From Lautropia sp. (lineage in GTDB: Bacteria > Pseudomonadota > Gammaproteobacteria > Burkholderiales > Burkholderiaceae_E), in NCBI GenBank assembly GCA_050248115.1, contig JBFWSZ010000009.1, positions 142,475 to 206,474 of the forward strand: a DNA stretch of 64,000 nt, in the 5' to 3' direction. The position numbers and the translations under genes are program-made. Shown piece after piece: positions 1 to 64,000 of this stretch. The notes beneath the pieces were generated by a model. It was not told the DNA's origin. It saw only the letters and a program-made list of their open reading frames with translations, and searched no databases. Every line of letters starts with the position of its first letter. Position 1 is the first letter of the stretch.

Positions 1-490
1 ATCACGCCGCTGTCGCCGGTCGCCGGCAGCGTGGTGGTGAAGACGTACTTGTTGACCGGCGAGCTGATCGCGTCCTGCGTCGCCGCCATCACCATGTACG
101 GCACCTTGCTCTCGATGAATTCGTCGCGGGCGGCGACGACCGCGGCGCTGCAGTTGCCACCGTGGATCATGAAGACCTTGTCGCTGTGGATCAGCTTCTT
201 GACCGCTGCCCGGGTCTTCGCCGGATCACAGGCGCCGTCCTCGTGGATGATCTCGATCTTGCGGCCGTGGATGCCGCCCTTGTCGTTGACGTCCTTGTAG
301 AGGGCGACCGCGCCGTTGTTGATCGGATAGCCGAAGATGCTGGTCTGTCCGGTCAGCGGCCCGAACATGCCGATCTTGATCGTCGAGTCCGTCACGCCGA
401 CTTCCGCGGCCCCTGCGAGGCCGACGCGGGCGATTGCCAGCCCTGCCACCGCCGCGGCGAGCGCCAATTTCGAGATTGCTGTCGTTGCCA
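1..490 (-). CDS. Leu/Ile/Val-type (LivK/LivJ family) ABC transporter periplasmic substrate-binding protein; 5' part only, gene continues past the window start
   Basis: Own reverse-strand translation from the ATG at 490-488: MATTAISKLALAAAVAGLAIARVGLAGAAEVGVTDSTIKIGMFGPLTGQTSIFGYPINNGAVALYKDVNDKGGIHGRKIEIIHEDGACDPAKTRAAVKKLIHSDKVFMIHGG... This shows a signal peptide plus family-typical IKIG..PLTG and GGI.GRKIE motifs. It is absent from the ORF track because no stop codon lies inside the window. Confidence 0.8.
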
Positions 491-555
491 TCAGTCTCCT
501 CCCTTCGAGTGGGTTCAACAAAACTAACACGAGCGTGTGCGATGCGGATCTGGTT

Positions 556-2367
556 TCACTTCGGCGACCGTCTCGATGGCGAGCGCTTCGGGCGCGCCTT
601 CGGGGTCGATGCCGTCCCGGGCTTCGTGCGCGCGGCGTCGCGGGTCTTCGCGCGGCGCTTGCGCAGTCGAGCCGTGGCGTCGATGTCGACGTCCGGCCGC
701 CCCGGCTTCATGACCACGCCATAGTCCCTGGCGGCGCCTTCGGCACTGACCAGCCCGTTGCGCACGTCCCGCTCGACGAGTGCGACGTCGCGCTTCAGCG
801 GGTCGCCGACGCCGCCCGCGCCTGCCGTCTGCCAGCTGATCAGGTCGCGCGCGCCGAGCCGGTACGTACCCTTCGAATGCAGCGGGACGGCCTTGCGGCG
901 ATCGGGGTTCAACGTGGTCGTGCCGAGCCGTCCGGCCTTGCCGCCGGCAAGGCCGTAGGGGGCGAAGCGATGCCTGTCGCCGAGGTTGTAGAGCGTGACC
1001 CCGTCCGCGAGTATCCGGAGATCCTTGCGCAGGCCGCAACCGCCGCGATAGGTGCCCGCGCCAGCCGAGTCCGGAATCAGTTCGAGTCGTTCGACCAGCA
1101 CCGGATTGCGGCTCTCCTGGATCTCGACCGGCACGTTGGTGCCGTTCCAGGGCGAGGACGTCGCCTCGACGCCGTCCTTGTCGGCCCGCGCGCCGATCCC
1201 GCCGATCACCGATTCCCAGCAGATGAACTGGCGCCCGGTCGTCGGATCCGTACCGCCGATGTTGGGGTTGAAGAAGTGCGAGGTCGCCGCGATCGCGCGT
1301 TCGGGCACCGCCATCGCGAGCGCGCCCATCGCGACCTCGTAGATCCGGTGCGAGGCGACCGCGCGCCCGCCACAGGGTGCCGGACGGGTCGCGTTGAAGA
1401 AGGAGCCGGGCGGGGCCTTCACCTCGATCGTGCGGATGATGCCCTCGTTCTGGGGCGCCTGCGGCAGGGTGACGCTCTTGAGCGCGGCGATCGAGTAGGC
1501 GGCCGTGTAGTGCAGGTAGCAGTTCATCCCCGCCTCGCGCTGCGGCCCGCTGCCGGCCCAGTCCATCACGACCGCGCCGTCGCGGATCGTGACGGTGATC
1601 CGTGCCTCGACGGGCTCGGTACCCGGGCCGGCGTCGTCGAGCCGATCCTCGAAGCGGTAGACGCCCTCGGGGAGCGCCCGGATCGCACTGCGCATGCGGG
1701 CCTCGCTCTCGTCGATCAGGCGCTTCATCGCGTCGCGCAGGGCCTGCACGCCGTAGCGCCTGGCGAGCGCCTGGATCCGGCGCGCCCCGGTCATGTTGGC
1801 GGTGTATTGCGCCCGCACGTCGCCGACGACCTCGGGCACGCGCACGTTGGCTTCGATGACGCGAAGGATGTCGCGTACCGGCTCGCCCCGGTCGAAGGCC
1901 TTCGTCGGCAGGAACCGCAGGCCTTCCTGGAAGTTGTCCTGGATGCCGGTGATCGTCTGCGAGCCGGCACCCGATCCGCCAATGTCGATCTGGTGCGCGA
2001 TGTTGACCGCGAAGCCCAGCAGCTCGCCGTCGAGGTGCACCGGGCAGATCATGTACAGGTCCGGCAGATGGCCGGCGCCGATGCCCGGGTCGTTGCAGAT
2101 GATCGCGTCCCCGGGCGACAGCGCGTGCGCGGGATAGTCCTCCAGTACGCGACGCACGCAATACGCCATCGAGCCGAGATGGCCGGGGCTGTAGTCACCC
2201 TGCGCGACCATGTCGCCGTCGGCGCTGAACACGCCGGTGGAGAAGTCCGAGCCCTCGCGCACGGCGACCGAGTAGGCGGTCCGCGTCAGGGTCACGCCCA
2301 TCTCGGCGGCGGTCGACAGCAGCCCGCCCCAGATCACCGAGAACGTGACCGGATCGATCGTGCTCAT
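556..2367 (-). CDS. hyuB: Hydantoinase B / oxoprolinase family protein (HyuB-like)
   Basis: 603-aa ORF. MSTIDPVTFSVIWGGLLSTAAEMGVTLTRTAYSVAVREGSDFSTGVF..DG.MVAQGDYSPGHLGSM is a typical HyuB N-terminus. ATGA start/stop overlap with hyuA at 2364-2367. Confidence 0.9.
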   Translation of the reverse strand: MSTIDPVTFSVIWGGLLSTAAEMGVTLTRTAYSVAVREGSDFSTGVFSADGDMVAQGDYSPGHLGSMAYCVRRVLEDYPAHALSPGDAIICNDPGIGAGHLPDLYMICPVHLDGELLGFAVNIAHQIDIGGSGAGSQTITGIQDNFQEGLRFLPTKAFDRGEPVRDILRVIEANVRVPEVVGDVRAQYTANMTGARRIQALARRYGVQALRDAMKRLIDESEARMRSAIRALPEGVYRFEDRLDDAGPGTEPVEARITVTIRDGAVVMDWAGSGPQREAGMNCYLHYTAAYSIAALKSVTLPQAPQNEGIIRTIEVKAPPGSFFNATRPAPCGGRAVASHRIYEVAMGALAMAVPERAIAATSHFFNPNIGGTDPTTGRQFICWESVIGGIGARADKDGVEATSSPWNGTNVPVEIQESRNPVLVERLELIPDSAGAGTYRGGCGLRKDLRILADGVTLYNLGDRHRFAPYGLAGGKAGRLGTTTLNPDRRKAVPLHSKGTYRLGARDLISWQTAGAGGVGDPLKRDVALVERDVRNGLVSAEGAARDYGVVMKPGRPDVDIDATARLRKRRAKTRDAARTKPGTASTPKARPKRSPSRRSPK

Positions 2368-4478
2368 CGCAAGGGCTCCGACGGTGCCAGGTCGACCACG
2401 ACGTGGCCTTCCGGGTCGAGATGGGCGTCGCAGTCCGGAATGACGACGATCGTCGATTCACGCTCCTCGATGAGCGCGGGTCCGGGCATGCGCTCGCCCG
2501 GCTTCAGGCGGTATCGATCGAAGACCGGGCAGCGGGTGAAGCCGCCGGTCTCGGGGAAGTACGCCTGGCGGTGTGCCTTGAGGGCCTGTGGCGCGTCGTG
2601 GTCGGGAGGTGGCCGCAGGATCGGCTTCAGGCCGGTGCCCGGGCGGCCGCTCGCCTTGATCCGGAAGTGGACGATCTCGATCGGATCCTCGCGATCGATG
2701 CTGCGCTCGCCGTAGGTCGACGCGTACGCATCCGCGAAGGCTTCGCGCAGCGTTCGGGCATCCGCGGCCCGATACCGCGCCTGCGGGAGGTCGACGGTGA
2801 TCTCGTAGCCCTGGCCGCGAAAGCGCATGTCGGCGCTTCGACGCAGGCGCACGCCCGAACGGATGCCGCAGGCGGCGAGTTGCCGCCGGCCTGCCGCCTC
2901 GAGTTCGCCGTAGATCGCGTTGATCGCCGTGATGGTGCCGGCGTCGAGCGCGACGATCCGGGTCTGGACGAGGTCGAAGGCCGGCTCGGCGACGAGCAGA
3001 CCGACCGCCGACTCGACCCCCGCATCGTGCGGAAAGACGACGCGGCTGCAGCCGAGCATGCGCGCGAGACGCACGCCGTGAACGGGGCCGGCGCCACCGA
3101 AGGGCACCAGGGCGAAGTCCCGCGGGTCCTTGCCCCTGCTCACCGAGACGACACGTGCGGCCTGGGCCATCGTGGCCGTGACCACTTCGTGGATGCCCCA
3201 GGCGGCGGCGGCGGTGTCGATGCCCAGCGGCTTGCCGATCGCCGCGTCGATGCCGCGACGCGCGGCCGGCAGATCGAGATGCATCTCGCCGCCCAGGAAG
3301 TGGTCGGCGTCGAGATAGCCCAGCACCAGATCGGCGTCGGTGACCGTCGGATCCACGCCGCCCCTCGCGTAGCAGATCGGCCCGGGCTCCGATCCCGCGC
3401 TCTGCGGGCCGACCGCGATCGCGCCCATCTCGACCCGCGCGATGCTTCCGCCGCCGGAGCCGATCTCGACCAGGTCGATCGCCGACACGTTGATCGGCAG
3501 GCCGCTGTTCCGCTTCAGGTGGACCATGTCCACCTCGAACTGGCTCGACAGCGCCGGTCGACCGGCCTCGATCAGGCAGACCTTGGCGGTCGTGCCGCCC
3601 ATGTCGAAGGACAACAGGTTGTCGGTGCCAGCGGCGCCGGTGTAGCGCGCGGCCGTGATCACGCCCGCGGCAGGCCCGCTTTCGATGATGCGGATCGGAA
3701 ACTGCTCGACGATGTCGGGCGTGGCGACCCCGCCGTTGGACTGCATGATGAAGAGCTTTTGCCGGAACCCGCGCTCGAGCAGTCCGCGCTCGATGCGCCG
3801 GACGTAGTCTCCGACGATCGGCATCAGGTAGGCATTGAGCGTCGTGGTGCTGGCGCGCTCGTACTCCCGGTATACCGGCGAGACGTCGCTGGACAGGCAG
3901 ATCGACAGGCCCGGGGCCGCGTCACGGACGATCTGCGCTGCCCGCCGTTCGTGCGAGGCGTTGGCGTACGAATGCAGGAACACGATCGCCACCGTCCGGA
4001 TGCCGGCGGCCACCATCTGCCGGGCGGCGCGCCTCACGCCCGCCTCGTCCAGGGCGGTCAGCTCGGTGCCGTCGTGGCGCATGCGGCCCGCCGCCTCCCA
4101 GATGTGATCCCGGGTGACGACCGGTACCGGCTTGTCGATGCTGTTGTCGTAGAGATCCCAGCGCTTCTGGCGCCCGATCAGCAGCACGTCGCGAAAGCCC
4201 TTCGTCGTCAGCAGCCCGGTCGCCGGACCGTTGCGCTGGATCACCGCATTGGTGGCGACGGTCGTCGCATGGATCGCCTCGGCGAGGGCCGCGACGCTCA
4301 GGCCGGCGCGTGCCACGAGCTCGTCCAGGCCCTGGAGCACCGCGATCGAGGGGTCGGCGGGGGTGCTTAGGATCTTGCGAACGTGCATTTCCCCCGCGGC
4401 CTCGTCGTACAGCGCGAGATCGGTGAAGGTGCCGCCGACGTCGACACCGATCCGGCAGCGCGCGCCGCGGCGGCTCAT
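2364..4478 (-). CDS. hyuA: Hydantoinase A / oxoprolinase family protein (HyuA-like)
   Basis: The ORF 2364-4529 contains MSRRGARCRIGVDVGGTFTDLALYDEAAG..., the ATPase-fold IGVDVGGTFTD motif of HyuA. I chose the internal ATG at 4478, which forms an ATGA overlap with the stop of the upstream LysR gene (4475-4477). Confidence 0.88.
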   Translation of the reverse strand: MSRRGARCRIGVDVGGTFTDLALYDEAAGEMHVRKILSTPADPSIAVLQGLDELVARAGLSVAALAEAIHATTVATNAVIQRNGPATGLLTTKGFRDVLLIGRQKRWDLYDNSIDKPVPVVTRDHIWEAAGRMRHDGTELTALDEAGVRRAARQMVAAGIRTVAIVFLHSYANASHERRAAQIVRDAAPGLSICLSSDVSPVYREYERASTTTLNAYLMPIVGDYVRRIERGLLERGFRQKLFIMQSNGGVATPDIVEQFPIRIIESGPAAGVITAARYTGAAGTDNLLSFDMGGTTAKVCLIEAGRPALSSQFEVDMVHLKRNSGLPINVSAIDLVEIGSGGGSIARVEMGAIAVGPQSAGSEPGPICYARGGVDPTVTDADLVLGYLDADHFLGGEMHLDLPAARRGIDAAIGKPLGIDTAAAAWGIHEVVTATMAQAARVVSVSRGKDPRDFALVPFGGAGPVHGVRLARMLGCSRVVFPHDAGVESAVGLLVAEPAFDLVQTRIVALDAGTITAINAIYGELEAAGRRQLAACGIRSGVRLRRSADMRFRGQGYEITVDLPQARYRAADARTLREAFADAYASTYGERSIDREDPIEIVHFRIKASGRPGTGLKPILRPPPDHDAPQALKAHRQAYFPETGGFTRCPVFDRYRLKPGERMPGPALIEERESTIVVIPDCDAHLDPEGHVVVDLAPSEPLR

Positions 4479-5389
4479 ATCGGCCTGGCCCACGTCGAGA
4501 ACAGGTCGACGAAGAGCTCGCGCATCCATCGGATCGGCGGATCCTCTGCGAAGCGGGTGTGCCAGAACAGCGAGACGTTGAAGTCGGGGATCTCGATCGG
4601 GAGCGGATGGATGCGTGCCGCGGCGAGCGACGACAGCGCCCTTGCAGCGCCGCCGGGCAGCGTCACGACGCGGTCCGTCGTCGAGACGATCATCGGGATC
4701 ACCATGTAGTGCTGGACGCGCAGCGTGAACTCGCGCTTGATCCCGTTGGCGGCAAAGCTGCGCTCGATGTTCCGGTGGTCGGAGCCGAGCGATTCGATCA
4801 GCACGTGGGTCGCGGACTTGAAGTTGTCCGCGTTCATGCCGCCTCGCCGGAGCATCGGGTGGCCCTTGCGGGTCATGCAGACGTAGCGCTCGCGGTAGAG
4901 CGCGGCGTGCTGGACGCTTCGCGTGAGGCTCGGCAGGTACCCGGCCGCGAAGTCGATCTCGCCGGACTCGAGGCGCTCGACGATCTCGCGCGAGTCGAGC
5001 TGCGCGGACTCGACCCGCACCCCGACACCGAGTTCATCCAGGCGCTGCACCAGCGGCGGCAGGAAGACCATCTCGCCGATGTCGGTCATGTGAAAGCGGA
5101 AGGTGCGACGCGACTGCTGCGCGTCGAAGCGCTTCTCGCGCTTGGTCGCCGAGCGGATCAGCGTGAGCGCCTGCATCAGCGGGCGCGACAGCTCCAGCGC
5201 GCGGGGCGTGGCGAGCATCCCGCTGCCGGTGTTGACGAACAAGGGGTCGTCGAACTGTCGGCGAAGCCGGCCGAGCGCATTGCTCATCGCGGACTGCGTG
5301 AGACCGATGTGGCCTGCGGCAACGGTCACGTTCTGGTGCAGCAGCATGGCCTCGAAAACCAGCAACAGGTTCAGGTCGGGCACGAGCAC
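4475..5389 (-). CDS. LysR-family transcriptional regulator
   Basis: 304 aa with a GTG start. The N-terminal wHTH DLNLLLVFEAMLLHQNVTVAAGHIGLTQSAMSNALGRLRRQFDDPLF is typical of LysR-type regulators (LTTRs). The remainder looks like an LTTR substrate-binding domain. Confidence 0.9.
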   Translation of the reverse strand: MLVPDLNLLLVFEAMLLHQNVTVAAGHIGLTQSAMSNALGRLRRQFDDPLFVNTGSGMLATPRALELSRPLMQALTLIRSATKREKRFDAQQSRRTFRFHMTDIGEMVFLPPLVQRLDELGVGVRVESAQLDSREIVERLESGEIDFAAGYLPSLTRSVQHAALYRERYVCMTRKGHPMLRRGGMNADNFKSATHVLIESLGSDHRNIERSFAANGIKREFTLRVQHYMVIPMIVSTTDRVVTLPGGAARALSSLAAARIHPLPIEIPDFNVSLFWHTRFAEDPPIRWMRELFVDLFSTWARPI

Positions 5390-5564
5390 GTCCGGGCATG
5401 GAGCGGAAAAATACTAGCACATGCCGTCATGGATTTGACAAATGGCGGCGGGCGTCAATATCCTCTGGCCTTCGCGCAATCGGCGCAGCATCGCCGGCGC
5501 CTCGCGCACCTCCGTCGGATCACCGCTGCGCATTGCGCCGCAACAATCCTCTCGCGGGAACACG

Positions 5565-6359
5565 ATGAGAATCTGGCACCAGAGCTTTACCGTCCTCGAG
5601 ACGCTTCCGGCGTATTCGCAGGCGATCGAGCGGCACATCCGCAAGGTGGTGCGCGCGGACACCGAAGTCGTGATGCACGGACTGAAGGAGGGAACCTACC
5701 CGACGAACTACCCCGGCACCGACATCGCGTTCTCCTCGCTCTACACGATGCACGCGATGCAGTGGTTCACGCAGGCGGTCAAGGCGCAGGACGGCGGCTT
5801 CGACGCGTATGCGATGTGCACGCTGCCGAACCCGTTCATCCGCGAGATCCGCAGCCTCGTCGACATGCCGGTCGTGGGCTATGGCGAAGCGAGCTTCCAC
5901 CTCGCGTGCATGCTCGGGCATCGCTTCGGCCTGCTGGTGTTCATCGACCGGATGGTTCCGCTGTTCGAGGAGCAGATCGGCATCTACGGATTGCAGAGCC
6001 GATGCACGGGCGTCAAGCCCGTCGGGTTCACCTTCCACGACGTGCTGAACGCGTGGAACGACCCGGGCGAACTGATCGAGCGCTTCGAACGCAGTGCGCT
6101 CGAACTGATCGGCCGGGGTGCCGACGTCATCGTGCCCGGCGAGATGCCGCTGAACATCCTGCTCGCTTCCAACGGCGTCACGCGTGTGAAGGACGTGCCC
6201 ATCCTGGACGGCATCGCCGTCACGCTCAAGATGGCCGAGAGCCTGGTCGACCTGAAGCGCAGCGTGGGCTTGTCGCAGAGCCGGCACGGGTGGATGAACG
6301 CGACGCCACCGCGCGAGCGTGTCGATCAGGTACTCGCGTTCTACGGCCTGAACCGGTAG
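5565..6359 (+). CDS. Asp/Glu/hydantoin racemase-fold protein (HyuE-like), paralogue 1
   Basis: Internal ATG at 5565 of ORF 5442-6359: MRIWHQSFTV... The loop DAYAMCTLPNPFIREIRSLVDMPVVGYGEAS matches the first catalytic-Cys loop of hydantoin/allantoin racemases. The second loop (ADVIVPGEMPLNIL) has no Cys. Confidence 0.8.
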   Translation: MRIWHQSFTVLETLPAYSQAIERHIRKVVRADTEVVMHGLKEGTYPTNYPGTDIAFSSLYTMHAMQWFTQAVKAQDGGFDAYAMCTLPNPFIREIRSLVDMPVVGYGEASFHLACMLGHRFGLLVFIDRMVPLFEEQIGIYGLQSRCTGVKPVGFTFHDVLNAWNDPGELIERFERSALELIGRGADVIVPGEMPLNILLASNGVTRVKDVPILDGIAVTLKMAESLVDLKRSVGLSQSRHGWMNATPPRERVDQVLAFYGLNR

Positions 6360-6423
6360 AGACGGCGGCACCCGCGCGAGCGCGCGTCGCCTTCGACCTT
6401 TCATCCTTCATCGGAGCACGGAC

Positions 6424-7395
6424 ATGCCACTGCCCAAGCGGATCACGATTCACGAACTCGGCCCGCGCGAGGGCATGCAGATCGAGAAGAACCCGGTCGC
6501 GACCTCGGAAAAGGTCCGGCTGGTCGACATGCTCTCCGATTGCAACTTCCCGGAGATCGAGGTCACGTCGTTCGTGAGCCCCAAGTGGGTGCCGCAGATG
6601 GCGGATGCAGAGGAGGTGGTCGCCGGCTTCAGGCGCCGCGACGGCACGCGCTACACCTGCGTGTACCTGAACACGCAGGGCATGCAGCGCGCGGTGATGA
6701 CGAAGAAGCTCGACGTGCACGGCAGTCTCAGCGTCACCGCGAGCGAGGCGTTCTCCAGGAAGAACACCAATCGCGGCATCGACGAGACCTTCGTCGAGAC
6801 CGAGAAGCGCATCGAAGGCTTCGAGCGCTTCGGCGTGCGGGCCGAGGAGGTCAGCGTGATGGCGGCCTTCGGCTGCAACTACAGCGGGGAGATTGGCGCC
6901 GACCACGTCGTGGGACTGATCGATCGCCTGATGCGCATGGCCGGCGAACACGGGCTCGAGATCGAGCTGATCCAGCTCGCCGACACGATGGGCTGGGCGA
7001 ATCCGCTGTCGATCCGCAGGCTCGTCGGGAAGGTCCAGGATCGCTGGCCCGAGCAGCGCATCAACCTGCATCTTCACGACACGCGCGGGCTCGGGCTGAG
7101 CAACGCGTTCGCGGCGATGGAGATGGGGGTCGACGATTTCGACTCGGCCGTGGCGGGTCTCGGCGGCTGCCCCTATGCGGGCTTCAAGGATGCCCCCGGC
7201 AATATCGCGACGGAGGATCTGGTGCACCTGTGCCAGGAGATCGGTGTCGAGACGGGCGTCGACCTGGAGCGCCTTCTGGACGTCGCACGCGAAGCCGAGC
7301 GGATCGTCGGCCATCCGCTGCCCGGCAAGGTGATGCGCGGCGGGCATCTCGACGGCTACCGACGTGCAGCGCAGGCTGCGGCCCGACAGGCCTGA
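6424..7395 (+). CDS. HMG-CoA lyase-like (HMGL/DRE-TIM family) acyl-CoA lyase
   Basis: 323 aa. The motifs ITIHELGPREGMQIEK...VEVTSFVSPKWVPQMAD...HLHDTRGLGLSNAFAAMEMGV..FDSAVAGLGGCPYA are the hallmark metal and active-site motifs of HMG-CoA lyase relatives. GGAG RBS upstream. Confidence 0.88.
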   Translation: MPLPKRITIHELGPREGMQIEKNPVATSEKVRLVDMLSDCNFPEIEVTSFVSPKWVPQMADAEEVVAGFRRRDGTRYTCVYLNTQGMQRAVMTKKLDVHGSLSVTASEAFSRKNTNRGIDETFVETEKRIEGFERFGVRAEEVSVMAAFGCNYSGEIGADHVVGLIDRLMRMAGEHGLEIELIQLADTMGWANPLSIRRLVGKVQDRWPEQRINLHLHDTRGLGLSNAFAAMEMGVDDFDSAVAGLGGCPYAGFKDAPGNIATEDLVHLCQEIGVETGVDLERLLDVAREAERIVGHPLPGKVMRGGHLDGYRRAAQAAARQA

Positions 7396-7399
7396 CGCC

Positions 7400-7930
7400 A
7401 TGACGGCTGCGCAGACCGACTACGCGTCCTACATCGGACGGCGCGGCGAGCCGAAGGTGTCGACGGCGCCGCTCGAGCGCGACACGCTTCGCCGCTTCGT
7501 GCAGGCGATCATGGATCGCGACCCGCTCTATTACGACGACGCCCATGCGGCCGCCACCGCCTTCGGAACGCTGGTGGCGCCGCCGCTCTATCCGGTTCAC
7601 GCGTTCCGGACCGCGGCCGGCGCGCCCGATCCGCTGGACGCCGTCCAGGCCGATCCCGACGCCGACGGCAGCGCAGGCAACGACGGCATGTTCTTCGGCC
7701 TGGAGCCGATCGCGTCGCCGTTCAAGCGCCTGCTGAACGGCGGCAACGAGATCGAGTTCTTCCGCTGCCTCGCGCTCGGCGAGCGGTGCGTCGCCCAGGC
7801 GCGCTACGCGAACGTCGTGCTCAAGGAGGGCAAGAGCGGCCCGATGCTGCTGGTCGACATCGAGACGACGTTCCGTACCGAGGCGGGCGAGCTGTTGCTG
7901 ATCAACCGCCAGACCCTGATCTGGAGGTAG
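7400..7930 (+). CDS. MaoC_dehydrat_N-type hot-dog protein (first half of a split (R)-enoyl-CoA hydratase)
   Basis: ATG at 7400 within ORF 7364-7930, 5 nt after the lyase stop. About 176 aa with FVQAIMDRDPLYYDD...LNGGNEIEFF..., typical of the FAS1-like/MaoC N-terminal dehydratase domain. Confidence 0.7.
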   Translation: MTAAQTDYASYIGRRGEPKVSTAPLERDTLRRFVQAIMDRDPLYYDDAHAAATAFGTLVAPPLYPVHAFRTAAGAPDPLDAVQADPDADGSAGNDGMFFGLEPIASPFKRLLNGGNEIEFFRCLALGERCVAQARYANVVLKEGKSGPMLLVDIETTFRTEAGELLLINRQTLIWR

Positions 7931-7935
7931 TGGCC

Positions 7936-8430
7936 GTGGACTACGAGGCGATCGAGGTCGGGCAGACACTGGCCACGCTCGACAAGGGCGTCATCACCAC
8001 CGCGCACATCATGCGGTGGTCGGCCGCGGTCGAGAACTGGCACCGCATCCATTACGACCAGACCTTCGCGAAGGAGCACGACAAGCTGCCCGACGTCCTG
8101 ATCAACGGATCGTGGAAGCAGCACGTGCTCGTGCAGCTCGTCAAGGATGTCCTGGGCCCGCGGGGCTGGCTGTGGCGACTGAAGTTCCGCTATCGACGGA
8201 TGGACGTGGCCCGCGACGCGATCCGGGCCGAGGCGATCGTGCTCGCGAAGCAGCAGATCGACGGGTTCGGATTCCTGACGCTGCAGATCCGGCTGCTCAA
8301 CCAGGCGCAGGCGGTCTCGACGTCCGGGCACGCGATCGGCGTGCTGCCGGTCCGCGGTGGCGCCGAGGTGCCGTATCCGTTCGTGCCCACACCTGGATGC
8401 GCGGTGCTGCAGTTTCCGCAGGACGACTGA
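7936..8430 (+). CDS. MaoC-like hot-dog dehydratase (second half of the split hydratase)
   Basis: Tail of ORF 7786-8430: VDYEAIEVGQTLATLDKGVITTAHIMRWSAAVENWHRIHYDQTFAKEHDKLPDVLINGSWK... is a MaoC motif region. GTG at 7936 lies 8 nt after GGAGG. GTG at 7930 is an alternative start. Confidence 0.75.
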   Translation: MDYEAIEVGQTLATLDKGVITTAHIMRWSAAVENWHRIHYDQTFAKEHDKLPDVLINGSWKQHVLVQLVKDVLGPRGWLWRLKFRYRRMDVARDAIRAEAIVLAKQQIDGFGFLTLQIRLLNQAQAVSTSGHAIGVLPVRGGAEVPYPFVPTPGCAVLQFPQDD

Positions 8431-8431
8431 A

Positions 8432-9982
8432 ATGGGAGGTGCCGGCCTTCGGTTGGTGGACCTGCTGTGGCACGACGTCGCCCATCTGCCCGACCAGGTC
8501 GCGCTGTCGATCGACGGCCGGACCCGTACGTGGCGCGAGCTCGGTCGCCGCGTCGACCAGGTGCGCCAGCTGCTGGGTCGCTCGATCGCGCCGGGCGAGC
8601 GGGTCGGCCTGTGGTTCCACAATTCCTTCGCGTGGGTCGAGACCTTCCTCGCGTTGAACGCGCTCGGTGCGGTCGCGGTGCCGATCAACACGCGGCTCAC
8701 CGGCCGGGAGCTCGAGGTGATCTTTCACGCCGCGCGGCTTCACGCGCTCGTGACCACCCGCCGCTATCGCGGCCGCCAGTACGCGGACGAGGCCGCAGCC
8801 GTGCTCGCCCGGGCCGGTGGGCACCTGCAGGTCTTCGAGGCGCTGGACGACGAACCGCCGACGGCGTGGCCGGTGGCGTCGATCGGCACCGTGTCCGAAC
8901 GCTCGACGTGCCGTACGCCTCCGCAGGTCTTCTGCATCCAGTACACCTCGGGAACGACGTCGATCCCGAAGGGCGTGATGCTGACCGACGCCGCGTACCT
9001 GGCGACCGCGGCCTATGTCGCGCGGTGCCAGCGGCTGACGCCGTCGAGCCGGTTCATCAGCGCGGGTCCCTTCTTCCACTGCAGTGGATCGATGCACGCG
9101 CTGACCGTGTGCATGCTGGCCGGCTGCACGCTTCACTCGATGTCGGTGTGGGATCCCGAGCGCTTCGTCGACGAGGTGGCGGCACATCGCTGCGACGTGT
9201 CGCACATGGTCTATTACCGGGACGTGCTCGCGCTGGGCGCCGGCCGCACGCGCGAGAAGCTCGCGTCGATGCAGGTCACGCACGATCTCGGCACCCCTGC
9301 GTTCCTGCTGCGCATCCGGGACGAGCTCGGCATTCCCGGCGTGTCGAACCTGTACGGGATGACCGAGACCGCGGGTCAGTACACGATGTGGTTCCCGGAC
9401 GATCCGATCGAGCTCAGGGTGACCGGCAACGGTCGGCCCCAGCCCGGGAACGGGATCCGGATCGTCGATCCGCAGGATCGGCGCGTACTCGGGGTGGACC
9501 AGGTCGGCGAGATCCAGATGCGCGGCCCGACGGTCAGCCCGGGTTATTTCGAGAATCCCGATGCCCAGGCGGCGGCCTTCACGTCGGACGGCTGGTTCAG
9601 GTCCGGCGACCTGGGTCGCATCGGCGCGCAGGGCCAGCTGGTGTACGTCGCACGCCTGAAGGAGATGATCCGGGTCGGCGGCGAGAACGTCGCGCCGGCA
9701 GAGGTCGAGCAGGTGCTGCGGGACCTGTGCGGCACTTCCGCCGTGTGCGTGCTCGGCGTACCCGACGAGCGCCTGGAGGAGGTTGCGGCCGCGGTGCTGG
9801 TCGCCCCGCGCGCCTGCGAATGGCCGGACGTTCTCGGCCAGCTGCGCCAGCGGCTCGCCGGCTTCAAGGTGCCGCGGGCGATCTATGTCGCCGACGCGCT
9901 GCCGATGACGGCGACGAACCGCGTGCAGCGCGCCACGCTGTTGTCATGGATCAGAGAAGACCGGCTGCAGAAGGTCGTGTGA
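8432..9982 (+). CDS. AMP-dependent acyl-CoA synthetase/ligase (ANL superfamily)
   Basis: ATG at 8432 in ORF 8357-9982. Contains the AMP-binding motif IQYTSGTTSIPKGVMLT, then YGMTET and WFRSGDLG...GRLKEMIRVGGENV. Confidence 0.9.
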   Translation: MGGAGLRLVDLLWHDVAHLPDQVALSIDGRTRTWRELGRRVDQVRQLLGRSIAPGERVGLWFHNSFAWVETFLALNALGAVAVPINTRLTGRELEVIFHAARLHALVTTRRYRGRQYADEAAAVLARAGGHLQVFEALDDEPPTAWPVASIGTVSERSTCRTPPQVFCIQYTSGTTSIPKGVMLTDAAYLATAAYVARCQRLTPSSRFISAGPFFHCSGSMHALTVCMLAGCTLHSMSVWDPERFVDEVAAHRCDVSHMVYYRDVLALGAGRTREKLASMQVTHDLGTPAFLLRIRDELGIPGVSNLYGMTETAGQYTMWFPDDPIELRVTGNGRPQPGNGIRIVDPQDRRVLGVDQVGEIQMRGPTVSPGYFENPDAQAAAFTSDGWFRSGDLGRIGAQGQLVYVARLKEMIRVGGENVAPAEVEQVLRDLCGTSAVCVLGVPDERLEEVAAAVLVAPRACEWPDVLGQLRQRLAGFKVPRAIYVADALPMTATNRVQRATLLSWIREDRLQKVV

Positions 9983-10022
9983 GCAGCACGCACCGGTTGG
10001 CCGACCCTGGAGGGAAGGGCAG

Positions 10023-11675
10023 ATGAGTGTCGACGTGATGGAAACGGCCACGGCTTCAGCGCAGGACGCGGTCGTGCGCGAGCTGGTCGATCTTCTCGGG
10101 GCCGACGCGGTCGACACCGATCTCGAACGCCGCAGGCTGTACTCGATGGATTTCTCCGAGGAGCGGGGCGAGACCGCGATGGCGGTGCTTCGGCCGCGGA
10201 CGGTCGAGGACCTGTCGGCGATCATGCGGCTCGCACAGCGTCGGGGCCTCGCCGTGAACACGCGCGGCGGCGGCATGTCGTACACGAAGGGCCACGTCCC
10301 GATCCGGCCCGACACGCTGGTCATCGACAACGCCGGCTTCAACCGCGTGCTCGAGGTCAACACCGTCGATCGCTACGTGACGCTCGAGACGGGCGTTCGC
10401 TGGGTCGATCTGCGCGAGGCGCTGAGGGGAACCGGGATGCGGGTTCCATATCTCGGCACCCTGTCCGGCAACTTCGCGACCGTCGGCGGCGGGCTCTCGC
10501 AGAACGCGACCGGCATGGGCCGGATGACGCTGGCCGAGCACGTGCTCGGGCTCGAGGTGGTGCTGGGCGATGGCGAGGTGCTGAGGACCGGATCGTGGGC
10601 GACGTCGGGCACCGCGCCGTTCTACCGCTACAACGGCCCGGACCTGACCGGGCTGTTCCTGTGCGATTCGGGCGCCTTCGGCATCAAGACGAAGGTGCAC
10701 CTGCTGCTCGAGCCGTGGCCGAAGATGTCGTTCGGCTGCGTGAGCTTCGGCGACCGGGTATCGCTCGTGCAGGCGCAGGCGGCGATGGCGCAGAGCGGGC
10801 TGCACACCGAGGCATTCGCGTTCGACGGGTACTTCGTGAACGAGTACGCGCTGCGGCCGCCGTCGCCGCGCGACGAGACCCGGCGAATGGTGCGCCAGTT
10901 CCTGGCCGACAACCCCGACAAGCCGCGCGCGCTGCATGCGCTTTGGCGCGCGTGGCATCCGTCCGGGCTCGGGTTCCTGAAGGGGCTGCCGAACGCCATG
11001 TACTACATCGCCGAAGCGGCGGACCAGGCCGCGGCCGACCGGGTGCGGCGACGCATCGACGCGATCTGCCGTCGCTTCGGCGCGCGTGCGCTGCCGACGA
11101 CGATCCCGTTCGGCCTGCGCTACGGCCCCTACCTGAACGTGGGCGAGATCATGGCGAACCGGGAGGGCGAAGTGAACTTCCCGGTGAACGCGAAGTTCCC
11201 GGCGTCCAGGGCCGTCGACGCGATGAAGGCGTTCGAGGGGTTCGCGGCGGACAACGCGGCGATCCTGAACCGACACGGCATCCGGCTCGCATGCAACTCG
11301 CTGCTGCACGGGCACTTCTGGGGCATCGAGCCGGTGATCTTCTGGAAGCGCCCGCTGGGGCTCTATCGGAGCCACTACGCGACCGAGGATCGGAAGGCGC
11401 GAACCAGGGATATCGAGGAGAACGAGGCGCGAACCGCGGCTGCGCTCGACCTGCGCTACCGGATGCAGAAGATGTTCCGCGACATGGGCTCGCTGCACGT
11501 GCAGTGGGCGAAGTCCTATCCGTTCGCGCAGGCGCTCGAAGGCCAGACGGCCTGGCGGGTGCTGGAGCAGCTCAAGCGGGTCACCGACCCCTCGCACGTC
11601 GTCAATCCCGGCGTGCTGGGGCTCGGTCTCGATGCCGCCGGCGTGCCGGCGACCCGCCGCGACGCGGCCCTCTGA
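10023..11675 (+). CDS. FAD-linked oxidase (FAD_binding_4 / GlcD-like oxidoreductase)
   Basis: 550 aa. Contains VLRPRTVEDLSAIMRLAQRRGLAVNTRGGGMSYTKG...VTLETGVRWVDLREAL...GGGLSQNATG and a C-terminal ...DPSHVVNPGVLGL. Strong GGAGGGAAGG RBS. Confidence 0.85.
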   Translation: MSVDVMETATASAQDAVVRELVDLLGADAVDTDLERRRLYSMDFSEERGETAMAVLRPRTVEDLSAIMRLAQRRGLAVNTRGGGMSYTKGHVPIRPDTLVIDNAGFNRVLEVNTVDRYVTLETGVRWVDLREALRGTGMRVPYLGTLSGNFATVGGGLSQNATGMGRMTLAEHVLGLEVVLGDGEVLRTGSWATSGTAPFYRYNGPDLTGLFLCDSGAFGIKTKVHLLLEPWPKMSFGCVSFGDRVSLVQAQAAMAQSGLHTEAFAFDGYFVNEYALRPPSPRDETRRMVRQFLADNPDKPRALHALWRAWHPSGLGFLKGLPNAMYYIAEAADQAAADRVRRRIDAICRRFGARALPTTIPFGLRYGPYLNVGEIMANREGEVNFPVNAKFPASRAVDAMKAFEGFAADNAAILNRHGIRLACNSLLHGHFWGIEPVIFWKRPLGLYRSHYATEDRKARTRDIEENEARTAAALDLRYRMQKMFRDMGSLHVQWAKSYPFAQALEGQTAWRVLEQLKRVTDPSHVVNPGVLGLGLDAAGVPATRRDAAL

Positions 11676-11688
11676 GGGCGAGCACCGC

Positions 11689-12627
11689 ATGGCCTGGACG
11701 ATCTACACGCTCGATCTGGGCGAGGTCGAGCTGAACCAGCGTCGCATCGTGCCCAATGGCGAGGGCAGCGACGTCGTCCGCGTACCGGTCCAGGGCTGGC
11801 TCCTGACGCAGGGCGAGCAGAAGGTCCTGATCGACACCGGTTTTCGCGATCCCGACATCCTGCGTCGCATCGGCGACCGGGCGCGAGGCATCGAGACGCC
11901 GCAACAGCGCCTGGTCCACCAGCTCGGCGTGCACGGCGTGCGGCCGCAGGACGTCCACTTCGTGCTGCACACCCACCTGCACATCGATCACGCCGGGCAG
12001 ACTGATCAACTCCCGATGACGACCACGGTCGTCGTGAACCGTCGCGAGCTCGAGTATGCGGTCAGCGGTCTTTCCGGCCCGTCCTATCCGCCGGAGGACA
12101 TCAAGCACCTGATCGATCGGCTGCACACGCCCGGGGCGATGGCGCTGCTCGACCTGGAAGGCACGGTGTCCGAGACCGTGCTGCCGGGCCTGCGTTGCGT
12201 CGCCGCCGGCGGTCATACCGAGGGATCGATGCTCGTGCTGGCGGACACCGAGCAGGGGCTGGCCTGCTTCTGTGGCGACCTCGTCTACAGCGTGCGCCAT
12301 CAGCTGATGATGCCGACCGCGACGGTCAACGATTACGGCCTGACGGCGAACTACGTCGTCGCACGGCGAAGCGAGAAGATCGCGCTCAAGCGACTGATGC
12401 ACATCGCCCCGCGCTTCTTCCTGTTTCCCAGCCACGACAGGCCGGTCACCGTCGAGCAGGGCCGCGTCGTCGCGGGTGCCGACGACTGCCTGCCCGGTCG
12501 TACCGGCGGCTGCTGGTGCCGGATGACCGAGTCGGGCCTTCCGGCGGGCTACGCCTCGCCTGAGCGAAGCGAGGCGAAGGGTGCCGCGGCGGGACGCGGC
12601 TCGGAATCCATCGACGGAGACACGTGA
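11689..12627 (+). CDS. Metallo-beta-lactamase-fold hydrolase (lactonase-like)
   Basis: ATG at 11689 in ORF 11632-12627. Contains the HxHxDH motif HTHLHIDHAG and a later GGHTEGS. Carries an unusual ~50-aa low-complexity, Cys-containing tail. Confidence 0.8.
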   Translation: MAWTIYTLDLGEVELNQRRIVPNGEGSDVVRVPVQGWLLTQGEQKVLIDTGFRDPDILRRIGDRARGIETPQQRLVHQLGVHGVRPQDVHFVLHTHLHIDHAGQTDQLPMTTTVVVNRRELEYAVSGLSGPSYPPEDIKHLIDRLHTPGAMALLDLEGTVSETVLPGLRCVAAGGHTEGSMLVLADTEQGLACFCGDLVYSVRHQLMMPTATVNDYGLTANYVVARRSEKIALKRLMHIAPRFFLFPSHDRPVTVEQGRVVAGADDCLPGRTGGCWCRMTESGLPAGYASPERSEAKGAAAGRGSESIDGDT

Positions 12628-13421
12628 TGAAGATCTGGTACCAGAGCGCGAGCGCGTATCGCCACGAGGCGGTGTGGGATGCCTACGGGCAGACGCTGGA
12701 GCAGCAGTGCGGCGCGGTCATCCGTGCCGATACCGAGCTGCACGTCACCGGCATCCCGGTGATGGTGCGCGACATCGAGAACTGGCGCGCGCTGCAGTAC
12801 TACCAGAACATCGAGACGCTCAACAACATGCGGCGCGCCGAGCGCGAGGGCTTCGATGCCTTCGTGATCGGCTGCACGCTCGATGTCGGTCTGGCCGAGG
12901 GCAGGAGCCTGATGGAGATCCCGGTCGTCGGCATCAGCGAGACCGCATACCACATGGCCATGATGCTCGGCAGGCAGTTCGCCATCGTGACCAGTTCGTC
13001 GGCCTTCGGCGAGGTGTACGGCGAGCAGGTCGTGCGATACGGCGTGGACCGGCGCTACCTGCCGGGTCCGTACCGCATCGACGCCTCGGAGGAGGAGATC
13101 GCCAGTGCGCTGGGGCGGCCGGGGCCGTTGCTGGACAAGTTCCTGTCGACCGCGCAGCGGGCCGTCGACGACGGCGCCTCGGTCATCATCCCCGCGCCGG
13201 CGTTCCTGAGCACGCTCGCCTATCGCGCCGGGATCACCGACGTGAAGGGCGCGACCGTGCTCGACACGATTGCGCTGGCGGTGAAGTCGGCGGAGATGAT
13301 GGTCGATCTCGGCAGGGCGGGTGTGCGTCCGTCTCGCCGGATCGGGGTGTACGCGAAGCCCGAGGGTGGCTGGGAGAATCCGGCATTCGAGCGCTTGAGG
13401 CCGGTCTTCCGGATGGCGTGA
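12627..13421 (+). CDS. Asp/Glu/hydantoin racemase-fold protein (HyuE-like), paralogue 2
   Basis: MKIWYQSASAYRHEAVW... The ATG at 12627 overlaps the MBL stop by 1 nt (TGATG); the track start at 12624 is a GTG. First Cys loop DAFVIGCTLDVGLAEGRSLMEIPVVGISETA. Second loop IIPAPAFLS lacks Cys. Confidence 0.8.
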   Translation: MKIWYQSASAYRHEAVWDAYGQTLEQQCGAVIRADTELHVTGIPVMVRDIENWRALQYYQNIETLNNMRRAEREGFDAFVIGCTLDVGLAEGRSLMEIPVVGISETAYHMAMMLGRQFAIVTSSSAFGEVYGEQVVRYGVDRRYLPGPYRIDASEEEIASALGRPGPLLDKFLSTAQRAVDDGASVIIPAPAFLSTLAYRAGITDVKGATVLDTIALAVKSAEMMVDLGRAGVRPSRRIGVYAKPEGGWENPAFERLRPVFRMA

Positions 13422-13426
13422 GTGCG

Positions 13427-13471
13427 CGTGCCGCCCCGGCGGCACGTGACGATCGGACGCCGTCGGCGTCC
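13427..13471. other. Two consecutive GC-rich hairpins in an intercistronic spacer
   Basis: CGTGCCGCC-cc-GGCGGCACG (13427-13446) and GGACGCC-gtc-GGCGTCC (13455-13471). No U-tract follows. They lie between racemase paralogue 2 and ridA. Confidence 0.3.
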
Positions 13472-13497
13472 GGCGTGAAGATCGATAGGAGGTCGTC

Positions 13498-13911
13498 GTG
13501 ACCGATCCGGTTCAGATCGCGTTGTTGAGCCCGCCGGACCTGTTCCCGGGCATCACCTACGAACATGCGGCCGTCGTCGGCGACTTCGTGTTTCTCGCCG
13601 GGCAGGTCGCGCGCAACGGGCGCGGCGAAACCGTGGCGCCGAACGACACGCTCGGGCAGCTCGCGCCGACCTATGCGAACCTGAAGCGCGTGCTGGAATA
13701 CGCCGGCTGCACCCCGGCCGACGTCGTCAAGGTCACGACCTACCTCGTCGACGCGAGCCAGATGCAGCGGGTGCTCGAGGCGCACGCCGCGTTCTTCGAC
13801 GGTCACAGGCCGCCGCACACGCTGGTCGTCGTCGAACGTCTCACGCGCCCCGACATGCGGATCGAAGTCGACGCGATCGCGCGCCGTGGCAGCGGGGTGC
13901 GTGCCGGTTGA
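13498..13911 (+). CDS. RidA/YjgF/L-PSP family enamine/imine deaminase
   Basis: 137 aa, GTG start 7 nt after AGGAGG. Contains FVFLAGQVA...NLKRVLEYAGCTPADVVKVTTYL...RIEVDAIA, typical of RidA. Confidence 0.85.
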   Translation: MTDPVQIALLSPPDLFPGITYEHAAVVGDFVFLAGQVARNGRGETVAPNDTLGQLAPTYANLKRVLEYAGCTPADVVKVTTYLVDASQMQRVLEAHAAFFDGHRPPHTLVVVERLTRPDMRIEVDAIARRGSGVRAG

Positions 13912-13966
13912 ACGTCGGAACACGGGCGTGGCGCGGCGCGCCGACGCGACTCATCGAGGGCTGTGC

Positions 13967-14779
13967 ATGAAGATCTGGTATCAGAGCATGACGAAGGCCT
14001 CGGCATGGCCTGCCTACAACGCCGCGCTGCGGCAGGTGCTGGAGGAAGCCGGCGACAGCGGCACCCGTTTCCACATCCGCGGCATCGAGAAGCGCGGCGG
14101 CGTCGGCGACCAGTATCGGTACCTCGAGCTGATCGAGACCCAGGAGGTGCTGGAGAACGTCGAACAGGCGACGCGCGAGGGATACGACGCCTTCCTGATC
14201 GGGAACATCTGCGACCCCGGGCTGCGCGAGGCGCGCGAGATCACCGACATGCCCGTGCTCGGACTCGGCGAAACCTCGGCGCAGATCGCCACCCTGCTGG
14301 GCGGCAATTTCTCGATGATCACGGGTTCGCCGAAGCACGTTCCGAAGCTGGTCGAACACATGCGGCGCTACGGGCACCGCGACACGCTGCACAGCGCCAG
14401 GTCGATGCAGATGATCCGGCTGGTCGACCTCGACCAGGGGTTCTCGGATCCCGCCACCGGGCAGGCCCTGATCTCGCGGTTCCTGAGCGAGGCACAGCGC
14501 GCGGACGCGGAGGGCGCCGAAGTGGCGATCCCCGCGGTTGGCGTACTGATGGTGCTGCTCGCGCGCGCAGGCATCAACGTCACGGCGCCGGACGGAATCC
14601 CGATCCTCAACGGCGTCAAGGCGCTGGTCAAGATGGGCGAGAGCGCGGTGCGCCTGCGCGCACTGATGGGCAACGTCTGGACGTCCAGGCGCTGCATGTA
14701 CCAGCAGCCGCCGGCGAGCCAGCTGGGCGAGATCCGGCAGTACTACGGTCGCGTCTACAGCGGCCTGCCCGATCACTGA
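13967..14779 (+). CDS. Asp/Glu/hydantoin racemase-fold protein (HyuE-like), paralogue 3
   Basis: ATG at 13967 in ORF 13886-14779: MKIWYQSMTKASAW... First loop DAFLIGNICDPGLREAREITDMPVLGLGETS. Second loop AIPAVGVLM lacks Cys. Confidence 0.8.
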   Translation: MKIWYQSMTKASAWPAYNAALRQVLEEAGDSGTRFHIRGIEKRGGVGDQYRYLELIETQEVLENVEQATREGYDAFLIGNICDPGLREAREITDMPVLGLGETSAQIATLLGGNFSMITGSPKHVPKLVEHMRRYGHRDTLHSARSMQMIRLVDLDQGFSDPATGQALISRFLSEAQRADAEGAEVAIPAVGVLMVLLARAGINVTAPDGIPILNGVKALVKMGESAVRLRALMGNVWTSRRCMYQQPPASQLGEIRQYYGRVYSGLPDH

Positions 14780-14792
14780 CGAGGAGACTGAC

Positions 14793-15806
14793 ATGAACGA
14801 GGAGTCGCACATGAAGGCAGCAGCACATCCGGTTCGATCGATCTTTCGGGGGCTCGCGTTGCTGGCGGCCGTCGCGGCCTCCTGTGCCGCCTGGCAGGTC
14901 CGCGCCGAGACCTATCCGGAGCGACCGATCAAGATCATCGTGCCGTACGGGCCGGGCGGCAGCGTCGATGCGATCGGCCGCACGCTCGCACGGGAGTTGA
15001 CGCAGCGGCTCGGCCAGCCGGTCATCGTCGAAAACAAGCCGGGCGCGGGCAGCAACGTGGGCTCGACCTTCGTCGCGAAGTCCGCCGCCGACGGATACAC
15101 GCTGCTGTTGACCTCGCCGGGCAATGCGATCGGCGTCACGCTGTACAAGCAGGTGCCGTACGACGTGCGCAAGGAACTGACGCAGGTCGCCGTGGTCGGC
15201 CGCGCGCCGGGGATCCTCCTCGTGAAGCCGTCGTTTCCGGCGAACGACGTCAAGGCCTTCGTCGACATGGCGAAGAAGGCACCCGGGAAGCTGAACTACG
15301 GTTCGGGTGGCTCCGGCAGTTCCGAGCACCTGTCGGGCGAGATGTTCAAGGCGCTGGCCGGCATCGATCTCGTGCACGTGCCGTACAAGGGCGGTGCTGC
15401 GGTCGTCGTCGACATCCTGTCGGGCCAGATCGAGGCCTTCTTCACGAACCAGGCGAACGTGATCGGGCAGATCAAGGCCGGCGCCGTCAAGGTGCTCGGC
15501 GTCGCGGCGACCCAGCGCTCGAGTCTGCTGCCCGACGTGCCGACCTTCGCCGAGCAGGGCTATCCCGAGCAGCTGGTGTCCGTCTGGTGGGGCGTCGCTG
15601 CGCCGGCCGGCACGCCGGCTGCGATCCTCGATCGCCTGAACAGCGAGATTCGCGAGGCGGGTGCCTCGGAGGCGATGCGCAAGCACCTCGCGGGAATGGG
15701 TGCCGAGTCCCTGTCGATGACGCGCGCGCAGGCGAACGACTTCCTCGAGCAGGAGATCGTGCGCTGGGGCAAGGCGGTCAAGTCGTCGAATGCGCAGGTC
15801 AACTGA
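14793..15806 (+). CDS. Bug-family (TctC-like) tripartite tricarboxylate transporter substrate-binding protein
   Basis: 337 aa. Signal peptide, then YPERPIKIIVPYGPGGSVDAIGR...VENKPGAGSN...DGYTLLL...YGSGGSGSSEHL...HVPYKGGA. ATG at 14811 is an alternative start. Confidence 0.9.
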   Translation: MNEESHMKAAAHPVRSIFRGLALLAAVAASCAAWQVRAETYPERPIKIIVPYGPGGSVDAIGRTLARELTQRLGQPVIVENKPGAGSNVGSTFVAKSAADGYTLLLTSPGNAIGVTLYKQVPYDVRKELTQVAVVGRAPGILLVKPSFPANDVKAFVDMAKKAPGKLNYGSGGSGSSEHLSGEMFKALAGIDLVHVPYKGGAAVVVDILSGQIEAFFTNQANVIGQIKAGAVKVLGVAATQRSSLLPDVPTFAEQGYPEQLVSVWWGVAAPAGTPAAILDRLNSEIREAGASEAMRKHLAGMGAESLSMTRAQANDFLEQEIVRWGKAVKSSNAQVN

Positions 15807-15830
15807 CAACCGATCGGGGTGGAGACGGGG

Positions 15831-16805
15831 ATGATGAATCGATCGATATCGCGCAGCATCGTCGCTGCATTCGCTGCCGTGGTGATGTCGGGCGCTGCCT
15901 CGGCGCAGGACTTTCCCGCGCGCCCGATCAAGCTGATCGTGCCGCTCGGCGCGGGTGGCGCATCCGACCTGAATGCGAGGGTGCTCGCCGAAGGGCTCGG
16001 CGCGCGCCTCGGACGGGCGGTGGTCGTGGAGAACCGCCCGGGCGCGGAAGGGATCATCGGTGTCGACGCCGCTGCGAAGTCGGCGCCTGACGGCTACACG
16101 CTCGTCCTGGGTTCGAGCACGACGCTCGCCGCCAACTACAGTCTTCGGGCAAAGCTCCCTTTTCATCCGGTGAACGATTTCGTTCCCGTCTCGATGGCGT
16201 TCAAGAACGCCTTCAACATGCTCGTGATCAATCCCGACGTGCCGGCGAAGGATCTGAATGCGTTCGTCACCCTGGCGCGCACCAAGCCGGCGGCGTTCTT
16301 CTACGGGACGGCCACGAGCGGCTCGAAGCTATGCGCCGAGATGTTCAAGAGCGCCGCGAAGGTTGACCTGCAGATGGTGAACTACAAGAGTTCGCCGCAG
16401 GCGCTGTCCGACCTGCTGGCCGGGCAGATCCACCTCGTGTGCGAGCCGATCGGCACGGCCCTGGCGCACGTGCGGGCCGGCCGACTCCGGTCGCTGGGCG
16501 TGACGAGTCCTTCTCGCGTCAAGGGTGTCGAGGACCAGCCGACGGTCGCCGAGTCCGGGCTTCCCGGGTTCGCGTACTCCGCCTGGGTCGGCGTCTTCGC
16601 GCCTGCCGGCACGCCGCCCGATATCGTCGCCAGGCTCGACCGCGAGATCCAGGCGGTGCTCCAGGATCCGGAAGTCGCCAGGCGCATCAACGTCAACGGC
16701 TTCGATCCGATGATCGGGGGTCCGAAGGCACTCGCCGAGCTGCTGTCGACGGAGATGGCGCGCTCGGTCAAGGTCGTGAAGGACGCCGGCATCCAGCCCC
16801 AGTAG
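15831..16805 (+). CDS. Bug-family TTT substrate-binding protein
   Basis: ORF 15819-16805, where the track start is a GTG. I prefer the ATG at 15831 after GGAGA. Contains FPARPIKLIVPLGAGGASD...VENRPGAEG...DGYTLVL. Confidence 0.88.
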   Translation: MMNRSISRSIVAAFAAVVMSGAASAQDFPARPIKLIVPLGAGGASDLNARVLAEGLGARLGRAVVVENRPGAEGIIGVDAAAKSAPDGYTLVLGSSTTLAANYSLRAKLPFHPVNDFVPVSMAFKNAFNMLVINPDVPAKDLNAFVTLARTKPAAFFYGTATSGSKLCAEMFKSAAKVDLQMVNYKSSPQALSDLLAGQIHLVCEPIGTALAHVRAGRLRSLGVTSPSRVKGVEDQPTVAESGLPGFAYSAWVGVFAPAGTPPDIVARLDREIQAVLQDPEVARRINVNGFDPMIGGPKALAELLSTEMARSVKVVKDAGIQPQ

Positions 16806-16814
16806 GGGCCGAGA

Positions 16815-17486
16815 TCAGGTGCGGGCGGCGTCGAACATGCGCATGAGTCGCCGGACCGTGCATTCGGGCGAGGTGAGCACCGGTATCGTCACCGCGTCGC
16901 GGACCCGCGGCGCCGCGCGGGTCATCGAGACCTGGACGAACGCGATGGCGCTGCAATCCGCGTACCGCGTGGCGGCGTCGACGACGCGCGCATCGTGCTC
17001 GTCCTGACGCAGGTCGAGCGCCGCGTCGAAGGCATGTTCGACCATGTGCGGCCGGACGTCGAGCGCCCGGTCGACGCGCAGCGAGTGCTCCTGCAGTTCG
17101 CGCTGCATGAGCGTCAGCGTGGGTTCGAAGGTCGTGAGCAGCGCGACCGGGCCTTCGAATCGGCCGATTTCATCGTACAGCGCCTCGTTCGGCTTGAGAA
17201 TCGGCACGGCATGCTCGGCTTGCGCCGCATCGACGGCAGGGCTGAAGGCCGAGCCCGTGAATACCACGGCGTCTGCCCCGGCGCCCACGCAGTAGCGCGC
17301 GAGCGCGTGGCACCGCTGCGCCAGCGCGTCCGTCAGGCCGCCCGCGGCGCCGAGGTCTGCATAGAGCGAACTGTCGAGGACCTGGAAGACCGATGCCTGC
17401 GGCCACATCGAACGGAAGCAGTCCTCGATCGGGCCCATCGAGATGGAATGTGCGTGCACCAGATAGATTCGTGGTGATGTCTGCAT
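16815..17486 (-). CDS. Asp/Glu racemase-superfamily protein (function unknown)
   Basis: 223 aa. Shows a two-lobe racemase-fold pattern (...ADAVVFTGSAFSPAV...VPILKPNEA...IAFVQVSMT...IPVLTSPE...). Convergent with the Bug gene, with a 9-nt gap. Confidence 0.65.
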   Translation of the reverse strand: MQTSPRIYLVHAHSISMGPIEDCFRSMWPQASVFQVLDSSLYADLGAAGGLTDALAQRCHALARYCVGAGADAVVFTGSAFSPAVDAAQAEHAVPILKPNEALYDEIGRFEGPVALLTTFEPTLTLMQRELQEHSLRVDRALDVRPHMVEHAFDAALDLRQDEHDARVVDAATRYADCSAIAFVQVSMTRAAPRVRDAVTIPVLTSPECTVRRLMRMFDAART

Positions 17487-17552
17487 GGCGTAGACCCGGC
17501 GGGCGTCGTGTCGATCGTGAGTGTCATCCTACTGCATGGTGGTGACGTCGAA

Positions 17553-19496
17553 ATGAGCGTCGATTCCCGAATATGGCAACCGGACGCACTGGCGCTGTCG
17601 GCGTCGGGCGTCGCGGCGCTGATGCGCGCCCTCGGTGTGCAGCGCTACGAGGAGCTGCTGGCCGTCTCGCTCGACGATCCCGCGCGCTACTGGGACGTCG
17701 TGAACCGCTACTGCTCGATCGTCTGGCGCGCTTCGCCCAGCGGATACGTCGACCTGAGTGGCGGACCGGCGTTCCCCCGATGGTTTCCGGATGGCCGGCT
17801 CAACTGGGTCGATTCGGTGACCCGCTGGGCGCGGGAGCCGGCGCTTGCGTCGCGCGCCGCGATCGTGCACGAACGCGAAGACGGCAGCGTGAGGACCATC
17901 GGCTACCCGGAGCTCGCTTCGCTCGTCGCGCAGTTCGCATCGGGACTCGCGAGTCTTGGCATCGCGAGGGGCGATCGCGTCGGCCTGCTGGTCGAACCCG
18001 GCGTGGAGGCGACGGTCTCGCTGCTGGCGCTGGCATCGATGGGCGCCATCGTCGTGCCGCTGTTCAGCGGGTTCGGCGTCGACCCGATCGTCGCCCGCCT
18101 GCGGGCGGCGCAGGCGGGCGCGGTGATCGCGACCACCGGATTTTCGCGCCGCGGGCGGCCGGTGGAGACGGCGCCGATCGTCTCGGAGGCGCTGACCCAT
18201 CTGCCGACCGTTCGGACGGTCGTGTGGAAGCGAGCCGTCGGTGCACCGGAAGCGCCGATGCCGGGACACGATTGGCACGAACTGGTTCGCGCGGGCTCGG
18301 GGCAGCCCTTCGAAGCGCTGAGCATGAGCGCCGACGATCCCTTCATGCTCATCTTCACGTCCGGAACCACCGGAAGCGCGAAGGGCGTCGTGCACACGCA
18401 CGGCGGCTTTCCGCTCAAGATCGCGCACGACGCCGTCGTTCACTTCGACATCCGGCCTGCGGACGTGTTCCTGTGGGCGGTGGACATGGGCTGGATCGCG
18501 GGTCCGCTCGTCGTGTGCTGTACGCTGATGCGCGGCGCCACGCTGGTCTGCTACGACGGCGCGCCCGACCATCCGGACTGGTCGCGGATGGCCACGCTGA
18601 TCGGCCGACACGGGGTGACGCACTTCGGCGCCGCGCCGACCCTCATCCGAGGGATGGCGGCTCATGCGGACGACGCATTGCGTGGCGACGTGAGCAGCGT
18701 GCGCCTGCTGATCACGGCCGGGGAGGGGATCGACCCGGATCACTTCGCGTGGTTCCAGGCCCGCTTCGGCCGGGGCACCCAGCCGGTGATCAACTACACC
18801 GGTGGTACCGAAGTGTCCGGTGCGCTGCTGTCGAGCGTGGTCCTTCGGCCGATCCCGCCGGCCGGCTTCAATACCGTCTCTCCCGGTGTACCGGCCGACG
18901 TCGTGGGCCCCGACGGCGCGTCGGTCGTCGACGCAGTCGGCGAACTCGCCGTGCGAGGTCCATTCGTCGGCATGACGCGGTCGCTCTGGCAGGACGACGA
19001 GCGCTACCTGGACACCTACTGGCGCACCATTCCCGGGCTCTGGATCCACGGCGACCTGGCGATGCGCCGATCCGACGGCGCATTCTTCATGCGAGGGCGA
19101 TCGGACGATACCTTGAAGGTGGCCGGCAAACGGCTCGGCCCCGCGGAGGTGGAAGAGGTGGTGCTCGAGTTGCCGATGGTGGCGGAGGCGGCGGCCATCG
19201 GGGTCGACGACCCGGTCAAGGGGCAGCGCCTCGTCGTCTTCGTCGTTGGTGAGGGCAAGCCTTCTTCCGATGCTGCCGTCGACGACGACATGGTGATGCA
19301 CCATTTGGAGCGGCGACTCGGGCGCCCGTTTCGGCCGAGCCGCGTGCATTGGGTGACGCAGTTGCCGAAGACGAGAAGCGCGAAGATCATGCGACGCCTG
19401 ATCCGAAGCGTCTACGGCGATCTTCCGCTCGGTGACCTGAGTGCCCTCGACAATCCGCCCGCACTCGAGGAGATCAGGCGCGTCGCGCGTCCCTAG
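17553..19496 (+). CDS. Acetyl-/acetoacetyl-/propionyl-CoA-synthetase-like acyl-CoA synthetase (ACS subfamily of ANL enzymes)
   Basis: ATG at 17553 in ORF 17508-19496, ~647 aa. ACS-type N-terminal extension (YWDVVNRY...WFPDGRLNW), then IFTSGTTGSAKGVVHTHGG, DMGWIAGP, GRSDDTLKVAGKRLGPAEVE and PKTRSAKIMRR. Confidence 0.88.
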   Translation: MSVDSRIWQPDALALSASGVAALMRALGVQRYEELLAVSLDDPARYWDVVNRYCSIVWRASPSGYVDLSGGPAFPRWFPDGRLNWVDSVTRWAREPALASRAAIVHEREDGSVRTIGYPELASLVAQFASGLASLGIARGDRVGLLVEPGVEATVSLLALASMGAIVVPLFSGFGVDPIVARLRAAQAGAVIATTGFSRRGRPVETAPIVSEALTHLPTVRTVVWKRAVGAPEAPMPGHDWHELVRAGSGQPFEALSMSADDPFMLIFTSGTTGSAKGVVHTHGGFPLKIAHDAVVHFDIRPADVFLWAVDMGWIAGPLVVCCTLMRGATLVCYDGAPDHPDWSRMATLIGRHGVTHFGAAPTLIRGMAAHADDALRGDVSSVRLLITAGEGIDPDHFAWFQARFGRGTQPVINYTGGTEVSGALLSSVVLRPIPPAGFNTVSPGVPADVVGPDGASVVDAVGELAVRGPFVGMTRSLWQDDERYLDTYWRTIPGLWIHGDLAMRRSDGAFFMRGRSDDTLKVAGKRLGPAEVEEVVLELPMVAEAAAIGVDDPVKGQRLVVFVVGEGKPSSDAAVDDDMVMHHLERRLGRPFRPSRVHWVTQLPKTRSAKIMRRLIRSVYGDLPLGDLSALDNPPALEEIRRVARP

Positions 19497-19671
19497 TAGC
19501 CCGATCGGTCGTGACACGGAGCGGATCGGGCCCATGTTGCACCGCCACAGTCTCGGGGCACGGCGGCTGGCCCGCTGCGGATCGCGTCCCCGCAGTTTCG
19601 GCATGTCGAATCGGCTCGCAAGATGCCGCTGCTAGCATGCTCCTCGCCGTTGCCGCACCGAGGAGTTCGTC

Positions 19672-20838
19672 GTGGCACTTGATTTCTCCTTTTCTCCCGA
19701 GCAGGATGCGTTTCGCGAGCACGTCCGCGCGTTCGCGGCGCGGGAGATCAAGCCCTACGTGCGCGAATGGGACGACGTCGAGCAACTGCCGACGCGCGGC
19801 ATCTATCGCAAGATGGGGGAGGCCGGGCTGCTCGGCATCTCGGCGGCCCGGGAGATCGGCGGCCAGGGCAGGCCTTACGTCGATCTGGGCATCGCGATCG
19901 AGGAGCTCGCCCGGGTCGATACCAGCTGTGCCATCATCTGCTCGGTCAACAATACGATGCCGGCATTGGTTCCTGGCTGGGGTGCGGACACGGTTCGAGC
20001 GGTGTTCCGGGGCGAGAAGATGCTCTCGATCGCGACCTCCGAAGACGACGCCGGATCGGACGTGTCCAACATCCAGACGCGCGCCGAGGTGAAGGACGGT
20101 CAGTTCGTCATCAACGGCAAGAAGATCCACGTCAGCCTGATGCCCGGCGCACACTACATGGGCGTGACGGCGAAGGTGTCCGGGCCCGACGGCAAGGGCA
20201 AGGTCACGTTCATTCGCGTGCCTTCCGATGCGCCCGGCGTCTCCTGCGAGCACATGCCGGAGATGGGCGCGCGCGGTCACCAGCTCGCCATCGTGCACCT
20301 GAAGGACGTGAAGGTGCCGGCCTCCGACGTGCTGGGCGGGGAAGGCGACGGCAAGCGGGTGATGTATGCCCGCTGGGGTGTATCCCGGTGTCTCTCGGCA
20401 CTGAACGGTCTGGGCGCGGCACAGCAGGTGCTCGACGACACGATCGACTTCGTGCGCAGCAAGCGGGTATATGGCCGTCCGATCGGGGTGTACCAGGGGA
20501 TCAGCTTCCCGCTCATCGAGCATTACACGCGCGTCGAGGCCTGCCGTCTGATGGCCTACAAGGGTCTCTGGATGAGCGACGTCGCCGAAAATCCGCAGAA
20601 GCAGGCGGGCATGGCGAAGTGGAACGGCGTCACGACCTCGGTCGACGCCATCGCCGCCTGCCTGCAGATGTACGGTGCGGCAGGCTATCTGAAGGATCTC
20701 GGCGTGGAGCGGCGCCTGCGTGACGTGATGGCGCTGCTCTTCACCGGCGGAACGATCAACATCATGAAGATCATCGTGGTGCAGGAGCTGCTCGGCAAGG
20801 ACTTCGCCGCCTTGCGCACCGGAAGCGGCGCAGGCTAG
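19672..20838 (+). CDS. Acyl-CoA dehydrogenase-fold protein, atypical (no Glu at either canonical catalytic-base position), paralogue A
   Basis: 388 aa, GTG start. ACAD N-, middle- and C-domain pattern (FSPEQDAFREHVRAFAAREI...TSEDDAGSDVSN...GKKIHVSL...). The C-terminal segment reads RDVMALLFTGGTINIMK where MCAD-type enzymes have [17 protein letters not shown]. Confidence 0.85.
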   Translation: MALDFSFSPEQDAFREHVRAFAAREIKPYVREWDDVEQLPTRGIYRKMGEAGLLGISAAREIGGQGRPYVDLGIAIEELARVDTSCAIICSVNNTMPALVPGWGADTVRAVFRGEKMLSIATSEDDAGSDVSNIQTRAEVKDGQFVINGKKIHVSLMPGAHYMGVTAKVSGPDGKGKVTFIRVPSDAPGVSCEHMPEMGARGHQLAIVHLKDVKVPASDVLGGEGDGKRVMYARWGVSRCLSALNGLGAAQQVLDDTIDFVRSKRVYGRPIGVYQGISFPLIEHYTRVEACRLMAYKGLWMSDVAENPQKQAGMAKWNGVTTSVDAIAACLQMYGAAGYLKDLGVERRLRDVMALLFTGGTINIMKIIVVQELLGKDFAALRTGSGAG

Positions 20839-20843
20839 CGGCC

Positions 20844-22187
20844 ATGACACTGTCAGCCCGGATCGCAGCCCATCTCGCGAACCTTCGAATCGACGCGGTG
20901 CCGCCGTCGGCCTTGCTGGCGAGCCGGCGCATCATGCTCGACACGCTGGCGGTGGCGTGGGCAGGATCGGTCGCGCCGGGGATCCCGGCGTTGCGCCGCG
21001 GCATCGCCGCCGGCGACGCGCGCGATGCCACCCTCTGGGGCACGACGTCACGGGCGTCGGTGCTCGATTGCGCGTTCCTGAACAGTGCGGCGGCCGGCGC
21101 GCTCGACTACGATTCGCTGCATCTGCAAGCCGTCGTGCACTCGGACATCGTGCTGCTGCCCGCGATGCTCGCGATCGCCGAACGCGAACGCGTCGAGGGC
21201 CGTCGATTCCTCGCGGTGCTGACCGCGGCAACCGACCTGATGTGTCGCCTCGGGATGTCGACCCGGGCGCACAGTGGATGGTTCTACACCTCGATGCACG
21301 GCGTATTCGCTGCCGCGGCCGGATGTGCGATGCTGCTGGGCCTGAACGAATCGGGGATTCGGGATTCACTCGGCATCGCACTCTTCCAGACCGGCGGCAC
21401 GCAGCAGTCGATGGTGGAGAAGAGCCTGACGAAGCGGCTCATGTCGGCCTTTGCAGCCCGCGGCGGGCTGTTCTCCGCACAGCTCGCCCAATCGGGCGTG
21501 ACTGCCCCGCGCGAGGCGTTCGAAGGACAGTTCGGCTTTTACGCGATGTATGAGCGTGGCGACCCCGCCGTGGTGCTGGCCGGACTCGGCGAGCACTATC
21601 TGGGCACCGGCATCAGCATCAAGCGGTTTCCCAGCTGCGGCTGCAACCATGCGGTGATCGCCGCGACCCTGCAGCTCGTCGACGCCCACGATCTGGCGCC
21701 GTCGGACGTGATCGAGGTCCGGGCAGTGATCTCGCAGTACATGAATCGCCTGGTGGGTGCGCCCTATGCGCCCGGCGACAATCCGCAGGTCGCGGCGCAG
21801 TTCAGCGTCCAGTACTCGGTCGCGAGTGCGGTGCTGCATCGGCGGCTCGGCGTGGCCGAGATCCAGCCCGAGGCGGCACTCGATCCGGCTGCGATTGCGC
21901 TGGCGCGAAAGGTCGAGGTCGTCGTCGACGACGACCGGGCAGGCCAGCTCGCGCCGGCGGAGGTGGAGATACGAACCGCGTCGCGCGGCTGGCTCAAGTG
22001 CAGGGTATCGGAGCTGCCCGGAAGTCCGGGCAGCCCGCTGTCGGATGCGGAGCGGATCGACAAGATCCGCGAATGCATGGGCCTGGGAGAAGAGGCGCTC
22101 GGGCGCGACCGGATCGACGCACTCGTCGGGCGCGTCGACGAGCTGGAGAATCTGAAGGACATGAGCATGCTGTTCAAGGACCTGTGA
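20844..22187 (+). CDS. MmgE/PrpD-family protein (2-methylcitrate dehydratase superfamily)
   Basis: 447 aa. LDTLAVAWAG......LNSAAAGALDYDSLH...HSDIVLLPAMLAIAE... and the overall length are typical of MmgE/PrpD. Starts 5 nt after the ACAD stop. Confidence 0.85.
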   Translation: MTLSARIAAHLANLRIDAVPPSALLASRRIMLDTLAVAWAGSVAPGIPALRRGIAAGDARDATLWGTTSRASVLDCAFLNSAAAGALDYDSLHLQAVVHSDIVLLPAMLAIAERERVEGRRFLAVLTAATDLMCRLGMSTRAHSGWFYTSMHGVFAAAAGCAMLLGLNESGIRDSLGIALFQTGGTQQSMVEKSLTKRLMSAFAARGGLFSAQLAQSGVTAPREAFEGQFGFYAMYERGDPAVVLAGLGEHYLGTGISIKRFPSCGCNHAVIAATLQLVDAHDLAPSDVIEVRAVISQYMNRLVGAPYAPGDNPQVAAQFSVQYSVASAVLHRRLGVAEIQPEAALDPAAIALARKVEVVVDDDRAGQLAPAEVEIRTASRGWLKCRVSELPGSPGSPLSDAERIDKIRECMGLGEEALGRDRIDALVGRVDELENLKDMSMLFKDL

Positions 22188-22192
22188 GCGAG

Positions 22193-22957
22193 ATGGAACC
22201 TCGGATCCTGAAGGGGCGGGTCGTCTGGGTGATCGGCGCATCCGGCGCGATCGGCAGCGTCGTCGCAACCTGCCTGGCGGCCGCCGGCGCGCAGACGGTC
22301 GTGTCGGCCAGATCGCGCGACAAGCTCGTCGAGCTCGCGGCCGGCATACAGACGGCTGGTGATCGCGCGCACGCGAGGCCGCTGGATCTGTGCGATCGCG
22401 CCGACGTGGATGCTGCGGCACGGGAGATCGTGGCGCAGTTCGGGTCGATCGACGGTCTGGTCAATTCCACGTCGCTGTCGATCTTCGGCGATTTCCTCGA
22501 GCTCACGGACGCCCAGTGGCTCCAGGTGCTCGACGCCAAGCTGATGGGCTACGTGCGCAGCATGCGTGCGGTGCTTCCCGTGATGGTGAAGCAGGGAAGC
22601 GGTGCCATCGTCAACATCTCGGGCAGGGGAGGGCGGCAGCCGACGCCGGCGCACCTGCCTGGCGGCAGTGCCAACGCCGCGGTCAACCTGATCGGCAAGG
22701 GCCTGGCGGATATCTACCGCAAGCACGGAATCCGCATCAATACGGTGGCGCCCGGTCCGATCCGGTCGGATCGATTCGCCAAGATCAGCGCGACCAACGC
22801 CGTGGTGTCGGGCGGTGTCGCGCCGCGAGCGGATCTGGATTTCGTCGGCGCGCCGGAAGACGTGGCCGATGCGGTGCTCTGGCTGCTATCCGATCGCGCC
22901 CGGCACGTCACCGGCAGCGTGATGCCGGTCGACGGGGGCGGGACCGCCGCGCTATGA
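22193..22957 (+). CDS. Short-chain dehydrogenase/reductase (SDR)
   Basis: ATG at 22193 in ORF 21998-22957: MEPRILKGRVVWVIGASGAIGSVVA (Rossmann TGxxxGxG-type), later NAAVNLIGKGLA and INTVAPGPI. Confidence 0.85.
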   Translation: MEPRILKGRVVWVIGASGAIGSVVATCLAAAGAQTVVSARSRDKLVELAAGIQTAGDRAHARPLDLCDRADVDAAAREIVAQFGSIDGLVNSTSLSIFGDFLELTDAQWLQVLDAKLMGYVRSMRAVLPVMVKQGSGAIVNISGRGGRQPTPAHLPGGSANAAVNLIGKGLADIYRKHGIRINTVAPGPIRSDRFAKISATNAVVSGGVAPRADLDFVGAPEDVADAVLWLLSDRARHVTGSVMPVDGGGTAAL

Positions 22958-24570
22958 ACGCCCTCGGGGCGGGCGACTGCCTGGTCGCCGGTGCCGTCGC
23001 GGGCGCGGTCGAGTTCTGCGATGTCGAGGTGTCGGCGGCGCGAATCGATCCGATGACCGGGATCCTGCATGAACCGGGTCATCCGCTCGACGGGCACTGT
23101 CTCGCCCGGAAGGTGCTGGTCTGCCGAGGCGGCAAGGGCAGCAGCAGCGGTTCCTACGTACTGCTCAATCTTGCGCGGCGAGGGCTCGCGCCGACCGCCA
23201 TCCTCGTTGCGCAGGCCGACGCCGTGCTGGTCGCGGGCGCCGTGCTCGGCGACATCGCGCTGGTCGGCAATGTCGACCTGTCCCGCTTTCATCAGGGCCA
23301 GGTCCTGGATGTCGGTGTGGTCGCGGCTGACGATGCGCCGGGATTGATCCTCGAGCCCGCGCAGGCAGCGGCCCTTTCCGGTCGTCTCGGACGCGCCAAT
23401 CGACTCGCGATGCGGATGCTGGTCGCCGTGTGTCGCGCCTGCGGCGCCGACGCACTGATCCCCGTGGCCTCGGCGCACGTCGGGCTGTCGCTGTCGTCGA
23501 TGGGGGCGGCGGGCGTCGAATTCCTGGAGTCGCTTGCGGCCGAGGGGGTTCGCTTCTCGGTACCCACCACCACCAACGTGCTGTCCTTCGAGCGTACCGA
23601 CCGCGGCTCCGACGCCGCGTCGTTGCAGCACCGCGCGCTCGATGCGCTCGTCGCGATGGGTGCCAGCGCGAACTGCTCGTGCAATCCGTTCGCCCAGGGT
23701 CACGTTCCCCGGGCGGGAGAGGCGGTGGCCTGGAGCGAGTCCGCTACTGCGCCCTATGTCAACGGCGTGCTGGGCGCACGCACCAATCGCGAGGGGGCGA
23801 CGGCACTCGCCTCGGCCATCACCGGTGTGACGCCGCGCTACGGCATGCATCTGACTCGGGGCCGCGCCGCGGGTACACGGTATCGGCTCTCGGCAGGAGC
23901 CGTCTCGCGAGAGCAGTTGCACCTGCTGGGCGTCATCATCGGCCGCGACGCGGGCCCGGGCGTGCCGACGCTGGATGGGCTCGATCCCGCGATACCCCGC
24001 GACTGGCTCTTCGGCTTCAGTGCGTCGCTGGCGACCTACTCGACGGCGGCGATGTTCCACGCCGTGGGCATCACGCCAGAGGCACCGAGTCTCGCCGCAC
24101 TCTATCCCGACGGCGTCCCGGATGCGATCGACATCGGAGAAGCCGACTTCGCATCGGCGCAGCTACGCTGGGCGCCCGACGGTTCGGTGCCGGACTTCGT
24201 CGTCCTCGGTTGCCCGCACGCGACTCGCGAGCGCATCGAAGAGATCCGACGACTCCTGGAAGGCGTGCGGGTTCGCCCCGAGACGACGTTCTTCCTCCAC
24301 ACGCACGCCGAGGCGAAGGAGGCGGCGCGTCGTTCGGGCGATCTCGAGGTGCTGGAGGCCGCGGGCGTACGGGTCACTGCAGATACCTGCATGTACGTGT
24401 CGCTTGCGCGATTCCCGAACGGCGCCACCGTGATGACCGATTCGGCCAAGATGGCGTTCCTGCTGTCGACCCGCGGGCTTCGCCCCGCGCTTGCCGGCGT
24501 CCAGGCCTGCGTGCGCGCGGCCAGCCTGGGCCCGCGCCCGGGCATCGGGGCCGATCCCCTGCCAGCCTGA
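22954..24570 (+). CDS. Single-chain aconitase X (AcnX): DUF126 swivel-like domain fused N-terminally to a DUF521 catalytic-like domain
   Basis: ATG at 22954 (ATGA overlap with the SDR stop) in ORF 22390-24570, 538 aa. The N-terminal ~130 aa carry KVLVCRGGKGSSSGSYVLLNLARRGLAPTAILVAQADAVLVAGAVLGDIALV (DUF126-like). The rest carries LIPVASAHVGLS...GVEFLESL...VPTTTNV...APYVNGVLGARTNREG...VLGCPHAT...DTCMYV (DUF521-like). Confidence 0.8.
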   Translation: MNALGAGDCLVAGAVAGAVEFCDVEVSAARIDPMTGILHEPGHPLDGHCLARKVLVCRGGKGSSSGSYVLLNLARRGLAPTAILVAQADAVLVAGAVLGDIALVGNVDLSRFHQGQVLDVGVVAADDAPGLILEPAQAAALSGRLGRANRLAMRMLVAVCRACGADALIPVASAHVGLSLSSMGAAGVEFLESLAAEGVRFSVPTTTNVLSFERTDRGSDAASLQHRALDALVAMGASANCSCNPFAQGHVPRAGEAVAWSESATAPYVNGVLGARTNREGATALASAITGVTPRYGMHLTRGRAAGTRYRLSAGAVSREQLHLLGVIIGRDAGPGVPTLDGLDPAIPRDWLFGFSASLATYSTAAMFHAVGITPEAPSLAALYPDGVPDAIDIGEADFASAQLRWAPDGSVPDFVVLGCPHATRERIEEIRRLLEGVRVRPETTFFLHTHAEAKEAARRSGDLEVLEAAGVRVTADTCMYVSLARFPNGATVMTDSAKMAFLLSTRGLRPALAGVQACVRAASLGPRPGIGADPLPA

Positions 24571-24635
24571 CACCGCACGCGGTGCGCGATGCCCGGGTGG
24601 GAATGCCGGGCCTCGCTGGCGGGAGCCACGTCCTC

Positions 24636-25637
24636 CTATTGGAGCTTGATGTCGGCGGTCTTGATGACGTCTGCCCACTTCTTGATTTCGGACTCGACGA
24701 AGGCGCCGAACTCGGTGCTCGAACTGGCGACCACGTTTACCCCCCACCCCTTCAGCTTCTCGTTGACTTCGGGCTTGTTGATCACCTTCACGAAGGCGGC
24801 GTTCAGGCGGTCGAGCACCGGCTTCGGCATGCCGGCGGGCCCGAAGATGCCGTGCCACGAGCCGGCGACGTAGCCCGGTACGGTTTCGCCGATGCTCGGC
24901 ACGTCCGGCAGGAGTGGCGAGCGCTTCGGGCTCGTGATGCCCAGTACCTTGGCCTTTCCGTTCTTGATCAGTGGCAACGCGGCCGGGGTGTTCAGGAAGA
25001 TGAAGGAAATCTGCCCGCCGACGAGATCGATGATGCCGGGTGCGTCACCCCGATAGGGAACGTGCGTCATGCGGATGCCCGCCATGTGGGCGAACAACTC
25101 GGTCGCGAGCTGATTCGACGAACCGGGTCCCCCGGATCCGAAATTGAGCTTGCCGGGATTGGCTTTCGCGTAGGCGACGAGTTCGGGGATCGTGTTCGGC
25201 GGGAAGGCCTTGTTTGCGGTGACCGCCATCGGCACGGTTCCGATCAGCGTGATGAAGGTGAAGTCCTTCACCGGATCGTATGGCACGTTGGGGTTCAGCG
25301 AATTGTTGATCGCGTGCCCGGAGGGCGCGAGCAGGATCGTGTACCCGTCCGGCTCCGATCTCGCGACGTAGTCGGTGCCGATCATGCCGTTGGAGCCGAC
25401 CCTGTTCTCGACGACGACGGGTTGCCCGAGTTCCGGGGTGAGGTGCTGTGCGAGCAGTCGTGCGATCACGTCCGAGGTGCCGCCGGCCGAAAAGGCCGCG
25501 ATCAGTCGGACGGGTTTGGTCGGATAGGACTGCGCATGCGACAACGAGGCGGCCGTGGCCAGTGCGGCAACGACCAAGCCCCTGGCAAATGCGCCTATTC
25601 CAGCTTTGCACCTGATTCCTTGACGGCCTTGGACCAT
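24636..25637 (-). CDS. Bug-family TTT substrate-binding protein
   Basis: ORF 24636-25817. The mature part reads SYPTKPVRLIAAFSAGGTSD...VENRVGSNG...DGYTILL...FGSGGPGSSNQL...HVPYRGDA. The start is uncertain. The ATG at 25637 overlaps the upstream Bug gene by 43 nt; TTG at 25577 is an alternative. Confidence 0.8.
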   Translation of the reverse strand: MVQGRQGIRCKAGIGAFARGLVVAALATAASLSHAQSYPTKPVRLIAAFSAGGTSDVIARLLAQHLTPELGQPVVVENRVGSNGMIGTDYVARSEPDGYTILLAPSGHAINNSLNPNVPYDPVKDFTFITLIGTVPMAVTANKAFPPNTIPELVAYAKANPGKLNFGSGGPGSSNQLATELFAHMAGIRMTHVPYRGDAPGIIDLVGGQISFIFLNTPAALPLIKNGKAKVLGITSPKRSPLLPDVPSIGETVPGYVAGSWHGIFGPAGMPKPVLDRLNAAFVKVINKPEVNEKLKGWGVNVVASSSTEFGAFVESEIKKWADVIKTADIKLQ

Positions 25638-26557
25638 TTCTTGATCTCCTCTTCGATGAATGCGCCGGTCTGCTCGGGCGACTGGACGACCGGGTTTGCC
25701 CCCCGGCTGGCCAGCAAGGCCTTCGTTTCGGGCGCTTGCAGGAATCCGTTGACCGCCTGGTTCAGGCGTGCAACCACGTCCTTGGGTGTGCCGGCAGGCG
25801 CGACGAGCGCGAACCACGGCGATGCGGACAACTCCGGATAGCCCAGCTCGGCGAGGGTCGGCACGTCGGGCAGCAGCTCGGTCCGCTTGGCGGATGCCAC
25901 TGCCATCGGGTGCAGTCGTGAACTCCGGATATGCCCGATCACGGCCGGCAGGTTCTCGAAGTCGATGTCGACCTGACCGCCCATGAGATCGATGATGGCC
26001 GGCCCGGTGCCCTTGTACGGGATCATGTTCACCGTGATCCCGGTGCGCAGGCGGAACAGTTCGGAGAGCAGGTGGTGCATGGAGCCCAGCGCCGGTATGG
26101 CGATCCGCAATGCACCGGGATTGGCCTTGGCGTGCGCGACGACTTCGCCGATCGTCCTGGGCTTGAACCCCGGATACGACACCGCGACCACGGTGACGTC
26201 GGCGATCATCGCGACCGGGGCGAAATCCTTGCGCACGTCGTAGGGAACCCTCTTGAACAGGTCGAGCGCGACTGCGAGCGGACCCGAGGACGACAGCAGC
26301 AGCGTGTAGCCGTCGGGCTCCGACTTGGCGACGAAGTCGGCGCCGATCGTGCCGCCGGCCCCGCTGCGGTTCTCGACGATGAACGGCTGGCCCAGCGCCT
26401 TCTGCAGCCGCTCGGCCGTGATGCGGCCCAGGATGTCGTTAGTGCCGCCCGGCGGGTACGGGACGACGATCTTCACGCTCCGGGTCGGATACGCCTGTGC
26501 GAAGACGAAACTGGAAAAAAGCAGCGCGCACAACGCCGGTACAAGGCGCCAGTTCAT
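25595..26557 (-). CDS. Bug-family TTT substrate-binding protein
   Basis: ATG at 26557 (MNWRLVPALCALLFSSFVFAQAYPTRSVKIVVPYPPGGTNDILGR...) within ORF 25595-26635. GGAGA RBS. Confidence 0.88.
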   Translation of the reverse strand: MNWRLVPALCALLFSSFVFAQAYPTRSVKIVVPYPPGGTNDILGRITAERLQKALGQPFIVENRSGAGGTIGADFVAKSEPDGYTLLLSSSGPLAVALDLFKRVPYDVRKDFAPVAMIADVTVVAVSYPGFKPRTIGEVVAHAKANPGALRIAIPALGSMHHLLSELFRLRTGITVNMIPYKGTGPAIIDLMGGQVDIDFENLPAVIGHIRSSRLHPMAVASAKRTELLPDVPTLAELGYPELSASPWFALVAPAGTPKDVVARLNQAVNGFLQAPETKALLASRGANPVVQSPEQTGAFIEEEIKKWSKAVKESGAKLE

Positions 26558-26687
26558 CTCAGTCTCCTCTCGTTCGAATAGGCCCGATTGTCCGCAGAAA
26601 CGTCCGGTGTTGGGACCGACATGCGAAACTCGCACTGCACCATCTGCCTCTATCTTTCACGCTACCGACTCGTGAGGGATCGCCCAG

Positions 26688-27848
26688 ATGGCGCTCGACT
26701 TCAGGTTCTCGCCGGAGCAGGAGACGTTCCGTGCGCAGGTGCGCGAATTCGCGCGCAACGAGATCCAGCCGTATCTCGCGGACTGGGACGAGCGAGAGGA
26801 GATGCCGTGGCCCGCCATCCGGAAGATGGGCGAGGCGGGTCTGCTCGGGATCATCGCGCCGGGTCGTCTCGGCGGGCAGGCGAAGGACTACATCACCCTC
26901 GGCATCGCGGTCGAGGAGGTGGCGCGGGTGGACAACAGCTGCGCGATGATCCTGTCGATGCAGAACACGCTGGCGACGCTGATTCCCGGGTGGGGCGACG
27001 ATACCGTCCGCGAGGTCGTGCGGGGTCGTCAGCTCCTGTGCATCGCGACTTCCGAGGCCGAGGCCGGGTCGGACGTCTCGAACATGCGCACGACTGCCCG
27101 CGTCGAAGACGGGCACTTCGTCGTCTCGGGACAGAAGATCCACGTCAGCCTGATGCCGGGTGCCACCGTCATGGGCGTGTCGGCGCGCGTGACCGACGGC
27201 GATGGCAGGGGCAAGATCCATTTCCTGCGCGTGCCGGCGGCGGATCCGGGCGTGAGTTGCGAGCTGATGCCCGAGATGGGCCTGCGCTCTCACCAGCTCG
27301 CGATCGTGAACCTGAAGGACGTGCGGATCCCGATGACCGACGTCCTCGGCGCGAAGGGCGAGGGAAAGGCGTTGCTGTACGCGCGCTGGAACGTCTCGAG
27401 GTGCCTGACCGCGCTCAACGCGCTCGGTGCCGCCCAGCAGGTGCTGGACGACTCGATCGACTTCGTGCGCAGGAAGCACGTCTACGGTCGACCGATCGGG
27501 ATGAATCAGGCGATCAGCTTCCCGCTGGTCGAGCATGCGACCCGCGTCGAGGCGTGCCGCCTGCTGGCATACAAGGGGTTGTGGATGAACGACCGCGGCG
27601 AGAACGCGGCCCGCGAGGCCGGGATGGCGAAGTGGAGTTCGGTCACGTTCTCGATCCAGGCGGTCTACGACTGTCTGCAGATGCACGGTGCCGCCGGGTA
27701 CCTCAAGGATCTGTCGCTGGAGCGACGCTACCGGGATCTGCTGGGCCTGACGTTCACCGGCGGAACGATTAACGTGATGAAGATGATCGTCGTCAAGGAA
27801 CTGCTGGGCACCGAGTTCATGGGGATCGCGAATGGCCCGGAGCATTGA
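26688..27848 (+). CDS. Acyl-CoA dehydrogenase-fold protein, atypical (no Glu at either canonical catalytic-base position), paralogue B
   Basis: 386 aa. Colinear with, and by eye roughly two-thirds identical to, the 19672-20838 product. The C-terminal segment reads RDLLGLTFTGGTINVMK. GAGGGA RBS. Confidence 0.85.
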   Translation: MALDFRFSPEQETFRAQVREFARNEIQPYLADWDEREEMPWPAIRKMGEAGLLGIIAPGRLGGQAKDYITLGIAVEEVARVDNSCAMILSMQNTLATLIPGWGDDTVREVVRGRQLLCIATSEAEAGSDVSNMRTTARVEDGHFVVSGQKIHVSLMPGATVMGVSARVTDGDGRGKIHFLRVPAADPGVSCELMPEMGLRSHQLAIVNLKDVRIPMTDVLGAKGEGKALLYARWNVSRCLTALNALGAAQQVLDDSIDFVRRKHVYGRPIGMNQAISFPLVEHATRVEACRLLAYKGLWMNDRGENAAREAGMAKWSSVTFSIQAVYDCLQMHGAAGYLKDLSLERRYRDLLGLTFTGGTINVMKMIVVKELLGTEFMGIANGPEH

Positions 27849-27851
27849 ATC

Positions 27852-29432
27852 GTGACGCCGATGACGCCCGACGGGCTCGACACGCTGGCATCGGGTTCGG
27901 GTGAATGGGCGCTGTTCGACGTGCGCGAGCCCGGCGAGGCGGATGCGGGTCATATCTTCGGTGCCACGTTCCTGCCCAGGCGCCAGCTCGAGCGGCGCGT
28001 GGCAGACCTGGTCCAGCGACGCGAGACGACGGTGGTCCTGTACGACGAGGGTGGCCCGCGTGCCGGACTGGCTGCCGACACGCTCGAGCGCCACGGATAC
28101 ACCGACGTGCGAGTCCTGCAGGGGGGAACTGCGGCGTGGACCCGCGCCGGACGCGAGCTGACCCGTGGCAGCAATGTGCCGAGCAAGCTGTTCGGCGAGG
28201 AAGTCTACGAGCGGCACGGGGTTCCCCAGCTGCCGGTGACGACGCTCAAGTCCTGGCAGGACGACGGGCGACGGCACCTCGTGTGCGACATCCGCACGCC
28301 CGACGAGTACGCGGCGTCGCGCATTCCCGGTGCCCGTGGTGCCTTCGGCGTGGATCTGGCACGCGTGGCGGGCGATCTTCGCAAGGCAGGCGCACCGATC
28401 GTCGTGCATTGCGCCGGGCGCACCAGGAGCATCATCGCGTGCCAGAGCCTTCGCGCGCTCGGCGTCGACGATGTGCATGCGCTCGAGAACGGGACCATGG
28501 GCTGGCAGCTCGCCGGCCTTGCGCTCGAGACCGGGGCGGCGAAGGGTGAGCTGGTGCCTAGTCGCGAGAGCGACGCCGACGGTGCAAGCAGGGCCCGGGC
28601 GCTGGCCGAGTCGGTCGGTGTCACCGCCATCGGCGCCGACGACCTGGCGGCACATCTGGCATCGCGCCGCGACAAGCGCGAGAACTGCTACATCTTCGAT
28701 GTCCGCCAGCTCGACGAGTTCATCGACGGACACATCGACGGCGCGATCGCGCTGCCCGGCGGACTCGCCATCCAGCGCGCCGACGAGTTCATGCCGGTGC
28801 GCCGCGCCTGCACGATCCTGGTCGACATCGGGGAGGCGCGTGCCTGCCTTGCCGGCTACTGGCTCCGGCGCATGGGGCACTCGGATGTCCGATTCCTGCA
28901 AGGGGGCCTGGACGCGTGGCGCTCGAGCGGGCGCGCCCTCGCGCAGGGCCGGGGACGCTCGACGCCGCTCGGTGCGCAGGAGGCGGCCGACATGCCCCGG
29001 ATCAGTCCGGCCGAACTGGCCAGCCGTCCCGGCGCGCTGGTGCTCGACGTCGACACGAGCCGGTACTTCGGCGAGGCGCGCGTACCCGGCGCGGTGTGGT
29101 TGCCCTACGGCTGGCTGGAAACCCGGATCGGCGAGCACGTCCCGGACAGGCGCGCGGCGGTCGTGCTGACCTGCCACGACGGCGTGCTGTCAGGCTACGC
29201 AGCCGTCAACCTCGCGCGTCTCGGCCACGTCGACGTGAGGGTACTGGATGGCGGGGTGAGGGCATGGGCGAAGCAGGGGAATCGGATCGAGCGCGGCTGG
29301 CCGGCCGATCTGCCTGCGCCGCACGACCTGGTCGTGCCGCCGTATCAGTCGGATCTCGAGTCGATGGCGGCCTATCTCGAATGGGAGCAGCGGCTCACCG
29401 CGGACCGCCACCGGGCTGTTTCGAATTCGTGA
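27852..29432 (+). CDS. Four-domain rhodanese-like sulfurtransferase
   Basis: 526 aa; GTG at 27852 or ATG at 27861. Four rhodanese repeats with active-site loops YDEGGPRA (Asp, inactive), HCAGRTRS (Cys), VDIGEARA (Asp, inactive) and TCHDGVLS (Cys). Each repeat ends in ..L.GG..AW...G. Confidence 0.85.
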   Translation: MTPMTPDGLDTLASGSGEWALFDVREPGEADAGHIFGATFLPRRQLERRVADLVQRRETTVVLYDEGGPRAGLAADTLERHGYTDVRVLQGGTAAWTRAGRELTRGSNVPSKLFGEEVYERHGVPQLPVTTLKSWQDDGRRHLVCDIRTPDEYAASRIPGARGAFGVDLARVAGDLRKAGAPIVVHCAGRTRSIIACQSLRALGVDDVHALENGTMGWQLAGLALETGAAKGELVPSRESDADGASRARALAESVGVTAIGADDLAAHLASRRDKRENCYIFDVRQLDEFIDGHIDGAIALPGGLAIQRADEFMPVRRACTILVDIGEARACLAGYWLRRMGHSDVRFLQGGLDAWRSSGRALAQGRGRSTPLGAQEAADMPRISPAELASRPGALVLDVDTSRYFGEARVPGAVWLPYGWLETRIGEHVPDRRAAVVLTCHDGVLSGYAAVNLARLGHVDVRVLDGGVRAWAKQGNRIERGWPADLPAPHDLVVPPYQSDLESMAAYLEWEQRLTADRHRAVSNS

Positions 29433-29491
29433 ACCCTCGCGTGCATCCGCGCCCCTAGTATTGGTCGATCCCATCCCTGACTGGAAAGCGA

Positions 29492-30658
29492 ATGAATTTC
29501 GAACTGACGGCGACGCACAAGAAGGTCTACGAGACGGTGGGCGAGATTGCGCGAGACAGATTCGTCGCGCGCGCCGCGATCGCGGACCAGACGGCCAGCA
29601 CCCCGGTCGAGAATCTGCGCGACCTGCACGACGCGGGCCTGCTCGGCCTGACCGTCTCCGGCGAGTATGGCGGCATGGACAGCGGGTGCGCGGGAAAGGA
29701 CCCGTTGCTCTACCTGCTCGCCGTCGAGCAGACGGCACGCTACTGCATGTCGACCGCGCAGTGCCTGCACATCCACCTGCACGGCGCGCACTACGTCGAC
29801 AACGTCGGGACGGCGAAGCAGCGTGCGCGGATCCTGGGCGCGGTGGTCGAGCAGGGGGCCCTGCTGAACGCGACCGGCAGCGAGCCGGGTCGCACGTCCC
29901 GAGGGCTGTACAACCTGATCACCATCGCCGATCGGGTGGAAGGCGGGTACAAGATCAGCGGATTGAAGAACTACGCAACGCTTGGCGACGTCGTCGACTA
30001 CAACATCATCTTTGCCGGCATGCGCGACAAGGAGGGGTCGGAAGGCCACCTCGGTGTGGCCCTGCCCAAGGACACGCCCGGACTGAAGGTCGTCGCGGGG
30101 TCCTGGAATCCGATCGGCATGCGGGGTGCCGCCAGCCCGACCCTTCGACTGGACGACTGTTACGTGCCCGACGAACTGGTTCTCGGCGCGCCCGGCGTCT
30201 TCCCGAAGGAGCGCTGGCAGGCCCGCTTCCATCTCAGCTTTGCCGCACAGTACCTGGGAGGGGCCGAGGGCATCTTCGACATCCTCAAGGACTATCTGCC
30301 CAAGCGTGGAACCGCCGGTGATGCCTATGCCCAGCTTCGAATGGGCGAGATACGGGTCGGTATCGATTCGGTGCGCTGGATGATCTATCGGGCTGCCTGG
30401 CTCTGGACGCAGGCGGACCGCGTGCAGGCCGAGTTGTTCTCGCTGGCGGCCAAGCATCGGGCGATCGAGAACGCCGTCGCGGTCATGGACAAGGCGGCGC
30501 AGATCGCCGGATCGAGCGCGTTCTGGGCCGACTCGACGATGTCGCGGTTCTACCGGGACATGCGCATCCACACGTTGCACGAGAATCTGGACAAGACCGC
30601 CGCGACGCTCGGCAAGTACCATCTCGGCCAGGAATTCGACACCACCGCCCGGCTGTAG
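29492..30658 (+). CDS. ACAD-fold group-D flavin-dependent monooxygenase (DszC/SfnB-like oxygenase component)
   Basis: 388 aa. ACAD fold without the YEGT motif. The C-terminus ...FYRDMRIHTLHENLDKTAATLGKYHLG resembles the DszC-type ...RTHSLHDP... tail as I recall it. An HpaC-type flavin reductase follows directly. Confidence 0.7.
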   Translation: MNFELTATHKKVYETVGEIARDRFVARAAIADQTASTPVENLRDLHDAGLLGLTVSGEYGGMDSGCAGKDPLLYLLAVEQTARYCMSTAQCLHIHLHGAHYVDNVGTAKQRARILGAVVEQGALLNATGSEPGRTSRGLYNLITIADRVEGGYKISGLKNYATLGDVVDYNIIFAGMRDKEGSEGHLGVALPKDTPGLKVVAGSWNPIGMRGAASPTLRLDDCYVPDELVLGAPGVFPKERWQARFHLSFAAQYLGGAEGIFDILKDYLPKRGTAGDAYAQLRMGEIRVGIDSVRWMIYRAAWLWTQADRVQAELFSLAAKHRAIENAVAVMDKAAQIAGSSAFWADSTMSRFYRDMRIHTLHENLDKTAATLGKYHLGQEFDTTARL

Positions 30659-30662
30659 CGCG

Positions 30663-31145
30663 ATGGAGAGCCGGGAGTTGCGCAATGCCTTCGGGTGCTT
30701 CCCCACCGGGGTGGCGGTCGTCGCCTCGCGCGCGTCGAATGGTGCACTGGTCGGACTGACGGTGAACTCGATCGCGCCGGTCGCCCTCGTTCCCGCCCGC
30801 CTGCTCTGGAGCCTGGCGTCGACGTCGACGAGCCGGGCCGTCTTCGATGCTGCGCCGTACTTCACCGTCAATGTGCTGGGCGAGGACCAACTCGCGCTGG
30901 CGCGGCAGATGGCGTCGAAGGCATCGGACAGGTTCGCCGGCGTCGACTGGCGACCGGCGTCGGTGTCCGGCCTGCCGCTGCTCGCGGGCTGCATCGCGAG
31001 CTTCGAATGCCGCCGCAGCTCCACGGTGGAAATCGGCGACCACGTCGTCTTCGTCGGGGACATCGTCGATTTCGAGGAATCCGGCGGGCCGCCGTTGCTC
31101 TATCGCTCGGGTCGATACTCGCGCATCCTCGCGGAGGCTTCGTGA
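30663..31145 (+). CDS. NAD(P)H-flavin reductase (HpaC/flavin_reduct family)
   Basis: 160 aa. LRNAFGCFPTGVAVVAS....G.LVGLTVNS...VSL.P..LLWSL...S... and ...GDHVVFVGDIVDF are typical. Confidence 0.85.
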   Translation: MESRELRNAFGCFPTGVAVVASRASNGALVGLTVNSIAPVALVPARLLWSLASTSTSRAVFDAAPYFTVNVLGEDQLALARQMASKASDRFAGVDWRPASVSGLPLLAGCIASFECRRSSTVEIGDHVVFVGDIVDFEESGGPPLLYRSGRYSRILAEAS

Positions 31146-32536
31146 GCCGCGAACACCCGCTGTCGCCCGAAGTCCACTTCGCGCGGCACGACGACGACCT
31201 CTCGCGGGACTACTGGAATCCGCAGCGCGAGACGATGCCCGCGGATCGGATGGCGGCGCTTCAGTTCGAGAAGCTCAAGCGCCAGCTCGACTACCTCGCG
31301 TGCCACTCGGACTTCTATCGGACGAAGTTCAGGGACGCCGGATTCGATCCGGGCGATCTTCACCGGATCGAGGACCTGGCAGCGTTGCCCTTCACCACGA
31401 AGGCCGAGCTTCGAGAGGCGCAGGAGGCGGCGCCACCGTTCGGCTCGCACCAGGCGGCACCGATGGATCGGATCGTCCGCATCACGTCGACAGCGGGCAC
31501 GACCGGCCGCCCGGTGTTCCAGGGCTATACGCGAGAAGACACCCTGCGTCGCAACGAGAGCATCGCGCGCGGCCTCTGGGGCTTTGGCGTGCGCCCCGGC
31601 GACCGGGTGATCAACGGTTTCGCGCTCAGCATGTTCAATGCCGGCATTCCCTTCTGCGCGGCGATCGAGCATCTCGGCGCGCTGGACGTGCCGGTGGGCG
31701 CCGAGCGCAAGGCCGAAGGCATGCTCAGGATCGCGCACGAGGTCAAGGCCACCGTGTGGATCGGCACGCCCTCGTTCGCCGCCTATCTCGCAGAGCGGTG
31801 CGAGGACGTGCTCGGCATCCCGCCGCACGAGCTCGGCCTTCGCGTCGTGTGCGGCGGTGGCGAGTCGGGGTTCGAATTGCCGTCGTTCCAGAAGCGAATG
31901 GAGGAGGCATTCGGCACCCGGCACGTCTACGACTGGGCGTCGACGTCCGATGCGCACCCCAACGTCTTTGCCCACTGCCGGTATCGAAACGGCAAGCACC
32001 AGCTGACACCGGACTTCGCACTCGTGCAGCTGATCGACATGGCGAGCGGCGAAGTCAAGCCGATGCACGACGGCGCCGAAGGCGAGTACATCTTCACGCA
32101 TCTCGATCGGCAGTCCTGCGGGCTGGTCCGCTATCGCACCGGGGACATACTCAGGGTTCGGACCGGCGCCTGCGAATGCGGTCGCACCGGCTTCCGGATG
32201 GACATCGTCGGGCGGGCGGACGACATGCTCCTCGTGCGCGGCGTGAACGTCTTTCCATCCGCGCTCCAGAGCGTCGTCGACCGTTTCGCACCCAAGGTCG
32301 CCGGCAGGATCCAGGTGGTGCTGCCGCGTCCAGGGCCGCGGGTCGATCCGCCGGTTCGCATGCGCGTCGAGCATGCGCAAGGGCTGTCGGAGGTCGAGCT
32401 CGGCACGCTCAAGGCGGCCATCGAGGCGGCGATCCGCAGCGATCTCTCGGTGACGGCGAACGTCCAACTGCTCTCTCCCGGCACCGTGGTCCGGACCGAG
32501 ACAAAGACCCGATTCGTGGTCGTCGAACCGCAATGA
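31142..32536 (+). CDS. Phenylacetate-CoA ligase-like (PaaK / coenzyme F390 synthetase family) adenylating enzyme
   Basis: GTG at 31142 (GTGA overlap with the reductase stop) in ORF 30695-32536. Contains QFEKLKRQLDYLACHSDFYRTKF...IEDLAALPFTTKAEL...ITSTAGTTGRP...VRYRTGD...GRADDMLLVRGVNVFPS. Confidence 0.82.
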   Translation: MSREHPLSPEVHFARHDDDLSRDYWNPQRETMPADRMAALQFEKLKRQLDYLACHSDFYRTKFRDAGFDPGDLHRIEDLAALPFTTKAELREAQEAAPPFGSHQAAPMDRIVRITSTAGTTGRPVFQGYTREDTLRRNESIARGLWGFGVRPGDRVINGFALSMFNAGIPFCAAIEHLGALDVPVGAERKAEGMLRIAHEVKATVWIGTPSFAAYLAERCEDVLGIPPHELGLRVVCGGGESGFELPSFQKRMEEAFGTRHVYDWASTSDAHPNVFAHCRYRNGKHQLTPDFALVQLIDMASGEVKPMHDGAEGEYIFTHLDRQSCGLVRYRTGDILRVRTGACECGRTGFRMDIVGRADDMLLVRGVNVFPSALQSVVDRFAPKVAGRIQVVLPRPGPRVDPPVRMRVEHAQGLSEVELGTLKAAIEAAIRSDLSVTANVQLLSPGTVVRTETKTRFVVVEPQ

Positions 32537-33057
32537 GAGCGCTGAGGGATCCCGAATCGGAGACCCCCGACCTGCGACGTGCGCTGGCGCGCTTCGCCGC
32601 GGGCGTCGTCGTCGTCGCCTGCCGCGCCGAGGGTGGCTCGCCGCACTGCGTGATCGCGAGTGCCTTCAACTCGGTTTCGCTCGCACCCGCGTTGCTGCTC
32701 TGGTGCGTCCCGAGCAGCTCGCGCCGATGGCTGGGTATTGACCGGGCGTACGGCTTGAGCGTACTGTCCGTCGCTCAGGCGTCGCTGTTGAATCTCCAGG
32801 ATCTGCAGGCGACGCCGCTGGCCTGGGAGAGCGGCGAACTCCTGGGCGCGCCACTGCTGCGCGATGCGGCGGCATGGTTCGAGGTCGTCGCCGCCCACCG
32901 CATCGAGAATGGCGATCACGATCTCTATCTCGCTCAGGTCGCCGGGCTCGGCTATTCGACCCGGCAGACCGGTCTGCTGCGCTATTCGGGGCAGGTCGTG
33001 CGCTCGGGAGAGATCGCGCACGAGACCGAGCATCGGCAGACGCTCGTCACGCGTTGA
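32533..33057 (+). CDS. NAD(P)H-flavin reductase family protein, second copy
   Basis: ATG at 32533 (ATGA overlap) in ORF 30847-33057: LRRALARFAAGVVVVACRAEGGSPHCVIASAFNSVSLAPALLLWCV...GDHDLYLAQV. Confidence 0.78.
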   Translation: MRALRDPESETPDLRRALARFAAGVVVVACRAEGGSPHCVIASAFNSVSLAPALLLWCVPSSSRRWLGIDRAYGLSVLSVAQASLLNLQDLQATPLAWESGELLGAPLLRDAAAWFEVVAAHRIENGDHDLYLAQVAGLGYSTRQTGLLRYSGQVVRSGEIAHETEHRQTLVTR

Positions 33058-33161
33058 CGACCGGTTCGACGACGTACGGATTCCGCTGCACGCCAGCTCG
33101 AGGCTACCCTTGCAGCCGGCAGCCCAGCATTCACCGAGCGATTCGGCCAGGAGGAGCGTCC

Positions 33162-33977
33162 ATGGGAGGACTGGAGTTGCCAGGCGTGCTGAAGCGCGGG
33201 AAGTCCGAGGCCGAGAATGATCGGCAGTTCGCTTCCACGCTCGGTCGTGGCATGGATGTCCTGCGATGCTTCACGGCCGCGCAGTCGGTACTCGGGAACA
33301 AGGACATCGCGCTGCGCACCGGGCTGCCGAAGCCGACGGTGTCGCGGCTCACCTACACGCTGACATCGCTGGGGTATCTGCGACATCTGCCGCGGATCGG
33401 AAAGTACGAACTGGGCAGTGCCGTCCTGGCGATCGGGTATCCGCTGCTCGCGAACATTCCGGTACGACAGCGCGCCAGGGTCGAGATGATCGAACTCGCC
33501 GAGTATTCCCGTGGCTGGGTCTCGCTCGGCATGCGCGAACGGCTCAACATGGTCTACATCGAGACGGCGCGATCGAGGGAAGTGCTCGATTCGAAGCCCG
33601 ACATCGGCCAGACGTTCCCGATCCTCATGTCGGCTATGGGCCGCGCCTACCTCGCCGGGCTGGACGCGCTGGAACGCGATGCCGTCCTGAACCACCTGCG
33701 TGTCAAGGCGCCGGAACAATGGGCGAAGCACTCCTGCAAGGTCGAGTCCAGCCTCGAGGACTTCCGGGCAAGGGGCTTCTGCATGCATCACGGCGACTTC
33801 AACCCGCACGTGCATACCGTCGCGGTTCCGATGCGGCGTCGCGGCGATGCCGACATCCTGGTCTTCAACTGCGCGGTGCCGATCCAGGTGTTGCAGCGCG
33901 GGCAGCTCGAGTCCGACGTCGGACCACGGCTGGTCGCGATGGTGAAGGCCGTCGAGGCAGGTCTCGACCGTCACTAG
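33162..33977 (+). CDS. IclR-family transcriptional regulator
   Basis: ATG at 33162 after GGAGGAG in ORF 32874-33977. HTH STLGRGMDVLRCFTAAQSVLGNKDIALRTGLPKPTVSRLTYTLTSLGYL, followed by an IclR effector domain. Confidence 0.88.
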   Translation: MGGLELPGVLKRGKSEAENDRQFASTLGRGMDVLRCFTAAQSVLGNKDIALRTGLPKPTVSRLTYTLTSLGYLRHLPRIGKYELGSAVLAIGYPLLANIPVRQRARVEMIELAEYSRGWVSLGMRERLNMVYIETARSREVLDSKPDIGQTFPILMSAMGRAYLAGLDALERDAVLNHLRVKAPEQWAKHSCKVESSLEDFRARGFCMHHGDFNPHVHTVAVPMRRRGDADILVFNCAVPIQVLQRGQLESDVGPRLVAMVKAVEAGLDRH

Positions 33978-34027
33978 GCACACCGCGGGCGCGCCCGCGA
34001 TCGTCTCGGCGCGAAGGAGCGTAGCGG

Positions 34028-35128
34028 ATGGAGGGTGTTCTGTCGGGCATCAGGGTCGTGGAGCTGGCGGCGATCGGACCGATCCCGTGGGCGATGATGC
34101 TGGCTGCCGACATGGGGGCATCGGTGATTCGCATCACGCGGCCGGGCACGGCCGACGATGTCTTGCCGACGGCACGGGGGCGCGTCACGGTCGAACTCGA
34201 CCTGAAGTCCGAGGCCGGTCTCGACACCTGCAAGCGGTTTCTCGCGCGTGCCGATGTGCTGGTCGAGGGTATGCGCCCCGGCGCGCTCGAGCGGCTCGGC
34301 CTCGCGCCGGAGGTGTGCCATTCGATCAATCCGGCGCTGGTGATCGGCCGCATGACTGGTTGGGGTCAGGCAGGGCCCATGGCGGCGCTGGCCGGACACG
34401 ACATCAACTACATCGCCCTGAACGGCGTGCTCCACGCCGTCGGACGGGATCGACCGACCCCACCGCTCAATCTGGTCGCGGACTTCGGCGGCGGCGGAAC
34501 CTTTCTGCTGATCGGCATCCTGTCCGCGCTGCTGAGCGCCCGACGAACACGACGGGGCGAGGTGGTCGACGCCGCCATGATCGACGGCTCGGCCAGCCTC
34601 TCGACGATGGTGTACGAGCGCCTGATGCAGGGCCGCTGGAGCGACCGTCGCGGCACCAATTCGCTCGACGGCGGAACGCCGTGGTACGACGTCTACGCGA
34701 CGAGCGACGGATGCTACATGGCTGTCGGGTGCAACGAGCCGCACTTCTACGAGGCCTTCCTCGACGCGCTCGGGCTGGATCCGGCGACATTGCCGGGCAG
34801 ACACGCGCGCGAGCAATGGCCGGCGCTGCGCGCGGCATTCGCGCAGCGCTTCGCGCAGCGTACGCGGGCGGAGTGGATCGCGGTGTTCGACGGCGTCGAC
34901 GCCTGCGTGACGCCGGTACTGTCGCTTCTCGAGGCGCCCGAGCACCCGCACAATGCGGCGCGCGGTACCTACATGTGCTGGGACGGCCATCCGATACCCT
35001 CGCCGGCGCCTCGGTTCGTCGGCCGTCCGAACGAGCCGGCGGCGCGTTCCGCGAAGGCGACGCCGGAAGAAGCGCTGGCAACCTGGTCGCCGGATCCACC
35101 TGCGCGGGTGCTCGGGAACGCGCGCTAG
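34028..35128 (+). CDS. CaiB/BaiF family III acyl-CoA transferase (alpha-methylacyl-CoA racemase-like)
   Basis: 366 aa. LSGIRVVELAAIGPIPWAMMLAADMGASVIRI......ADVLVEGMRPGALERLGL...NP.LV.GR.TGWGQ.GP....AGHDINY.AL.G are hallmark motifs. Confidence 0.88.
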   Translation: MEGVLSGIRVVELAAIGPIPWAMMLAADMGASVIRITRPGTADDVLPTARGRVTVELDLKSEAGLDTCKRFLARADVLVEGMRPGALERLGLAPEVCHSINPALVIGRMTGWGQAGPMAALAGHDINYIALNGVLHAVGRDRPTPPLNLVADFGGGGTFLLIGILSALLSARRTRRGEVVDAAMIDGSASLSTMVYERLMQGRWSDRRGTNSLDGGTPWYDVYATSDGCYMAVGCNEPHFYEAFLDALGLDPATLPGRHAREQWPALRAAFAQRFAQRTRAEWIAVFDGVDACVTPVLSLLEAPEHPHNAARGTYMCWDGHPIPSPAPRFVGRPNEPAARSAKATPEEALATWSPDPPARVLGNAR

Positions 35129-35325
35129 GCCGGGCCCTCGGTCCCCTCCTGTCCTTCCTTTCTCGCATCGGCTGCGCCCGCGGCGACCCCGCGCGCGCTC
35201 GTGCTGTTCCATTGACAGAACATTGGCGATGGCTGCAGACTGCAGCGGCGGAGCGCCGGAACGGGTGTTTCGTGGCGGCGCGTGCCGCTGGCCGAGGTTC
35301 GTGATCTGAAGCAAGGGAGCAGGGC

Positions 35326-36357
35326 ATGTCGGTGAAGCCGAAGGAGAGCGCAGCGCCCGCCGGCAGGGCGGCGCCGGGGGCGGATCGGCCTGCGGTCGTC
35401 GAGCGTGGTGTGCCGGCCGTTCGCGCGACGACGCGGCTGCGTGCGTTGCTCGCGCAGGGGCGCACGCTTTTCGTGCCCGGCTGCTACAACGCGATGAGCG
35501 CGCGCGTGCTCGAGCACGTCGGCTTCCCGGCGGTCTACATGACCGGTTACGGCACGTCGCTGTCGTTGCTCGGCATGCCCGACGCGGGTCTGGCCACGAT
35601 GACCGAGATGCAGCTGAATGCGCGTTACATCGCCAACGCGGTGAGCGTGCCGGTGATCGCCGATTCGGACACGGGCTACGGCAACGCGATCAACGTGATG
35701 CGCTGCGTTCGCGAATACATCCAGACCGGGGTCGCGGCGATCCACCTGGAGGACCAGGTCGCGCCCAAGCGGTGCGGGCACGTCGCGGGACGCGAGGTCG
35801 TCGCGATCGACGAGGCGATCGGCAAGATCCGTGCTGCAGACGCCGCGCGCCGCGAGCTCGACCCGGATTTCGTGCTGATCGCGCGCAGCGACGCGCGTGG
35901 CGCCCACGGCGGATCGCTCGACGACGCGATCCGGCGCGTCAACCTGTACCTGGAGGCCGGCGCCGATCTCGCGTTCGTCGAAGGACCCGTCAGCATCGAA
36001 GAGGTCGAGCGGATCTGTCGCGACGTCCGCGGTCCCGTCTTCTACAACATGACCGGCGTGTCGCCGCGCATGAGCCTCGAGCAGATGCAGGCGCTGGGCA
36101 TCGCCATCACGATCACCGCCGGCACGACGATGCGCGCCACCCTGCAGGCGGTCTACGACGTCGCCGTGAAGCTTCGCGACGAAGGGCCGATGGCCGAGGC
36201 GGCGTTCATCGAAGGATTCCGCTCCCATCCGCTCGGCGACCTCCACACCTTCGCCGGCTTCGACCGGATCCGCGAGTGGGAGGAGGCGTTCCTGCCGGCC
36301 GAGCAGCTCGGCAAGTACGCCGGCGGCATCGGCCACATGCCCGAGAAGAAGCGCTGA
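35326..36357 (+). CDS. Isocitrate lyase / PEP mutase superfamily enzyme (methylisocitrate-lyase / oxaloacetate-decarboxylase-like)
   Basis: 343 aa. FVPGCYNAMSARVLEHVGFPAVYMTGYG...PVIADSDTGYGNAINV...GVAAIHLEDQVAPKRCGH..G are the catalytic motifs. Carries a ~35-aa Ala/Pro-rich N-terminal extension. Confidence 0.85.
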   Translation: MSVKPKESAAPAGRAAPGADRPAVVERGVPAVRATTRLRALLAQGRTLFVPGCYNAMSARVLEHVGFPAVYMTGYGTSLSLLGMPDAGLATMTEMQLNARYIANAVSVPVIADSDTGYGNAINVMRCVREYIQTGVAAIHLEDQVAPKRCGHVAGREVVAIDEAIGKIRAADAARRELDPDFVLIARSDARGAHGGSLDDAIRRVNLYLEAGADLAFVEGPVSIEEVERICRDVRGPVFYNMTGVSPRMSLEQMQALGIAITITAGTTMRATLQAVYDVAVKLRDEGPMAEAAFIEGFRSHPLGDLHTFAGFDRIREWEEAFLPAEQLGKYAGGIGHMPEKKR

Positions 36358-36387
36358 TCGCGCATCCGAGCAGGCCTGATCGTATCG

Positions 36388-37206
36388 ATGCAGCGGCTCG
36401 CGCTAGGCCGATCGGGGGCGCGACGAGGCCGTCCCGGCGACGCATCCGCGCGCGATCCCGACGCGGGGGCGCCGGGGCTCTGGCTGCGCCTGATCCTCCC
36501 GCTGTCCATCCTCGGCGTGTGGTGGCTCGCATCAGGCGCATCCCCGGTGGTCGCGTCGGTCCTGCCGGGCCCGCACCGCGTGCTTGCCGCGCTGATTCGC
36601 GAGGCGCAGAGCGGTGCGCTGGCGGGACACGTGCTGGCGAGCCTCGAGCGCGCGTTCGGCGGTTTCGCGATCGCCGGTGTCGTCGGCGTGGGTCTCGGCC
36701 TCGCGATGTCGCAGTTCGCGCTGTTGCGCAAGGTGCTCGCCGGGCCGGTCGAACTGCTGCGTCCGATCTCGGCGATCGCGTGGATTCCGCTGGCGATCCT
36801 GTGGTTCGGGCTGGGGTACGAGAGCGTGGTGTTCGTGATCGCGATCTCGTGCCTGTTCATCGTGCTGCTCAACACGCTCGCGGCCGCGCAGCGCCTCGAT
36901 CCCGACCTGGTCAAGGCGGCGCAGACGCTGGGCGCGCCGCGCTGGGTGCTGTTTCGCAAGGTGGTGATCCCGAACGCGCTGCCCGGCATCCTGCTCGGGC
37001 TTCGGATCGCGATGCAGGGTGCGTGGGGCGGGGTACTGGTCGCCGAGATGATCGCGACGCGGCAGGGCCTGGGCTACATGATGGCGCGCGCGCAGGCAGC
37101 GTTCGATTCGCCGCTGGTGATCGGCGGCATGGTGATCGTCGGCCTGGTCGGCTACCTGCTCAACGCGCTGTTCGAGGTGGTCCAGCGTCGGGTGGTGCAT
37201 GTCTAG
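36388..37206 (+). CDS. ABC transporter permease (NitT/TauT/SsuC-type)
   Basis: 272 aa, multi-TM. Contains the EAA-like loop DPDLVKAAQTLGAPRWVLFRKVVIPNALPGIL. Confidence 0.85.
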   Translation: MQRLALGRSGARRGRPGDASARDPDAGAPGLWLRLILPLSILGVWWLASGASPVVASVLPGPHRVLAALIREAQSGALAGHVLASLERAFGGFAIAGVVGVGLGLAMSQFALLRKVLAGPVELLRPISAIAWIPLAILWFGLGYESVVFVIAISCLFIVLLNTLAAAQRLDPDLVKAAQTLGAPRWVLFRKVVIPNALPGILLGLRIAMQGAWGGVLVAEMIATRQGLGYMMARAQAAFDSPLVIGGMVIVGLVGYLLNALFEVVQRRVVHV

Positions 37207-37981
37207 CACCGGCGCGTCGGCCGCGGTGTCCGGCGTGCGCCGCGACTGGCAGGCGTTCCTGCTCGCGCTGGCGGGCATCCTGCTCGTGATCGTGCTGCCG
37301 TGGGCCGTCGCGGTCGGCGCGGGCGTGCGCTCGGTGATCCTCCCCTCGTTCTCCCAGATGTTCGACGCGTTCGCCGACCTGATCGCCGACGACACGCTGG
37401 TCCCGGCCACGCTGATCAGCCTGTGGCGGGTCAACGTGGGCTTCGCGCTCGCGGTCGCCAGCGCTGTCCCCCTCGGCATCGTGCTGGGGCGTCATCGCAG
37501 CTGGTTCGTCGCCTTCGAGCCGGTGATCGAGTCGTTCCGCTTCGTCGTCCCCTTCGCCTGGATCCCGCTGGCGGTCCTCTGGTTCGGCACCGGCGAGCCG
37601 GGCAAGCTCTTCATCATCTGGTACGCGGGCTTCTTCGTGATGCTGCTGCCGACCATCTTCGGCGTGCGCGGTGTCGACCCGGACCTGGTGAAGGCGGCCC
37701 GTACGCTCGGCGCCGGCGAGGCGACGATCTTTCGCAAGGTGATCCTGCCGGCGATCCTGCCGAACCTGGTCGTCGCGATGCGGGTGGCGTTCGCGCTGTG
37801 CTGGATCTCGATCCTGGCGGCCGAGCTGGTCGCGTCGCGTGCCGGCCTCGGCTACATGATGGCGGACGCGCGCGAACTGCTGCGCACCGACGTCGTGCTG
37901 GTCGGCATGATCGTGATCGGCATCATCGGCGCGCTCTACAACTGGCTGTTCGGGATGCTCGCCAGGCGCTTGCACCGGTGA
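37199..37981 (+). CDS. ABC transporter permease (NitT/TauT/SsuC-type), second copy
   Basis: 260 aa. 8-nt overlap with the previous permease (ATGTCTAG). Contains DPDLVKAARTLGAGEATIFRKVILPAILPNL. Confidence 0.85.
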   Translation: MSSTGASAAVSGVRRDWQAFLLALAGILLVIVLPWAVAVGAGVRSVILPSFSQMFDAFADLIADDTLVPATLISLWRVNVGFALAVASAVPLGIVLGRHRSWFVAFEPVIESFRFVVPFAWIPLAVLWFGTGEPGKLFIIWYAGFFVMLLPTIFGVRGVDPDLVKAARTLGAGEATIFRKVILPAILPNLVVAMRVAFALCWISILAAELVASRAGLGYMMADARELLRTDVVLVGMIVIGIIGALYNWLFGMLARRLHR

Positions 37982-38820
37982 GCGGATTGGCATCCGGCGA
38001 GGGAGGCTGGCAAGGGGTGGCAACGACGGCGAAGATTCAGGCTCGCGGGCTCGGCAAGCGGTACGTCGCCGAGCGGTCCGGGCGCACGGTGCAGGCGCTC
38101 GACGCGGTCGACCTCGACATCGAGGCCGGGGAGTTTCTCTGCATCGTCGGCCCGAGCGGGTGCGGCAAGAGCACCTTCCTGCAGATGGTCGCCGGGCTCG
38201 AAGCGGCGAGCGAAGGCGAGTTGCTGCTCGACGGACGCCCGGTCGACGGCCCGGGCGCCGACCGCGGGGTCGTGTTCCAGAGCTACGCGCTGTTTCCCTG
38301 GCGCACGGTGATCGGCAACATCGCGTTCGGCCTCGAGGTGAAGGGGCTTGCCGCCGCCGATCGCCGGGCAATCGCATTGCGCTGCGCCCACATGGTGGGG
38401 CTCAAGGGGTTCGAGGACGCGTACCCCAGCGAGCTCTCCGGCGGCATGAAGCAGCGCGTCGGCATCGCCCGTGCGCTCGCGAACGATCCGCAGGTGCTGC
38501 TCATGGACGAACCCTTCGCCGCGCTCGATGCGCAGACCCGCGAGATGCTGCAGGCCGAAGTGCTGTCGATCTGGCGCGAGTCGGCCCGCACGGTGCTGTT
38601 CGTCACCCACTCGGTGCAGGAGGCGGTCTACCTGGGCAGCCGGATCGCGGTGATGAGTGCGCGCCCGGGGCGGATCAAGACGATCATCGACGTCGCGCTG
38701 CCGTATCCGCGCGACGTCACCTCGGCCGAGTTCGGCGCGCTGATGCGGCCGGTCTATGCGGTGCTCAGGGACGAGGTGCTGAAGGCTGCGCGCGATGCGG
38801 CCGAGGGAGGCGATCGGTGA
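37978..38820 (+). CDS. ABC transporter ATP-binding protein (NitT/TauT-type)
   Basis: GTG at 37978 (GTGA overlap) in ORF 37300-38820; a later in-frame GTG just upstream of the [10 protein letters not shown] segment is an alternative start. Walker [10 protein letters not shown], signature LSGGMKQRV, Walker B LLMDEP. Confidence 0.85.
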
Positions 38821-39845
38821 GGGCGACGGTGATCGATGCGTACGGGCCGGCCGAGGTCCTGCGCGTGCGGGAGGTGCCGACGCCGGAACCCGGCGCCGAC
38901 GAAGTGCTGGTGCGGCTGCGGTGGGCCGGCGTCAACCACCTCGAGATCGACGTGCGCAACGGCGTGGCCGGCATGCCGGTGACGCTGCCGCACATTCCCG
39001 GCACCGAAGGCGTGGGCGAGATCGCCGCCGTCGGCACCGACGTGCGTCGCTGGACGCCGGGCCAGCGCGTCGGCACCTGCGCGTTCAGGACCTGCGGACG
39101 CTGTCGCAGCTGCCGGCTCGGTCACGCGAACCTGTGCGCGGACATCCGCACGCTCGGCGTGCAGCTGCCGGGTTCGTACGCGCAGTACGTCGTCGTGCGC
39201 GAGGACCAGCTGGTCGCCATCCCGGACGGCCTCTGCTCGCGGGCCGCGATCGCGTCCTACAAGCTCGCGACCGCGTGGGAGGCCCTGGTGGAGACCCTGG
39301 CGTTGCAGGCGGGCGAGACGCTGCTCGTGACCGGCGCGGGCGGCGGCGTCGGCGTGTCCGCGGTCCTGCTCGCGCGTGAACTCGGTGCAACGGTCATCGC
39401 GGCCAGCGGTTCCCGCGACAAGCACGCGCGACTGCTGGCACTCGGCGCGACCCATGTCGTCGACTATCGCGGCGAGGACCTGAGGGCGCGGATCCGTGCG
39501 CTGACCGATGGCGTCGGGGTCGACGCCGTGCTCGACGTCGCCGCGGGACCGGTGCTGCGGGACGCGATCGCGGGGTGCCGGCCGGGCGGCCGGGTCGCCG
39601 TCGTCGGCGCCCATGCGGGCGAGGAGACGCCGATCGACATGCTCGACCTGTTCCGCCGCCACATCGCGATCCACGGCTGCGGGCGGTACACCGCGAGAAT
39701 CCTCGAGGCGGTGTTCGCGCGGCTTGCCGGCGGCATGTCGCCCGTGCCGGTTCAACAGGTCTTCGATCTGGCCGACGCCGCCTCGGCGCACCGCCTGATC
39801 GAGAGCCGGAACTTCGTCGGGCGGCTGTTGCTCGATTGTGCTTGA
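38817..39845 (+). CDS. Zn-dependent alcohol dehydrogenase / quinone-oxidoreductase family (MDR) protein
   Basis: GTG at 38817 (GTGA overlap) in ORF 38160-39845. Contains VLVRLRWAGVNHLEIDVRNG...PGTEGVGEIAAVG...CGRCRSCRLGHANLC...VTGAGGGVG. Confidence 0.82.
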   Translation: MRATVIDAYGPAEVLRVREVPTPEPGADEVLVRLRWAGVNHLEIDVRNGVAGMPVTLPHIPGTEGVGEIAAVGTDVRRWTPGQRVGTCAFRTCGRCRSCRLGHANLCADIRTLGVQLPGSYAQYVVVREDQLVAIPDGLCSRAAIASYKLATAWEALVETLALQAGETLLVTGAGGGVGVSAVLLARELGATVIAASGSRDKHARLLALGATHVVDYRGEDLRARIRALTDGVGVDAVLDVAAGPVLRDAIAGCRPGGRVAVVGAHAGEETPIDMLDLFRRHIAIHGCGRYTARILEAVFARLAGGMSPVPVQQVFDLADAASAHRLIESRNFVGRLLLDCA

Positions 39846-39869
39846 ACCCAACCTTGAAGGAGACGAACG

Positions 39870-40880
39870 ATGCGTGACACGAACACGGGGCGACGGGCGG
39901 CGTTGATGGGCGCGGGCGCCACGGCGCTGGCGGGCGTGGCCGGATTTCCGGCGGCGGTGCGGGCGGCAGACAAGACGGTCCGGATCGGCTTGCAGCCGGC
40001 GCCGCTGCTCGGCTACTACGTCCGCGACAGGCAACTGCTGGAGAAGCGGGGCATCAAGACCGAATGGACCGTCTTCCCGTTCTCGCCGCCGATCCTCGAG
40101 GCGATGGTGGGTGGCTCGATCGACGTGGCGCTGCTCGGCATCGGACCGGTCCTGAGCACCGTGCAGCGCAATCCGGGGATCTGGTACATCTACGACGAGT
40201 TGGCGAATGCCGCCGGTCTCGTCGTCAGGACGGACAGCAGCATCCGCACGGCGAAGGACCTGAAGGGAAGGAAGCTTGCGTTCCCGGGCAAGGCCTCGCA
40301 GCTGTACGCGCAGCTGGCGATCTTCCTGAAGGGCTCGGGTGTCAGGCCGAACGACGTCGATCTCGTGCGGGCCAATGCGACCGACATGACGACGCTGTTC
40401 AAGCGTGGCGAGGTCGAAGGGATGCTGTGCTGGCCGCCGTTCACCTCCGAGCTCGTGCGCACCGGCGAGGCGCGCGTGGTCTTCAACGCCGACGACCTGC
40501 TGAAGGCGAAGGCCGGCCATTGGGCGAACTCCGGATGGGGCGTGCGCGCCGATTACGCGAAGGCGAACGAGGACGTGGTGACGGCCGTCGTCGAGTCGCT
40601 GCACGAGGCGACCCGTGCGTTGCGCGAGAAGCCGGACGAGGTCCATGCGGTCTTCGCGGCGGCGACCAAGTACAAGCCGGAGGCGGTGAAGTTCATCATC
40701 GAGAAGGGCTTCAACGCGTACTTCGATCCGAAGGACACCGCGCCGAGCGTCAAGGCGATGCACGAGATCTTCACCGTCCTCGAGGAGCACCGGATCGTCA
40801 AGGCCGATGGCGACATCAGGCCGGCGCTCGAGGCGCTCGTGCACCCGGAGTACGTCGAGAAGGTCCTCGCCAAGGGGTGA
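39870..40880 (+). CDS. ABC transporter periplasmic substrate-binding protein (NMT1/SsuA-like) with Tat-type signal
   Basis: 336 aa. N-terminus MRDTNTGRRAALMGAGATALAGVAGFPAAVRA, then KTVRIGLQPAPLLGYY..., typical of NitT/TauT binding proteins. Confidence 0.8.
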   Translation: MRDTNTGRRAALMGAGATALAGVAGFPAAVRAADKTVRIGLQPAPLLGYYVRDRQLLEKRGIKTEWTVFPFSPPILEAMVGGSIDVALLGIGPVLSTVQRNPGIWYIYDELANAAGLVVRTDSSIRTAKDLKGRKLAFPGKASQLYAQLAIFLKGSGVRPNDVDLVRANATDMTTLFKRGEVEGMLCWPPFTSELVRTGEARVVFNADDLLKAKAGHWANSGWGVRADYAKANEDVVTAVVESLHEATRALREKPDEVHAVFAAATKYKPEAVKFIIEKGFNAYFDPKDTAPSVKAMHEIFTVLEEHRIVKADGDIRPALEALVHPEYVEKVLAKG

Positions 40881-40885
40881 GCGGC

Positions 40886-42271
40886 ATGACGCACGGCGTG
40901 ACCCGCGAACTCGCGCGCTTCGTCGCCCGCGCGAGATGGGAGGACCTCTCGGTCGAGGCGATCGATGCGACGAAGCGCGCGCTGCTGAACATCCTCGGGT
41001 GCTGCGTTGCCGGCGTCGATACCCGGATCGGCAGGCTCCACGTCGGGCTCGCGAAGGAGATGGGCGCATCGCCGGCGCAGGCGACGATCCTCGGCGACGG
41101 TGCGAAGGTCTCGATGCCGGCCGCGGCCTATGCCAACGGCAACCTCGCGTTCGCGCTCGACTTCGAGGATACGGTCGAGTACGTCACCCACCCGGGCTTC
41201 GTCACCTGCGCCTCGGGCCTGGCGATCGCGGAGCCCATGCGCGCGAGCGGTCGCGACCTGATTCTCGCGATCGCACTGGGCTACGAGGTCATCGCGCGCG
41301 TCGGCCTGTCGATGCAGCCCACGCCGGAGCGTGGCAAGCTCGTGTTCGGCGAACAGTACCACCCGTTCGGCGGCATGGTCGCCGCCGGCAAGCTGCTCGG
41401 GCTCGACGAGGCGCAGTTCGATGCGGCCTTCGGCATCGCCGGCACCTATGCGCCCGTGCCGTCGGCATACAAGTACTTCGGCGTCGTCGCCGAGACCCGC
41501 CCGATGCGAGAGGTCAAGCTCGGCTGGGGCTGGATGTGCATGGGCGCCACGCTGGCGGCGCTGTCCGCGAAGCGCGGCTTCGGCGGCGGACACGGCATTC
41601 TCGACGGCGAGCGCGGCTTCTACGTGATGGCGGGCTCGGATCGATGCGACTTCGAGCGAATCACCCGCGGACTCGGCGAGGGCTGGCGCATCGTCGACGC
41701 CGATCCCAAGATCTTTCCGGCCATCGCGCGGCACGCGGCGCCCTATACGGCGACGCGCGAACTCGTGGCGCAGCACGGGATCGCCGCGAACGATGTCGCG
41801 CGGGTGGTCGTGCGCGGATTGCAGACGAGACTGGTCGACGACGCCGATCCGCGCAGCGCGGTCGACGCGCAGTTCTCCTTGCCGTTCGCGGTCGTCATGG
41901 CGCTCGTCGACGCGCCGCTCGGCCCGGAGATGTTCGCCGACGCGACGCTCTTCGATCCGACCGTCCGCGCGTTGCTCGGACGCGTCGTGGTCGAGCACGA
42001 TGCCGACGCGGACGTGCTCTATTTCGAGGCGCAGCGCCTGCGCTATTCGGTGCGCATCGAATCGAAGTCCGGGGCGATCTTCACGCGCGACGTCGAGTTT
42101 CCGAGAGACCAGCCGCACCTGTCGCAGCGCGGACTCGAGGAGAAGTTCCGTACGCTCGGCGGCGGCCGGCTGTCGCAGGCGCAACTGTCCAGCGCGATCG
42201 CGCTCGTCGCGAGGCTCGACGAACTCGACGACCTCGGGCCGCTCGTCGACACGCTGTGCCCCACCGGCTGA
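40886..42271 (+). CDS. MmgE/PrpD-family protein, second copy
   Basis: ATG at 40886 in ORF 40064-42271. Contains TRELARFVARARWEDLSVEAIDATKRALLNILGCCVAG...NGNLAFALDFEDT...HPG. Confidence 0.85.
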   Translation: MTHGVTRELARFVARARWEDLSVEAIDATKRALLNILGCCVAGVDTRIGRLHVGLAKEMGASPAQATILGDGAKVSMPAAAYANGNLAFALDFEDTVEYVTHPGFVTCASGLAIAEPMRASGRDLILAIALGYEVIARVGLSMQPTPERGKLVFGEQYHPFGGMVAAGKLLGLDEAQFDAAFGIAGTYAPVPSAYKYFGVVAETRPMREVKLGWGWMCMGATLAALSAKRGFGGGHGILDGERGFYVMAGSDRCDFERITRGLGEGWRIVDADPKIFPAIARHAAPYTATRELVAQHGIAANDVARVVVRGLQTRLVDDADPRSAVDAQFSLPFAVVMALVDAPLGPEMFADATLFDPTVRALLGRVVVEHDADADVLYFEAQRLRYSVRIESKSGAIFTRDVEFPRDQPHLSQRGLEEKFRTLGGGRLSQAQLSSAIALVARLDELDDLGPLVDTLCPTG

Positions 42272-42356
42272 GCGCGCCGCGGCGTCGGGACCGGTGCCCG
42301 CGTCGCTGCGCCTGCCCTGCTTTCCCACGATTGCATCAACCTCGAAGGAGTTCACC

Positions 42357-42689
42357 TTGGTCATCGACTACCGCGCCTATACCCTGCATCCGGGCACCGT
42401 CCACGCCTTCATCGAGCTTTTCGAGACCGAGGGACTCGAGCCGCAGCTGCGGATCCTCGGGAACTTCATCGGGCTCTATCGCACCGAGATCGGCAACGTC
42501 AACCAGATCATCATGATGTTCGGCTACGAGAACGCCGGCGAGCGCGAGCGGCGCCGCGCGCTGCTCTACAAGGATCCGGCCTTCGATGCGTACCTCAAGA
42601 AGGTTCGGCCGATGCTGCGCGACCAGGAGGTCCGGCTGCTCGTACCGTCGCGCTGCAATCCGCCGGTCGGGGCGCCGGTGCCGGTGTGA
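42357..42689 (+). CDS. NIPSNAP-family small protein
   Basis: TTG at 42357, 6 nt after GAAGGAG, in ORF 41793-42689. (M)VIDYRAYTLHPGTVHAFIELFETEGLEPQLRILGNFIGLYRTEIGNVNQIIMMFGYENAGERERRRALLYKDPAFDAYLKKVRPML is a typical NIPSNAP dimeric alpha-beta barrel. Confidence 0.7.
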   Translation: MVIDYRAYTLHPGTVHAFIELFETEGLEPQLRILGNFIGLYRTEIGNVNQIIMMFGYENAGERERRRALLYKDPAFDAYLKKVRPMLRDQEVRLLVPSRCNPPVGAPVPV

Positions 42690-42698
42690 TCGCCGTCA

Positions 42699-42715
42699 TC
42701 GGCATCGGATGCCGA
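42699..42715. repeat. Perfect 8+1+8 palindrome between convergent operons (possible bidirectional terminator hairpin or protein site)
   Basis: TCGGCATC-g-GATGCCGA at 42699-42715, in the 54-nt gap between the NIPSNAP stop (42689) and the DMFase-like large-subunit stop (42744). No U-tract. Confidence 0.3.
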
Positions 42716-42743
42716 CGTCGACCCGATCGCGGTCATCGTCGGC

Positions 42744-44975
42744 TCATCGGTCCCAATCGAAGGGCGCAGGATCCCGAAAGCGGTTCAGCACGTTGCGCGT
42801 GATGCGTCGGACGGCCGCGTCTCCGCCTTCGTGCGCGAGGCCGCCGATCCAGGCGATCGAACCGGTCGCGAACACCGCACCGCCTCGCGGCGCCGGGTGG
42901 AGCACGACGTCGGCGCGCAGCGCCGGTGCATACGGCGCGCTGATCGTCGGGCGCGAGACGAGGAGTTCCTCGTTGGCGATCAGGTAGGTGTCGTCGAAGG
43001 GCAGCGAGCGTGCGAGTCGCAAGGCCGAAGGGTCGGAGCCGAGCGCTTCGTCGAAGCGGTCGACCTCGACGCCCGCACAGCCGCCGCCGATCACGCCGTC
43101 CAGGCCGAAGGTGCGCTGGGCGACGCCGTCGAACACGAACGCCGCCCTGGGATCGTCGGCCTCGTCGCAGCGCAGATAACCGACGCTTCGACGAAAGCCC
43201 TGTCCCGCGTAGCCGACGCCCAGCCACGATTGCGGCGATCGCCCATTGCGACGCCAGAGCCCCCCGTATTCGCCGTCGAACGCGTGGTAGTACTCGGCGG
43301 GTTCCTCCGCCCAGCTGCGATTGCCGTCTTCGGCGCGTCGCAGTTCGACGATGCCCGGACGGCGGGGGTCGCAGGCGATCTTCCAGTAGAAGCCGTTGCC
43401 GCCGAGGTACATCATCCGCCCGCCCCGGTCGAGGAAGCCGCGATACGCCGCGACCAGTTGCGGCGTCGCGTATTCCGGGTGGTTGCCGGTCAGCACGACA
43501 CGGTACGACGAGAGCACGTCGGCACCGCCCGCGTGCAGGTCCTCGTCGGTGAACGCATGCCAGGCGATGCGCTCGCGTTCGAGCCATTCGACGAGCAGCA
43601 GGTCGCCCGGATAGTTCCAGCGTCCCGAGCCTTCACCCGCCTGCCACGCACGCTGATCGGGGTGGAAGGTCGGGATCGGCCGCGCGCGCGAACTCAGGCT
43701 GACACCGGAGCCGTCGTGGTGGGTATCGTAGAGCGACAGCCCCCACTCGGGATGACGCGACAGCAGGACCTCGGTCGGCTCGAGCGCGATCGCGCGAGCG
43801 GCGAGCACCTCGGGGTTGTTCCCCATCAGCGCGCAGCGGTCGTTGCCGTAGGCGAGATAGGTGAAGGTCGGGAAGACGACCGCGACGGCGTCGACGGGTG
43901 CTTCGACGGGGGCGTTGGCCGGCGCCTGCGGCGGGCGCACGAACAGCGGCAGGCGGCACTGCGTGTCGAGCGCCTCGGCGTCGGCATCGTCGCAGCGGAC
44001 GCGCACGGCGTATGCGCCCGATCGCAAGGTCGCCGGCAGCGTCACGGTCGCGGTGAGCGCCCAGCCGGCGTCGGCCAGGTCGTCGCGATGGAAGTGGACC
44101 GCCTCGTACTGTTCGGGCGCACGCCGCCAGTCGAATTGCGTGCCGTCCCAGTGCGCGCCCCGCACCGCGCGCTTGGGGCCCTGCACCAGCCGCCCGTGCA
44201 GGCCATGCGGACCCAGGTCGGCGACGACAGCATCGTCGGCGCCCGGCACGAAGTCCCAGCCGGCGACCGCATCCACCGGCAGGCCCGCGCCGTTCAGCAG
44301 CGCCGCGCGCGCCGTGTCGATCTCGACGGGCCACGGCCAGAGTCGGGGCCGCTCGAGGCGACCATCGAAGTGCTCGCCCACCGATCCGTCCGGCAGCGGC
44401 GCACCGGCGAGCGTCATCGTGTCGATCCGCATCTCGGCATCGAGCGTCATCTGCGCCGAGACGACGCGACCGCCGGCGGTCTCGACGATGCGCAGCATCG
44501 CTTGCGTCTCGTCCCAGCTCAGCAGCACGGCCACCCACCCCTTCAGCCGGGCCGGCCGCGCAGTCGTGACGCGCCGCGACCCGGACCGCAGCACGAAGCC
44601 CGCCTGCTGCTCGACGGTCAAGCGCAGCGAGGTCTGCGGCCCGTCCAGTGCCACGACGGTCTGCGCCGCGCCGGCCGTGGTCCAGGGCTGGACGAGCATC
44701 GCGAGGCTGCCGCGCGCCGTCGCGAGCGCCGAAAGGCCCGTGAATTCGGCGTAGGAACCGGCATCGACCGGCTGCGGTACCAGGTCGACCCGGTGGGCCG
44801 GAACGTCGGCGACCGCTTCGAATGCGATGCCGTCGGGCTCGGCGTGCTGGCCACCGACCCCCAGGCGCACCAGATCGAGCGTGGCCCGGCACGGACGAGC
44901 CGCGGAGAGACGGACCTCGACGCATTCTCCGGGGCCGGCCGACCAGCGATCGAGGTAGCCGACCGGTTCAGACAT
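42744..44975 (-). CDS. N,N-dimethylformamidase large (beta) subunit-like amidohydrolase
   Basis: ATG at 44975 (MSEPVGYLDRWSA...) in ORF 42744-44999, ~743 aa. Size, N-terminal beta-rich region and motifs (...FPTFTYLAYGN..., ...LTGNHPEYATPQLVAAYRGFLDRGGRMMYLGGNGFYWKI...) match my recollection of the DMFase large-subunit family. The start overlaps the upstream small ORF by 8 nt. Confidence 0.7.
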   Translation of the reverse strand: MSEPVGYLDRWSAGPGECVEVRLSAARPCRATLDLVRLGVGGQHAEPDGIAFEAVADVPAHRVDLVPQPVDAGSYAEFTGLSALATARGSLAMLVQPWTTAGAAQTVVALDGPQTSLRLTVEQQAGFVLRSGSRRVTTARPARLKGWVAVLLSWDETQAMLRIVETAGGRVVSAQMTLDAEMRIDTMTLAGAPLPDGSVGEHFDGRLERPRLWPWPVEIDTARAALLNGAGLPVDAVAGWDFVPGADDAVVADLGPHGLHGRLVQGPKRAVRGAHWDGTQFDWRRAPEQYEAVHFHRDDLADAGWALTATVTLPATLRSGAYAVRVRCDDADAEALDTQCRLPLFVRPPQAPANAPVEAPVDAVAVVFPTFTYLAYGNDRCALMGNNPEVLAARAIALEPTEVLLSRHPEWGLSLYDTHHDGSGVSLSSRARPIPTFHPDQRAWQAGEGSGRWNYPGDLLLVEWLERERIAWHAFTDEDLHAGGADVLSSYRVVLTGNHPEYATPQLVAAYRGFLDRGGRMMYLGGNGFYWKIACDPRRPGIVELRRAEDGNRSWAEEPAEYYHAFDGEYGGLWRRNGRSPQSWLGVGYAGQGFRRSVGYLRCDEADDPRAAFVFDGVAQRTFGLDGVIGGGCAGVEVDRFDEALGSDPSALRLARSLPFDDTYLIANEELLVSRPTISAPYAPALRADVVLHPAPRGGAVFATGSIAWIGGLAHEGGDAAVRRITRNVLNRFRDPAPFDWDR

Positions 44976-45294
44976 CGGGCTGCTCCGGATCCCAGCCACG
45001 GACTTCCTGCCAACGGGCGCGAAACACCGCCCACTCGGCGTCGGCGCGCGACACCCAGCGCCCGCCGATCGGCTCGACGGCGCGCTCCCGGCCGCCGAGC
45101 CGCACCAGCGTCCATCCGCCTTCGCGCGGCAGGCGCATCAGCGCGTGCTTGCCTGCCGCGGGCAGATTGCGCAGCGGGCGCAGGAACGCCTCGAGTTCGA
45201 CGTCGTACGGTCCGAGCGGCGCCTGTCGGAAGCGCCGGATCAGTGCGCGCTCGCGGTCGTCGGCCGGACGGGGTTCAGTGGTCGATTCGCTCAC
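44968..45294 (-). CDS. Putative small (alpha) subunit partner of the DMFase-like enzyme
   Basis: 108 aa, GTG start at 45294. Translationally coupled to the large subunit (ATGTCTGA overlap). The position and size parallel dmfA1-dmfA2. I do not recognise any independent motif. Confidence 0.5.
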   Translation of the reverse strand: MSESTTEPRPADDRERALIRRFRQAPLGPYDVELEAFLRPLRNLPAAGKHALMRLPREGGWTLVRLGGRERAVEPIGGRWVSRADAEWAVFRARWQEVRGWDPEQPDV

Positions 45295-46963
45295 GGTGAA
45301 GGGCGACGAAGTGATCGGAATAGTCGTGTCTGGCGATGCGCGCGTCGATCAGTACCGGCACGCCCTGCAGGTTCAACCGCCGGGCCTCGTCGATCGCCGC
45401 GTCGACCTGTGCCGGGTCGGTGAGCGTGATCCCGTGGCAGCCTTGCGCGCGCGCGATCGCGGCGAAATCCGGACCGATCGCGAACCCGGTGCTGGTGAGC
45501 GGCTTGTTCATCAGCACCTGGTTGTACTGGACCCAGCCGAACGCCTGGTTGTTGAGCACGATCCATGTGACGCCGCACCGGTGTTCGGCGGCAGTCGCGA
45601 GCTCGACGATCGACATCTGCATCGCCCCGTCGCCGACGAAGCAGACCACCTGCTTCTTCGGGCGCGCGAGCTTGGCGCCGATCGCGCCGATCGCACCCAT
45701 GCCCATCGCGGTCTGCTCGGCCATCGGAACGCAATCGCCGACGTCGAGCACCCGGTAGTACGGCCAGTAGTAGCACCAGAGGTCGGCCCCCCCATTCTCC
45801 TTCATCAGGATCGTGTCGTGTCCGAAGATGCGATTGACCGCGTCGAGCAGCTGGCGGGTGCGGATCGGCGTGTGGTGCACCCGCGCATCGGCGAGGCACG
45901 TCTGCGTGTACTCGTGGCTGGTGGTCGCGAGTCGCCGTGCGCGGGTATCGTCGCGCCGGTGGCCCCGCCGGTCGAGTTCGGCCTCGATATCGCGCAGGCT
46001 CAGTCGCACGTCGCCCACCATCCCGACGGCCGGTTGCCAGTTCATGCCGATCGCCTCGGAATCGATGTCGATCTGGATCATGCGCGCGTGCTTCGGATAC
46101 AGCGTCCAGCTGTTGGTGCTGAAGGCCTCGAGCCGCGAGCCGAGGACCAGCATGAGGTCGGCTTCGTCGTACCACGCCTTGCCGGCGGCGGTGAAGTACA
46201 GGCCGATCTGTCCCAGCGCGTTGGGTCCGTCCTCCGGGTAGATCCCGCGCCCACTGGGGGTGGTGAAGACCGGCGCCGCCAGCCGGTCGGCGAGGCGCGC
46301 CACTTCGTCGGCCGCGCCCGACACGACGCTCCCGCCGCCGGCGACGATGACGGGCTGGCGGGCGTTGCCGAGCAGTTCGCCGGCCAGCGTCACCCGCTCG
46401 GGGTCGGGGCGGGTGCGCCCGCAGTGCTGAGACCTCTGGTACCCGGTCCACGGCAGTCGCAGATCCGCGAGGTCCGACGGCAGCTCGACGAACACCGCGC
46501 CGGGCCTGCCGTTTCGGGCGATGCCGAACGCACGCTGCATCACCCAGGGCATGCGGCGCGGATCGGCGACGCGCTCCATCCATTTCGTCACCGGCTTCAT
46601 CAGCGTTCGCGTGTCGAGTTCCTGGAACGCACCCATGCCCTCCTGCGCCTGCACGACGCCGTTGGCAATGGCGACGATCGGCACCGAGCCGCAGGTCGCC
46701 TCGAGCAGCCCGGTGACGAGATTGGTGATGCCGGGTCCCGGGTTAGAGAACAGCACGCCCGGCTCGCCGGTGAGTCGGCCCCAGGCGTACGCACAGGCGA
46801 CGGCGGACTTCTCGTCGCGCATCAACACGAAGCGGATGTCGGAGTGCTCCTGAAGATCGTAGATCAGGTGCTTCGGGTTGCCGGGCAGGCCGAAGACGCA
46901 GGTCACGCCCTCTACCTTCAGCGATTCGACGACGGCGCGCCACGGACCGACGGAGTCGGGCAT
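45275..46963 (-). CDS. Thiamine-diphosphate-dependent enzyme (acetolactate synthase large-subunit / benzoylformate-decarboxylase family)
   Basis: ATG at 46963 after GAGGAG in ORF 45275-47074. Contains VESLKVEGVTCVFGLPGN...NPGPGITNLVTGLLEA...GAFQELD... and the ThDP motif GDGAMQM...NNQAFG. The stop overlaps the next gene start by 20 nt. Confidence 0.85.
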   Translation of the reverse strand: MPDSVGPWRAVVESLKVEGVTCVFGLPGNPKHLIYDLQEHSDIRFVLMRDEKSAVACAYAWGRLTGEPGVLFSNPGPGITNLVTGLLEATCGSVPIVAIANGVVQAQEGMGAFQELDTRTLMKPVTKWMERVADPRRMPWVMQRAFGIARNGRPGAVFVELPSDLADLRLPWTGYQRSQHCGRTRPDPERVTLAGELLGNARQPVIVAGGGSVVSGAADEVARLADRLAAPVFTTPSGRGIYPEDGPNALGQIGLYFTAAGKAWYDEADLMLVLGSRLEAFSTNSWTLYPKHARMIQIDIDSEAIGMNWQPAVGMVGDVRLSLRDIEAELDRRGHRRDDTRARRLATTSHEYTQTCLADARVHHTPIRTRQLLDAVNRIFGHDTILMKENGGADLWCYYWPYYRVLDVGDCVPMAEQTAMGMGAIGAIGAKLARPKKQVVCFVGDGAMQMSIVELATAAEHRCGVTWIVLNNQAFGWVQYNQVLMNKPLTSTGFAIGPDFAAIARAQGCHGITLTDPAQVDAAIDEARRLNLQGVPVLIDARIARHDYSDHFVALHRERIDH

Positions 46964-46982
46964 CTTCAGCTCCTCTTCATGA

Positions 46983-48599
46983 TCAATGCGTTGCTGGCCG
47001 CGCGACCGGCACGAGCCTCGGGATGGCGGCGAGCAGTTCGCGGGTATAGGGGTGTTGCGGGTCGGACAGCACATGCTGCGCGTCGCCGTGCTCGACGACG
47101 CGCCCCGTCTTCATGACGACGATCCGGTCGGCCATCCGGGACGCGACGCGCAGGTCGTGCGTGATGAAGACCATGCCGAGGCCGTCGCGCGCCTGGACGA
47201 GCTCGAGCAGGTCCAGGATCTCCGCCTGCACCGATACGTCGAGCGCGGATACCGGCTCGTCGGCGACGAGCAGCCGTGCCCGCATCGCGAGCGCGCGCGC
47301 GATGACGATGCGCTGGCGCTGGCCGCCGGAGAACTCGTTCGGATAGCGGTCGGCGCTCTTCGGATCCACCTTGACCCTCGCCAGCAGCGCTCGTGCCTCC
47401 TCGAACGCCTGTGCGCGCGGCGTGCCGTTGGCGATCGGCCCCATCGCGATGCTGTGGCCGACGGTATGTCTGGGATTGAGTGATGCGTACGGATCCTGGA
47501 ACACCATCTGCACGGCTCGCCGCACCGGTGCGAGGCGGTTCGCCGGCAGCGCGAGGTAGTCGTCGGCGACGTCCGCCAGTCTCGCGACGCCGGCGTCGGC
47601 GTCGGCGAGCCGCACGAGCAGCCTCGCGAGTGTCGACTTGCCGCTGCCGGACTCGCCGACCACGGCGACCGTCTCGCCGCGCCCGACGCTGATGTCGACG
47701 TCGGCCACGGCTATGGTGCTGGCGCCCCGCCGCCACCAGGGGCCGGTTGCGCGCCAGGTCTTCTCGAGGCCACGCGCGTCCAGCAGCGCAGCGGTCGGCC
47801 TTCGCGACGCGCGCGGGGCGAGCGGCGGCACCGCCGCCAGCAGGCGCTGCGTGTAGGGCACGCGCGGGTTGCCGAGCACGGTGTCTCGTGCGCCGGCTTC
47901 GACGAGACGACCATCCTTGAGCACCGCGACGTCGTCCGCCATCTCGGACACGACGCCGAAGTCGTGGGTGATCAGAAGCAGGCCGAGATTGCGCCGCCGC
48001 TGAAGCTCGCGCAGCAGCGCGAGGATCTGCGCCTGGGTCGTGACGTCGAGCGCGGTCGTCGGTTCGTCGGCGATGACGAGCGTAGGGTCTGCGGCGAGCG
48101 CGATCGCGATCATCACGCGCTGGCGCTGCCCGCCCGACAATTGCCAGGGGTACTTGTCGACGAGCGTGTCGGCGCCCGGCAGGCCCACGTCGGTCAACAG
48201 CTCGAGCACCCGGGCGCCGCGATCGCCCGGCCAGCGGTGCCGGTCGAGCACTTCGCGCACCTGCCGTCCGACGCGTTCGAGCGGATTCAGGCAGGACAGC
48301 GGGTCCTGGAACACGTAGCCGATCCGTCCGCCGCGGATCTCGAGCAGTTCGGCAGGCGCCATCGCCAGCGTGTCGCGGCCTTCGAACAGGATGCGCCCGC
48401 CGGTGACGCGCAGGCGCGGCGAGGGCAACAGGCGCACGATCGCCGCTGCCGCGAGCGACTTGCCCGATCCGGACTCGCCGACGACGCAGAGCGTGCGCCC
48501 GCGATGCACCTGCAGGTTCACCTCCTCGACGGCGTGACGCCTGTCGGCGCCGGGCGGCAGCTCGATCGTCAGCGCCTGGACGTCCAGCAGCGCGGTCAT
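46983..48599 (-). CDS. Fused double ATP-binding-cassette protein of a peptide/nickel-type (DppD-DppF-like) ABC importer
   Basis: ATG at 48599 (ATGA overlap with the permease stop) in ORF 46983-49193. Two Walker A motifs (GESGSGKS twice), two signatures (LSGGQRQRV, FSGGQRQRI) and PYT motifs. Confidence 0.88.
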   Translation of the reverse strand: MTALLDVQALTIELPPGADRRHAVEEVNLQVHRGRTLCVVGESGSGKSLAAAAIVRLLPSPRLRVTGGRILFEGRDTLAMAPAELLEIRGGRIGYVFQDPLSCLNPLERVGRQVREVLDRHRWPGDRGARVLELLTDVGLPGADTLVDKYPWQLSGGQRQRVMIAIALAADPTLVIADEPTTALDVTTQAQILALLRELQRRRNLGLLLITHDFGVVSEMADDVAVLKDGRLVEAGARDTVLGNPRVPYTQRLLAAVPPLAPRASRRPTAALLDARGLEKTWRATGPWWRRGASTIAVADVDISVGRGETVAVVGESGSGKSTLARLLVRLADADAGVARLADVADDYLALPANRLAPVRRAVQMVFQDPYASLNPRHTVGHSIAMGPIANGTPRAQAFEEARALLARVKVDPKSADRYPNEFSGGQRQRIVIARALAMRARLLVADEPVSALDVSVQAEILDLLELVQARDGLGMVFITHDLRVASRMADRIVVMKTGRVVEHGDAQHVLSDPQHPYTRELLAAIPRLVPVARPATH

Positions 48600-49435
48600 G
48601 ACGCGGGCCCCCGTCGCGCGCGCAGCAGTGGATTGTTCGCGTCGCCGATGCCGTCGGCGAGCAGGTTGATCGACAGCACCGTGACGAACAGGCACAGGCC
48701 CGGCAGCACGCTCAGCCACCAGGCCTGCCGGAACACCGAACGCGACGAGCCGATGATGTAGCCCCAGCTGATGAGGTTCGGGTCGGCGAGGCCGAGAAAG
48801 CTCAGCGATGCCTCGGTCAGGATGGCCGTCGCGACCATCAGCGCGCCGACGGCGATGACCGGCGGGAGGGCGTTCGGCAGGATCTCGCGAAGGATGATCC
48901 GGGTGTGGCCGAGCCCGAGCGAGCGGGCCGCCTCGACGAACTCGCGGCTTCTCAGCGTCATGAATTCGGCGCGCACGAGTCGTGCCACCGGTGGCCAGGT
49001 GACGAGCGCGATCGCGACGATCGCGCTGCGTAGGCCCGGCGTCATGATCGCGACGAGCAGGATCGCGAACAGGAATGACGGGATCACCTGGAAGAATTCG
49101 GTGAGACGCATGGCCGCGCGATCGACGCGCCCGCCGAAGTAGCCGGCCAGTGCGCCGACGCCGCCACCGATGAGGATCGCGCAGGCCGCGCAAGCGAGAC
49201 CGATGAGCAGCGACACGCGCGCGCCGTGGATGAGGCCCGACAGCAGGTCACGCCCCAGCAGATCCGTGCCGAGCAGGTACCGGCCGCCGGGCGGCGCCAT
49301 CGGCGGACCGAGCAGCGCCCAGGGGTCGTGTGGTGCGAGCGCCGGCGCGAAGAGCGCGACGAGCGCGATCAGCAGCAGCGTCGTGCCACCGACGGTCGCA
49401 CGCCAGTTCAGCGCCGGGCGATTGCGCAACGGCAC
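48596..49435 (-). CDS. ABC transporter permease (DppC/OppC-like)
   Basis: 279 aa, GTG start. Multi-TM, with the EAA-type loop EFVEAARSLGLGHTRIILREILPNALPPV. Confidence 0.88.
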   Translation of the reverse strand: MPLRNRPALNWRATVGGTTLLLIALVALFAPALAPHDPWALLGPPMAPPGGRYLLGTDLLGRDLLSGLIHGARVSLLIGLACAACAILIGGGVGALAGYFGGRVDRAAMRLTEFFQVIPSFLFAILLVAIMTPGLRSAIVAIALVTWPPVARLVRAEFMTLRSREFVEAARSLGLGHTRIILREILPNALPPVIAVGALMVATAILTEASLSFLGLADPNLISWGYIIGSSRSVFRQAWWLSVLPGLCLFVTVLSINLLADGIGDANNPLLRARRGPAS

Positions 49436-49441
49436 GACCTT

Positions 49442-50410
49442 TCAGCGGCCGATGCGCGGATCGACCACGCGCAACACCAGATCGGTCGCCAGGTTGGCGA
49501 GCACGACCACGACCGACGACAGGAAGAACACGCCGAGGATCACCGAGTAGTCGCGCTGGAGCAGCGCGTCGAAGGCGAGACGCCCGATGCCGGGCCAGGC
49601 GAACACGGTCTCGACGACGACGGCGCCGCCCACCAGGTGGCCGATCTGGAGTCCGGCCATGGTGACGATCGGCAGCAGCGCGTTGCGCAGGACGTGGCGG
49701 CGCAGCACCTGTGCCTCGGTCAGTCCCTTCGCGTGCGCCGTCCGCACGAACTCCAGGTCCAGGACTTCGAGGGTCGACGCGCGCGCGAGCCTGACGTATA
49801 CGGCGAGGTGCAGCAGCGACAGCGTCAGTGCGGGCAGTGCGAGGTGGTGCGCGACGTCGAGCACATGCGCGACCCCTTGCCTGGGAATCAGCGAGGCCAT
49901 GCCGAAGGCCGGAAACCAGCCGAGCCCTACCGAGAACAGGAGCACGAGCACGAGCCCGACCCAGAACACCGGCATCGCGTAGCACAGCATCGCGCCCGAC
50001 CCGATCAGGACGTCGATAAAGCCGCCGCGGCGGCGCGCCGACGCGATGCCGAGGATCGTGCCGAGGACGATCGCGACCAGCAGCGCAGCCCCGGTCAGCA
50101 GCAGCGTGGCGGGCAACCGATCCAGGATCAGCGCCGCGACCGGCTGGTTGCTGCGGTAGCTGGTGCCGAGGTCGAGCGTCGCGAGGCGGGAGAGGTAGCT
50201 CGCCACCTGCACCGGCATCGGCCGGTCGAGGCCGTGCTCGCTTCGGATCCGGTCGATGAAGGCGGCGTCGGCTGCACCGCTCTCCCCAGCGATGACGGCG
50301 GCCGGGTCCCCCGGTGCGAGCCGGATCAGCGTGAAGTTGAGCAGGCCGATCGCGGCCAGCGTGAGCACCGCGCGCGGCAGCCACGCGGCGATCGCGACAA
50401 GCAGGCGCAC
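49442..50410 (-). CDS. ABC transporter permease (DppB/OppB-like)
   Basis: 322 aa, GTG start. Contains FTLIRLAPGDPAAV... and EFVRTAHAKGLTEAQVLRRHVLRNALLPIVT. Confidence 0.88.
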   Translation of the reverse strand: MRLLVAIAAWLPRAVLTLAAIGLLNFTLIRLAPGDPAAVIAGESGAADAAFIDRIRSEHGLDRPMPVQVASYLSRLATLDLGTSYRSNQPVAALILDRLPATLLLTGAALLVAIVLGTILGIASARRRGGFIDVLIGSGAMLCYAMPVFWVGLVLVLLFSVGLGWFPAFGMASLIPRQGVAHVLDVAHHLALPALTLSLLHLAVYVRLARASTLEVLDLEFVRTAHAKGLTEAQVLRRHVLRNALLPIVTMAGLQIGHLVGGAVVVETVFAWPGIGRLAFDALLQRDYSVILGVFFLSSVVVVLANLATDLVLRVVDPRIGR

Positions 50411-50429
50411 GTCGGCCGCCGTGCCGGCT

Positions 50430-52007
50430 TCAGCGAGGCGCGAGCCACGCTTCGGCGAAGCTGCTGTTCGGCCCCAGGCCGTTGATGACCGCGTCGCGCA
50501 GGCGACGGTTCATCACGGTCGGCCACTGGAGCTCGACGAGCCAGATCACGGCCGCGTCGTCGACGAGCAGCTTCTGCACGTCCGAGTACAGTTTCTTGCG
50601 CCGGGCGTCGTCGACGGCGGACGCCGCCTCGCGAAAGAGCGCGTCCACCTGCGGATTCGAATAGCCGGCCTCGTTGGTGAACGGTATCCCCTTGCGCTGG
50701 TTGTCGCTGAGGAAGGTCCGGGACACGCCGAGCGCGGGGTCCGACAGCGTCGTCAGGTACGTCATGATCATCTCGAAGTCCCAGTTCTTCAGGCGATCGA
50801 CCCACCCGGCCGCATCGGTGGACTCGAGCACGACCTCGATGCCGACCTTGCGCAGTGCCTGGCGGGTGCTCTCCGCGGCACGGTTCCAGACCTCGCCGTA
50901 CGGCAGCCCGAGCAGCTTGACCGTGGTGCGCACGCCGTTGGCCCCCTTCTTGAGCCCCATCTCGTCGAGGAGCGCCTCCGCCTTCGCGACATCGTGGTCG
51001 TATCGCTTCACGTCCGGCTCGTAGTAGGGCGAATCGGAATGGATCGGGCCGGTCGCGATCTTCGCGTAGCCCTGGAAGATGTTGTCCTTGAATTGCTTCC
51101 GGTCGAGTGCATGCATCATCGCCTGCCGGAAGCGCTTGTCGTTGAACGGCGGCTTGCGCAGGTTGAGCTCGATCCACGCGATCGGCGAGCCCCATTCCCA
51201 TCCCTTGCTCGTCGCCTCCAGGTACGGGAGCTTGGCCAGGCGCGCGGCGTCGATGAGTTCGAGGTCGTTCTGGGTGGCGATGTGGAACTGCTGGCTTTCG
51301 ATCGCGAGTGCGCGCGAGGCGGCGTCGGGAATGAAGCGGTAGAAGATCTCGTCGAGATATGGCATCCCGCTGCGCCAGTAATCGGCATTGCGCACCAGGT
51401 GAATGTATTCGCCCCGCTTCCACTCCTTGAACTTGAACGGACCGGTGCCCACCGGCTTCGCGTTCACCGGGTTCTTGCGGAAATCGGTTCCCCGGTACAG
51501 GTGAGCGGGCAGGATCGGCGCGCCGATCGTGTCGAAGCTTCGGATCAGCGGCGCGAACGGCTCGCCGAGGTTGAACTCGACCGTGTGGTCGTCGAGCTTG
51601 ACGACCTTGGTGCGCTGGAACACGGCCTTCGATCGCGGATGCACGTCGACGAGGAACTCGCCGAACGTGAACAGCACGTCGTCGGCGGTGAACGGCTTGC
51701 CGTCGTGCCACTTGACGTTTTTCCGCAGCTTGAACGTGTACTTCCGACCGTCGTCGGAGATCGACCAGGACGCGGCCAGCGACGGCTTCGGGTCGAGCTT
51801 GAAGTCGTAGGTCAGCAGGCTCTCGAAGATCTTCGTGCCGGGCAGCAGCGCCGGTGACTGCAGGAAGAGCCCCGGCACGATGCCGGGGGGCTCCGGCCAC
51901 AGGACCGACTGCAGGCTGCCACCGCGGGTCGGGGTCTGCTGGGCCCAGGCATTGGCGAGCAGGCTGCAGAGCAGCAGCGAGATCAGGCTCGTGAACAGTC
52001 TACGCAT
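50430..52007 (-). CDS. ABC transporter substrate-binding protein, family 5 (DppA/OppA-like)
   Basis: ATG at 52007 after GAGGAG in ORF 50430-52466. MRRLFTSLISLLLCSLLANAWAQQTPTRGGSL is a signal peptide. Then ...SWSISDDGRKYTFKLRKNVKWHDGKPFTADDV...GTGPFKFKEWKRGE... Confidence 0.88.
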   Translation of the reverse strand: MRRLFTSLISLLLCSLLANAWAQQTPTRGGSLQSVLWPEPPGIVPGLFLQSPALLPGTKIFESLLTYDFKLDPKPSLAASWSISDDGRKYTFKLRKNVKWHDGKPFTADDVLFTFGEFLVDVHPRSKAVFQRTKVVKLDDHTVEFNLGEPFAPLIRSFDTIGAPILPAHLYRGTDFRKNPVNAKPVGTGPFKFKEWKRGEYIHLVRNADYWRSGMPYLDEIFYRFIPDAASRALAIESQQFHIATQNDLELIDAARLAKLPYLEATSKGWEWGSPIAWIELNLRKPPFNDKRFRQAMMHALDRKQFKDNIFQGYAKIATGPIHSDSPYYEPDVKRYDHDVAKAEALLDEMGLKKGANGVRTTVKLLGLPYGEVWNRAAESTRQALRKVGIEVVLESTDAAGWVDRLKNWDFEMIMTYLTTLSDPALGVSRTFLSDNQRKGIPFTNEAGYSNPQVDALFREAASAVDDARRKKLYSDVQKLLVDDAAVIWLVELQWPTVMNRRLRDAVINGLGPNSSFAEAWLAPR

Positions 52008-52114
52008 CGATGTCTCCTCGATTCGCGCACGCCGATGGTGCTGCGCGGTGTGATCGGTGACCGAGCATAGAAGCGGGAGTGGTTCACCCGCAAGCGCCAG
52101 TTTCTGCCAAACTG

Positions 52115-53644
52115 ATGGATCCACTTTCCGATGGCGGGGAGATGTCGACCACACGTCCCGGCGCCGACGCCGCCGCGATCGAATCCGAGCACGAGCAGCC
52201 GCTGTACCGGCAGCTGTACCGTCGCCTTCGCGATGCGATCCTTTCCGGCACGATGGGGCCAGGCCAGCGCCTGGCGTCCTCGCGCGCGCTCGCATCGCAG
52301 CTGGGACTCGCTCGCAATACGGTGCTGCAGGCCTACCTGCAGCTCGAGGTCGAGGGCTATCTGCAGGCGCGCCGGGGGTCCGGCCACTACGTGTCGCCGC
52401 TGCTGCCGCGCCGACCGGCGAGTTCGGCCCGCCACGAGACGGTGAACGGCGGCGCGGGACCCGCACGCGTCGCTCAGGTGCGCAACCGCTTCGAGTTCGT
52501 TCCCGAGTCGCTGCGTCGGCAGATACCGGCGGTGCCGTTCCGGATCAACCAGCCCGAGCTCGACGCGTTTCCCATCGATACCTGGGCGCGCCTTCAGAAT
52601 GCCGTACTGCGCGAGGCGACCCGCTCGTCCACGGTCGCGTCGCTGCTCGGCGAAGCCGATCCGCAAGGCGAGATGTCGCTGCGTCGGGCCATCGCCGACC
52701 ACGTCTCGATCGCGCGCGGCGTTCGCTGCAGCCCGGACGTGATCGTGATCACGGCAGGGGCCCAGCACGCAATGGACATGCTCTTGCGTGTGCTCACCCA
52801 GCCCGGCGATGCGGTCGGGCTGGAGGATCCGTGCTTTCCCGGCGCGCTTTCCGCGACGCGGGCCGCGGGGTGCCGCGTCGTGCCCGTTCCGGTGGACTCG
52901 CAGGGCCCGGCGCTTTCACCCGCGCTCGCCGCATCCGCCGGCATGCGCGTGTTGATGGTCTGTCCGTCGAAGCAGTTCCCGCTCGGCATCACGATGAGTC
53001 TGCCGCGTCGCCTCGCGCTGATCCAGTGGGCGAGGCGCGGCGGCGCGTGGATCGTCGAGGACGACTACGACAGCGAGTACCGTTTCGACGGCAAGCCCAT
53101 CCCGTCGCTGCAGGGACTGGACGGGGGACGAAACGTCATCTACGTCGGTACCTTCTCGAAGGTCCTGTTCCCGTCGCTGCGGCTGGGCTTCATCGTGTGC
53201 CCGCCGCCGCTGGTGGAGCCGCTCGCTGCGGTCAGGGCCGTCTCGGGGCGTCACGGCAGTACGCTCGAGCAGCGCGTGCTCGCGAGGTTCATCGGCGACG
53301 GCTACCTCGCGCGCCACATCCGGCGCATGCGCGGCTTGTACGGCGAGCGGCAGAAGGTGTTGCTCGAGGCGTGCGGCAGGCGCCTCGCCGGTCGGCTGAA
53401 GGTCGAGACGGCGCAGTCCGGGCTGCAGACCGTCGCGTGGCTGCCCCGCAGGCTCGACGACCGCAGGCTCGCGCTGCTGGCGCAGGAGCGTGGGCTCGTC
53501 GCCGCCCCGTTGTCGCGCTTCTGCCTGACGGCGAGACGGCCGCCTGCGCTGGTGCTGGGATTCGGCGGCTTCGATGCTCACAGGCTGCGCGCGGCGGTCG
53601 CGCAGCTTGCCACGCTCGACGGGCTGCGCGCGACCGACGGCTGA
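52115..53644 (+). CDS. MocR/GabR-type regulator (GntR wHTH fused to a PLP aminotransferase-like domain)
   Basis: ORF 52079-53644; the ATGs at 52115 and 52142 are both plausible starts. Contains PLYRQLYRRLRDAILSGTMGPGQRLASSRALASQLGLARNTVLQAYLQLEVEGYL, and later DDYDSEYRF...YVGTFSKVLFPSLRLGF with a PLP-Lys context. Divergent from the ABC/DMFase-like operon. Confidence 0.88.
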   Translation: MDPLSDGGEMSTTRPGADAAAIESEHEQPLYRQLYRRLRDAILSGTMGPGQRLASSRALASQLGLARNTVLQAYLQLEVEGYLQARRGSGHYVSPLLPRRPASSARHETVNGGAGPARVAQVRNRFEFVPESLRRQIPAVPFRINQPELDAFPIDTWARLQNAVLREATRSSTVASLLGEADPQGEMSLRRAIADHVSIARGVRCSPDVIVITAGAQHAMDMLLRVLTQPGDAVGLEDPCFPGALSATRAAGCRVVPVPVDSQGPALSPALAASAGMRVLMVCPSKQFPLGITMSLPRRLALIQWARRGGAWIVEDDYDSEYRFDGKPIPSLQGLDGGRNVIYVGTFSKVLFPSLRLGFIVCPPPLVEPLAAVRAVSGRHGSTLEQRVLARFIGDGYLARHIRRMRGLYGERQKVLLEACGRRLAGRLKVETAQSGLQTVAWLPRRLDDRRLALLAQERGLVAAPLSRFCLTARRPPALVLGFGGFDAHRLRAAVAQLATLDGLRATDG

Positions 53645-53680
53645 TCTTGGCGTCGGGCCGCGTGCGCCGGGCCGCGGGCA

Positions 53681-53698
53681 TCGTGCGTCGGCGCACGA
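53681..53698. terminator. GC hairpin between convergent genes (weak terminator candidate)
   Basis: TCGTGCG-tcgg-CGCACGA, a 7-bp stem with a 4-nt loop, between the MocR stop (53644) and the hemerythrin stop (53727). No U-tract. Confidence 0.25.
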
Positions 53699-53726
53699 CG
53701 GCGCGGACCGGGGGTCGCCCGATCCG

Positions 53727-54221
53727 CTACTCGACGTCCCGATGCTCGGCGAGTTCGGGCATGAGTTCGTCCTTTCGTGCCTTCAGCTGCCGGCCGAGCG
53801 CGCGTAGATCGAGCGAGGTCTTGCGCAGCTTCGGAAACAGCGCTTCTTCTTCCTCCTTCACGTGGTGCTCCACGTACTCGCCGAGGACCTTGACGCGCGC
53901 GACGAACAGATCGCTCTCCAGACCGTCCGACTCGATCAGGCCGATCAGCTCCTTTGCCGTGTCGTGCTCGACCTGCGCCTCGTCGAGGAGGTCTTCGTCG
54001 TCCAGTGCTTCGCGCGCGGCAGGGTAGAGGATCTCCTCTTCGATGCTCGTGTGGGTCGTCAGCATCGCGCAGATCGTTCGCGCGATGTCTTCGATGGCAT
54101 CGTCCTCCTCCGCCTTCTCTGCAAGTGCCTTGAAGTCGTCGAAGAGCGACTTGACCTGCGCGTGATCGGCGGCCAGCAACGCGAGGGCGTCTGGCGTATC
54201 GGTGGACGGCGTCGTGCTCAT
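53727..54221 (-). CDS. Hemerythrin (HHE cation-binding) domain protein
   Basis: ATG at 54221 after GGAGA in ORF 53727-54470, 164 aa. Contains LLAADHAQVKSLFDDF...HTSIEEEILYPA...EHDTAKELI...YVEHHVKEEEEALFP. Confidence 0.8.
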   Translation of the reverse strand: MSTTPSTDTPDALALLAADHAQVKSLFDDFKALAEKAEEDDAIEDIARTICAMLTTHTSIEEEILYPAAREALDDEDLLDEAQVEHDTAKELIGLIESDGLESDLFVARVKVLGEYVEHHVKEEEEALFPKLRKTSLDLRALGRQLKARKDELMPELAEHRDVE

Positions 54222-54346
54222 GGGGTTCTCCGTGGGGTTGAGCGGCAACCGGGGCGCCGGCGCCATGCAACCGCCGTACCTGCCTTCTTGCCGCCACCGG
54301 CGTTCAGGCGCCGGGTGCAGGACGCTCGACGTCGGGCCCGTTAAAA

Positions 54347-54448
54347 CGAGAGTAAGGGCAACGACTTCTAATCGCCCGCGTGCGCGGGACAGGGCCCTTG
54401 CCTCCAGGTGTTCGTACCGGGAAAATGGAAGCGATTCCCTTACTCTCG
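54347..54448. repeat. Perfect 12-bp inverted repeat flanking a 78-bp segment
   Basis: CGAGAGTAAGGG at 54347-54358 and its exact reverse complement CCCTTACTCTCG at 54437-54448. The enclosed segment holds a second palindrome, CCCGCG-tg-CGCGGG (54374-54387). The element lies in the divergent hemerythrin/recombinase intergenic region, and its right arm ends 7 nt before the recombinase ATG. Confidence 0.7.
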
Positions 54449-54455
54449 AACTGGC

Positions 54456-55430
54456 ATGAGCGGTCTGCAAGCTTCACTGTTCCCGGACGACCCCGCGCAG
54501 CACGCCCTCGACGCGGCGCTGGCGCAGTGGCTGACCACCCGGCGGGGCGAAGGGGGGAAGCCGCTTCGCCGCCGCTCGGAGCAGAGCTATCGGCGACTCT
54601 GGGCCGCGGTGGCGCGGTTTCTCGGCGACCGGCAGATCGCGTTGGGCGCGGTGTCGACCTCGGACCTTCGCGAACTGCTCGATTCACGCCAGCCGCGAGG
54701 CGAGGCGCTGCACGCGACCGTCCGCTATGGCTGGACCGTGCTGTGGCTCATCGAACAGGTCGCGCTCGCGATGGGGGATGCAGGCAAGGCTGCCGCGCGT
54801 GCCGCGCGCGAGCTCCTGGACGCGGAGCCGTGGCGCTATGCGAACGCGAACGATTCGGCGATTCCCGACCATCTCGACCCGCGGGCGGCGCGGGTACTGA
54901 TCGATTTCCTGCAGGTAGCACCCGACACTTGGAAAGCCTGCCGCGACAAGGCGGCGGTCGCGCTGATGCTGGGCGCGGGCCTGCGGCCGGGCGAAGTCCG
55001 CAGCCTGTTGCTGTGCGAAGTCGTCGGCAGCGAGCGCACCGGCCCCTGGAAGCTCTCGCTCGAGTCGCGCAACGCGATCGTGGCGCACGAGACCCCGATG
55101 GCGCGCTGGGCCTCGAGGCTGCTTCGCCGCTGGCTCGAAACCAGGGAGGCGCTCGGAATGCCCGGCGGTTACGTCTTCGCCAGCACCGCCAGGGGCACGG
55201 CCTGGAGCGAGCCGAACCTCATCGCGCGGTGCAATGCGGTGCTCTCGCAGTCGGGGATCGACGGCAGGCACGCGGCGGGCGGCCTCTTCTTCCTGCGCCA
55301 CACGTTCGCGTTGCGCCAGCTCGCGCGCGGCCGAAGCGACGCCGAACTCGCTCGGTGGCTCGGCATCAGGGACGTCGGACGCATCGCGCGCTATCACGGC
55401 GTGATCCCGGCCCCGGTCGACGTGGCCTGA
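54456..55430 (+). CDS. Tyrosine recombinase (XerC/XerD / phage-integrase family), atypical active site
   Basis: ATG at 54456 in ORF 54408-55430; GTG at 54408 is an alternative. Box I is ALMLGAGLRPGEVRSL. Box II is FLRHTFALRQLARG....ARWLGIRDVGRIARYH, with the Tyr nucleophile present. Both conserved His positions look substituted. Confidence 0.75.
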   Translation: MSGLQASLFPDDPAQHALDAALAQWLTTRRGEGGKPLRRRSEQSYRRLWAAVARFLGDRQIALGAVSTSDLRELLDSRQPRGEALHATVRYGWTVLWLIEQVALAMGDAGKAAARAARELLDAEPWRYANANDSAIPDHLDPRAARVLIDFLQVAPDTWKACRDKAAVALMLGAGLRPGEVRSLLLCEVVGSERTGPWKLSLESRNAIVAHETPMARWASRLLRRWLETREALGMPGGYVFASTARGTAWSEPNLIARCNAVLSQSGIDGRHAAGGLFFLRHTFALRQLARGRSDAELARWLGIRDVGRIARYHGVIPAPVDVA

Positions 55431-55653
55431 AGCCTCCGCCGCGCTCGCGGGGCGCCCGTGTAGCCCGGCCGTGCGGCGCGGCGCCGACCGGGTGTTCCAC
55501 GATCCGGGGTTTGGACGGCGCCGACCCGCCGGACCCGAATCAACGCGGACGCGGCGCCCGAGCGCTCCCCTACAATGGTCGCTGTCGAAGGTTCGCTTCG
55601 ATCAGGCGCGTTTGCGAGCGTGGATGGAAACGGCCTGCAAGAGACTGCGACCC

Positions 55654-56526
55654 ATGTCGGACTATCTGGTTCAGGGCAAGCTCGGGTTCACCGCCGGCTA
55701 CAAGCTGCAGCGACGGTGGGGGCTCACCGAGGCCTGCGTGTTCACGCTCGAATGCGCTGGTGCGCCGCTTCTCGCGATGTCGCTGATGCTGAAGACGGAG
55801 CCGGCAGCCTATCTCACCGGCCTGATGATGGTGATGCTCGCGATCGGCCTGCTGCTGCACCACCTCGGCCACCCGCGCCGCGCGTGGAAGGCCGTGCTCA
55901 ACGTGCGCCATTCGTGGATCAGCCGAGGCACCCTTGCGCTCGGGGCGTTCGTCCTGCTCGGCGCCGCCTGGCTGGCCGTCGGCCTGGGCGGCGGGTCGTT
56001 GCTCGATGGACGAGCCGCGGCGTCGATCGCGTGGGTGTTCGCGGCGGGAGCGCTCTTCATCGGGCTGTACCCCGGGCTGGTGCTGTCCGCGTCGCCGGCG
56101 ATCGCGTTCTGGAACAGCGGCCTGCTGCCGCTCCTGTCGTTGCTGCAGGGCGTCGCGAGCGCGACCGCGATGCTCGTCGCCTTCGCGGGACACGACGCAG
56201 CACCTCACGCGCCGCGGCTCGCGACCGTGCTGCTCTGGCTGCTCGCGGCCAATGCGCTCGTGCTGGCGCTGTACGTCGCGGGCATGCTCGGGCGTGGCGC
56301 GGCGGCGGCCGAGTCGGCGAGGCACCTGCTGCGCGATCACGCGGCGCTCTTCGTCGCGGGGGCCTGCGGGCTCGGGATCGTGCTGCCGTTCGCCCTGACG
56401 GCGTCGCTCGCGCCCGAGCGGGCGGGCAGCATCGTGCTCGCGCTCGGCGCGCTCGCCCGGCTGCTCGGCGACCTCGCGCTGCGCCAGTCGTTCCTGAAGG
56501 TCGGCATGTTCGAACGCGTCATCTGA
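55654..56526 (+). CDS. NrfD/PsrC-type integral membrane quinone-interacting subunit of a complex iron-sulfur molybdoenzyme
   Basis: ATG at 55654 (or 55624) in ORF 55471-56526. About 290 aa with about 8 hydrophobic helices and the NrfD-like start ...W.L.EA..F.LE.AGA.LL.... Confidence 0.75.
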   Translation: MSDYLVQGKLGFTAGYKLQRRWGLTEACVFTLECAGAPLLAMSLMLKTEPAAYLTGLMMVMLAIGLLLHHLGHPRRAWKAVLNVRHSWISRGTLALGAFVLLGAAWLAVGLGGGSLLDGRAAASIAWVFAAGALFIGLYPGLVLSASPAIAFWNSGLLPLLSLLQGVASATAMLVAFAGHDAAPHAPRLATVLLWLLAANALVLALYVAGMLGRGAAAAESARHLLRDHAALFVAGACGLGIVLPFALTASLAPERAGSIVLALGALARLLGDLALRQSFLKVGMFERVI

Positions 56527-56535
56527 ATCGGCACC

Positions 56536-59151
56536 ATGGACCCGAGCCAGCACGGTCATCCCGCGTCCCCGATCACCGGTCCCGACCCGGCCACGCCTGA
56601 CGACCGGTGGGTGCCGACCGTCTGCCTCGGCTGCTACAACTGCTGCGGGATCAGGGTGCGCCGGGTCGCGCAGAAGGTCGTCGACGTCGTCGGCGATCCC
56701 GATTCGCCGAACTCTCGCGGCCATATCTGCGCGAAGGGCAAGGCGCGCTTCTTCGACCTCTACCACCCGAACCGGGTAACGCGCCCGCTGCGACGCCGCA
56801 ACCCGGAGAAGGGCGTGGGCGTGGATCCGCAGTGGGAGCCGATCTCCTGGGACGAAGCGCTGGACGAGGTGGCTGCCAGGCTCCGGGAGACGCGCGAGCG
56901 GGACCCGCGCGGCCTCGTCATCGCCCATTTCGATCTTCCGGCGTACGGCATCAGCAGCGCGTTCGGTGCCGCCTTCGGAACGCCGAACCTGCATTGGAAC
57001 CGGGCCGACTATTGCGGCGCGGCGCCGCACGTCGCCAACCTGTTGATCAACGGCTCGTTCAACGGCGAGGTGGATCTGGACCTGTGCAACCACATCGTGC
57101 TGTGGGGCACGCAGCTGGGGCACCTGGTCGAGACGATCCCGCTGCACGCCGCGCACAAGATGGCCGACGCGCGGGCGCGTGGCGCACGCCTGGTCGTGAT
57201 CGACCCGTTCTGTACGAACGCCGCCGCCAAGGCAGACGAGTGGGTGCCGATCCGTCCGGGCACCGACGGCGCGCTGGCATTGGGCATGCTCAGGACGATG
57301 GTGGTCGAGGACGGGACGGTCGACCACGCGTTCCTGAAGCGCCACACGAATGCGGCCTATCTCGTGCAGGCCGACGGGCACTATCTGCGCGACGAGGCCA
57401 GCCGCAAGCCGCTGGTATGGGATGCCGCTGGCGGGCGGGCGGCGCCGTTCGACGAGGTCGCGCCCGAGGCGGTCGCACTCGACGGCACGCATGTCGTCGG
57501 GTCGATCGAGGTGAAGCCCGCCTTCGAGGCGCTCCGACTGCACCTCGAGCGCATGTCGATCGACGAGATCGCCTCGATCACGACCATTGCCGCGCCGACG
57601 ATCCGCAGGCTCGCGCGCGACTTCGTCGCAGCGGCACGGATCGGCAGCACGATCGTCGTCGACGGCCAGGTGCTGCCGCTGCGCCCGGCGGCGATCCACT
57701 TCAAGCGCGGCTCCGGCGCCCACAAGGGCGGCTTCCACACGATGCTCGCGATCCACCTGATCAACGTGATGGTGGGCAACATCGACGTGCCCGGTGGCCA
57801 GCGCGGCGTCAATCCGATCGGCCCGTACTGGCAGGTCGAGACGGACAACGACGGCATGCTGATCCCGTCGCCGATCATCACCAAGTACAGCCGCCCGTAT
57901 CCCGCGAGCGAGCCCAAGACCCCGACGACCTTCGACCTGCGCGAGCTCTTTCCGACCTCGCTGTTCACGCGCGGCCTCTACCCGCTGGCCATCTCGCAGC
58001 CCGAGCGCTTCGGCATCCCGTATCGCGCCAGCGTGCTGATGCACGGGCGCACCAACCTGATGATGAACAGCCACAACGCCGAGGCGATGGCGAGCGTTCT
58101 GAAGTCGATTCCGTTCCAGGTCTCATTCGCCGACGGCATCGACGAGACGGTGGAGTTCGCCGACATCGTGCTGCCGGACGCGCACGACTACGAGCGGTGG
58201 GACCTCTTTCCGGCCAACGACCCCTACGCGTTCATCACGCCGGGGCCGGGCGAGTGGTTCTGGCTGATGCGCCAGCCCGTGCTGGAGGCGCCCGACGGCG
58301 TCCGCCCGTGGACCGAGGTCTGTCTCGAGCTCGCCGAGCGTCTCGGCATCCTCGAGAAGCTCTACGAGCTCGGCAACGGCATCTGGCGCATCGACGAGGC
58401 GAACCGCCTGGATCCGACGCAGCGCTACAGCGTGCGCGACATCGCCGAGCGGCAGGCGAAGTCGATCGTCGGCGCGCAGTTCAGCATCGGCGACCTTCGC
58501 GACAGCGCCTGCGTCGTCACCCGCGACAAGACGCTCGCCGAGGCCTTTCCTCGCCCGTTCCTCACCGCGCGCATGCCGATCTACTTCGAGCACCTGATCG
58601 ATGCCGGTCGCGAGGTCGCGGCGGTCGCCGACCGACTCGGGCTCGACGGATGGGACGTGACGCCGTACGCGCCGCTGCTGAGCTTCTTCGCGTGCGAGGC
58701 GCTCGAGCCCGACGGGGACTTCGACCTCTTCATCGTCAATTTCAAGGTGCCCTTCCAGACCTTCTCGGTCACGGCGGAGAACCCGTGGATCGACGAGATC
58801 TCGCGCGCGAACCCGTACACCTACAACGTGATGATGAACCGCGCGACTGCGGTCGCAAAGGGGCTCGGCGACGGCGATGCGGTGCTGGTGGAATCGCGAC
58901 ACGGCACCGAGCGCGCGACGCTCCGGCTCACCGAGCTCATCCACCCGGAGTGCCTCGGCATCCCGGGCATGTTCGGGCACTGGGCGGCGCGCAAGACCGT
59001 GTCGAACCGCAAGGGCGCGTCGTTCAACAACCTGCTGCCGCCGCCGGACCTGTCGCGCATCGACATCGTCACCGGCCAGGTCGATTCATGCACGCGCGTG
59101 CGGGTCAGCCGCATCCCGGAGCCCGGCGTTCACAGACGGAGGTGGCGGTGA
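56536..59151 (+). CDS. Molybdopterin (bis-MGD) oxidoreductase catalytic subunit, DMSO-reductase family, without Tat signal
   Basis: 871 aa. N-terminal FS0 motif CLGCYNCCGIRV...GHICAKG. Mo-enzyme core motifs follow (...RPGTDGALALGM...). The C-terminal barrel ends ...VTGQVDSCTRVRV. There is no RR motif in the 30 residues before the first Cys. Confidence 0.88.
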   Translation: MDPSQHGHPASPITGPDPATPDDRWVPTVCLGCYNCCGIRVRRVAQKVVDVVGDPDSPNSRGHICAKGKARFFDLYHPNRVTRPLRRRNPEKGVGVDPQWEPISWDEALDEVAARLRETRERDPRGLVIAHFDLPAYGISSAFGAAFGTPNLHWNRADYCGAAPHVANLLINGSFNGEVDLDLCNHIVLWGTQLGHLVETIPLHAAHKMADARARGARLVVIDPFCTNAAAKADEWVPIRPGTDGALALGMLRTMVVEDGTVDHAFLKRHTNAAYLVQADGHYLRDEASRKPLVWDAAGGRAAPFDEVAPEAVALDGTHVVGSIEVKPAFEALRLHLERMSIDEIASITTIAAPTIRRLARDFVAAARIGSTIVVDGQVLPLRPAAIHFKRGSGAHKGGFHTMLAIHLINVMVGNIDVPGGQRGVNPIGPYWQVETDNDGMLIPSPIITKYSRPYPASEPKTPTTFDLRELFPTSLFTRGLYPLAISQPERFGIPYRASVLMHGRTNLMMNSHNAEAMASVLKSIPFQVSFADGIDETVEFADIVLPDAHDYERWDLFPANDPYAFITPGPGEWFWLMRQPVLEAPDGVRPWTEVCLELAERLGILEKLYELGNGIWRIDEANRLDPTQRYSVRDIAERQAKSIVGAQFSIGDLRDSACVVTRDKTLAEAFPRPFLTARMPIYFEHLIDAGREVAAVADRLGLDGWDVTPYAPLLSFFACEALEPDGDFDLFIVNFKVPFQTFSVTAENPWIDEISRANPYTYNVMMNRATAVAKGLGDGDAVLVESRHGTERATLRLTELIHPECLGIPGMFGHWAARKTVSNRKGASFNNLLPPPDLSRIDIVTGQVDSCTRVRVSRIPEPGVHRRRWR

Positions 59152-59747
59152 GCAAGTACGCGATGGCGATCGATCTGTCCCGATGCAACGGCTGCAATGC
59201 CTGTGTCGTCGCCTGCAAGGTCGAGCACAGCGCGCCGAACGAGATCCTGCTGACGACGATCCTCGAGAAGGAGGTCGGCCGGTATCCGGACGCCAATCGC
59301 CTGTTCTTCCCGGTGCTGTGCAACCACTGCGAAGCGCCGCCCTGCGTTCCGGTGTGCCCCACCAGGGCGACCTTCAAGCGCGAAGACGGCATCGTGCTGA
59401 TCGAGGACGACGACTGCATCGGCTGCGGCGCCTGCATCGCGGCCTGCCCTTACGAGCAGCGCTTCTACGTCGAGGACGAGCGCACGTGCTTTCCGTCCGG
59501 CGAAGGCCGCTACCTCAACCCGCACGCGCACAAGGCGCAGCAGGGCGTTCCGGTGAAGTGCGACTTCTGCTTTCACCGGGTCGACGAAGGCCGCCCGCCC
59601 GCCTGCGTCGAGGCGTGTCCGACCGAGGCGCGGATCTTCGGGCTCCTGGACGCGGGCGAGAAGCCGCTGAACGCGCTGATCAGTCGCGAGAACTGCTTCA
59701 CGCTGCTGCCCGACAAGGGCACCAAGCCGAACGTGTACTATTTTTGA
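59148..59747 (+). CDS. Four-cluster 4Fe-4S ferredoxin subunit (DmsB/PsrB-like)
   Basis: GTG at 59148 (GTGA overlap) in ORF 56607-59747; ATG at 59160 is an alternative. Four Cys groups: CNGCNACVVAC, CNHCEAPPCVPVCP, CIGCGACIAACP and CDFC...CVEACP. Confidence 0.88.
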   Translation: MSKYAMAIDLSRCNGCNACVVACKVEHSAPNEILLTTILEKEVGRYPDANRLFFPVLCNHCEAPPCVPVCPTRATFKREDGIVLIEDDDCIGCGACIAACPYEQRFYVEDERTCFPSGEGRYLNPHAHKAQQGVPVKCDFCFHRVDEGRPPACVEACPTEARIFGLLDAGEKPLNALISRENCFTLLPDKGTKPNVYYF

Positions 59748-59793
59748 TCGCAAGCCGACATCGAATCGATCGCCTGATACCGGGAGGAAGCAC

Positions 59794-61098
59794 ATGAGCA
59801 ATGCCAAGAGGGCCTCGGGGCCCATCGTCGAACCCGTCGTTCACCACGCAGCCGAGGCCGTCGCCTCGCCTCGTGCCTCGCGGCGCGGCCTGTTGAAGGG
59901 AAGCGGCGCGGGGGCGGCGCTGGCCCTGCTCGGCGGTGCGGTCGGTGCGCCGCGCGTGGCCGGTGCGCAGGCGCCGACGGTCAAGATCGGCTCGATCGGT
60001 CCGTTGACCGGCGCACTCGCCTACAACGGCAACCAGGCGAAGGCAGGCATCCAGTACGCCGTGGACGACATCAACGCGAAGGGCGGCATCAAGAGCCTGG
60101 GCGGCGCGAAGCTCGAGGTGATCTACACCGACGCCGAATCCCGTCCCGACGTCGCGGCCGCGCAGGTCGACAAGCTCGCGGAAGCCGGCGTCAGCTGTCT
60201 CGTCGGCTGCCAGGCGAGCAGCCTCACGCTCGCGACGACCCAGGCGGCGGCGCGCTACAAGCTGCCGCAGGTGATCGACGTCGGCACCGCCGAGCAGATC
60301 GTCGAACGGGGCCTGCCGAACGTGTTCCGCTTCTCGCCGGGCGTGGTGCGCTCGGTCGAGCAGGGCATCGTGAACCTGGACACCATCAACAAGAATTCCG
60401 GCAAGAAGGTCAAGACGGTCGCGGTCGTGCACGAGGAGGGTCCGTTCGGATCGGGCATGGCGAAGATCCTGAAGGAGAAGCTGCCCGGCATCGGCCTCGA
60501 GGTGATCGAGACGATCAGCCATCCGACGCCCCAGCGCGACTTCAACAACATCGTGCTTCGGCTCAAGGCGGTGAAGCCCGACCTCGTGATGCCGTCGCAC
60601 TACATCAACGAGTTCATCCTGTTCGCGCGAACGATGCGCCAGCAGCGCTTCTCGCCCAAGGCGATGTATTCGATCTACGGCGGCGGCGCGTCGAACATCC
60701 GGTTCGTGCGCGAGCACAACGAGGCGGCCCAGTACATCATCGACACCAACCACTGGTACGACCCGCGCCGCGAGCTGTCCAAGTCGGTGGCCAAGCGGGC
60801 GGCCGACGCCAAGCTCGACCTGACCTACGACATCATGGTGGCGTACGGTGCGACGCAGCTGATCGGCGACGCGCTCGAGCGTGCGAAGTCTTCCGACCGC
60901 GAAAGGCTGATCGAGACACTCGCGACCGAGACCTTCAACGAGACGATCATGCCCTACGGCCCGATCAAGTTCGTGAAGGGCGACAACACCGGCTCGCGGC
61001 TGGTGAACACGCAGATCCGCGGCGACAAGATCGAGGTGATCTTCCCCAAGGAATTCGCGACGATCGAGCCCGTCTTCCCGATGCCAGGACGCATCTGA
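59794..61098 (+). CDS. Leu/Ile/Val-type ABC transporter substrate-binding protein with Tat-like signal
   Basis: 434 aa. Contains SRRGLLKGSGAGAALALLGGA...A.APTVKIGSIGPLTGALAYNGNQAKAGIQYAVDDINAKGGI. GGAGGAAG RBS. Confidence 0.85.
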   Translation: MSNAKRASGPIVEPVVHHAAEAVASPRASRRGLLKGSGAGAALALLGGAVGAPRVAGAQAPTVKIGSIGPLTGALAYNGNQAKAGIQYAVDDINAKGGIKSLGGAKLEVIYTDAESRPDVAAAQVDKLAEAGVSCLVGCQASSLTLATTQAAARYKLPQVIDVGTAEQIVERGLPNVFRFSPGVVRSVEQGIVNLDTINKNSGKKVKTVAVVHEEGPFGSGMAKILKEKLPGIGLEVIETISHPTPQRDFNNIVLRLKAVKPDLVMPSHYINEFILFARTMRQQRFSPKAMYSIYGGGASNIRFVREHNEAAQYIIDTNHWYDPRRELSKSVAKRAADAKLDLTYDIMVAYGATQLIGDALERAKSSDRERLIETLATETFNETIMPYGPIKFVKGDNTGSRLVNTQIRGDKIEVIFPKEFATIEPVFPMPGRI

Positions 61099-61111
61099 TC
61101 CAGCCGGACCG

Positions 61112-61984
61112 ATGCTGAGCCTCGTCCTGCCGGCGGCGATCAGCGGTCTCGCGACGGGCGCGGTCTACGCGCTCGTCGCGCTCGGCCTCACGCTGATCTA
61201 CGGGGTGCTTCACATCATCAACTTCGCGCACGGCAGCCTGTTGATGGCGGCGCTCTACTCGGCGTACTTCCTGAATCGGCACGCCGGGCTCGACCCCTAC
61301 GTCGCGCTGCCGCTGCTGACGGTGGTGTTCTTCGGGCTCGGCTATGCGCTGCAGCGCTATGTGATCAGCCCGTTCAGCCACGGCAAGGACGGCAACATCC
61401 TGCTCGTGACGCTCGCGATCGCGATCATCGTCGACAACCTCGCGCTGTACTTCTTCACGTCCAACACCCGCACGATCGACGTCGCGCTCGCCGGCGAGAT
61501 GGTCGAGATCGGCCCGGCGTTCGTGCCGCTGCCACGGGTGATCGCCTTCGTCGCCTCGATCGCGATCGCCGGCCTGCTGTGGCTGGTGCTGGCGCGCACG
61601 CGGCTCGGCAAGGCGATCCGCGCGGTCGCTCTCGAGAAGCGCGGCGCCGAACTGATGGGCATCGACGTCAGGCACACCTATGCGATGTGCTTCGGCATCG
61701 GTTCGGCATGCGTGGCGGCGGCGGCTTGCCTGCTGCTGCCGTCGTTCTACGTGACCCCGCAGGTCGGCTACGCATTCGTCCTCGTCGCGTTCACGACGGT
61801 GGTGATGGGCGGCATGGGCTCGCTGCCCGGCGCACTGGTCGCAGGCCTGCTGCTCGGCGTCGTCGAGGCGCTGTGCGGGCTCTTCTTCGGCGAGACTCTC
61901 GGTCAGATCGGCATCTACGCGTGCTTCATCCTCACGCTGCTGTTCCGGCCGGCGGGGCTCTTCAGCGCGAGGGCGGCGCGTTGA
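61112..61984 (+). CDS. livH: Branched-chain amino acid-type ABC permease (LivH-like)
   Basis: 290 aa. Contains GLATGAVYALVALGLTLIYGVLHIINFAHG. Confidence 0.85.
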   Translation: MLSLVLPAAISGLATGAVYALVALGLTLIYGVLHIINFAHGSLLMAALYSAYFLNRHAGLDPYVALPLLTVVFFGLGYALQRYVISPFSHGKDGNILLVTLAIAIIVDNLALYFFTSNTRTIDVALAGEMVEIGPAFVPLPRVIAFVASIAIAGLLWLVLARTRLGKAIRAVALEKRGAELMGIDVRHTYAMCFGIGSACVAAAACLLLPSFYVTPQVGYAFVLVAFTTVVMGGMGSLPGALVAGLLLGVVEALCGLFFGETLGQIGIYACFILTLLFRPAGLFSARAAR

Positions 61985-62967
61985 GTCGCGGTCCGGTATC
62001 GACCCTCGTGCTCGCCGAGTCGATCGCGCTGGTCGCGATGCTGGTGGCGGTCGCGGTGCCGTTCTTCCTGAGCTCGCAGGGCACGATCGGCTTCGCGATT
62101 AACGCGATGCTGATCAGCCTGCTCGGCATCGCGTGGAACCTCACCGGCGGCTTCGGCGGGCTGATGTCCTTCGGCCACGCGGTGCTGTTCGGCAGCGGCG
62201 CCTATGCGAGCGCGATGCTTCAGATCCACCTGGGGCTGAACGCCTGGCTCGCCGCCGCGTTCGGCATCCTCGCCGGCGGGCTGGTGGGTGCGTTCGTGGG
62301 GGCGCTGTCCTTTCGCTACGGGCTTCGCGGTTCCTACTTCGCGCTGGTGACGCTCGCGTTCGCCGAGGTGTTCCGGGTGCTGGCGAGCTCGTTCCAGGTG
62401 ACCGGCGGGGGTACCGGCCTGTCGGTGGACCTGAAGCCCGGCATCGCGAACCTGCAGTTCGCCGATCGGCTCTCGAGCTACGGCTTCGTCGTGATCCTCG
62501 TGGCGATCGCCCTGCTGGTGTCGCTCGCGGTCAGGCGGTCGCGTTTCGGCGCATGGCTGATCGCGGTGCGCGAGAACGAGGAGGCCGCCAAGGCGGTCGG
62601 CGTCGACGTCTTCCGGATCAAGGTCGCGGCCATGGCGCTGTCCGGCCTGATCGCGGGCGGCGCGGGTGTCGCGTACCTGCAGATCTACCTGTTCGTCGAC
62701 GCGCCGATCGGATTCGGCCCGACGATGTCGATCGACGCGCTGCTCGGTCCGATGATCGGTGGGGCGGGCACGCTCATGGGCCCGGTGCTGGGCACGGTCG
62801 TGCTGCACGTGATCGGCGAAGTGGCGAAGGATTTCATCGGCGACGCCCCAGGCCTGAACCTGGTGCTCTACGGTGTGGTGCTGCTGCTGATCCTGCGGTT
62901 CATGCCCAACGGGTTGATGGGCGTACTGAGCGCGCTGCTGCGACGCGCCCGCGGCGGGGGCGGGTGA
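61981..62967 (+). CDS. livM: Branched-chain amino acid-type ABC permease (LivM-like)
   Basis: TTG at 61981 (TTGA overlap) in ORF 61579-62967. Contains GIAWNLTGGFGGLMSFGHAVLFGSGAY...AVRENEEAAKAVGVDV. Confidence 0.8.
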   Translation: MSRGPVSTLVLAESIALVAMLVAVAVPFFLSSQGTIGFAINAMLISLLGIAWNLTGGFGGLMSFGHAVLFGSGAYASAMLQIHLGLNAWLAAAFGILAGGLVGAFVGALSFRYGLRGSYFALVTLAFAEVFRVLASSFQVTGGGTGLSVDLKPGIANLQFADRLSSYGFVVILVAIALLVSLAVRRSRFGAWLIAVRENEEAAKAVGVDVFRIKVAAMALSGLIAGGAGVAYLQIYLFVDAPIGFGPTMSIDALLGPMIGGAGTLMGPVLGTVVLHVIGEVAKDFIGDAPGLNLVLYGVVLLLILRFMPNGLMGVLSALLRRARGGGG

Positions 62968-63725
62968 TGCTGACGGTCGATCGGGTGACGCGGCGCTTCG
63001 GCGGCCTCGTGGCCGTCGACGAGGCATCGCTGCAGGTGGACGCGGGGCGGATCGTCGCGCTGATCGGGCCCAACGGCGCCGGCAAGACCACGCTGTTCGC
63101 GACGATCGCCGGCTTTCTCGGGACCCATGGCGGCAGCATCGCGTTCGAAGGCCGGCGCATCGACGGTCTCGCACCGCATCAGATCTGTCGGCTCGGGATC
63201 GCCCGGACGTTCCAGATCGTGCAGCCGTTCGCCGGGTTGAGCGTGCGCGAGAACATCGCGATCGGCGCGCATCTGCATGCACCGCGGCGTGCCGACGCGA
63301 TGCGTGCCGCCGGCGACGTGGCGAAGCGACTCGGCATGGCCGACATGCTCGACCAGCCGGCGCAGGACCTCACCGTCGCCGGGCGCAAGCGGCTCGAGCT
63401 GGCCAGGGCGCTCGCGACCGGCCCGAAGCTGCTGCTGCTGGACGAAGTGATGGCCGGCCTGATACCGGGCGAGGTCGACGAGACCGTCGCGATGATCCGT
63501 CGGATCCGCGACGAAGGCGTGACTATCCTGCTGATCGAACACGTGATGCAGGCGGTGATGAGCCTGTCCGAGCACGTGTACGTCCTCAACCAGGGCAAGA
63601 TGATCGCGGACGGCCCCCCGGCCCGGCTGGTGTCCGACGCGCGCGTCATCGAGGCCTACCTGGGGGAGGGCGCGGCCGAGCGGCTGGCCCGTTCGACACG
63701 GCGCGAGCAGGGCGGTCCGGCATGA
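62967..63725 (+). CDS. livG: Branched-chain amino acid-type ABC ATPase (LivG-like)
   Basis: ATG at 62967 (TGATG overlap) in ORF 62133-63725. Contains RRFGGLVAVDEASL, Walker A GPNGAGKTT, signature region LTVAGRKRLELARAL and Walker B LLLDEV. Confidence 0.85.
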   Translation: MLTVDRVTRRFGGLVAVDEASLQVDAGRIVALIGPNGAGKTTLFATIAGFLGTHGGSIAFEGRRIDGLAPHQICRLGIARTFQIVQPFAGLSVRENIAIGAHLHAPRRADAMRAAGDVAKRLGMADMLDQPAQDLTVAGRKRLELARALATGPKLLLLDEVMAGLIPGEVDETVAMIRRIRDEGVTILLIEHVMQAVMSLSEHVYVLNQGKMIADGPPARLVSDARVIEAYLGEGAAERLARSTRREQGGPA

Positions 63726-64000
63726 GCGACGTATTGCTCGAGATCAGCGGCCTGCGTGCAGGCTATGGTCCGGTCGAGATCCTGCGCGGCATCGACATGC
63801 GGATCCTCGCAGGCGAGATCGTCGCCGTGCTCGGATCGAACGGCGTCGGGAAGTCGACGCTGAACAACGTCATCAGCGGGATCGTCGCGCCGACCGCGGG
63901 GCGCATCGTGTTCGCGGGCGACGACATCACCGGCGCGGCACCGAAGCGGATCGTCGAGCGCGGGCTCGCGCAGGTGCCGGAAGGCCGGCGGGTGTTTCCC
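63722..64000 (+). CDS. livF: Branched-chain amino acid-type ABC ATPase (LivF-like), 5' part; runs off the window end
   Basis: Own translation from the ATG at 63722 (ATGA overlap): MSDVLLEISGLRAGYGPVEILRGIDMRILAGEIVAVLGSNGVGKSTLNNVISGIV... Confidence 0.8.
   Translation, partial: MSDVLLEISGLRAGYGPVEILRGIDMRILAGEIVAVLGSNGVGKSTLNNVISGIVAPTAGRIVFAGDDITGAAPKRIVERGLAQVPEGRRVFP

Follow-up and report, generated by a model that had tools for sequence, protein, structure and literature searches.

Within the window (the whole 64,000-nucleotide stretch of Lautropia sp. DNA analysed here), we tentatively read positions 19672–35128 as a conserved and uncharacterised pathway that would take in an anionic sulfur-containing carboxylic acid, remove its sulfur and pass the carbon skeleton to central metabolism. 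The conserved gene set is larger than the six-gene core block (26688–33057), we found no publication on it in the literature, and its partner genes point to sulfur removal from an imported sulfur-containing organic acid. The four-step organosulfur scheme that the initial annotation drew from the core block holds up in the sulfur links of its rhodanese (RHD4) and of one ACAD-fold protein (ACAD2), but it omits the co-conserved PrpD-like protein, SDR, AcnX and CoA-transferase.

Layout and extent of the cluster

Evaluating the core block, we confirmed the six genes, their overlaps, domains and quoted motifs and the IclR gene trailing them, with spacers of 3–59 nt. The first four genes are ORFs as called (Table 1), the ligase and FR2 genes are nested within longer mechanical ORFs, and the translations of all six are stop-free. 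ACAD1 ends with a TGA at 27846–27848 and RHD4 starts with the GTG at 27852, where the public record has it begin at another start codon, the ATG at 27861; ACAD2 is preceded by a 59-nt spacer, and 4-nt overlaps lie at GTGA (31142–31145) and ATGA (32533–32536). The domains found in the core proteins are three ACAD domains in each of two proteins, four rhodanese stretches in one, Flavin_Reduct twice (126 and 61 bits) and AMP-binding with AMP-binding_C_2. An ORF at 33266–34024 was rejected as a gene, being an out-of-frame artefact.

The cluster extends well beyond these genes, with an upstream limit at about 19672 and a downstream limit at 35128 at least. A pair of TctC genes occupies the equivalent position in six other loci, and on some contigs with the cluster a TRAP transporter stands in place of TctC. 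In two loci a single ACAD0-like gene comes first in one operon with genes for PrpD, SDR, CoA-transferase, AcnX, ACAD2, flavin reductase (FR), ligase and rhodanese. The PrpD-like protein was ruled out as a 2-methylcitrate dehydratase orthologue (46.7 bits vs a cut-off of 950). Whether the PrpB-like protein belongs to the system is uncertain, and its gene accompanies the cluster only here and in one other locus. Further along in the window, after the cluster, lies a NitT/TauT-type ABC transporter, which fits a link to sulfur; we found no thiol dioxygenase within the window, which counts against a sulfur pathway.

Table 1. Genes of the cluster and its immediate surroundings (positions in the window).
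Feature	Position	Strand	Remarks
ACAD0, ACAD1 paralogue	19672..20838	+	65% identical to ACAD1; also without catalytic base (GVSR, TGGT)
MmgE/PrpD-family protein	20844..22187	+	Alongside ACAD2 in 9/12 well-flanked loci
Short-chain dehydrogenase/reductase (SDR)	22193..22957	+	Co-conserved in 8/12 loci
Aconitase X (AcnX) family (de)hydratase	22954..24570	+	Swivel and catalytic domains; in 5/12 well-flanked loci
TctC/Bug-family periplasmic solute receptor	24636..25469	-	
TctC/Bug-family periplasmic solute receptor	25595..26476	-	Divergent from ACAD1; longest ORF to 26635
ACAD1, ACAD-fold protein	26688..27848	+	Short-chain ACAD-like fold
RHD4, four-domain rhodanese	27852..29432	+	PA2603 (PDB 1YT8) family
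ACAD2, ACAD-fold protein	29492..30658	+	DszC-type C-terminal motif RIHTLHEN; candidate oxygenase of a two-component flavin monooxygenase
FR1, HpaC/StyB-type NAD(P)H:flavin reductase	30663..31145	+	4-nt spacer after ACAD2
Adenylate-forming CoA ligase	31142..32536	+	PaaK/F390-synthetase family
FR2, divergent flavin reductase paralogue	32533..33057	+	
IclR-family regulator	33162..33977	+	Also flanks the cluster in eight other loci
Family III CoA-transferase	34028..35128	+	Within the cluster also in four other loci
PEP-mutase/isocitrate-lyase superfamily protein, PrpB-like	35326..36357	+	236 bits, below the cut-off of 354

Recurrence in other genomes

The gene set recurs in a dozen or more genomes and metagenome contigs, among them a Burkholderiales MAG, Pusillimonas, a plasmid of Variovorax sp. 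SRS16 and many metagenome contigs, and because it does so with its gene order shuffled and in unrelated genomes, the arrangement is not due to chance. What recurs is a base-less ACAD (ACAD1 or ACAD0), RHD4, ACAD2, an HCL/PaaK-type ligase, the PrpD-like protein and the SDR, commonly joined by FR, AcnX and a family III CoA-transferase. Counting over the 12 loci anchored on ACAD2 that extend 4 kb or more to both sides, we found RHD4 in 10, PrpD in 9, SDR and FR in 8 each, and the ligase and a base-less ACAD in 7 each; co-conservation of the rhodanese gene with its neighbours, set beforehand as a check, was thus borne out. Among the best 120 RHD4 clusters, 23 lay on a contig of the same size as one carrying a best-120 ACAD2 cluster.

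ACAD1 belongs to a family without the catalytic base

ACAD1 carries no Glu at either canonical base position, as had been noted, with Gly358 at the MCAD/SCAD site (TFTGGT vs IYEGT) and Ser237 (NVSR) where IVD-type relatives have N[GA]ER; the third known position, that of Ch1DH-type enzymes, is Thr94. Asp and Glu are absent from the MCAD, IVD and Ch1DH positions in all 120 of 120 ACAD1 relatives, and by these alignments base loss is a conserved trait of the entire family, setting ACAD1 apart from normal dehydrogenases. Its FAD and CoA motifs are near-canonical and the short-chain ACAD-like fold is kept. Arg233, His152 and Cys239 show little or no variation, His152 standing at what we take to be the site of the Trp/Phe in the KxWIT of normal ACADs. 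Two invariant acidic residues, Asp82 and Glu123, occur in normal ACADs as well, according to alignments.

The comparison with the 3-sulfinopropionyl-CoA desulfinase of Advenella survives in the shared base-less ACAD-fold trait, with Gln246 and Gly366 presumably being the desulfinase counterparts of Ser237 and Gly358, but not as family membership, for which ACAD1 was rejected at 177 bits vs a cut-off of 600. The desulfinase structure (5af7) ranks about 49th against ACAD1 by sequence and lies beyond the top 50 by fold, a distance that counts against a sulfur pathway. Naming this desulfinase as the only precedent for a base-less ACAD-fold enzyme proved incomplete, because Ch1DH lacks the canonical Glu too and shows that the base can move (PMC9293079).

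ACAD2 as a candidate two-component oxygenase

For ACAD2, the proposed DszC-like two-component reading gained support from its tail motif, from a flavin reductase gene that comes next after it in 23 of 44 orthologue loci, and from co-occurring sulfur-type genes. Its C-terminal 38 residues match only DszC/TdsC in the PDB, with the tail RFYRDMRIHTLHEN aligned to RFWRNVRTHSLHDP of DszC/TdsC. Opposite the second His in the tail of DszC stands His363, conserved in at least 99% of 120 relatives; Glu364, which aligns with the catalytic Glu of ACADs, is kept in 106 of them and replaced by Ser in 12 and by Asn in 2. Elsewhere, ACAD2 orthologues lie beside NtaA/DmoA(DszA)-family LLM monooxygenases, TauD, an SfnB-like protein, SsuA-like transporters and a sulfatase. 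Profile scores fall below the cut-offs for DszC (74 bits vs 850) and SfnB (94 bits vs 431), and a fold search did not tell ACADs and the DszC group apart. By sequence ACAD2 scores higher to ACADs than to DszC, SfnB or MsuC, which also counts against a sulfur pathway. FR2 is retained after the ligase in five loci and is present in a sixth.

The rhodanese and the CoA ligase

RHD4 aligns with 1YT8 over 500 residues (1.7e-68). All four of its described loops (YDEGGPRA, HCAGRTRS, VDIGEARA, TCHDGVLS) are present, but of the two active-type loops in the alternating pattern ascribed to them, only the CAGRTRS loop of domain 2 carries a Cys that is invariant in the family; the domain-4 Cys is retained in 9 of 14 aligned members, and a C-terminal PPY...YL.WE tail is conserved. 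The link to sulfur is backed by family membership and by neighbourhoods: of 80 genome loci with RHD4 relatives, 30 have a CDO_I-type (cysteine-dioxygenase-type) thiol dioxygenase alongside, and a set of loci from Dehalococcoidia/SAR202 has a sulfite-oxidase-type molybdoenzyme there. The Bordetella bronchiseptica locus reads IclR, RHD4, CDO-like, CoA-transferase III, TctC. Rhodanese genes also adjoin the published Msdo and 3MDO genes (PMC5373536, PMC12947264), and deletion of the PA2603 homologue (tst) of P. protegens left 3-mercaptopropionate levels without significant change (PMC12947264), a result that weighs against the proposed pathway.

The ligase is adenylating and of the PaaK/F390-synthetase family, as annotated, but it is closer to 2-hydroxyisobutyryl-CoA synthetase (HCL, 6hdw), which among relatives of solved structure stands nearest to it, than to PaaK (full-length alignments of 6.7e-64 and 1.9e-57), and is HCL-like instead of arylacetate-type. 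It falls under every NCBIfam equivalog cut-off (PaaK, 211 of 646 bits).

A tentative pathway and its alternatives

We infer the substrate, each catalytic step and the order of the steps as follows. The acid would enter through a tripartite tricarboxylate transporter served by the two TctC receptors, and ACAD2, working as a DszC-type two-component oxygenase on reduced flavin from FR1 (and FR2), would S-oxygenate it from thiol or thioether to sulfinate or sulfone. This step probably acts on the free acid, because one variant of the cluster, that with an LLM monooxygenase, has ACAD2 without any CoA ligase. The CoA thioester would then come from the HCL/PaaK-type ligase or from the family III CoA-transferase, and on it the base-less ACAD1 and ACAD0 may carry out a non-dehydrogenating reaction, the likeliest chemistry being C–S cleavage or desulfination analogous to that of the Advenella desulfinase and independently evolved. 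Arg233, which is invariant and sits a single helix turn ahead of the missing base, may hold an anionic group of the substrate. The PA2603-type rhodanese would handle the sulfur species (sulfite, sulfane sulfur or thiosulfonate) via Cys187, and the carbon skeleton would pass to the PrpD-like protein, SDR, AcnX and possibly the PrpB-like lyase.

Several neighbours would suit a sulfur-free polycarboxylate (an aminopolycarboxylate, imino acid or branched hydroxy acid), with ACAD2 and its reductase hydroxylating carbon or oxidising nitrogen, the ligase and ACADs forming a modified beta-oxidation, and the rhodanese an accessory unrelated to the substrate. Iminodisuccinate epimerase belongs to the MmgE/PrpD family and the NTA and EDTA monooxygenases to the NtaA family, and that enzymes of these families also use non-sulfur polycarboxylates counts against a sulfur pathway. 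The nearest solved relative of the ligase activates 2-hydroxyisobutyrate, AcnX is nearest to cis-3-hydroxy-L-proline dehydratase (262 bits), the transporters belong to the tricarboxylate, TAXI-TRAP and Dpp classes, and we found no sulfite exporter or sulfite oxidase linked to ACAD2-type clusters. We nonetheless consider this reading doubtful given the rhodanese kept in 10/12 loci, whose family has thiol dioxygenases and sulfite oxidases for partners, the DszC-type tail of ACAD2, and the TauD, SsuA-like, SfnB-like and sulfatase genes around ACAD2 orthologues. Sulfur might instead be inserted, the ligase-activated carboxylate and a rhodanese persulfide yielding a thiocarboxylate, as in MoeB/ThiF-rhodanese chemistry and thiocarboxylate siderophore synthesis. 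One common arrangement has the rhodanese gene directly after the ligase (eight loci), and the top NCBIfam matches of RHD4 are the rhodanese domains of MoeB/MoeZ proteins. A variant lacking the ligase keeps the rhodanese (four loci), however, a sulfur-carrier protein and a ThiF/MoeB domain are absent, the rhodanese family partners thiol dioxygenases, and uptake receptors with IclR, GntR or LysR regulators typify catabolic clusters, which together make insertion highly improbable.

Other alternatives concern ACAD1 itself. It could be an ordinary dehydrogenase, using a base located elsewhere or a substrate carboxylate, or it could pair with ACAD2 or a different ACAD in a heteromer and be the subunit that does no catalysis, an arrangement seen in the alpha2beta2 ACADs with which mycobacteria degrade steroids. 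The fold and near-canonical cofactor motifs would suit this, as would the Glu of ACAD2 aligned with the canonical base and the invariant Asp82 and Glu123, but these two are shared with normal ACADs, Glu364 of ACAD2 gives way to Ser or Asn in 14/120 relatives, and many loci have ACAD1 without ACAD2 or the reverse. His152, presumably replacing the Trp/Phe of KxWIT, also speaks against it, and we regard this explanation as unlikely even with the moved base of Ch1DH as precedent (PMC9293079). An oxygenase acting on the CoA ester with FR2-reduced flavin, by oxidative attack on the thioester or sulfur rather than as a hydrolytic desulfinase, would match two flavin reductases to two ACAD-fold proteins, and base loss suits an enzyme that abstracts no alpha-proton. 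The model would be TdaE, an ACAD-like flavoprotein resembling classical ACADs that oxygenates CoA esters (PMC8283759), but FR2 is absent from many ACAD1 clusters (six loci), and we judge this role quite improbable.

Relation to known systems

Sulfur removal as proposed here shares its logic with the 3-mercaptopropionate/3-sulfinopropionate pathway of Advenella mimigardefordensis DPN7 and Variovorax paradoxus TBEA6 (Mdo, Act or SucCD, the Acd desulfinase and the methylcitrate cycle), in which sulfur is oxygenated, a CoA thioester made and the C–S bond cut on a base-less ACAD-fold protein. Both cluster a family III CoA-transferase, two TctC genes and PrpD/aconitase/PrpB-type enzymes (PMC5373536, PMC6370202), the Advenella cluster holding mdo, acd, the CoA-transferase, two tctC genes and methylcitrate-cycle genes together (PMC5373536). 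In the window, by contrast, a flavin monooxygenase candidate replaces the CDO-type dioxygenase, ACAD1 is not orthologous to the desulfinase, which is not among its top structural matches, an HCL/PaaK-type ligase is used and a four-domain rhodanese is integral. The PrpD-like, AcnX and PrpB-like proteins are not methylcitrate-cycle orthologues, and methylcitrate synthase is absent.

With the Dsz '4S' system (DszC, DszA, DszB, DszD) and the Sfn/Msu monooxygenases, the candidate ACAD2 shares an ACAD fold, the R-x-H-[ST]-L-H-[DE] tail and a separate flavin reductase, and the second cluster variant, pairing ACAD2 with an NtaA/DmoA(DszA)-family LLM, resembles the DszC–DszA pairing. Unlike the members of these systems, ACAD2 is equally similar to true ACADs and DszC; unlike in Dsz, the compound attacked is probably an aliphatic polycarboxylate that has been imported, not an aromatic thiophene, and C–S cleavage in the window's variant would need CoA. 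RHD4 has the D/C/D/C loop pattern, CAGRTRS loop and YL.WE tail of 1YT8, but where the PA2602–PA2603 (3MDO–rhodanese) and Msdo–rhodanese pairs have a thiol dioxygenase, its partners are ACAD-fold proteins and a CoA ligase. By its sequence ACAD1 may join Ch1DH and TdaE as an ACAD-fold protein with chemistry off canonical alpha,beta-dehydrogenation, although the replacement base of Ch1DH, Asp91, is Thr94 in ACAD1. The ligase has the family and two-domain architecture of HCL (6HDW) and PaaK.

Gene layout and a recurrent gene set

All six reading frames proposed in the initial annotation exist and translate cleanly, and its junctions were borne out, including the 3-nt spacer between the ACAD-fold gene ACAD1 and the four-domain rhodanese gene RHD4, GTGA at 31142 and ATGA at 32533. 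The 3-nt spacer follows from a GTG start for the rhodanese and becomes 12 nt with the ATG at 27861, the start in the public record, while 59 nt lie upstream of ACAD2. An IclR regulator gene follows the cluster as described, and an ORF at 33266-34024 was discarded as an out-of-frame artefact of high G+C. Each domain call was confirmed by Pfam and NCBIfam, and none of the six proteins reached any NCBIfam equivalog cut-off in that search. The window matches contig JBFXBQ010000009.1 of assembly GCA_050183035.1, and its G+C of about 68% and numerous TctC/Bug receptor genes are characteristic of Burkholderiales. Promoter and terminator scans gave counts under random expectation, an Rfam search found no RNA elements, and short intergenic inverted repeats were unremarkable.

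Searching from three anchors (rhodanese, ACAD1 and ACAD2), we recovered a single gene set whose order is shuffled among relatives (L numbers denote their fetched loci). The order of the window, ACAD1, RHD4, ACAD2, (FR1), ligase, (FR2), where FR1 and FR2 are flavin reductases, recurs in L002, L090, L093 and L123 and, minus both reductase genes, in L001, L091 and L092. Another layout runs ACAD2, FR1, ligase, RHD4, with a base-less ACAD and the PrpD-like gene before or after (L101, L102, L105, L106, L127, L138). L102 and L127 each have one operon with the order base-less ACAD, PrpD-like, SDR, CoA-transferase III, AcnX, ACAD2, FR1, ligase, RHD4, which shows that window genes at 19672-24570 and 34028-35128 are part of the same system. 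Other orders occur on a Variovorax sp. SRS16 plasmid and on a 972-kb contig, where the transporter is of the TRAP type and the regulator of the GntR family.

The proposal had been staked in part on the rhodanese being co-conserved with its neighbours, and so it is: across 12 loci that were anchored on ACAD2 and extend 4 kb or more to either side of it (3 of them belonging to a variant with a luciferase-like monooxygenase and an aldolase), RHD4 was present in 10, PrpD-like in 9, SDR and flavin reductase in 8 each, ligase and base-less ACAD in 7 each, and AcnX in 5. As an indirect check, the longest contig equalled in size that of one of the top 120 ACAD2 clusters for 23 of the 120 top rhodanese clusters and 14 of the 120 top ACAD1 clusters. 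Within 23 long loci, sulfite exporter and sulfite oxidase genes were not linked to ACAD2 clusters, and the other recurrent neighbours were regulators and transporters only.

Features of the window and their positions (cut-offs are those of the matching profiles)
Feature	Position	Strand	Remarks
Separate block	556-17486		hydantoinase/oxoprolinase A and B, LysR regulator, four Asp/Glu/hydantoin-racemase-family genes, HMGL-like lyase, MaoC-like dehydratase, AMP-binding ligase, FAD_binding_4 oxidase, metallo-beta-lactamase-fold protein, RidA, two TctC receptors
Acetyl/propionyl-CoA-synthetase-like gene	17508-19496		175 nt upstream of ACAD0; 451 bits, cut-off 725
ACAD0	19672-20838		base-less ACAD-fold protein
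PrpD-like, SDR, AcnX	within 20844-24570		partner genes
ACAD1	26688-27848		base-less ACAD-fold protein
RHD4	27852-29432		four-domain rhodanese
ACAD2	29492-30658		DszC-like candidate oxygenase
FR1	30663-31145		flavin reductase
Ligase	31142-32536		
FR2	32533-33057		flavin reductase
IclR regulator	33162-33977		
CoA-transferase III	34028-35128		partner gene
PrpB-like	35326-36357		possible partner gene
NitT/TauT-family ABC transporter	36388-40880		just downstream of cluster; two permeases, ATPase (best matches TauB, SaoA), Zn-dependent alcohol dehydrogenase gene
SsuA-family binding protein	within 36388-40880		130 bits, cut-off 163.5
N,N-dimethylformamidase large-subunit homologue	42744-44999	-	DMFA2_C, 278 bits
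Molybdopterin oxidoreductase with Fe4S4 domain	56536-59151	+	

A family of ACAD-fold proteins without the catalytic base

Aligning ACAD1 with solved acyl-CoA dehydrogenases (ACADs), we found Gly358 opposite the catalytic Glu of MCAD and SCAD (TFTGGT vs IYEGT), and NVSR where ordinary ACADs adjoining rhodanese genes elsewhere read N[GA]ER, which places Ser237 at the IVD-type base position. A third base position, that of Ch1DH (7p98; base relocated to Asp91, PMC9293079), is taken by Thr94 in an ungapped helix alignment, which rules out that ACAD1 has its base moved to an Asp as in Ch1DH. The 120 cluster representatives examined, at 53-100% identity, all have Gly at position 358, 119 of them have Thr at position 94, and position 237 is distributed as S115/T4/A1, so that the absence of a Glu at either canonical position, as first read from this one protein, proves correct and family-wide. 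Arg233, His152 and Asp82 are invariant in the family, and Cys239 is present in 119 of the 120 representatives. The family is set apart from other ACADs, with scores of 493 and 424 bits followed by 335 and 297, and none above 250 thereafter (library clustered at 50% identity), and its four closest outgroups likewise carry neither Asp nor Glu at the base positions. ACAD0, a 65% identical paralogue in the window, has the same base substitutions. A large ACAD-like group at 26-37% identity to ACAD1 (P0368-P0409) mostly reads [IL][GA]DGT, with Asp at the MCAD-type position.

ACAD1 matches three Pfam ACAD domains (116, 93 and 58 bits), and its AlphaFold model (pLDDT 86) has short-chain and short/branched-chain ACADs as best Foldseek matches (SCAD, ACADSB, butyryl-CoA DH, MmgC), DszC-type proteins and 5af7, the structure of the Advenella desulfinase, being absent among the best 50. 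That desulfinase (AcdDPN7/AcdA) resembles ACAD1 in having no Glu or Asp at the IVD- and MCAD-type positions. ACAD1 is nevertheless not a close relative of it: 5af7 is missing from the best 50 fold matches, the score against the desulfinase profile NF042439 is 177.4 bits (cut-off 600), and the E-value to 5af7 is 3.5e-30, against 4.5e-57 for the best ACAD. Arg84 of AcdDPN7 is reportedly positioned at the sulfinate; the invariant Arg of the ACAD1 family is Arg233, which lies four residues, or one helix turn, before Ser237 and should therefore face the acyl pocket. From this helix geometry, the placement of Arg233 suggests that the ACAD1 substrate may bear an anionic group on its acyl chain. Even if a sulfur reading of the cluster fails, an enzymological explanation is called for, since a large ACAD family has consistently lost the base and otherwise kept its short-chain fold intact.

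ACAD2 as a candidate two-component monooxygenase

The assignment of ACAD2 as a DszC-like monooxygenase held for its tail motif and its partner flavin reductase; overall sequence and fold gave no preference for monooxygenases over dehydrogenases. By sequence ACAD2 is nearer short-chain ACADs (SCAD, E 2e-26) than DszC/TdsC (1e-14 to 3e-15), scores 94 bits against SfnB (cut-off 431) and 74 against DszC (cut-off 850), and matches the Pfam domains dh_1 and dh_2 at 49.7 and 47.9. When its model (pLDDT 89) was run through Foldseek, ACADs, DszC, TdsC and MAB_4123 came up in mixed order at about 1e-20, which leaves the fold not decisive, and a PDB search with just the C-terminal domain once more ranked ACADs first. 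The last 38 residues had no PDB matches besides DszC and TdsC, and these were weak (E 0.25-0.6). Here the DszC tail motif that the initial annotation had named was confirmed, RFYRDMRIHTLHEN of ACAD2 aligning, in this weak match, with RFWRNVRTHSLHDP, and the DszC-type tail R-x-H-[ST]-L-H-[DE] with its conserved His is present. This residue, His363, is conserved to at least 99% over 120 relatives, and a 20-sequence alignment shows it invariant together with Asn365 and Asp367. Glu364 aligns both with the catalytic Glu of ACADs and with the Asp in the LHDP of DszC, its position being E106/S12/N2 among the 120 relatives. The family is tight: it gave 204 matches, and identity is 57% or higher for the best 120.

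Two-component systems of the DszC/SfnB/MsuC kind have an NAD(P)H:flavin reductase as partner, and in the window FR1 starts 4 nt after ACAD2; a flavin reductase lies directly downstream of ACAD2 in 23 of the 44 orthologue loci with room for one. Pseudomonas typographi, Xanthobacter sp. V4C-4 and a number of metagenome contigs have ACAD2 without CoA ligase or ACAD1, and there its neighbours encode a luciferase-like monooxygenase of the NtaA/DmoA family (DszA-type), class II aldolase, PrpD-like, SDR and TctABC proteins, as well as TauD, an SfnB-like protein and SsuA-like binding proteins. The genes that ACAD2 faces in Azospirillum doebereinerae are those of a rhodanese, TauD and an SsuA-type ABC operon. 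Taken together, the tail motif, His363, the adjacent reductase and the DszA-type, TauD and Ssu contexts lead us to favour ACAD2 as a putative two-component monooxygenase, and, as it is also present in loci without ligase, the free acid is the probable substrate of the proposed S-oxygenation. A second cluster variant (L087, L089, L107-L110, L112, L119, L121, L122) combines ACAD2, an NtaA/DmoA-family monooxygenase, class II aldolase, 2-hydroxyacid dehydrogenase and TctABC, and lacks both CoA ligase and base-less ACAD.

The ligase and the four-domain rhodanese

The ligase, first called PaaK-type, does belong to the PaaK/F390-synthetase family and is not PaaK itself: its nearest solved relative is 2-hydroxyisobutyryl-CoA synthetase (HCL; 6hdw, 6.7e-64), ahead of PaaK (1.9e-57), it scores 211 bits against the PaaK equivalog (cut-off 646), and paa genes were not found near it in the window. 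Since HCL ranks ahead of PaaK, the substrate is no less likely to be a small aliphatic acid than an arylacetate.

RHD4 comprises four rhodanese stretches (Pfam) with a D/C/D/C loop pattern and aligns over 500 residues (1.7e-68) with PDB 1YT8, a 539-residue 'thiosulfate sulfurtransferase' that has the same loops and that we take to be PA2603 of Pseudomonas aeruginosa. In a 14-member alignment the sole invariant Cys is Cys187, in the domain-2 loop C[AS]GRTRS, while the domain-4 Cys is present in 9 members and the tail PPY...YL.WE is conserved; RHD4 has the four domains, loop pattern, C[AS]GRTRS loop and C-terminal tail of a PA2603-type protein. Scanning one genome per species revealed at least 585 relatives. 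Classical rhodanese chemistry includes the acceptance of sulfane sulfur by sulfinates to give thiosulfonates, with which a candidate role of RHD4 on sulfinates would fit.

Among 80 fetched rhodanese loci, the gene directly adjoins one for a CDO_I-type cupin of about 200 residues in 30, and a group of Dehalococcoidia/SAR202 loci has a sulfite-oxidase-type molybdoenzyme adjacent. RHD4, unlike the relatives in those 30 loci, stands without such a dioxygenase: a profile built from the 30 CDO-like neighbours found no CDO-type thiol dioxygenase in the window or the orthologous clusters, and a hidden one is ruled out; the same profile does detect an unannotated Bordetella gene. The pairing with thiol dioxygenases is in line with published work: mercaptosuccinate dioxygenase genes cluster with rhodanese genes in Variovorax and Advenella (PMC5373536), and the P. 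protegens genes homologous to PA2602 (3-mercaptopropionate dioxygenase) and PA2603 apparently form one transcription unit, deletion of the rhodanese gene having no significant effect on 3-mercaptopropionate (PMC12947264).

Pathway reading and alternatives

The best reading of the cluster, by guilt by association with two independent anchors, is that it catabolises or desulfurises an imported anionic organosulfur acid. One anchor is the rhodanese family, partnered by thiol dioxygenases and sulfite oxidases, and the other is the ACAD2 family, partnered by flavin reductases and by DszA-type, TauD, SfnB-like and SsuA-type genes. The Advenella/Variovorax route degrades 3-mercaptopropionate via 3-sulfinopropionyl-CoA, from a cluster of mdo, acd, a family III CoA-transferase gene, two tctC and methylcitrate-cycle genes (PMC5373536, PMC6370202). 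There the desulfinase gene clusters with those for a CDO-type 3-mercaptopropionate dioxygenase and a CoA-transferase III, whereas the window has the CoA-transferase III and no CDO-like ORF, and its PrpD-like, AcnX and PrpB-like proteins all score under the cut-offs of the methylcitrate enzymes. By analogy, the window cluster looks like a non-orthologous rebuild of this scheme, in which a flavin monooxygenase would take the place of the dioxygenase, an HCL-type ligase would work alongside the CoA-transferase, and an independently base-less ACAD would replace the desulfinase. The Dsz pathway is a precedent sharing the logic of the proposed one. The parts are all from known superfamilies and the pathway logic has precedents; literature searches found no description of this gene combination.

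In its full form, which we put forward tentatively and regard as somewhat doubtful, the proposal is that ACAD1 represents a second independently evolved base-less ACAD family cleaving C-S bonds on CoA thioesters and ACAD2 a new DszC-like S-oxygenase family, which with the PA2603-type rhodanese would form an aliphatic, CoA-dependent counterpart of the 4S pathway for a natural organosulfur polycarboxylate and would be widespread in soil and marine proteobacteria, the sister variant using a DszA-like monooxygenase instead of the CoA branch. If true, this would add a new route by which common proteobacteria of soil, freshwater and marine habitats mineralise organosulfur acids, and a second case of the ACAD scaffold in non-redox C-S chemistry. 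It would also give two large unannotated families, base-less ACAD1 and tight ACAD2, their first functional setting, and provide a testable role for PA2603/1YT8 four-rhodanese proteins, whose structure has been known for years and whose function has not.

Close to the cluster, the window has a single gene of sulfur type, the NitT/TauT-type ABC transporter. The PrpD/MmgE and NtaA families also act on sulfur-free polycarboxylates, which would suit a sulfur-free polycarboxylate pathway; set beside the sulfur-linked partners of the two anchor families, such a pathway is one that we judge unlikely. For ACAD1 itself, an ordinary or heteromeric dehydrogenase would agree with the short-chain ACADs heading its structural matches and would have to operate without an acidic residue at the known base positions, and we see only a small chance of this. 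That ACAD1 is a TdaE-like oxygenase (PMC8283759) seems quite improbable to us; the base-less site would leave room for such chemistry. We give very little credence to a thiocarboxylate formed by ligase and rhodanese, two genes that do share the set, the ligase being absent from some ACAD2 loci.

Further observations

The acetyl/propionyl-CoA-synthetase-like gene upstream of ACAD0 does not accompany the cluster at other loci. In Xanthobacter tagetidis DSM 11602 (L020, 5618-15097) a PA2603-type rhodanese gene lies between genes for a flavin reductase, an IVD-type ACAD, an AMP-binding ligase and an SDR, with a 36%-identical ACAD2 relative also in the group and acyl-CoA carboxylase subunit genes as flanks. 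This locus is ruled out as the same system by its ordinary IVD-type ACAD, by the identity of only 36% of its ACAD2 relative and by the carboxylase setting; the species is known for growth on thiophene-2-carboxylate.

In Bordetella bronchiseptica (L081, L082; 9091-14526), genes for an IclR regulator, a four-domain rhodanese, a 214-aa protein, CoA-transferase III and TctC lie together in this order. The 214-aa protein has no Pfam match and matches the CDO profile at 1e-48, and some 4 kb downstream of this rhodanese operon are the genes for pertussis toxin (ptx).

Follow-up and report, generated by a model that had tools for sequence, protein, structure and literature searches.

Introduction

Several membrane-anchored complex iron–sulfur molybdoenzymes (CISM) combine a bis-MGD catalytic subunit (A), a ferredoxin (B) and an NrfD-type membrane anchor (C). 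Psr (polysulfide reductase) and Phs (thiosulfate reductase) work in the periplasm and have a Tat signal at the start of their A subunit, and the PsrC anchor has a topology opposite to N-in. SoeABC, the Allochromatium vinosum type of sulfite:quinone dehydrogenase, reduces quinone. A phenylacetyl-CoA:acceptor oxidoreductase was reportedly described from Thauera aromatica / Aromatoleum by Rhee and Fuchs in 1999. The passages of PMC4453571 and PMC5109826 that deal with the pad genes present PadBCD as a dehydrogenase reducing quinone and give the make-up of the pad cluster together with the role of PadBCD in the pathway, and a part of PMC10100899 lists SoeABC as cytoplasmic and Cys-ligated. Here we describe a CISM operon in a 64,000-nucleotide stretch of DNA (the window) from Lautropia sp. 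(GCA_050248115.1 JBFWSZ010000009.1:142475-206474), and compare it with these systems.

Results

Gene organization

The three genes at 55654-59747 are confirmed as first described (Table 1). Anchor, catalytic subunit and ferredoxin follow one another in C-A-B order, with 9 nt (56527-56535) separating the stop of the anchor gene from the ATG of the catalytic gene, and the GTG start of the ferredoxin gene, which is preceded by GGAGG, overlaps the catalytic TGA in the tetranucleotide GTGA. The anchor start at 55654 agrees with the N-terminus common to the family, and GC3 is 0.88-0.92 across the three frames, which identifies them as coding. The Liv-type importer that the original prediction had placed directly 3' of the ferredoxin was recovered by Pfam matches; its last gene runs past the end of the window and is continued in the genome (L068), where an SDR gene follows.

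Table 1. Genes of the CISM operon and its surroundings (positions in the window)
Feature	Position	Strand	Size, matches and remarks
Tyrosine recombinase (phage-integrase family)	54408..55430	+	Directly upstream of the anchor gene, context only; Phage_integrase 2.5e-9
C subunit, NrfD/PsrC-type membrane anchor	55654..56526	+	290 aa, 30.1 kDa; Pfam NrfD 5.5e-12, DmsC 2.5e-6
A subunit, bis-MGD catalytic subunit	56536..59151	+	871 aa, 96.2 kDa; Pfam Molybdop_Fe4S4, Molybdopterin and Molydop_binding
B subunit, four-cluster [4Fe-4S] ferredoxin	59148..59747	+	199 aa, 22.1 kDa; GTG start; Pfam Fer4_11 5.4e-23
LivK-type periplasmic solute-binding protein	59794..61098	+	First importer gene; Peripla_BP_6 3.4e-46
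LivH-type permease	61112..61984	+	BPD_transp_2 4.7e-34
LivM-type permease	61579..62967	+	ORF as listed, true start further downstream; BPD_transp_2 1e-42, ORF residues 170-439
LivG-type ATPase	62133..63725	+	ORF as listed, true start further downstream; ABC_tran and BCA_ABC_TP_C, ORF residues 296-515
LivF-type ATPase	63722..64000	+	Runs past the window end; ABC_tran 2.2e-13

The catalytic subunit and the absence of a Tat signal

The A subunit, which begins MDPSQHGHPASPITGPDPATPDDRWVPTVCLGCYNCC, has an intact FS0 motif (C30/C33/C37/C65). The 29 residues before the first FS0 cysteine contain a single Arg and no RR, in agreement with the earlier claim that no twin-arginine motif precedes FS0. Furthermore, the anchor TGA (56524-56526) lies in the frame of the catalytic gene and constitutes a stop 12 nt upstream of its start, so that no upstream start can supply a hidden Tat signal, a possibility of which the original prediction had warned. 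None of the 22 aligned family members has a Tat signal: 21 lack an RR before FS0, and the remaining one (P0019) shows 'SRRE' there with no hydrophobic stretch behind it. Since relatives bearing a Tat signal are easily recognised (RRxFLK-type signals in 49 of 106 other representatives, with N-termini of 46-92 residues), the absence of such a signal from the family is real.

The best solved relative of A is PsrA of Thermus thermophilus (PDB 2vpw, E 3.7e-39). Cys160 of A, which all 22 aligned family members share, is aligned to Cys173 of PsrA, which we take to be the Mo ligand of that enzyme, making Cys160 the putative Mo/W ligand. The locus therefore encodes a bis-MGD subunit that has the FS0 Cys motif near its N-terminus and a putative protein ligand to Mo/W, and next to it a ferredoxin with four clusters and an integral membrane protein as anchor. 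These are the subunit types of PsrABC and PhsABC as well, and FS0 aligns with that of PsrA as the putative ligand does; the alignment to PsrA is good over the N-terminal 250 residues only, and A scores 211.5 bits against the PhsA model, its best match in NCBIfam, whose cut-off is 694. No equivalog was reached by any of 36 representatives of the wider radiation.

Ferredoxin, membrane anchor and orientation

The B subunit has four Cys groups (13/16/19/23, 58/61/66/70, 90/93/96/100 and 138/141/153/157) and neither a signal peptide nor a Tat signal. Its best NCBIfam match is DsrO (178 bits vs a cut-off of 200); the alignment begins only at model position 42, and thus the Tat-signal part of the DsrO model is left unmatched by B.

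The anchor C has eight hydrophobic segments, with 15 K+R residues in the even loops vs 4 in the odd loops, a bias that recurs in 30 of 30 family rows and in the SoeC-like anchor of the same genome. It is predicted to have eight helices with both termini inside (N-in/C-in). The method is a crude one, combining hydropathy with a positive-inside count, and since it divided E. coli DmsC into 9 segments and PadD into 6, both wrongly, its control is only suggestive. An N-in anchor fits docking of A and B on the cytoplasmic side. Taken with the absence of Tat signals from A and B and with the blocked upstream start, this topology indicates that the enzyme almost certainly faces the cytoplasm, as had been proposed at the outset.

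That the enzyme might instead be a periplasmic reductase of the Psr/Phs type, exported by hitch-hiking or by way of an unrecognised signal, is suggested by the best solved match being PsrA and the best NCBIfam match PhsA. We regard this as extremely improbable: with neither A nor B bearing a Tat signal there is no carrier for hitch-hiking, an upstream start is precluded, the PhsA score falls far short of its cut-off, the family sits within a clade composed entirely of Tat-less proteins (see below), and the predicted anchor topology is the inverse of that of PsrC.

The anchor-first order is not peculiar to the Lautropia genome, because in 29 of 51 loci A is preceded by an NrfD-like gene; it was said to be unlike that of soeABC and padBCD, and it not only differs from these but is conserved across the family. 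In 15 more of the 51 loci an unrelated, NarI-like membrane protein occupies the anchor position, and in the closest relative (G409, 79% identity) no anchor gene is adjacent.

Phylogeny

The family to which A belongs is tight, its members being 54-85% identical to A and found in metagenome-assembled genomes (MAGs) of several phyla; the operon was found in none of 19 other genomes of the genus. The family is widespread and strongly conserved but has no studied member, and is known almost only from uncultured bacteria. In trees built with FastTree (118 rows) and IQ-TREE (52 rows), in both of which the outgroup, the SoeA-type protein of the same genome, sits on a long branch, the family is monophyletic with support of 99 and 100, respectively. 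It is nested (support 99) in a 23-row clade every row of which lacks a Tat signal; this clade is part of the radiation to which PadB also belongs, and a branch of support 100 parts the family from the group containing PadB and most Tat-bearing forms. PadB (P0126) itself groups with P0177 and P0157.

Relation to PadBCD

To compare A with PadBCD, the latter was identified by synteny in genome G193, where genes for B and C subunits and for an 867-aa A without a Tat signal adjoin padEFGHI, with PadE, PadG, PadH and PadI all above their NCBIfam cut-offs. Judged by sequence, the nearest studied relative of the family is PadBCD, the phenylacetyl-CoA:acceptor oxidoreductase, whose catalytic subunit is PadB: A and PadB are 34% identical over 855 residues (426 bits), collinear and over their full length, and C shares 30% identity with P0127, an anchor of the PadD type (E 2e-18). 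Both systems have a Tat-less bis-MGD subunit of ~97 kDa with FS0, a four-cluster ferredoxin and homologous NrfD-type anchors, and each seems to face inward and to be connected with organic-acid catabolism. The differences concern gene order (C-A-B here, A-B-C in padB-padC-padD), the NarI-like anchor of some family members, and the neighbours, which are an integrase-family gene and the Liv importer rather than padEFGHI or padJ.

One could thus suppose that the operon encodes a PadBCD isoenzyme oxidising phenylacetyl-CoA, or 4-hydroxyphenylacetyl-CoA, to the arylglyoxylate. A 4-hydroxybenzoyl-CoA-reductase-like enzyme, frequent near related operons, would suit a 4-hydroxyphenylacetate route, and a TPP enzyme is encoded at 45275-47074 in the window, in addition to the full-length similarity and the shared subunit set. 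We nevertheless consider such a function very unlikely, given that identity to PadB is much lower than that of family members to A even across phyla, that PadB belongs to another clade across a fully supported branch, that gene order differs, that a search of the genome (G000) gave no padI match at E<=1e-60, and that no phenylacetate-CoA ligase or arylglyoxylate oxidoreductase is found beside the operon or in the annotated related loci. Orthology with PadBCD was rejected on the grounds of clade and padI; of the relation originally proposed, what stands is that PadBCD is the nearest characterised relative.

Relation to SoeABC

The same genome harbors a second CISM operon elsewhere (C7), in A-B-C order, encoding an A subunit of ~110 kDa (P0125), a B of 258 aa and a C of 309 aa. 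Nine of the 120 homologues listed for P0125, at 82-84% identity, bear the JGI name 'sulfite dehydrogenase (quinone) subunit SoeA', these names being automatic annotations, while none of the 120 listed for A is so named. Over 638 residues A and P0125 share 32% identity (217 bits, vs 426 bits between A and PadB), and P0125 is ~130 residues longer. We therefore rejected orthology with SoeA, there being a separate SoeABC-type operon, and the sulfite-oxidising role entertained in the original prediction loses its footing for the same reasons.

What the enzyme has in common with SoeABC is that it is a predicted cytoplasm-facing, Tat-less, Cys-ligated CISM whose NrfD-type anchor shows an N-in charge bias, and a gene for a TauE sulfite exporter lies ~5 kb upstream in one related locus (L004). 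A SoeABC-type sulfite:quinone dehydrogenase detoxifying cytoplasmic sulfite released through the organosulfur genes of the window is still highly improbable, since those genes are more than 22 kb from the operon, the gene order is not that of soeA-soeB-soeC, and both the similarity scores and the names of listed homologues assign the SoeA type to the other operon.

Neighbouring genes

The local companions of the operon are the importer and the SDR gene only. The LivK-type protein has as its best solved relative a 'probable Leu/Ile/Val-binding protein' (8wch, 1.2e-35), from which we derive no ligand. Within ~10 kb of the operon in the window there is no CoA ligase, CoA transferase, acyl-CoA dehydrogenase or XDH-type gene; the acyl-CoA and organosulfur genes of the window, earlier offered as a functional hint, are therefore a weak one, none lying within 10 kb. 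Among 42 related loci, which are kin and not independent samples, 27 have acyl-CoA genes at most 10 kb away and 15 do not; a 4-hydroxybenzoyl-CoA-reductase-like enzyme is found in 16 and amidohydrolases in 17, and only about half of the loci have a CoA-activating gene. At one locus (L014) the C, A and B genes end a single operon with a CoA ligase, a 4-hydroxybenzoyl-CoA-reductase-like XDH enzyme, an NDP-forming acyl-CoA synthetase and an MDR reductase, and a member of the sister clade (46% identity) lies beside genes for enoyl-CoA hydratase, thiolase and SDR. With neighbourhoods so mixed, and with 15 of the 42 loci lacking an acyl-CoA gene, a CoA thioester substrate is a guess.

Discussion

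We think it probable, on the strength of these sequence comparisons, that the operon encodes a quinone-linked dehydrogenase which faces the cytoplasm, acts on an imported organic acid or thioester, and is an orthologue of neither SoeABC nor PadBCD. In such an enzyme, A would carry a Cys160-ligated bis-MGD cofactor (with molybdenum or tungsten) and FS0, B would carry four [4Fe-4S] clusters, and both, having no export signal, would dock on the cytoplasmic side of C, whose termini and positive loops would face the cytoplasm. The adjacent transporter may import an organic acid, or its CoA thioester, which the Mo centre would then oxidise using oxygen drawn from water. FS0 would hand the electrons on to B, whose four clusters would deliver them to a quinone bound to C, so that the respiratory chain would be fed by a dehydrogenation independent of O2.

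The architecture is symmetric as to direction and electron flow is not legible from sequence, and it could also be that a cytoplasm-facing reductase takes electrons from quinol, conducts them by way of C and B to its Mo centre and there reduces a cytoplasmic substrate, for example an N-oxide, a sulfoxide or a hydroxylated ring. NarGHI and the cytoplasm-facing sulfur reductase of Aquifex are inward-facing enzymes working in that direction, and 4-hydroxybenzoyl-CoA reductase, which the neighbouring enzyme in 16 of the 42 loci most resembles, is itself a reductive enzyme. The NarI-like anchor of 15 loci would likewise suit a reductase. The cytoplasmic bacterial sulfur reductase (bSreA) groups with SoeA in a part of PMC10100899, so that both electron directions occur among inward-facing relatives. 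On the other hand, PadBCD and SoeABC, the two characterised Tat-less and NrfD-anchored relatives considered, are both quinone-reducing dehydrogenases, and a catabolic context of importers, CoA ligases and hydrolases suits oxidation better, which leads us to regard a reductase as rather unlikely and to prefer a dehydrogenase.

Tentatively, and as a possibility well short of likely, the family may represent an oxygen-independent, quinone-linked hydroxylase in a so far undescribed pathway that breaks down an organic acid which is cyclic or contains nitrogen. It would work in series with the 4-hydroxybenzoyl-CoA-reductase-like molybdenum hydroxylase, CoA-activating enzymes and cyclic amidohydrolases, and would use two unrelated anchors, either an NrfD type with inverted topology or a cytochrome b that resembles NarI and has a CxxCH motif as well. 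If so, such a route would be present in abundant uncultured marine Rhodospirillaceae, in soil Vicinamibacterales and in Desulfobacterota.

The operon and its coding frames

A C-A-B operon, in which an NrfD-type membrane anchor (C), a bis-MGD catalytic subunit (A) and a four-cluster ferredoxin (B) are encoded in this order and A has no twin-arginine (Tat) export signal, had been the core of the original prediction and was confirmed here. Both the fold and the association of A, B and C belong to the textbook knowledge on this superfamily. The GC3 of 0.88–0.92 in all three frames, the window as a whole having about 69% GC, identifies them as coding. Nine nucleotides separate C from A, and A and B overlap by GTGA, both as previously described; a GGAGG motif lies 5′ of the GTG start of B. 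The cysteines of the N-terminal cluster of A (FS0) are residues 30, 33, 37 and 65, and no RR was found in the 29 residues ahead of them, which contain a single Arg. Nor can A be lengthened by an upstream start, because C ends in a TGA that lies in the frame of A, four codons 5′ of the ATG (TGA ATC GGC ACC ATG, window 56524–56538, with three sense codons between stop and start). Selenocysteine read-through of this TGA is without support, C and A being separate proteins in all related loci. In B, the first cluster motif sits right at the N-terminus and there are four Cys groups in total.

None of the three proteins reached an NCBIfam equivalog. A scored 211 bits against PhsA (cut-off 694), and B 178 bits against DsrO (cut-off 200) in an alignment beginning at model position 42. 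An identity of A as a formate dehydrogenase was rejected, as A falls in a different clade and the corresponding models gave only ~100–110 bits. The best solved relative of A is PsrA of Thermus thermophilus (2vpw, E 3.7e-39), and Cys160 of A pairs with PsrA Cys173, which we take to be the Mo ligand. The ESM Atlas yielded nothing beyond generic 'molybdopterin-dependent oxidoreductase' clusters and had no model, and a search for sequencing runs containing the stretch listed 12 DNA runs from four studies, with no RNA run among them.

Features of the operon, its surroundings and related loci (window positions unless a locus is named; L, locus; G, genome; C followed by a number, contig)
Feature	Location	Strand	Remarks
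C, NrfD-like anchor, 290 aa	55654-56526	+	Pfam NrfD/DmsC
A, molybdopterin catalytic subunit, 871 aa	56536-59151	+	three Pfam molybdopterin-oxidoreductase domains
B, ferredoxin, 199 aa, GTG start	59148-59747	+	Pfam Fer4_11
Tyrosine-recombinase (phage-integrase family) gene	54408-55430		directly upstream of operon
Hemerythrin-domain gene	53727-54470	opposite strand	
ATP-dependent hydantoinase/oxoprolinase A and B pair, four Asp/Glu/hydantoin-racemase family genes	556-4526, 5442-6356, 12624-14776, 16815-17483		
SoeABC-type operon of the window's genome (G000), A-B-C order	G000:C7, L058 4713-9494	-	adjoins LysR regulator
padBCD and the FdhD-type and XDH-type genes after it	G193:C26, L065 14961-19000		
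A and B of closest reference-genome relative	G409:C1, L078 8612-12000		
Alternative anchor, example	L042:8743-9888		
Sister-clade ORF after A, 479 aa	G538:C17, L076 10327-11766		

Orientation in the membrane

Since neither A nor B has an export signal, there is nothing on which the complex could hitch-hike, and since exported relatives carry obvious RRxFLK signals, the absence of a Tat signal from window A is real. Eight hydrophobic segments were recognised in the anchor, with 15 Lys and Arg residues in the N-terminus, loops 2, 4 and 6 and the C-terminus versus 4 in the other loops. By the positive-inside rule, both ends of the protein, and with them the conserved HLGxPxxxW loop, would lie on the cytoplasmic side, the reverse of the PsrC and DmsC orientation. 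When the same segments were mapped on the alignment of family anchors, the bias was found in all 30 rows, and it recurs in the genome's SoeC-like anchor (16 versus 4). As a control of the method, E. coli DmsC, which faces outward, and PadD are only suggestive: the first loops of DmsC lean the opposite way (0, 3, 2, 3), but the hydropathy caller made nine segments of it, and PadD gave six segments with the same caller and no charge bias. The lack of export signals and of an alternative start, the plain signals of exported relatives, and the charge bias of the anchor, held family-wide, agree with each other, and A and B are, as judged from sequence, very probably located on the cytoplasmic side of the membrane. 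The cytoplasm-facing enzyme proposed at the outset is thus well supported.

A conserved family with the anchor gene first

Among the matches listed from a search of 5.8 billion proteins were 120 homologues of A (54–85% identity, nearly all 844–885 aa), all with generic names only and originating from Burkholderiales, Rhodospirillaceae, Vicinamibacterales and other metagenomic sources. FS0, Cys160 (in NRADYCG) and long stretches are invariant across a 22-member alignment, in which most members have about 19 residues before FS0 and a few, including window A, have longer tails. RR is absent before FS0 in 21 of the 22, the exception (P0019) having 'SRRE' with no hydrophobic stretch following.

A scan of one genome per species gave 50 loci, every one in a metagenome-assembled (MAG) or single-cell genome, the MAGs coming from oceans, lakes, groundwater and soils. 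ORFs were called in these loci and in the window and clustered via all-against-all BLASTP; A was present in 51/51 loci and B in 50/51. Directly 5′ of A lies an NrfD-like gene in 29 of the 51 and an unrelated membrane protein gene (~380 aa) in 15, while the other seven are partly truncated or, like L001 of G409, without an adjacent anchor. The recurrence of a membrane-anchor gene upstream of A makes the anchor-first order, already pointed out for the window, a trait of the family. Two operon copies are present in L048, in inverted arrangement (B A B, then C B A on the opposite strand), and the most distant locus, L050 (38% identity), has extra A and B genes in tandem.

The alternative anchor (in L016, L019, L023, L025–L027, L029–L031, L033, L041–L043, L049 and L050) has weak similarity to NarI (Pfam, 8.7e-7; PDB profile match, 0.017). 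It has helices with conserved His, an invariant CxxCH (haem-c motif) and a C-terminal DGCxHGGxCHxxC cluster motif. Comparison of the two anchor types by hhalign detected no relation (probability 0.2%), and no solved structure was found for the anchor family profile (A3) at E<=1. In a sister-clade locus, L076, the ORF following A has a ferredoxin domain only in its first ~160 residues, and may be a ferredoxin fused to its own membrane anchor.

Within 172 genomes of the same taxonomic family, the window's included, seven had a match at E<=1e-150, and a true family member was present only in the window's genome and in G409 (79% identity). The A and B genes of the latter have no adjoining anchor gene, and are preceded by a minus-strand ABC ATPase gene and followed by one for an AMP-binding CoA ligase. 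No such match came from any of the genus's other 19 genomes; this absence, taken with the recombinase gene that precedes the operon, suggests horizontal acquisition. An integrase-family gene is also found just 3′ of the operon in L014.

Phylogenetic position and comparison with SoeABC and PadBCD

HMMER, run exhaustively on 1.84 billion cluster representatives, found 11,584 matches at E<=0.001 (640 up to 1e-30), the best 150 of which were 28–72% identical to A, with the best full-length ones up to 42%. Of these 150, 106 were kept (800–960 aa); by their alignment, 49 carry an RR motif on a long N-terminus and the other 57 do not. Trees were built with FastTree (118 rows) and IQ-TREE (quick mode, LG+G4, 52 rows), using as outgroup a SoeA-type paralogue with a long branch, and were concordant in their main features. 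The family forms a monophyletic group (support 99 and 100, respectively) with P0128 as sister, and lies inside a clade in which all 23 rows are Tat-less (support 99, IQ-TREE). PadB groups with P0177 (~65% identical) and P0157 in the other major group, together with most Tat-bearing forms, the separating branch having a support of 100 (IQ-TREE). These trees thus place the window enzyme as a relative of PadBCD (phenylacetyl-CoA:acceptor oxidoreductase), not as an orthologue. By sequence, it is assigned to a conserved family within a large Tat-less radiation. None of 36 sampled representatives of this radiation reached a curated NCBIfam family, and the tree neighbourhood as a whole is uncharacterised.

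The outgroup protein is the sole strong paralogue of A in the 6.89-Mb genome (17 contigs), where it is part of a SoeABC-type operon (Tat-less A of ~1000 aa; B of 258 aa; DmsC-like C of 309 aa). JGI automatic annotation gives the name 'sulfite dehydrogenase (quinone) subunit SoeA' to nine of the 120 listed homologues of this A (82–84% identity). This A is only 32% identical to window A over 638 residues (217 bits), and its operon has the order A-B-C instead of C-A-B. The suggestion that the window enzyme is a sulfite-oxidising SoeABC therefore found no support, the genome having a separate operon of that type.

When the NCBIfam PadI model was run against 401 genomes of the same order, two gave scores above the cut-off. 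In one of them, G193, PadE, PadG, PadH and PadI each exceeded their cut-offs, and next after the pad genes come genes for an AraC-type regulator, a Tat-less 867-aa molybdoenzyme, a ferredoxin, a 298-aa membrane protein, FdhD and an XDH-type enzyme. The pad cluster consists, as outlined in published accounts, of padJ, padBCD and padEFGHI, PadBCD performing the alpha-oxidation of phenylacetyl-CoA (PMC4453571, PMC5109826), and we took the G193 molybdoenzyme to be PadBCD on the basis of this synteny. The other genome, G145, was discarded as a source, since the contig with its padI has no relative of A. PadB of G193 aligns end-to-end with window A (34% identity over 855 residues, 426 bits), and the PadD-type anchor is 30% identical to that of the window (E 2e-18). 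Of the kinship with PadBCD initially put forward, what stands is that PadBCD is, on sequence comparison, the closest characterised relative; orthology does not, as the window enzyme belongs to another clade and has no pad synteny. In G193, padBCD is followed by a gene for an FdhD-type sulfurtransferase and by a three-subunit XDH-type molybdenum enzyme, which echoes the frequent XDH-type neighbour of the family.

Gene neighbourhoods and the putative substrate

Upstream of the operon are genes for a MocR-type regulator, the hemerythrin-domain protein and the recombinase, and farther upstream, on the minus strand, a Dpp-type ABC importer, a TPP enzyme and a dimethylformamidase-like gene. A Liv-type ABC importer (binding protein, two permeases and two ATPases) starts 47 nt 3′ of B and is followed in the genome by an SDR gene just outside the window. 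The Liv solute-binding protein gave no clue to its ligand, its best solved relative being a Leu/Ile/Val-binding protein with no ligand in its name. Elsewhere in the window, the hydantoinase/oxoprolinase and racemase genes, with several TctC-type binding proteins nearby, suggest a cyclic-amide or unusual amino-acid metabolism.

Neighbours were counted in 42 loci with at least 12 kb of sequence by BLASTP against Pfam-labelled references (E<1e-8), bearing in mind that these loci are kin and not independent. Within ~10 kb, a CoA-activating enzyme was found in 20 of the 42, any acyl-CoA gene in 27 (and none in the remaining 15), an XDH-type molybdenum enzyme in 16, a cyclic amidohydrolase or nitrilase-superfamily gene in 17 and an SBP_bac_5 binding protein in eight; Liv-type permeases were present in 6/51 loci. 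The XDH-type large subunit best matches 4-hydroxybenzoyl-CoA reductase alpha (730 bits, cut-off 994). In L014, a CoA ligase, three XDH-type subunits, an NDP-forming acyl-CoA synthetase and an MDR reductase precede C-A-B in one tight operon, and a sister-clade member (46% identity) has enoyl-CoA hydratase, thiolase and SDR genes alongside. In the ~10 kb around the window operon, none of the CoA-activating, acyl-CoA or XDH-type genes was found. Given this absence and the heterogeneity of the neighbourhoods, we go no further than proposing as substrate an organic acid that is imported, or the thioester of such an acid. Most likely, it would be oxidised in a PadBCD-like manner, with delivery of the electrons to quinone.

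To our knowledge, very few DMSO-reductase superfamily enzymes that face inward and supply electrons to the quinone pool have been studied, PadBCD and SoeABC being those compared here. The operon offers a clean case for studying how the orientation of an NrfD-type anchor can be reversed for a partner enzyme in the cytoplasm. The family's genes often share an operon with those for CoA ligases and another molybdenum enzyme. Identification of the substrate would give a function to many generically annotated genes, and could uncover a step of organic-acid breakdown in which oxidation proceeds independently of oxygen.
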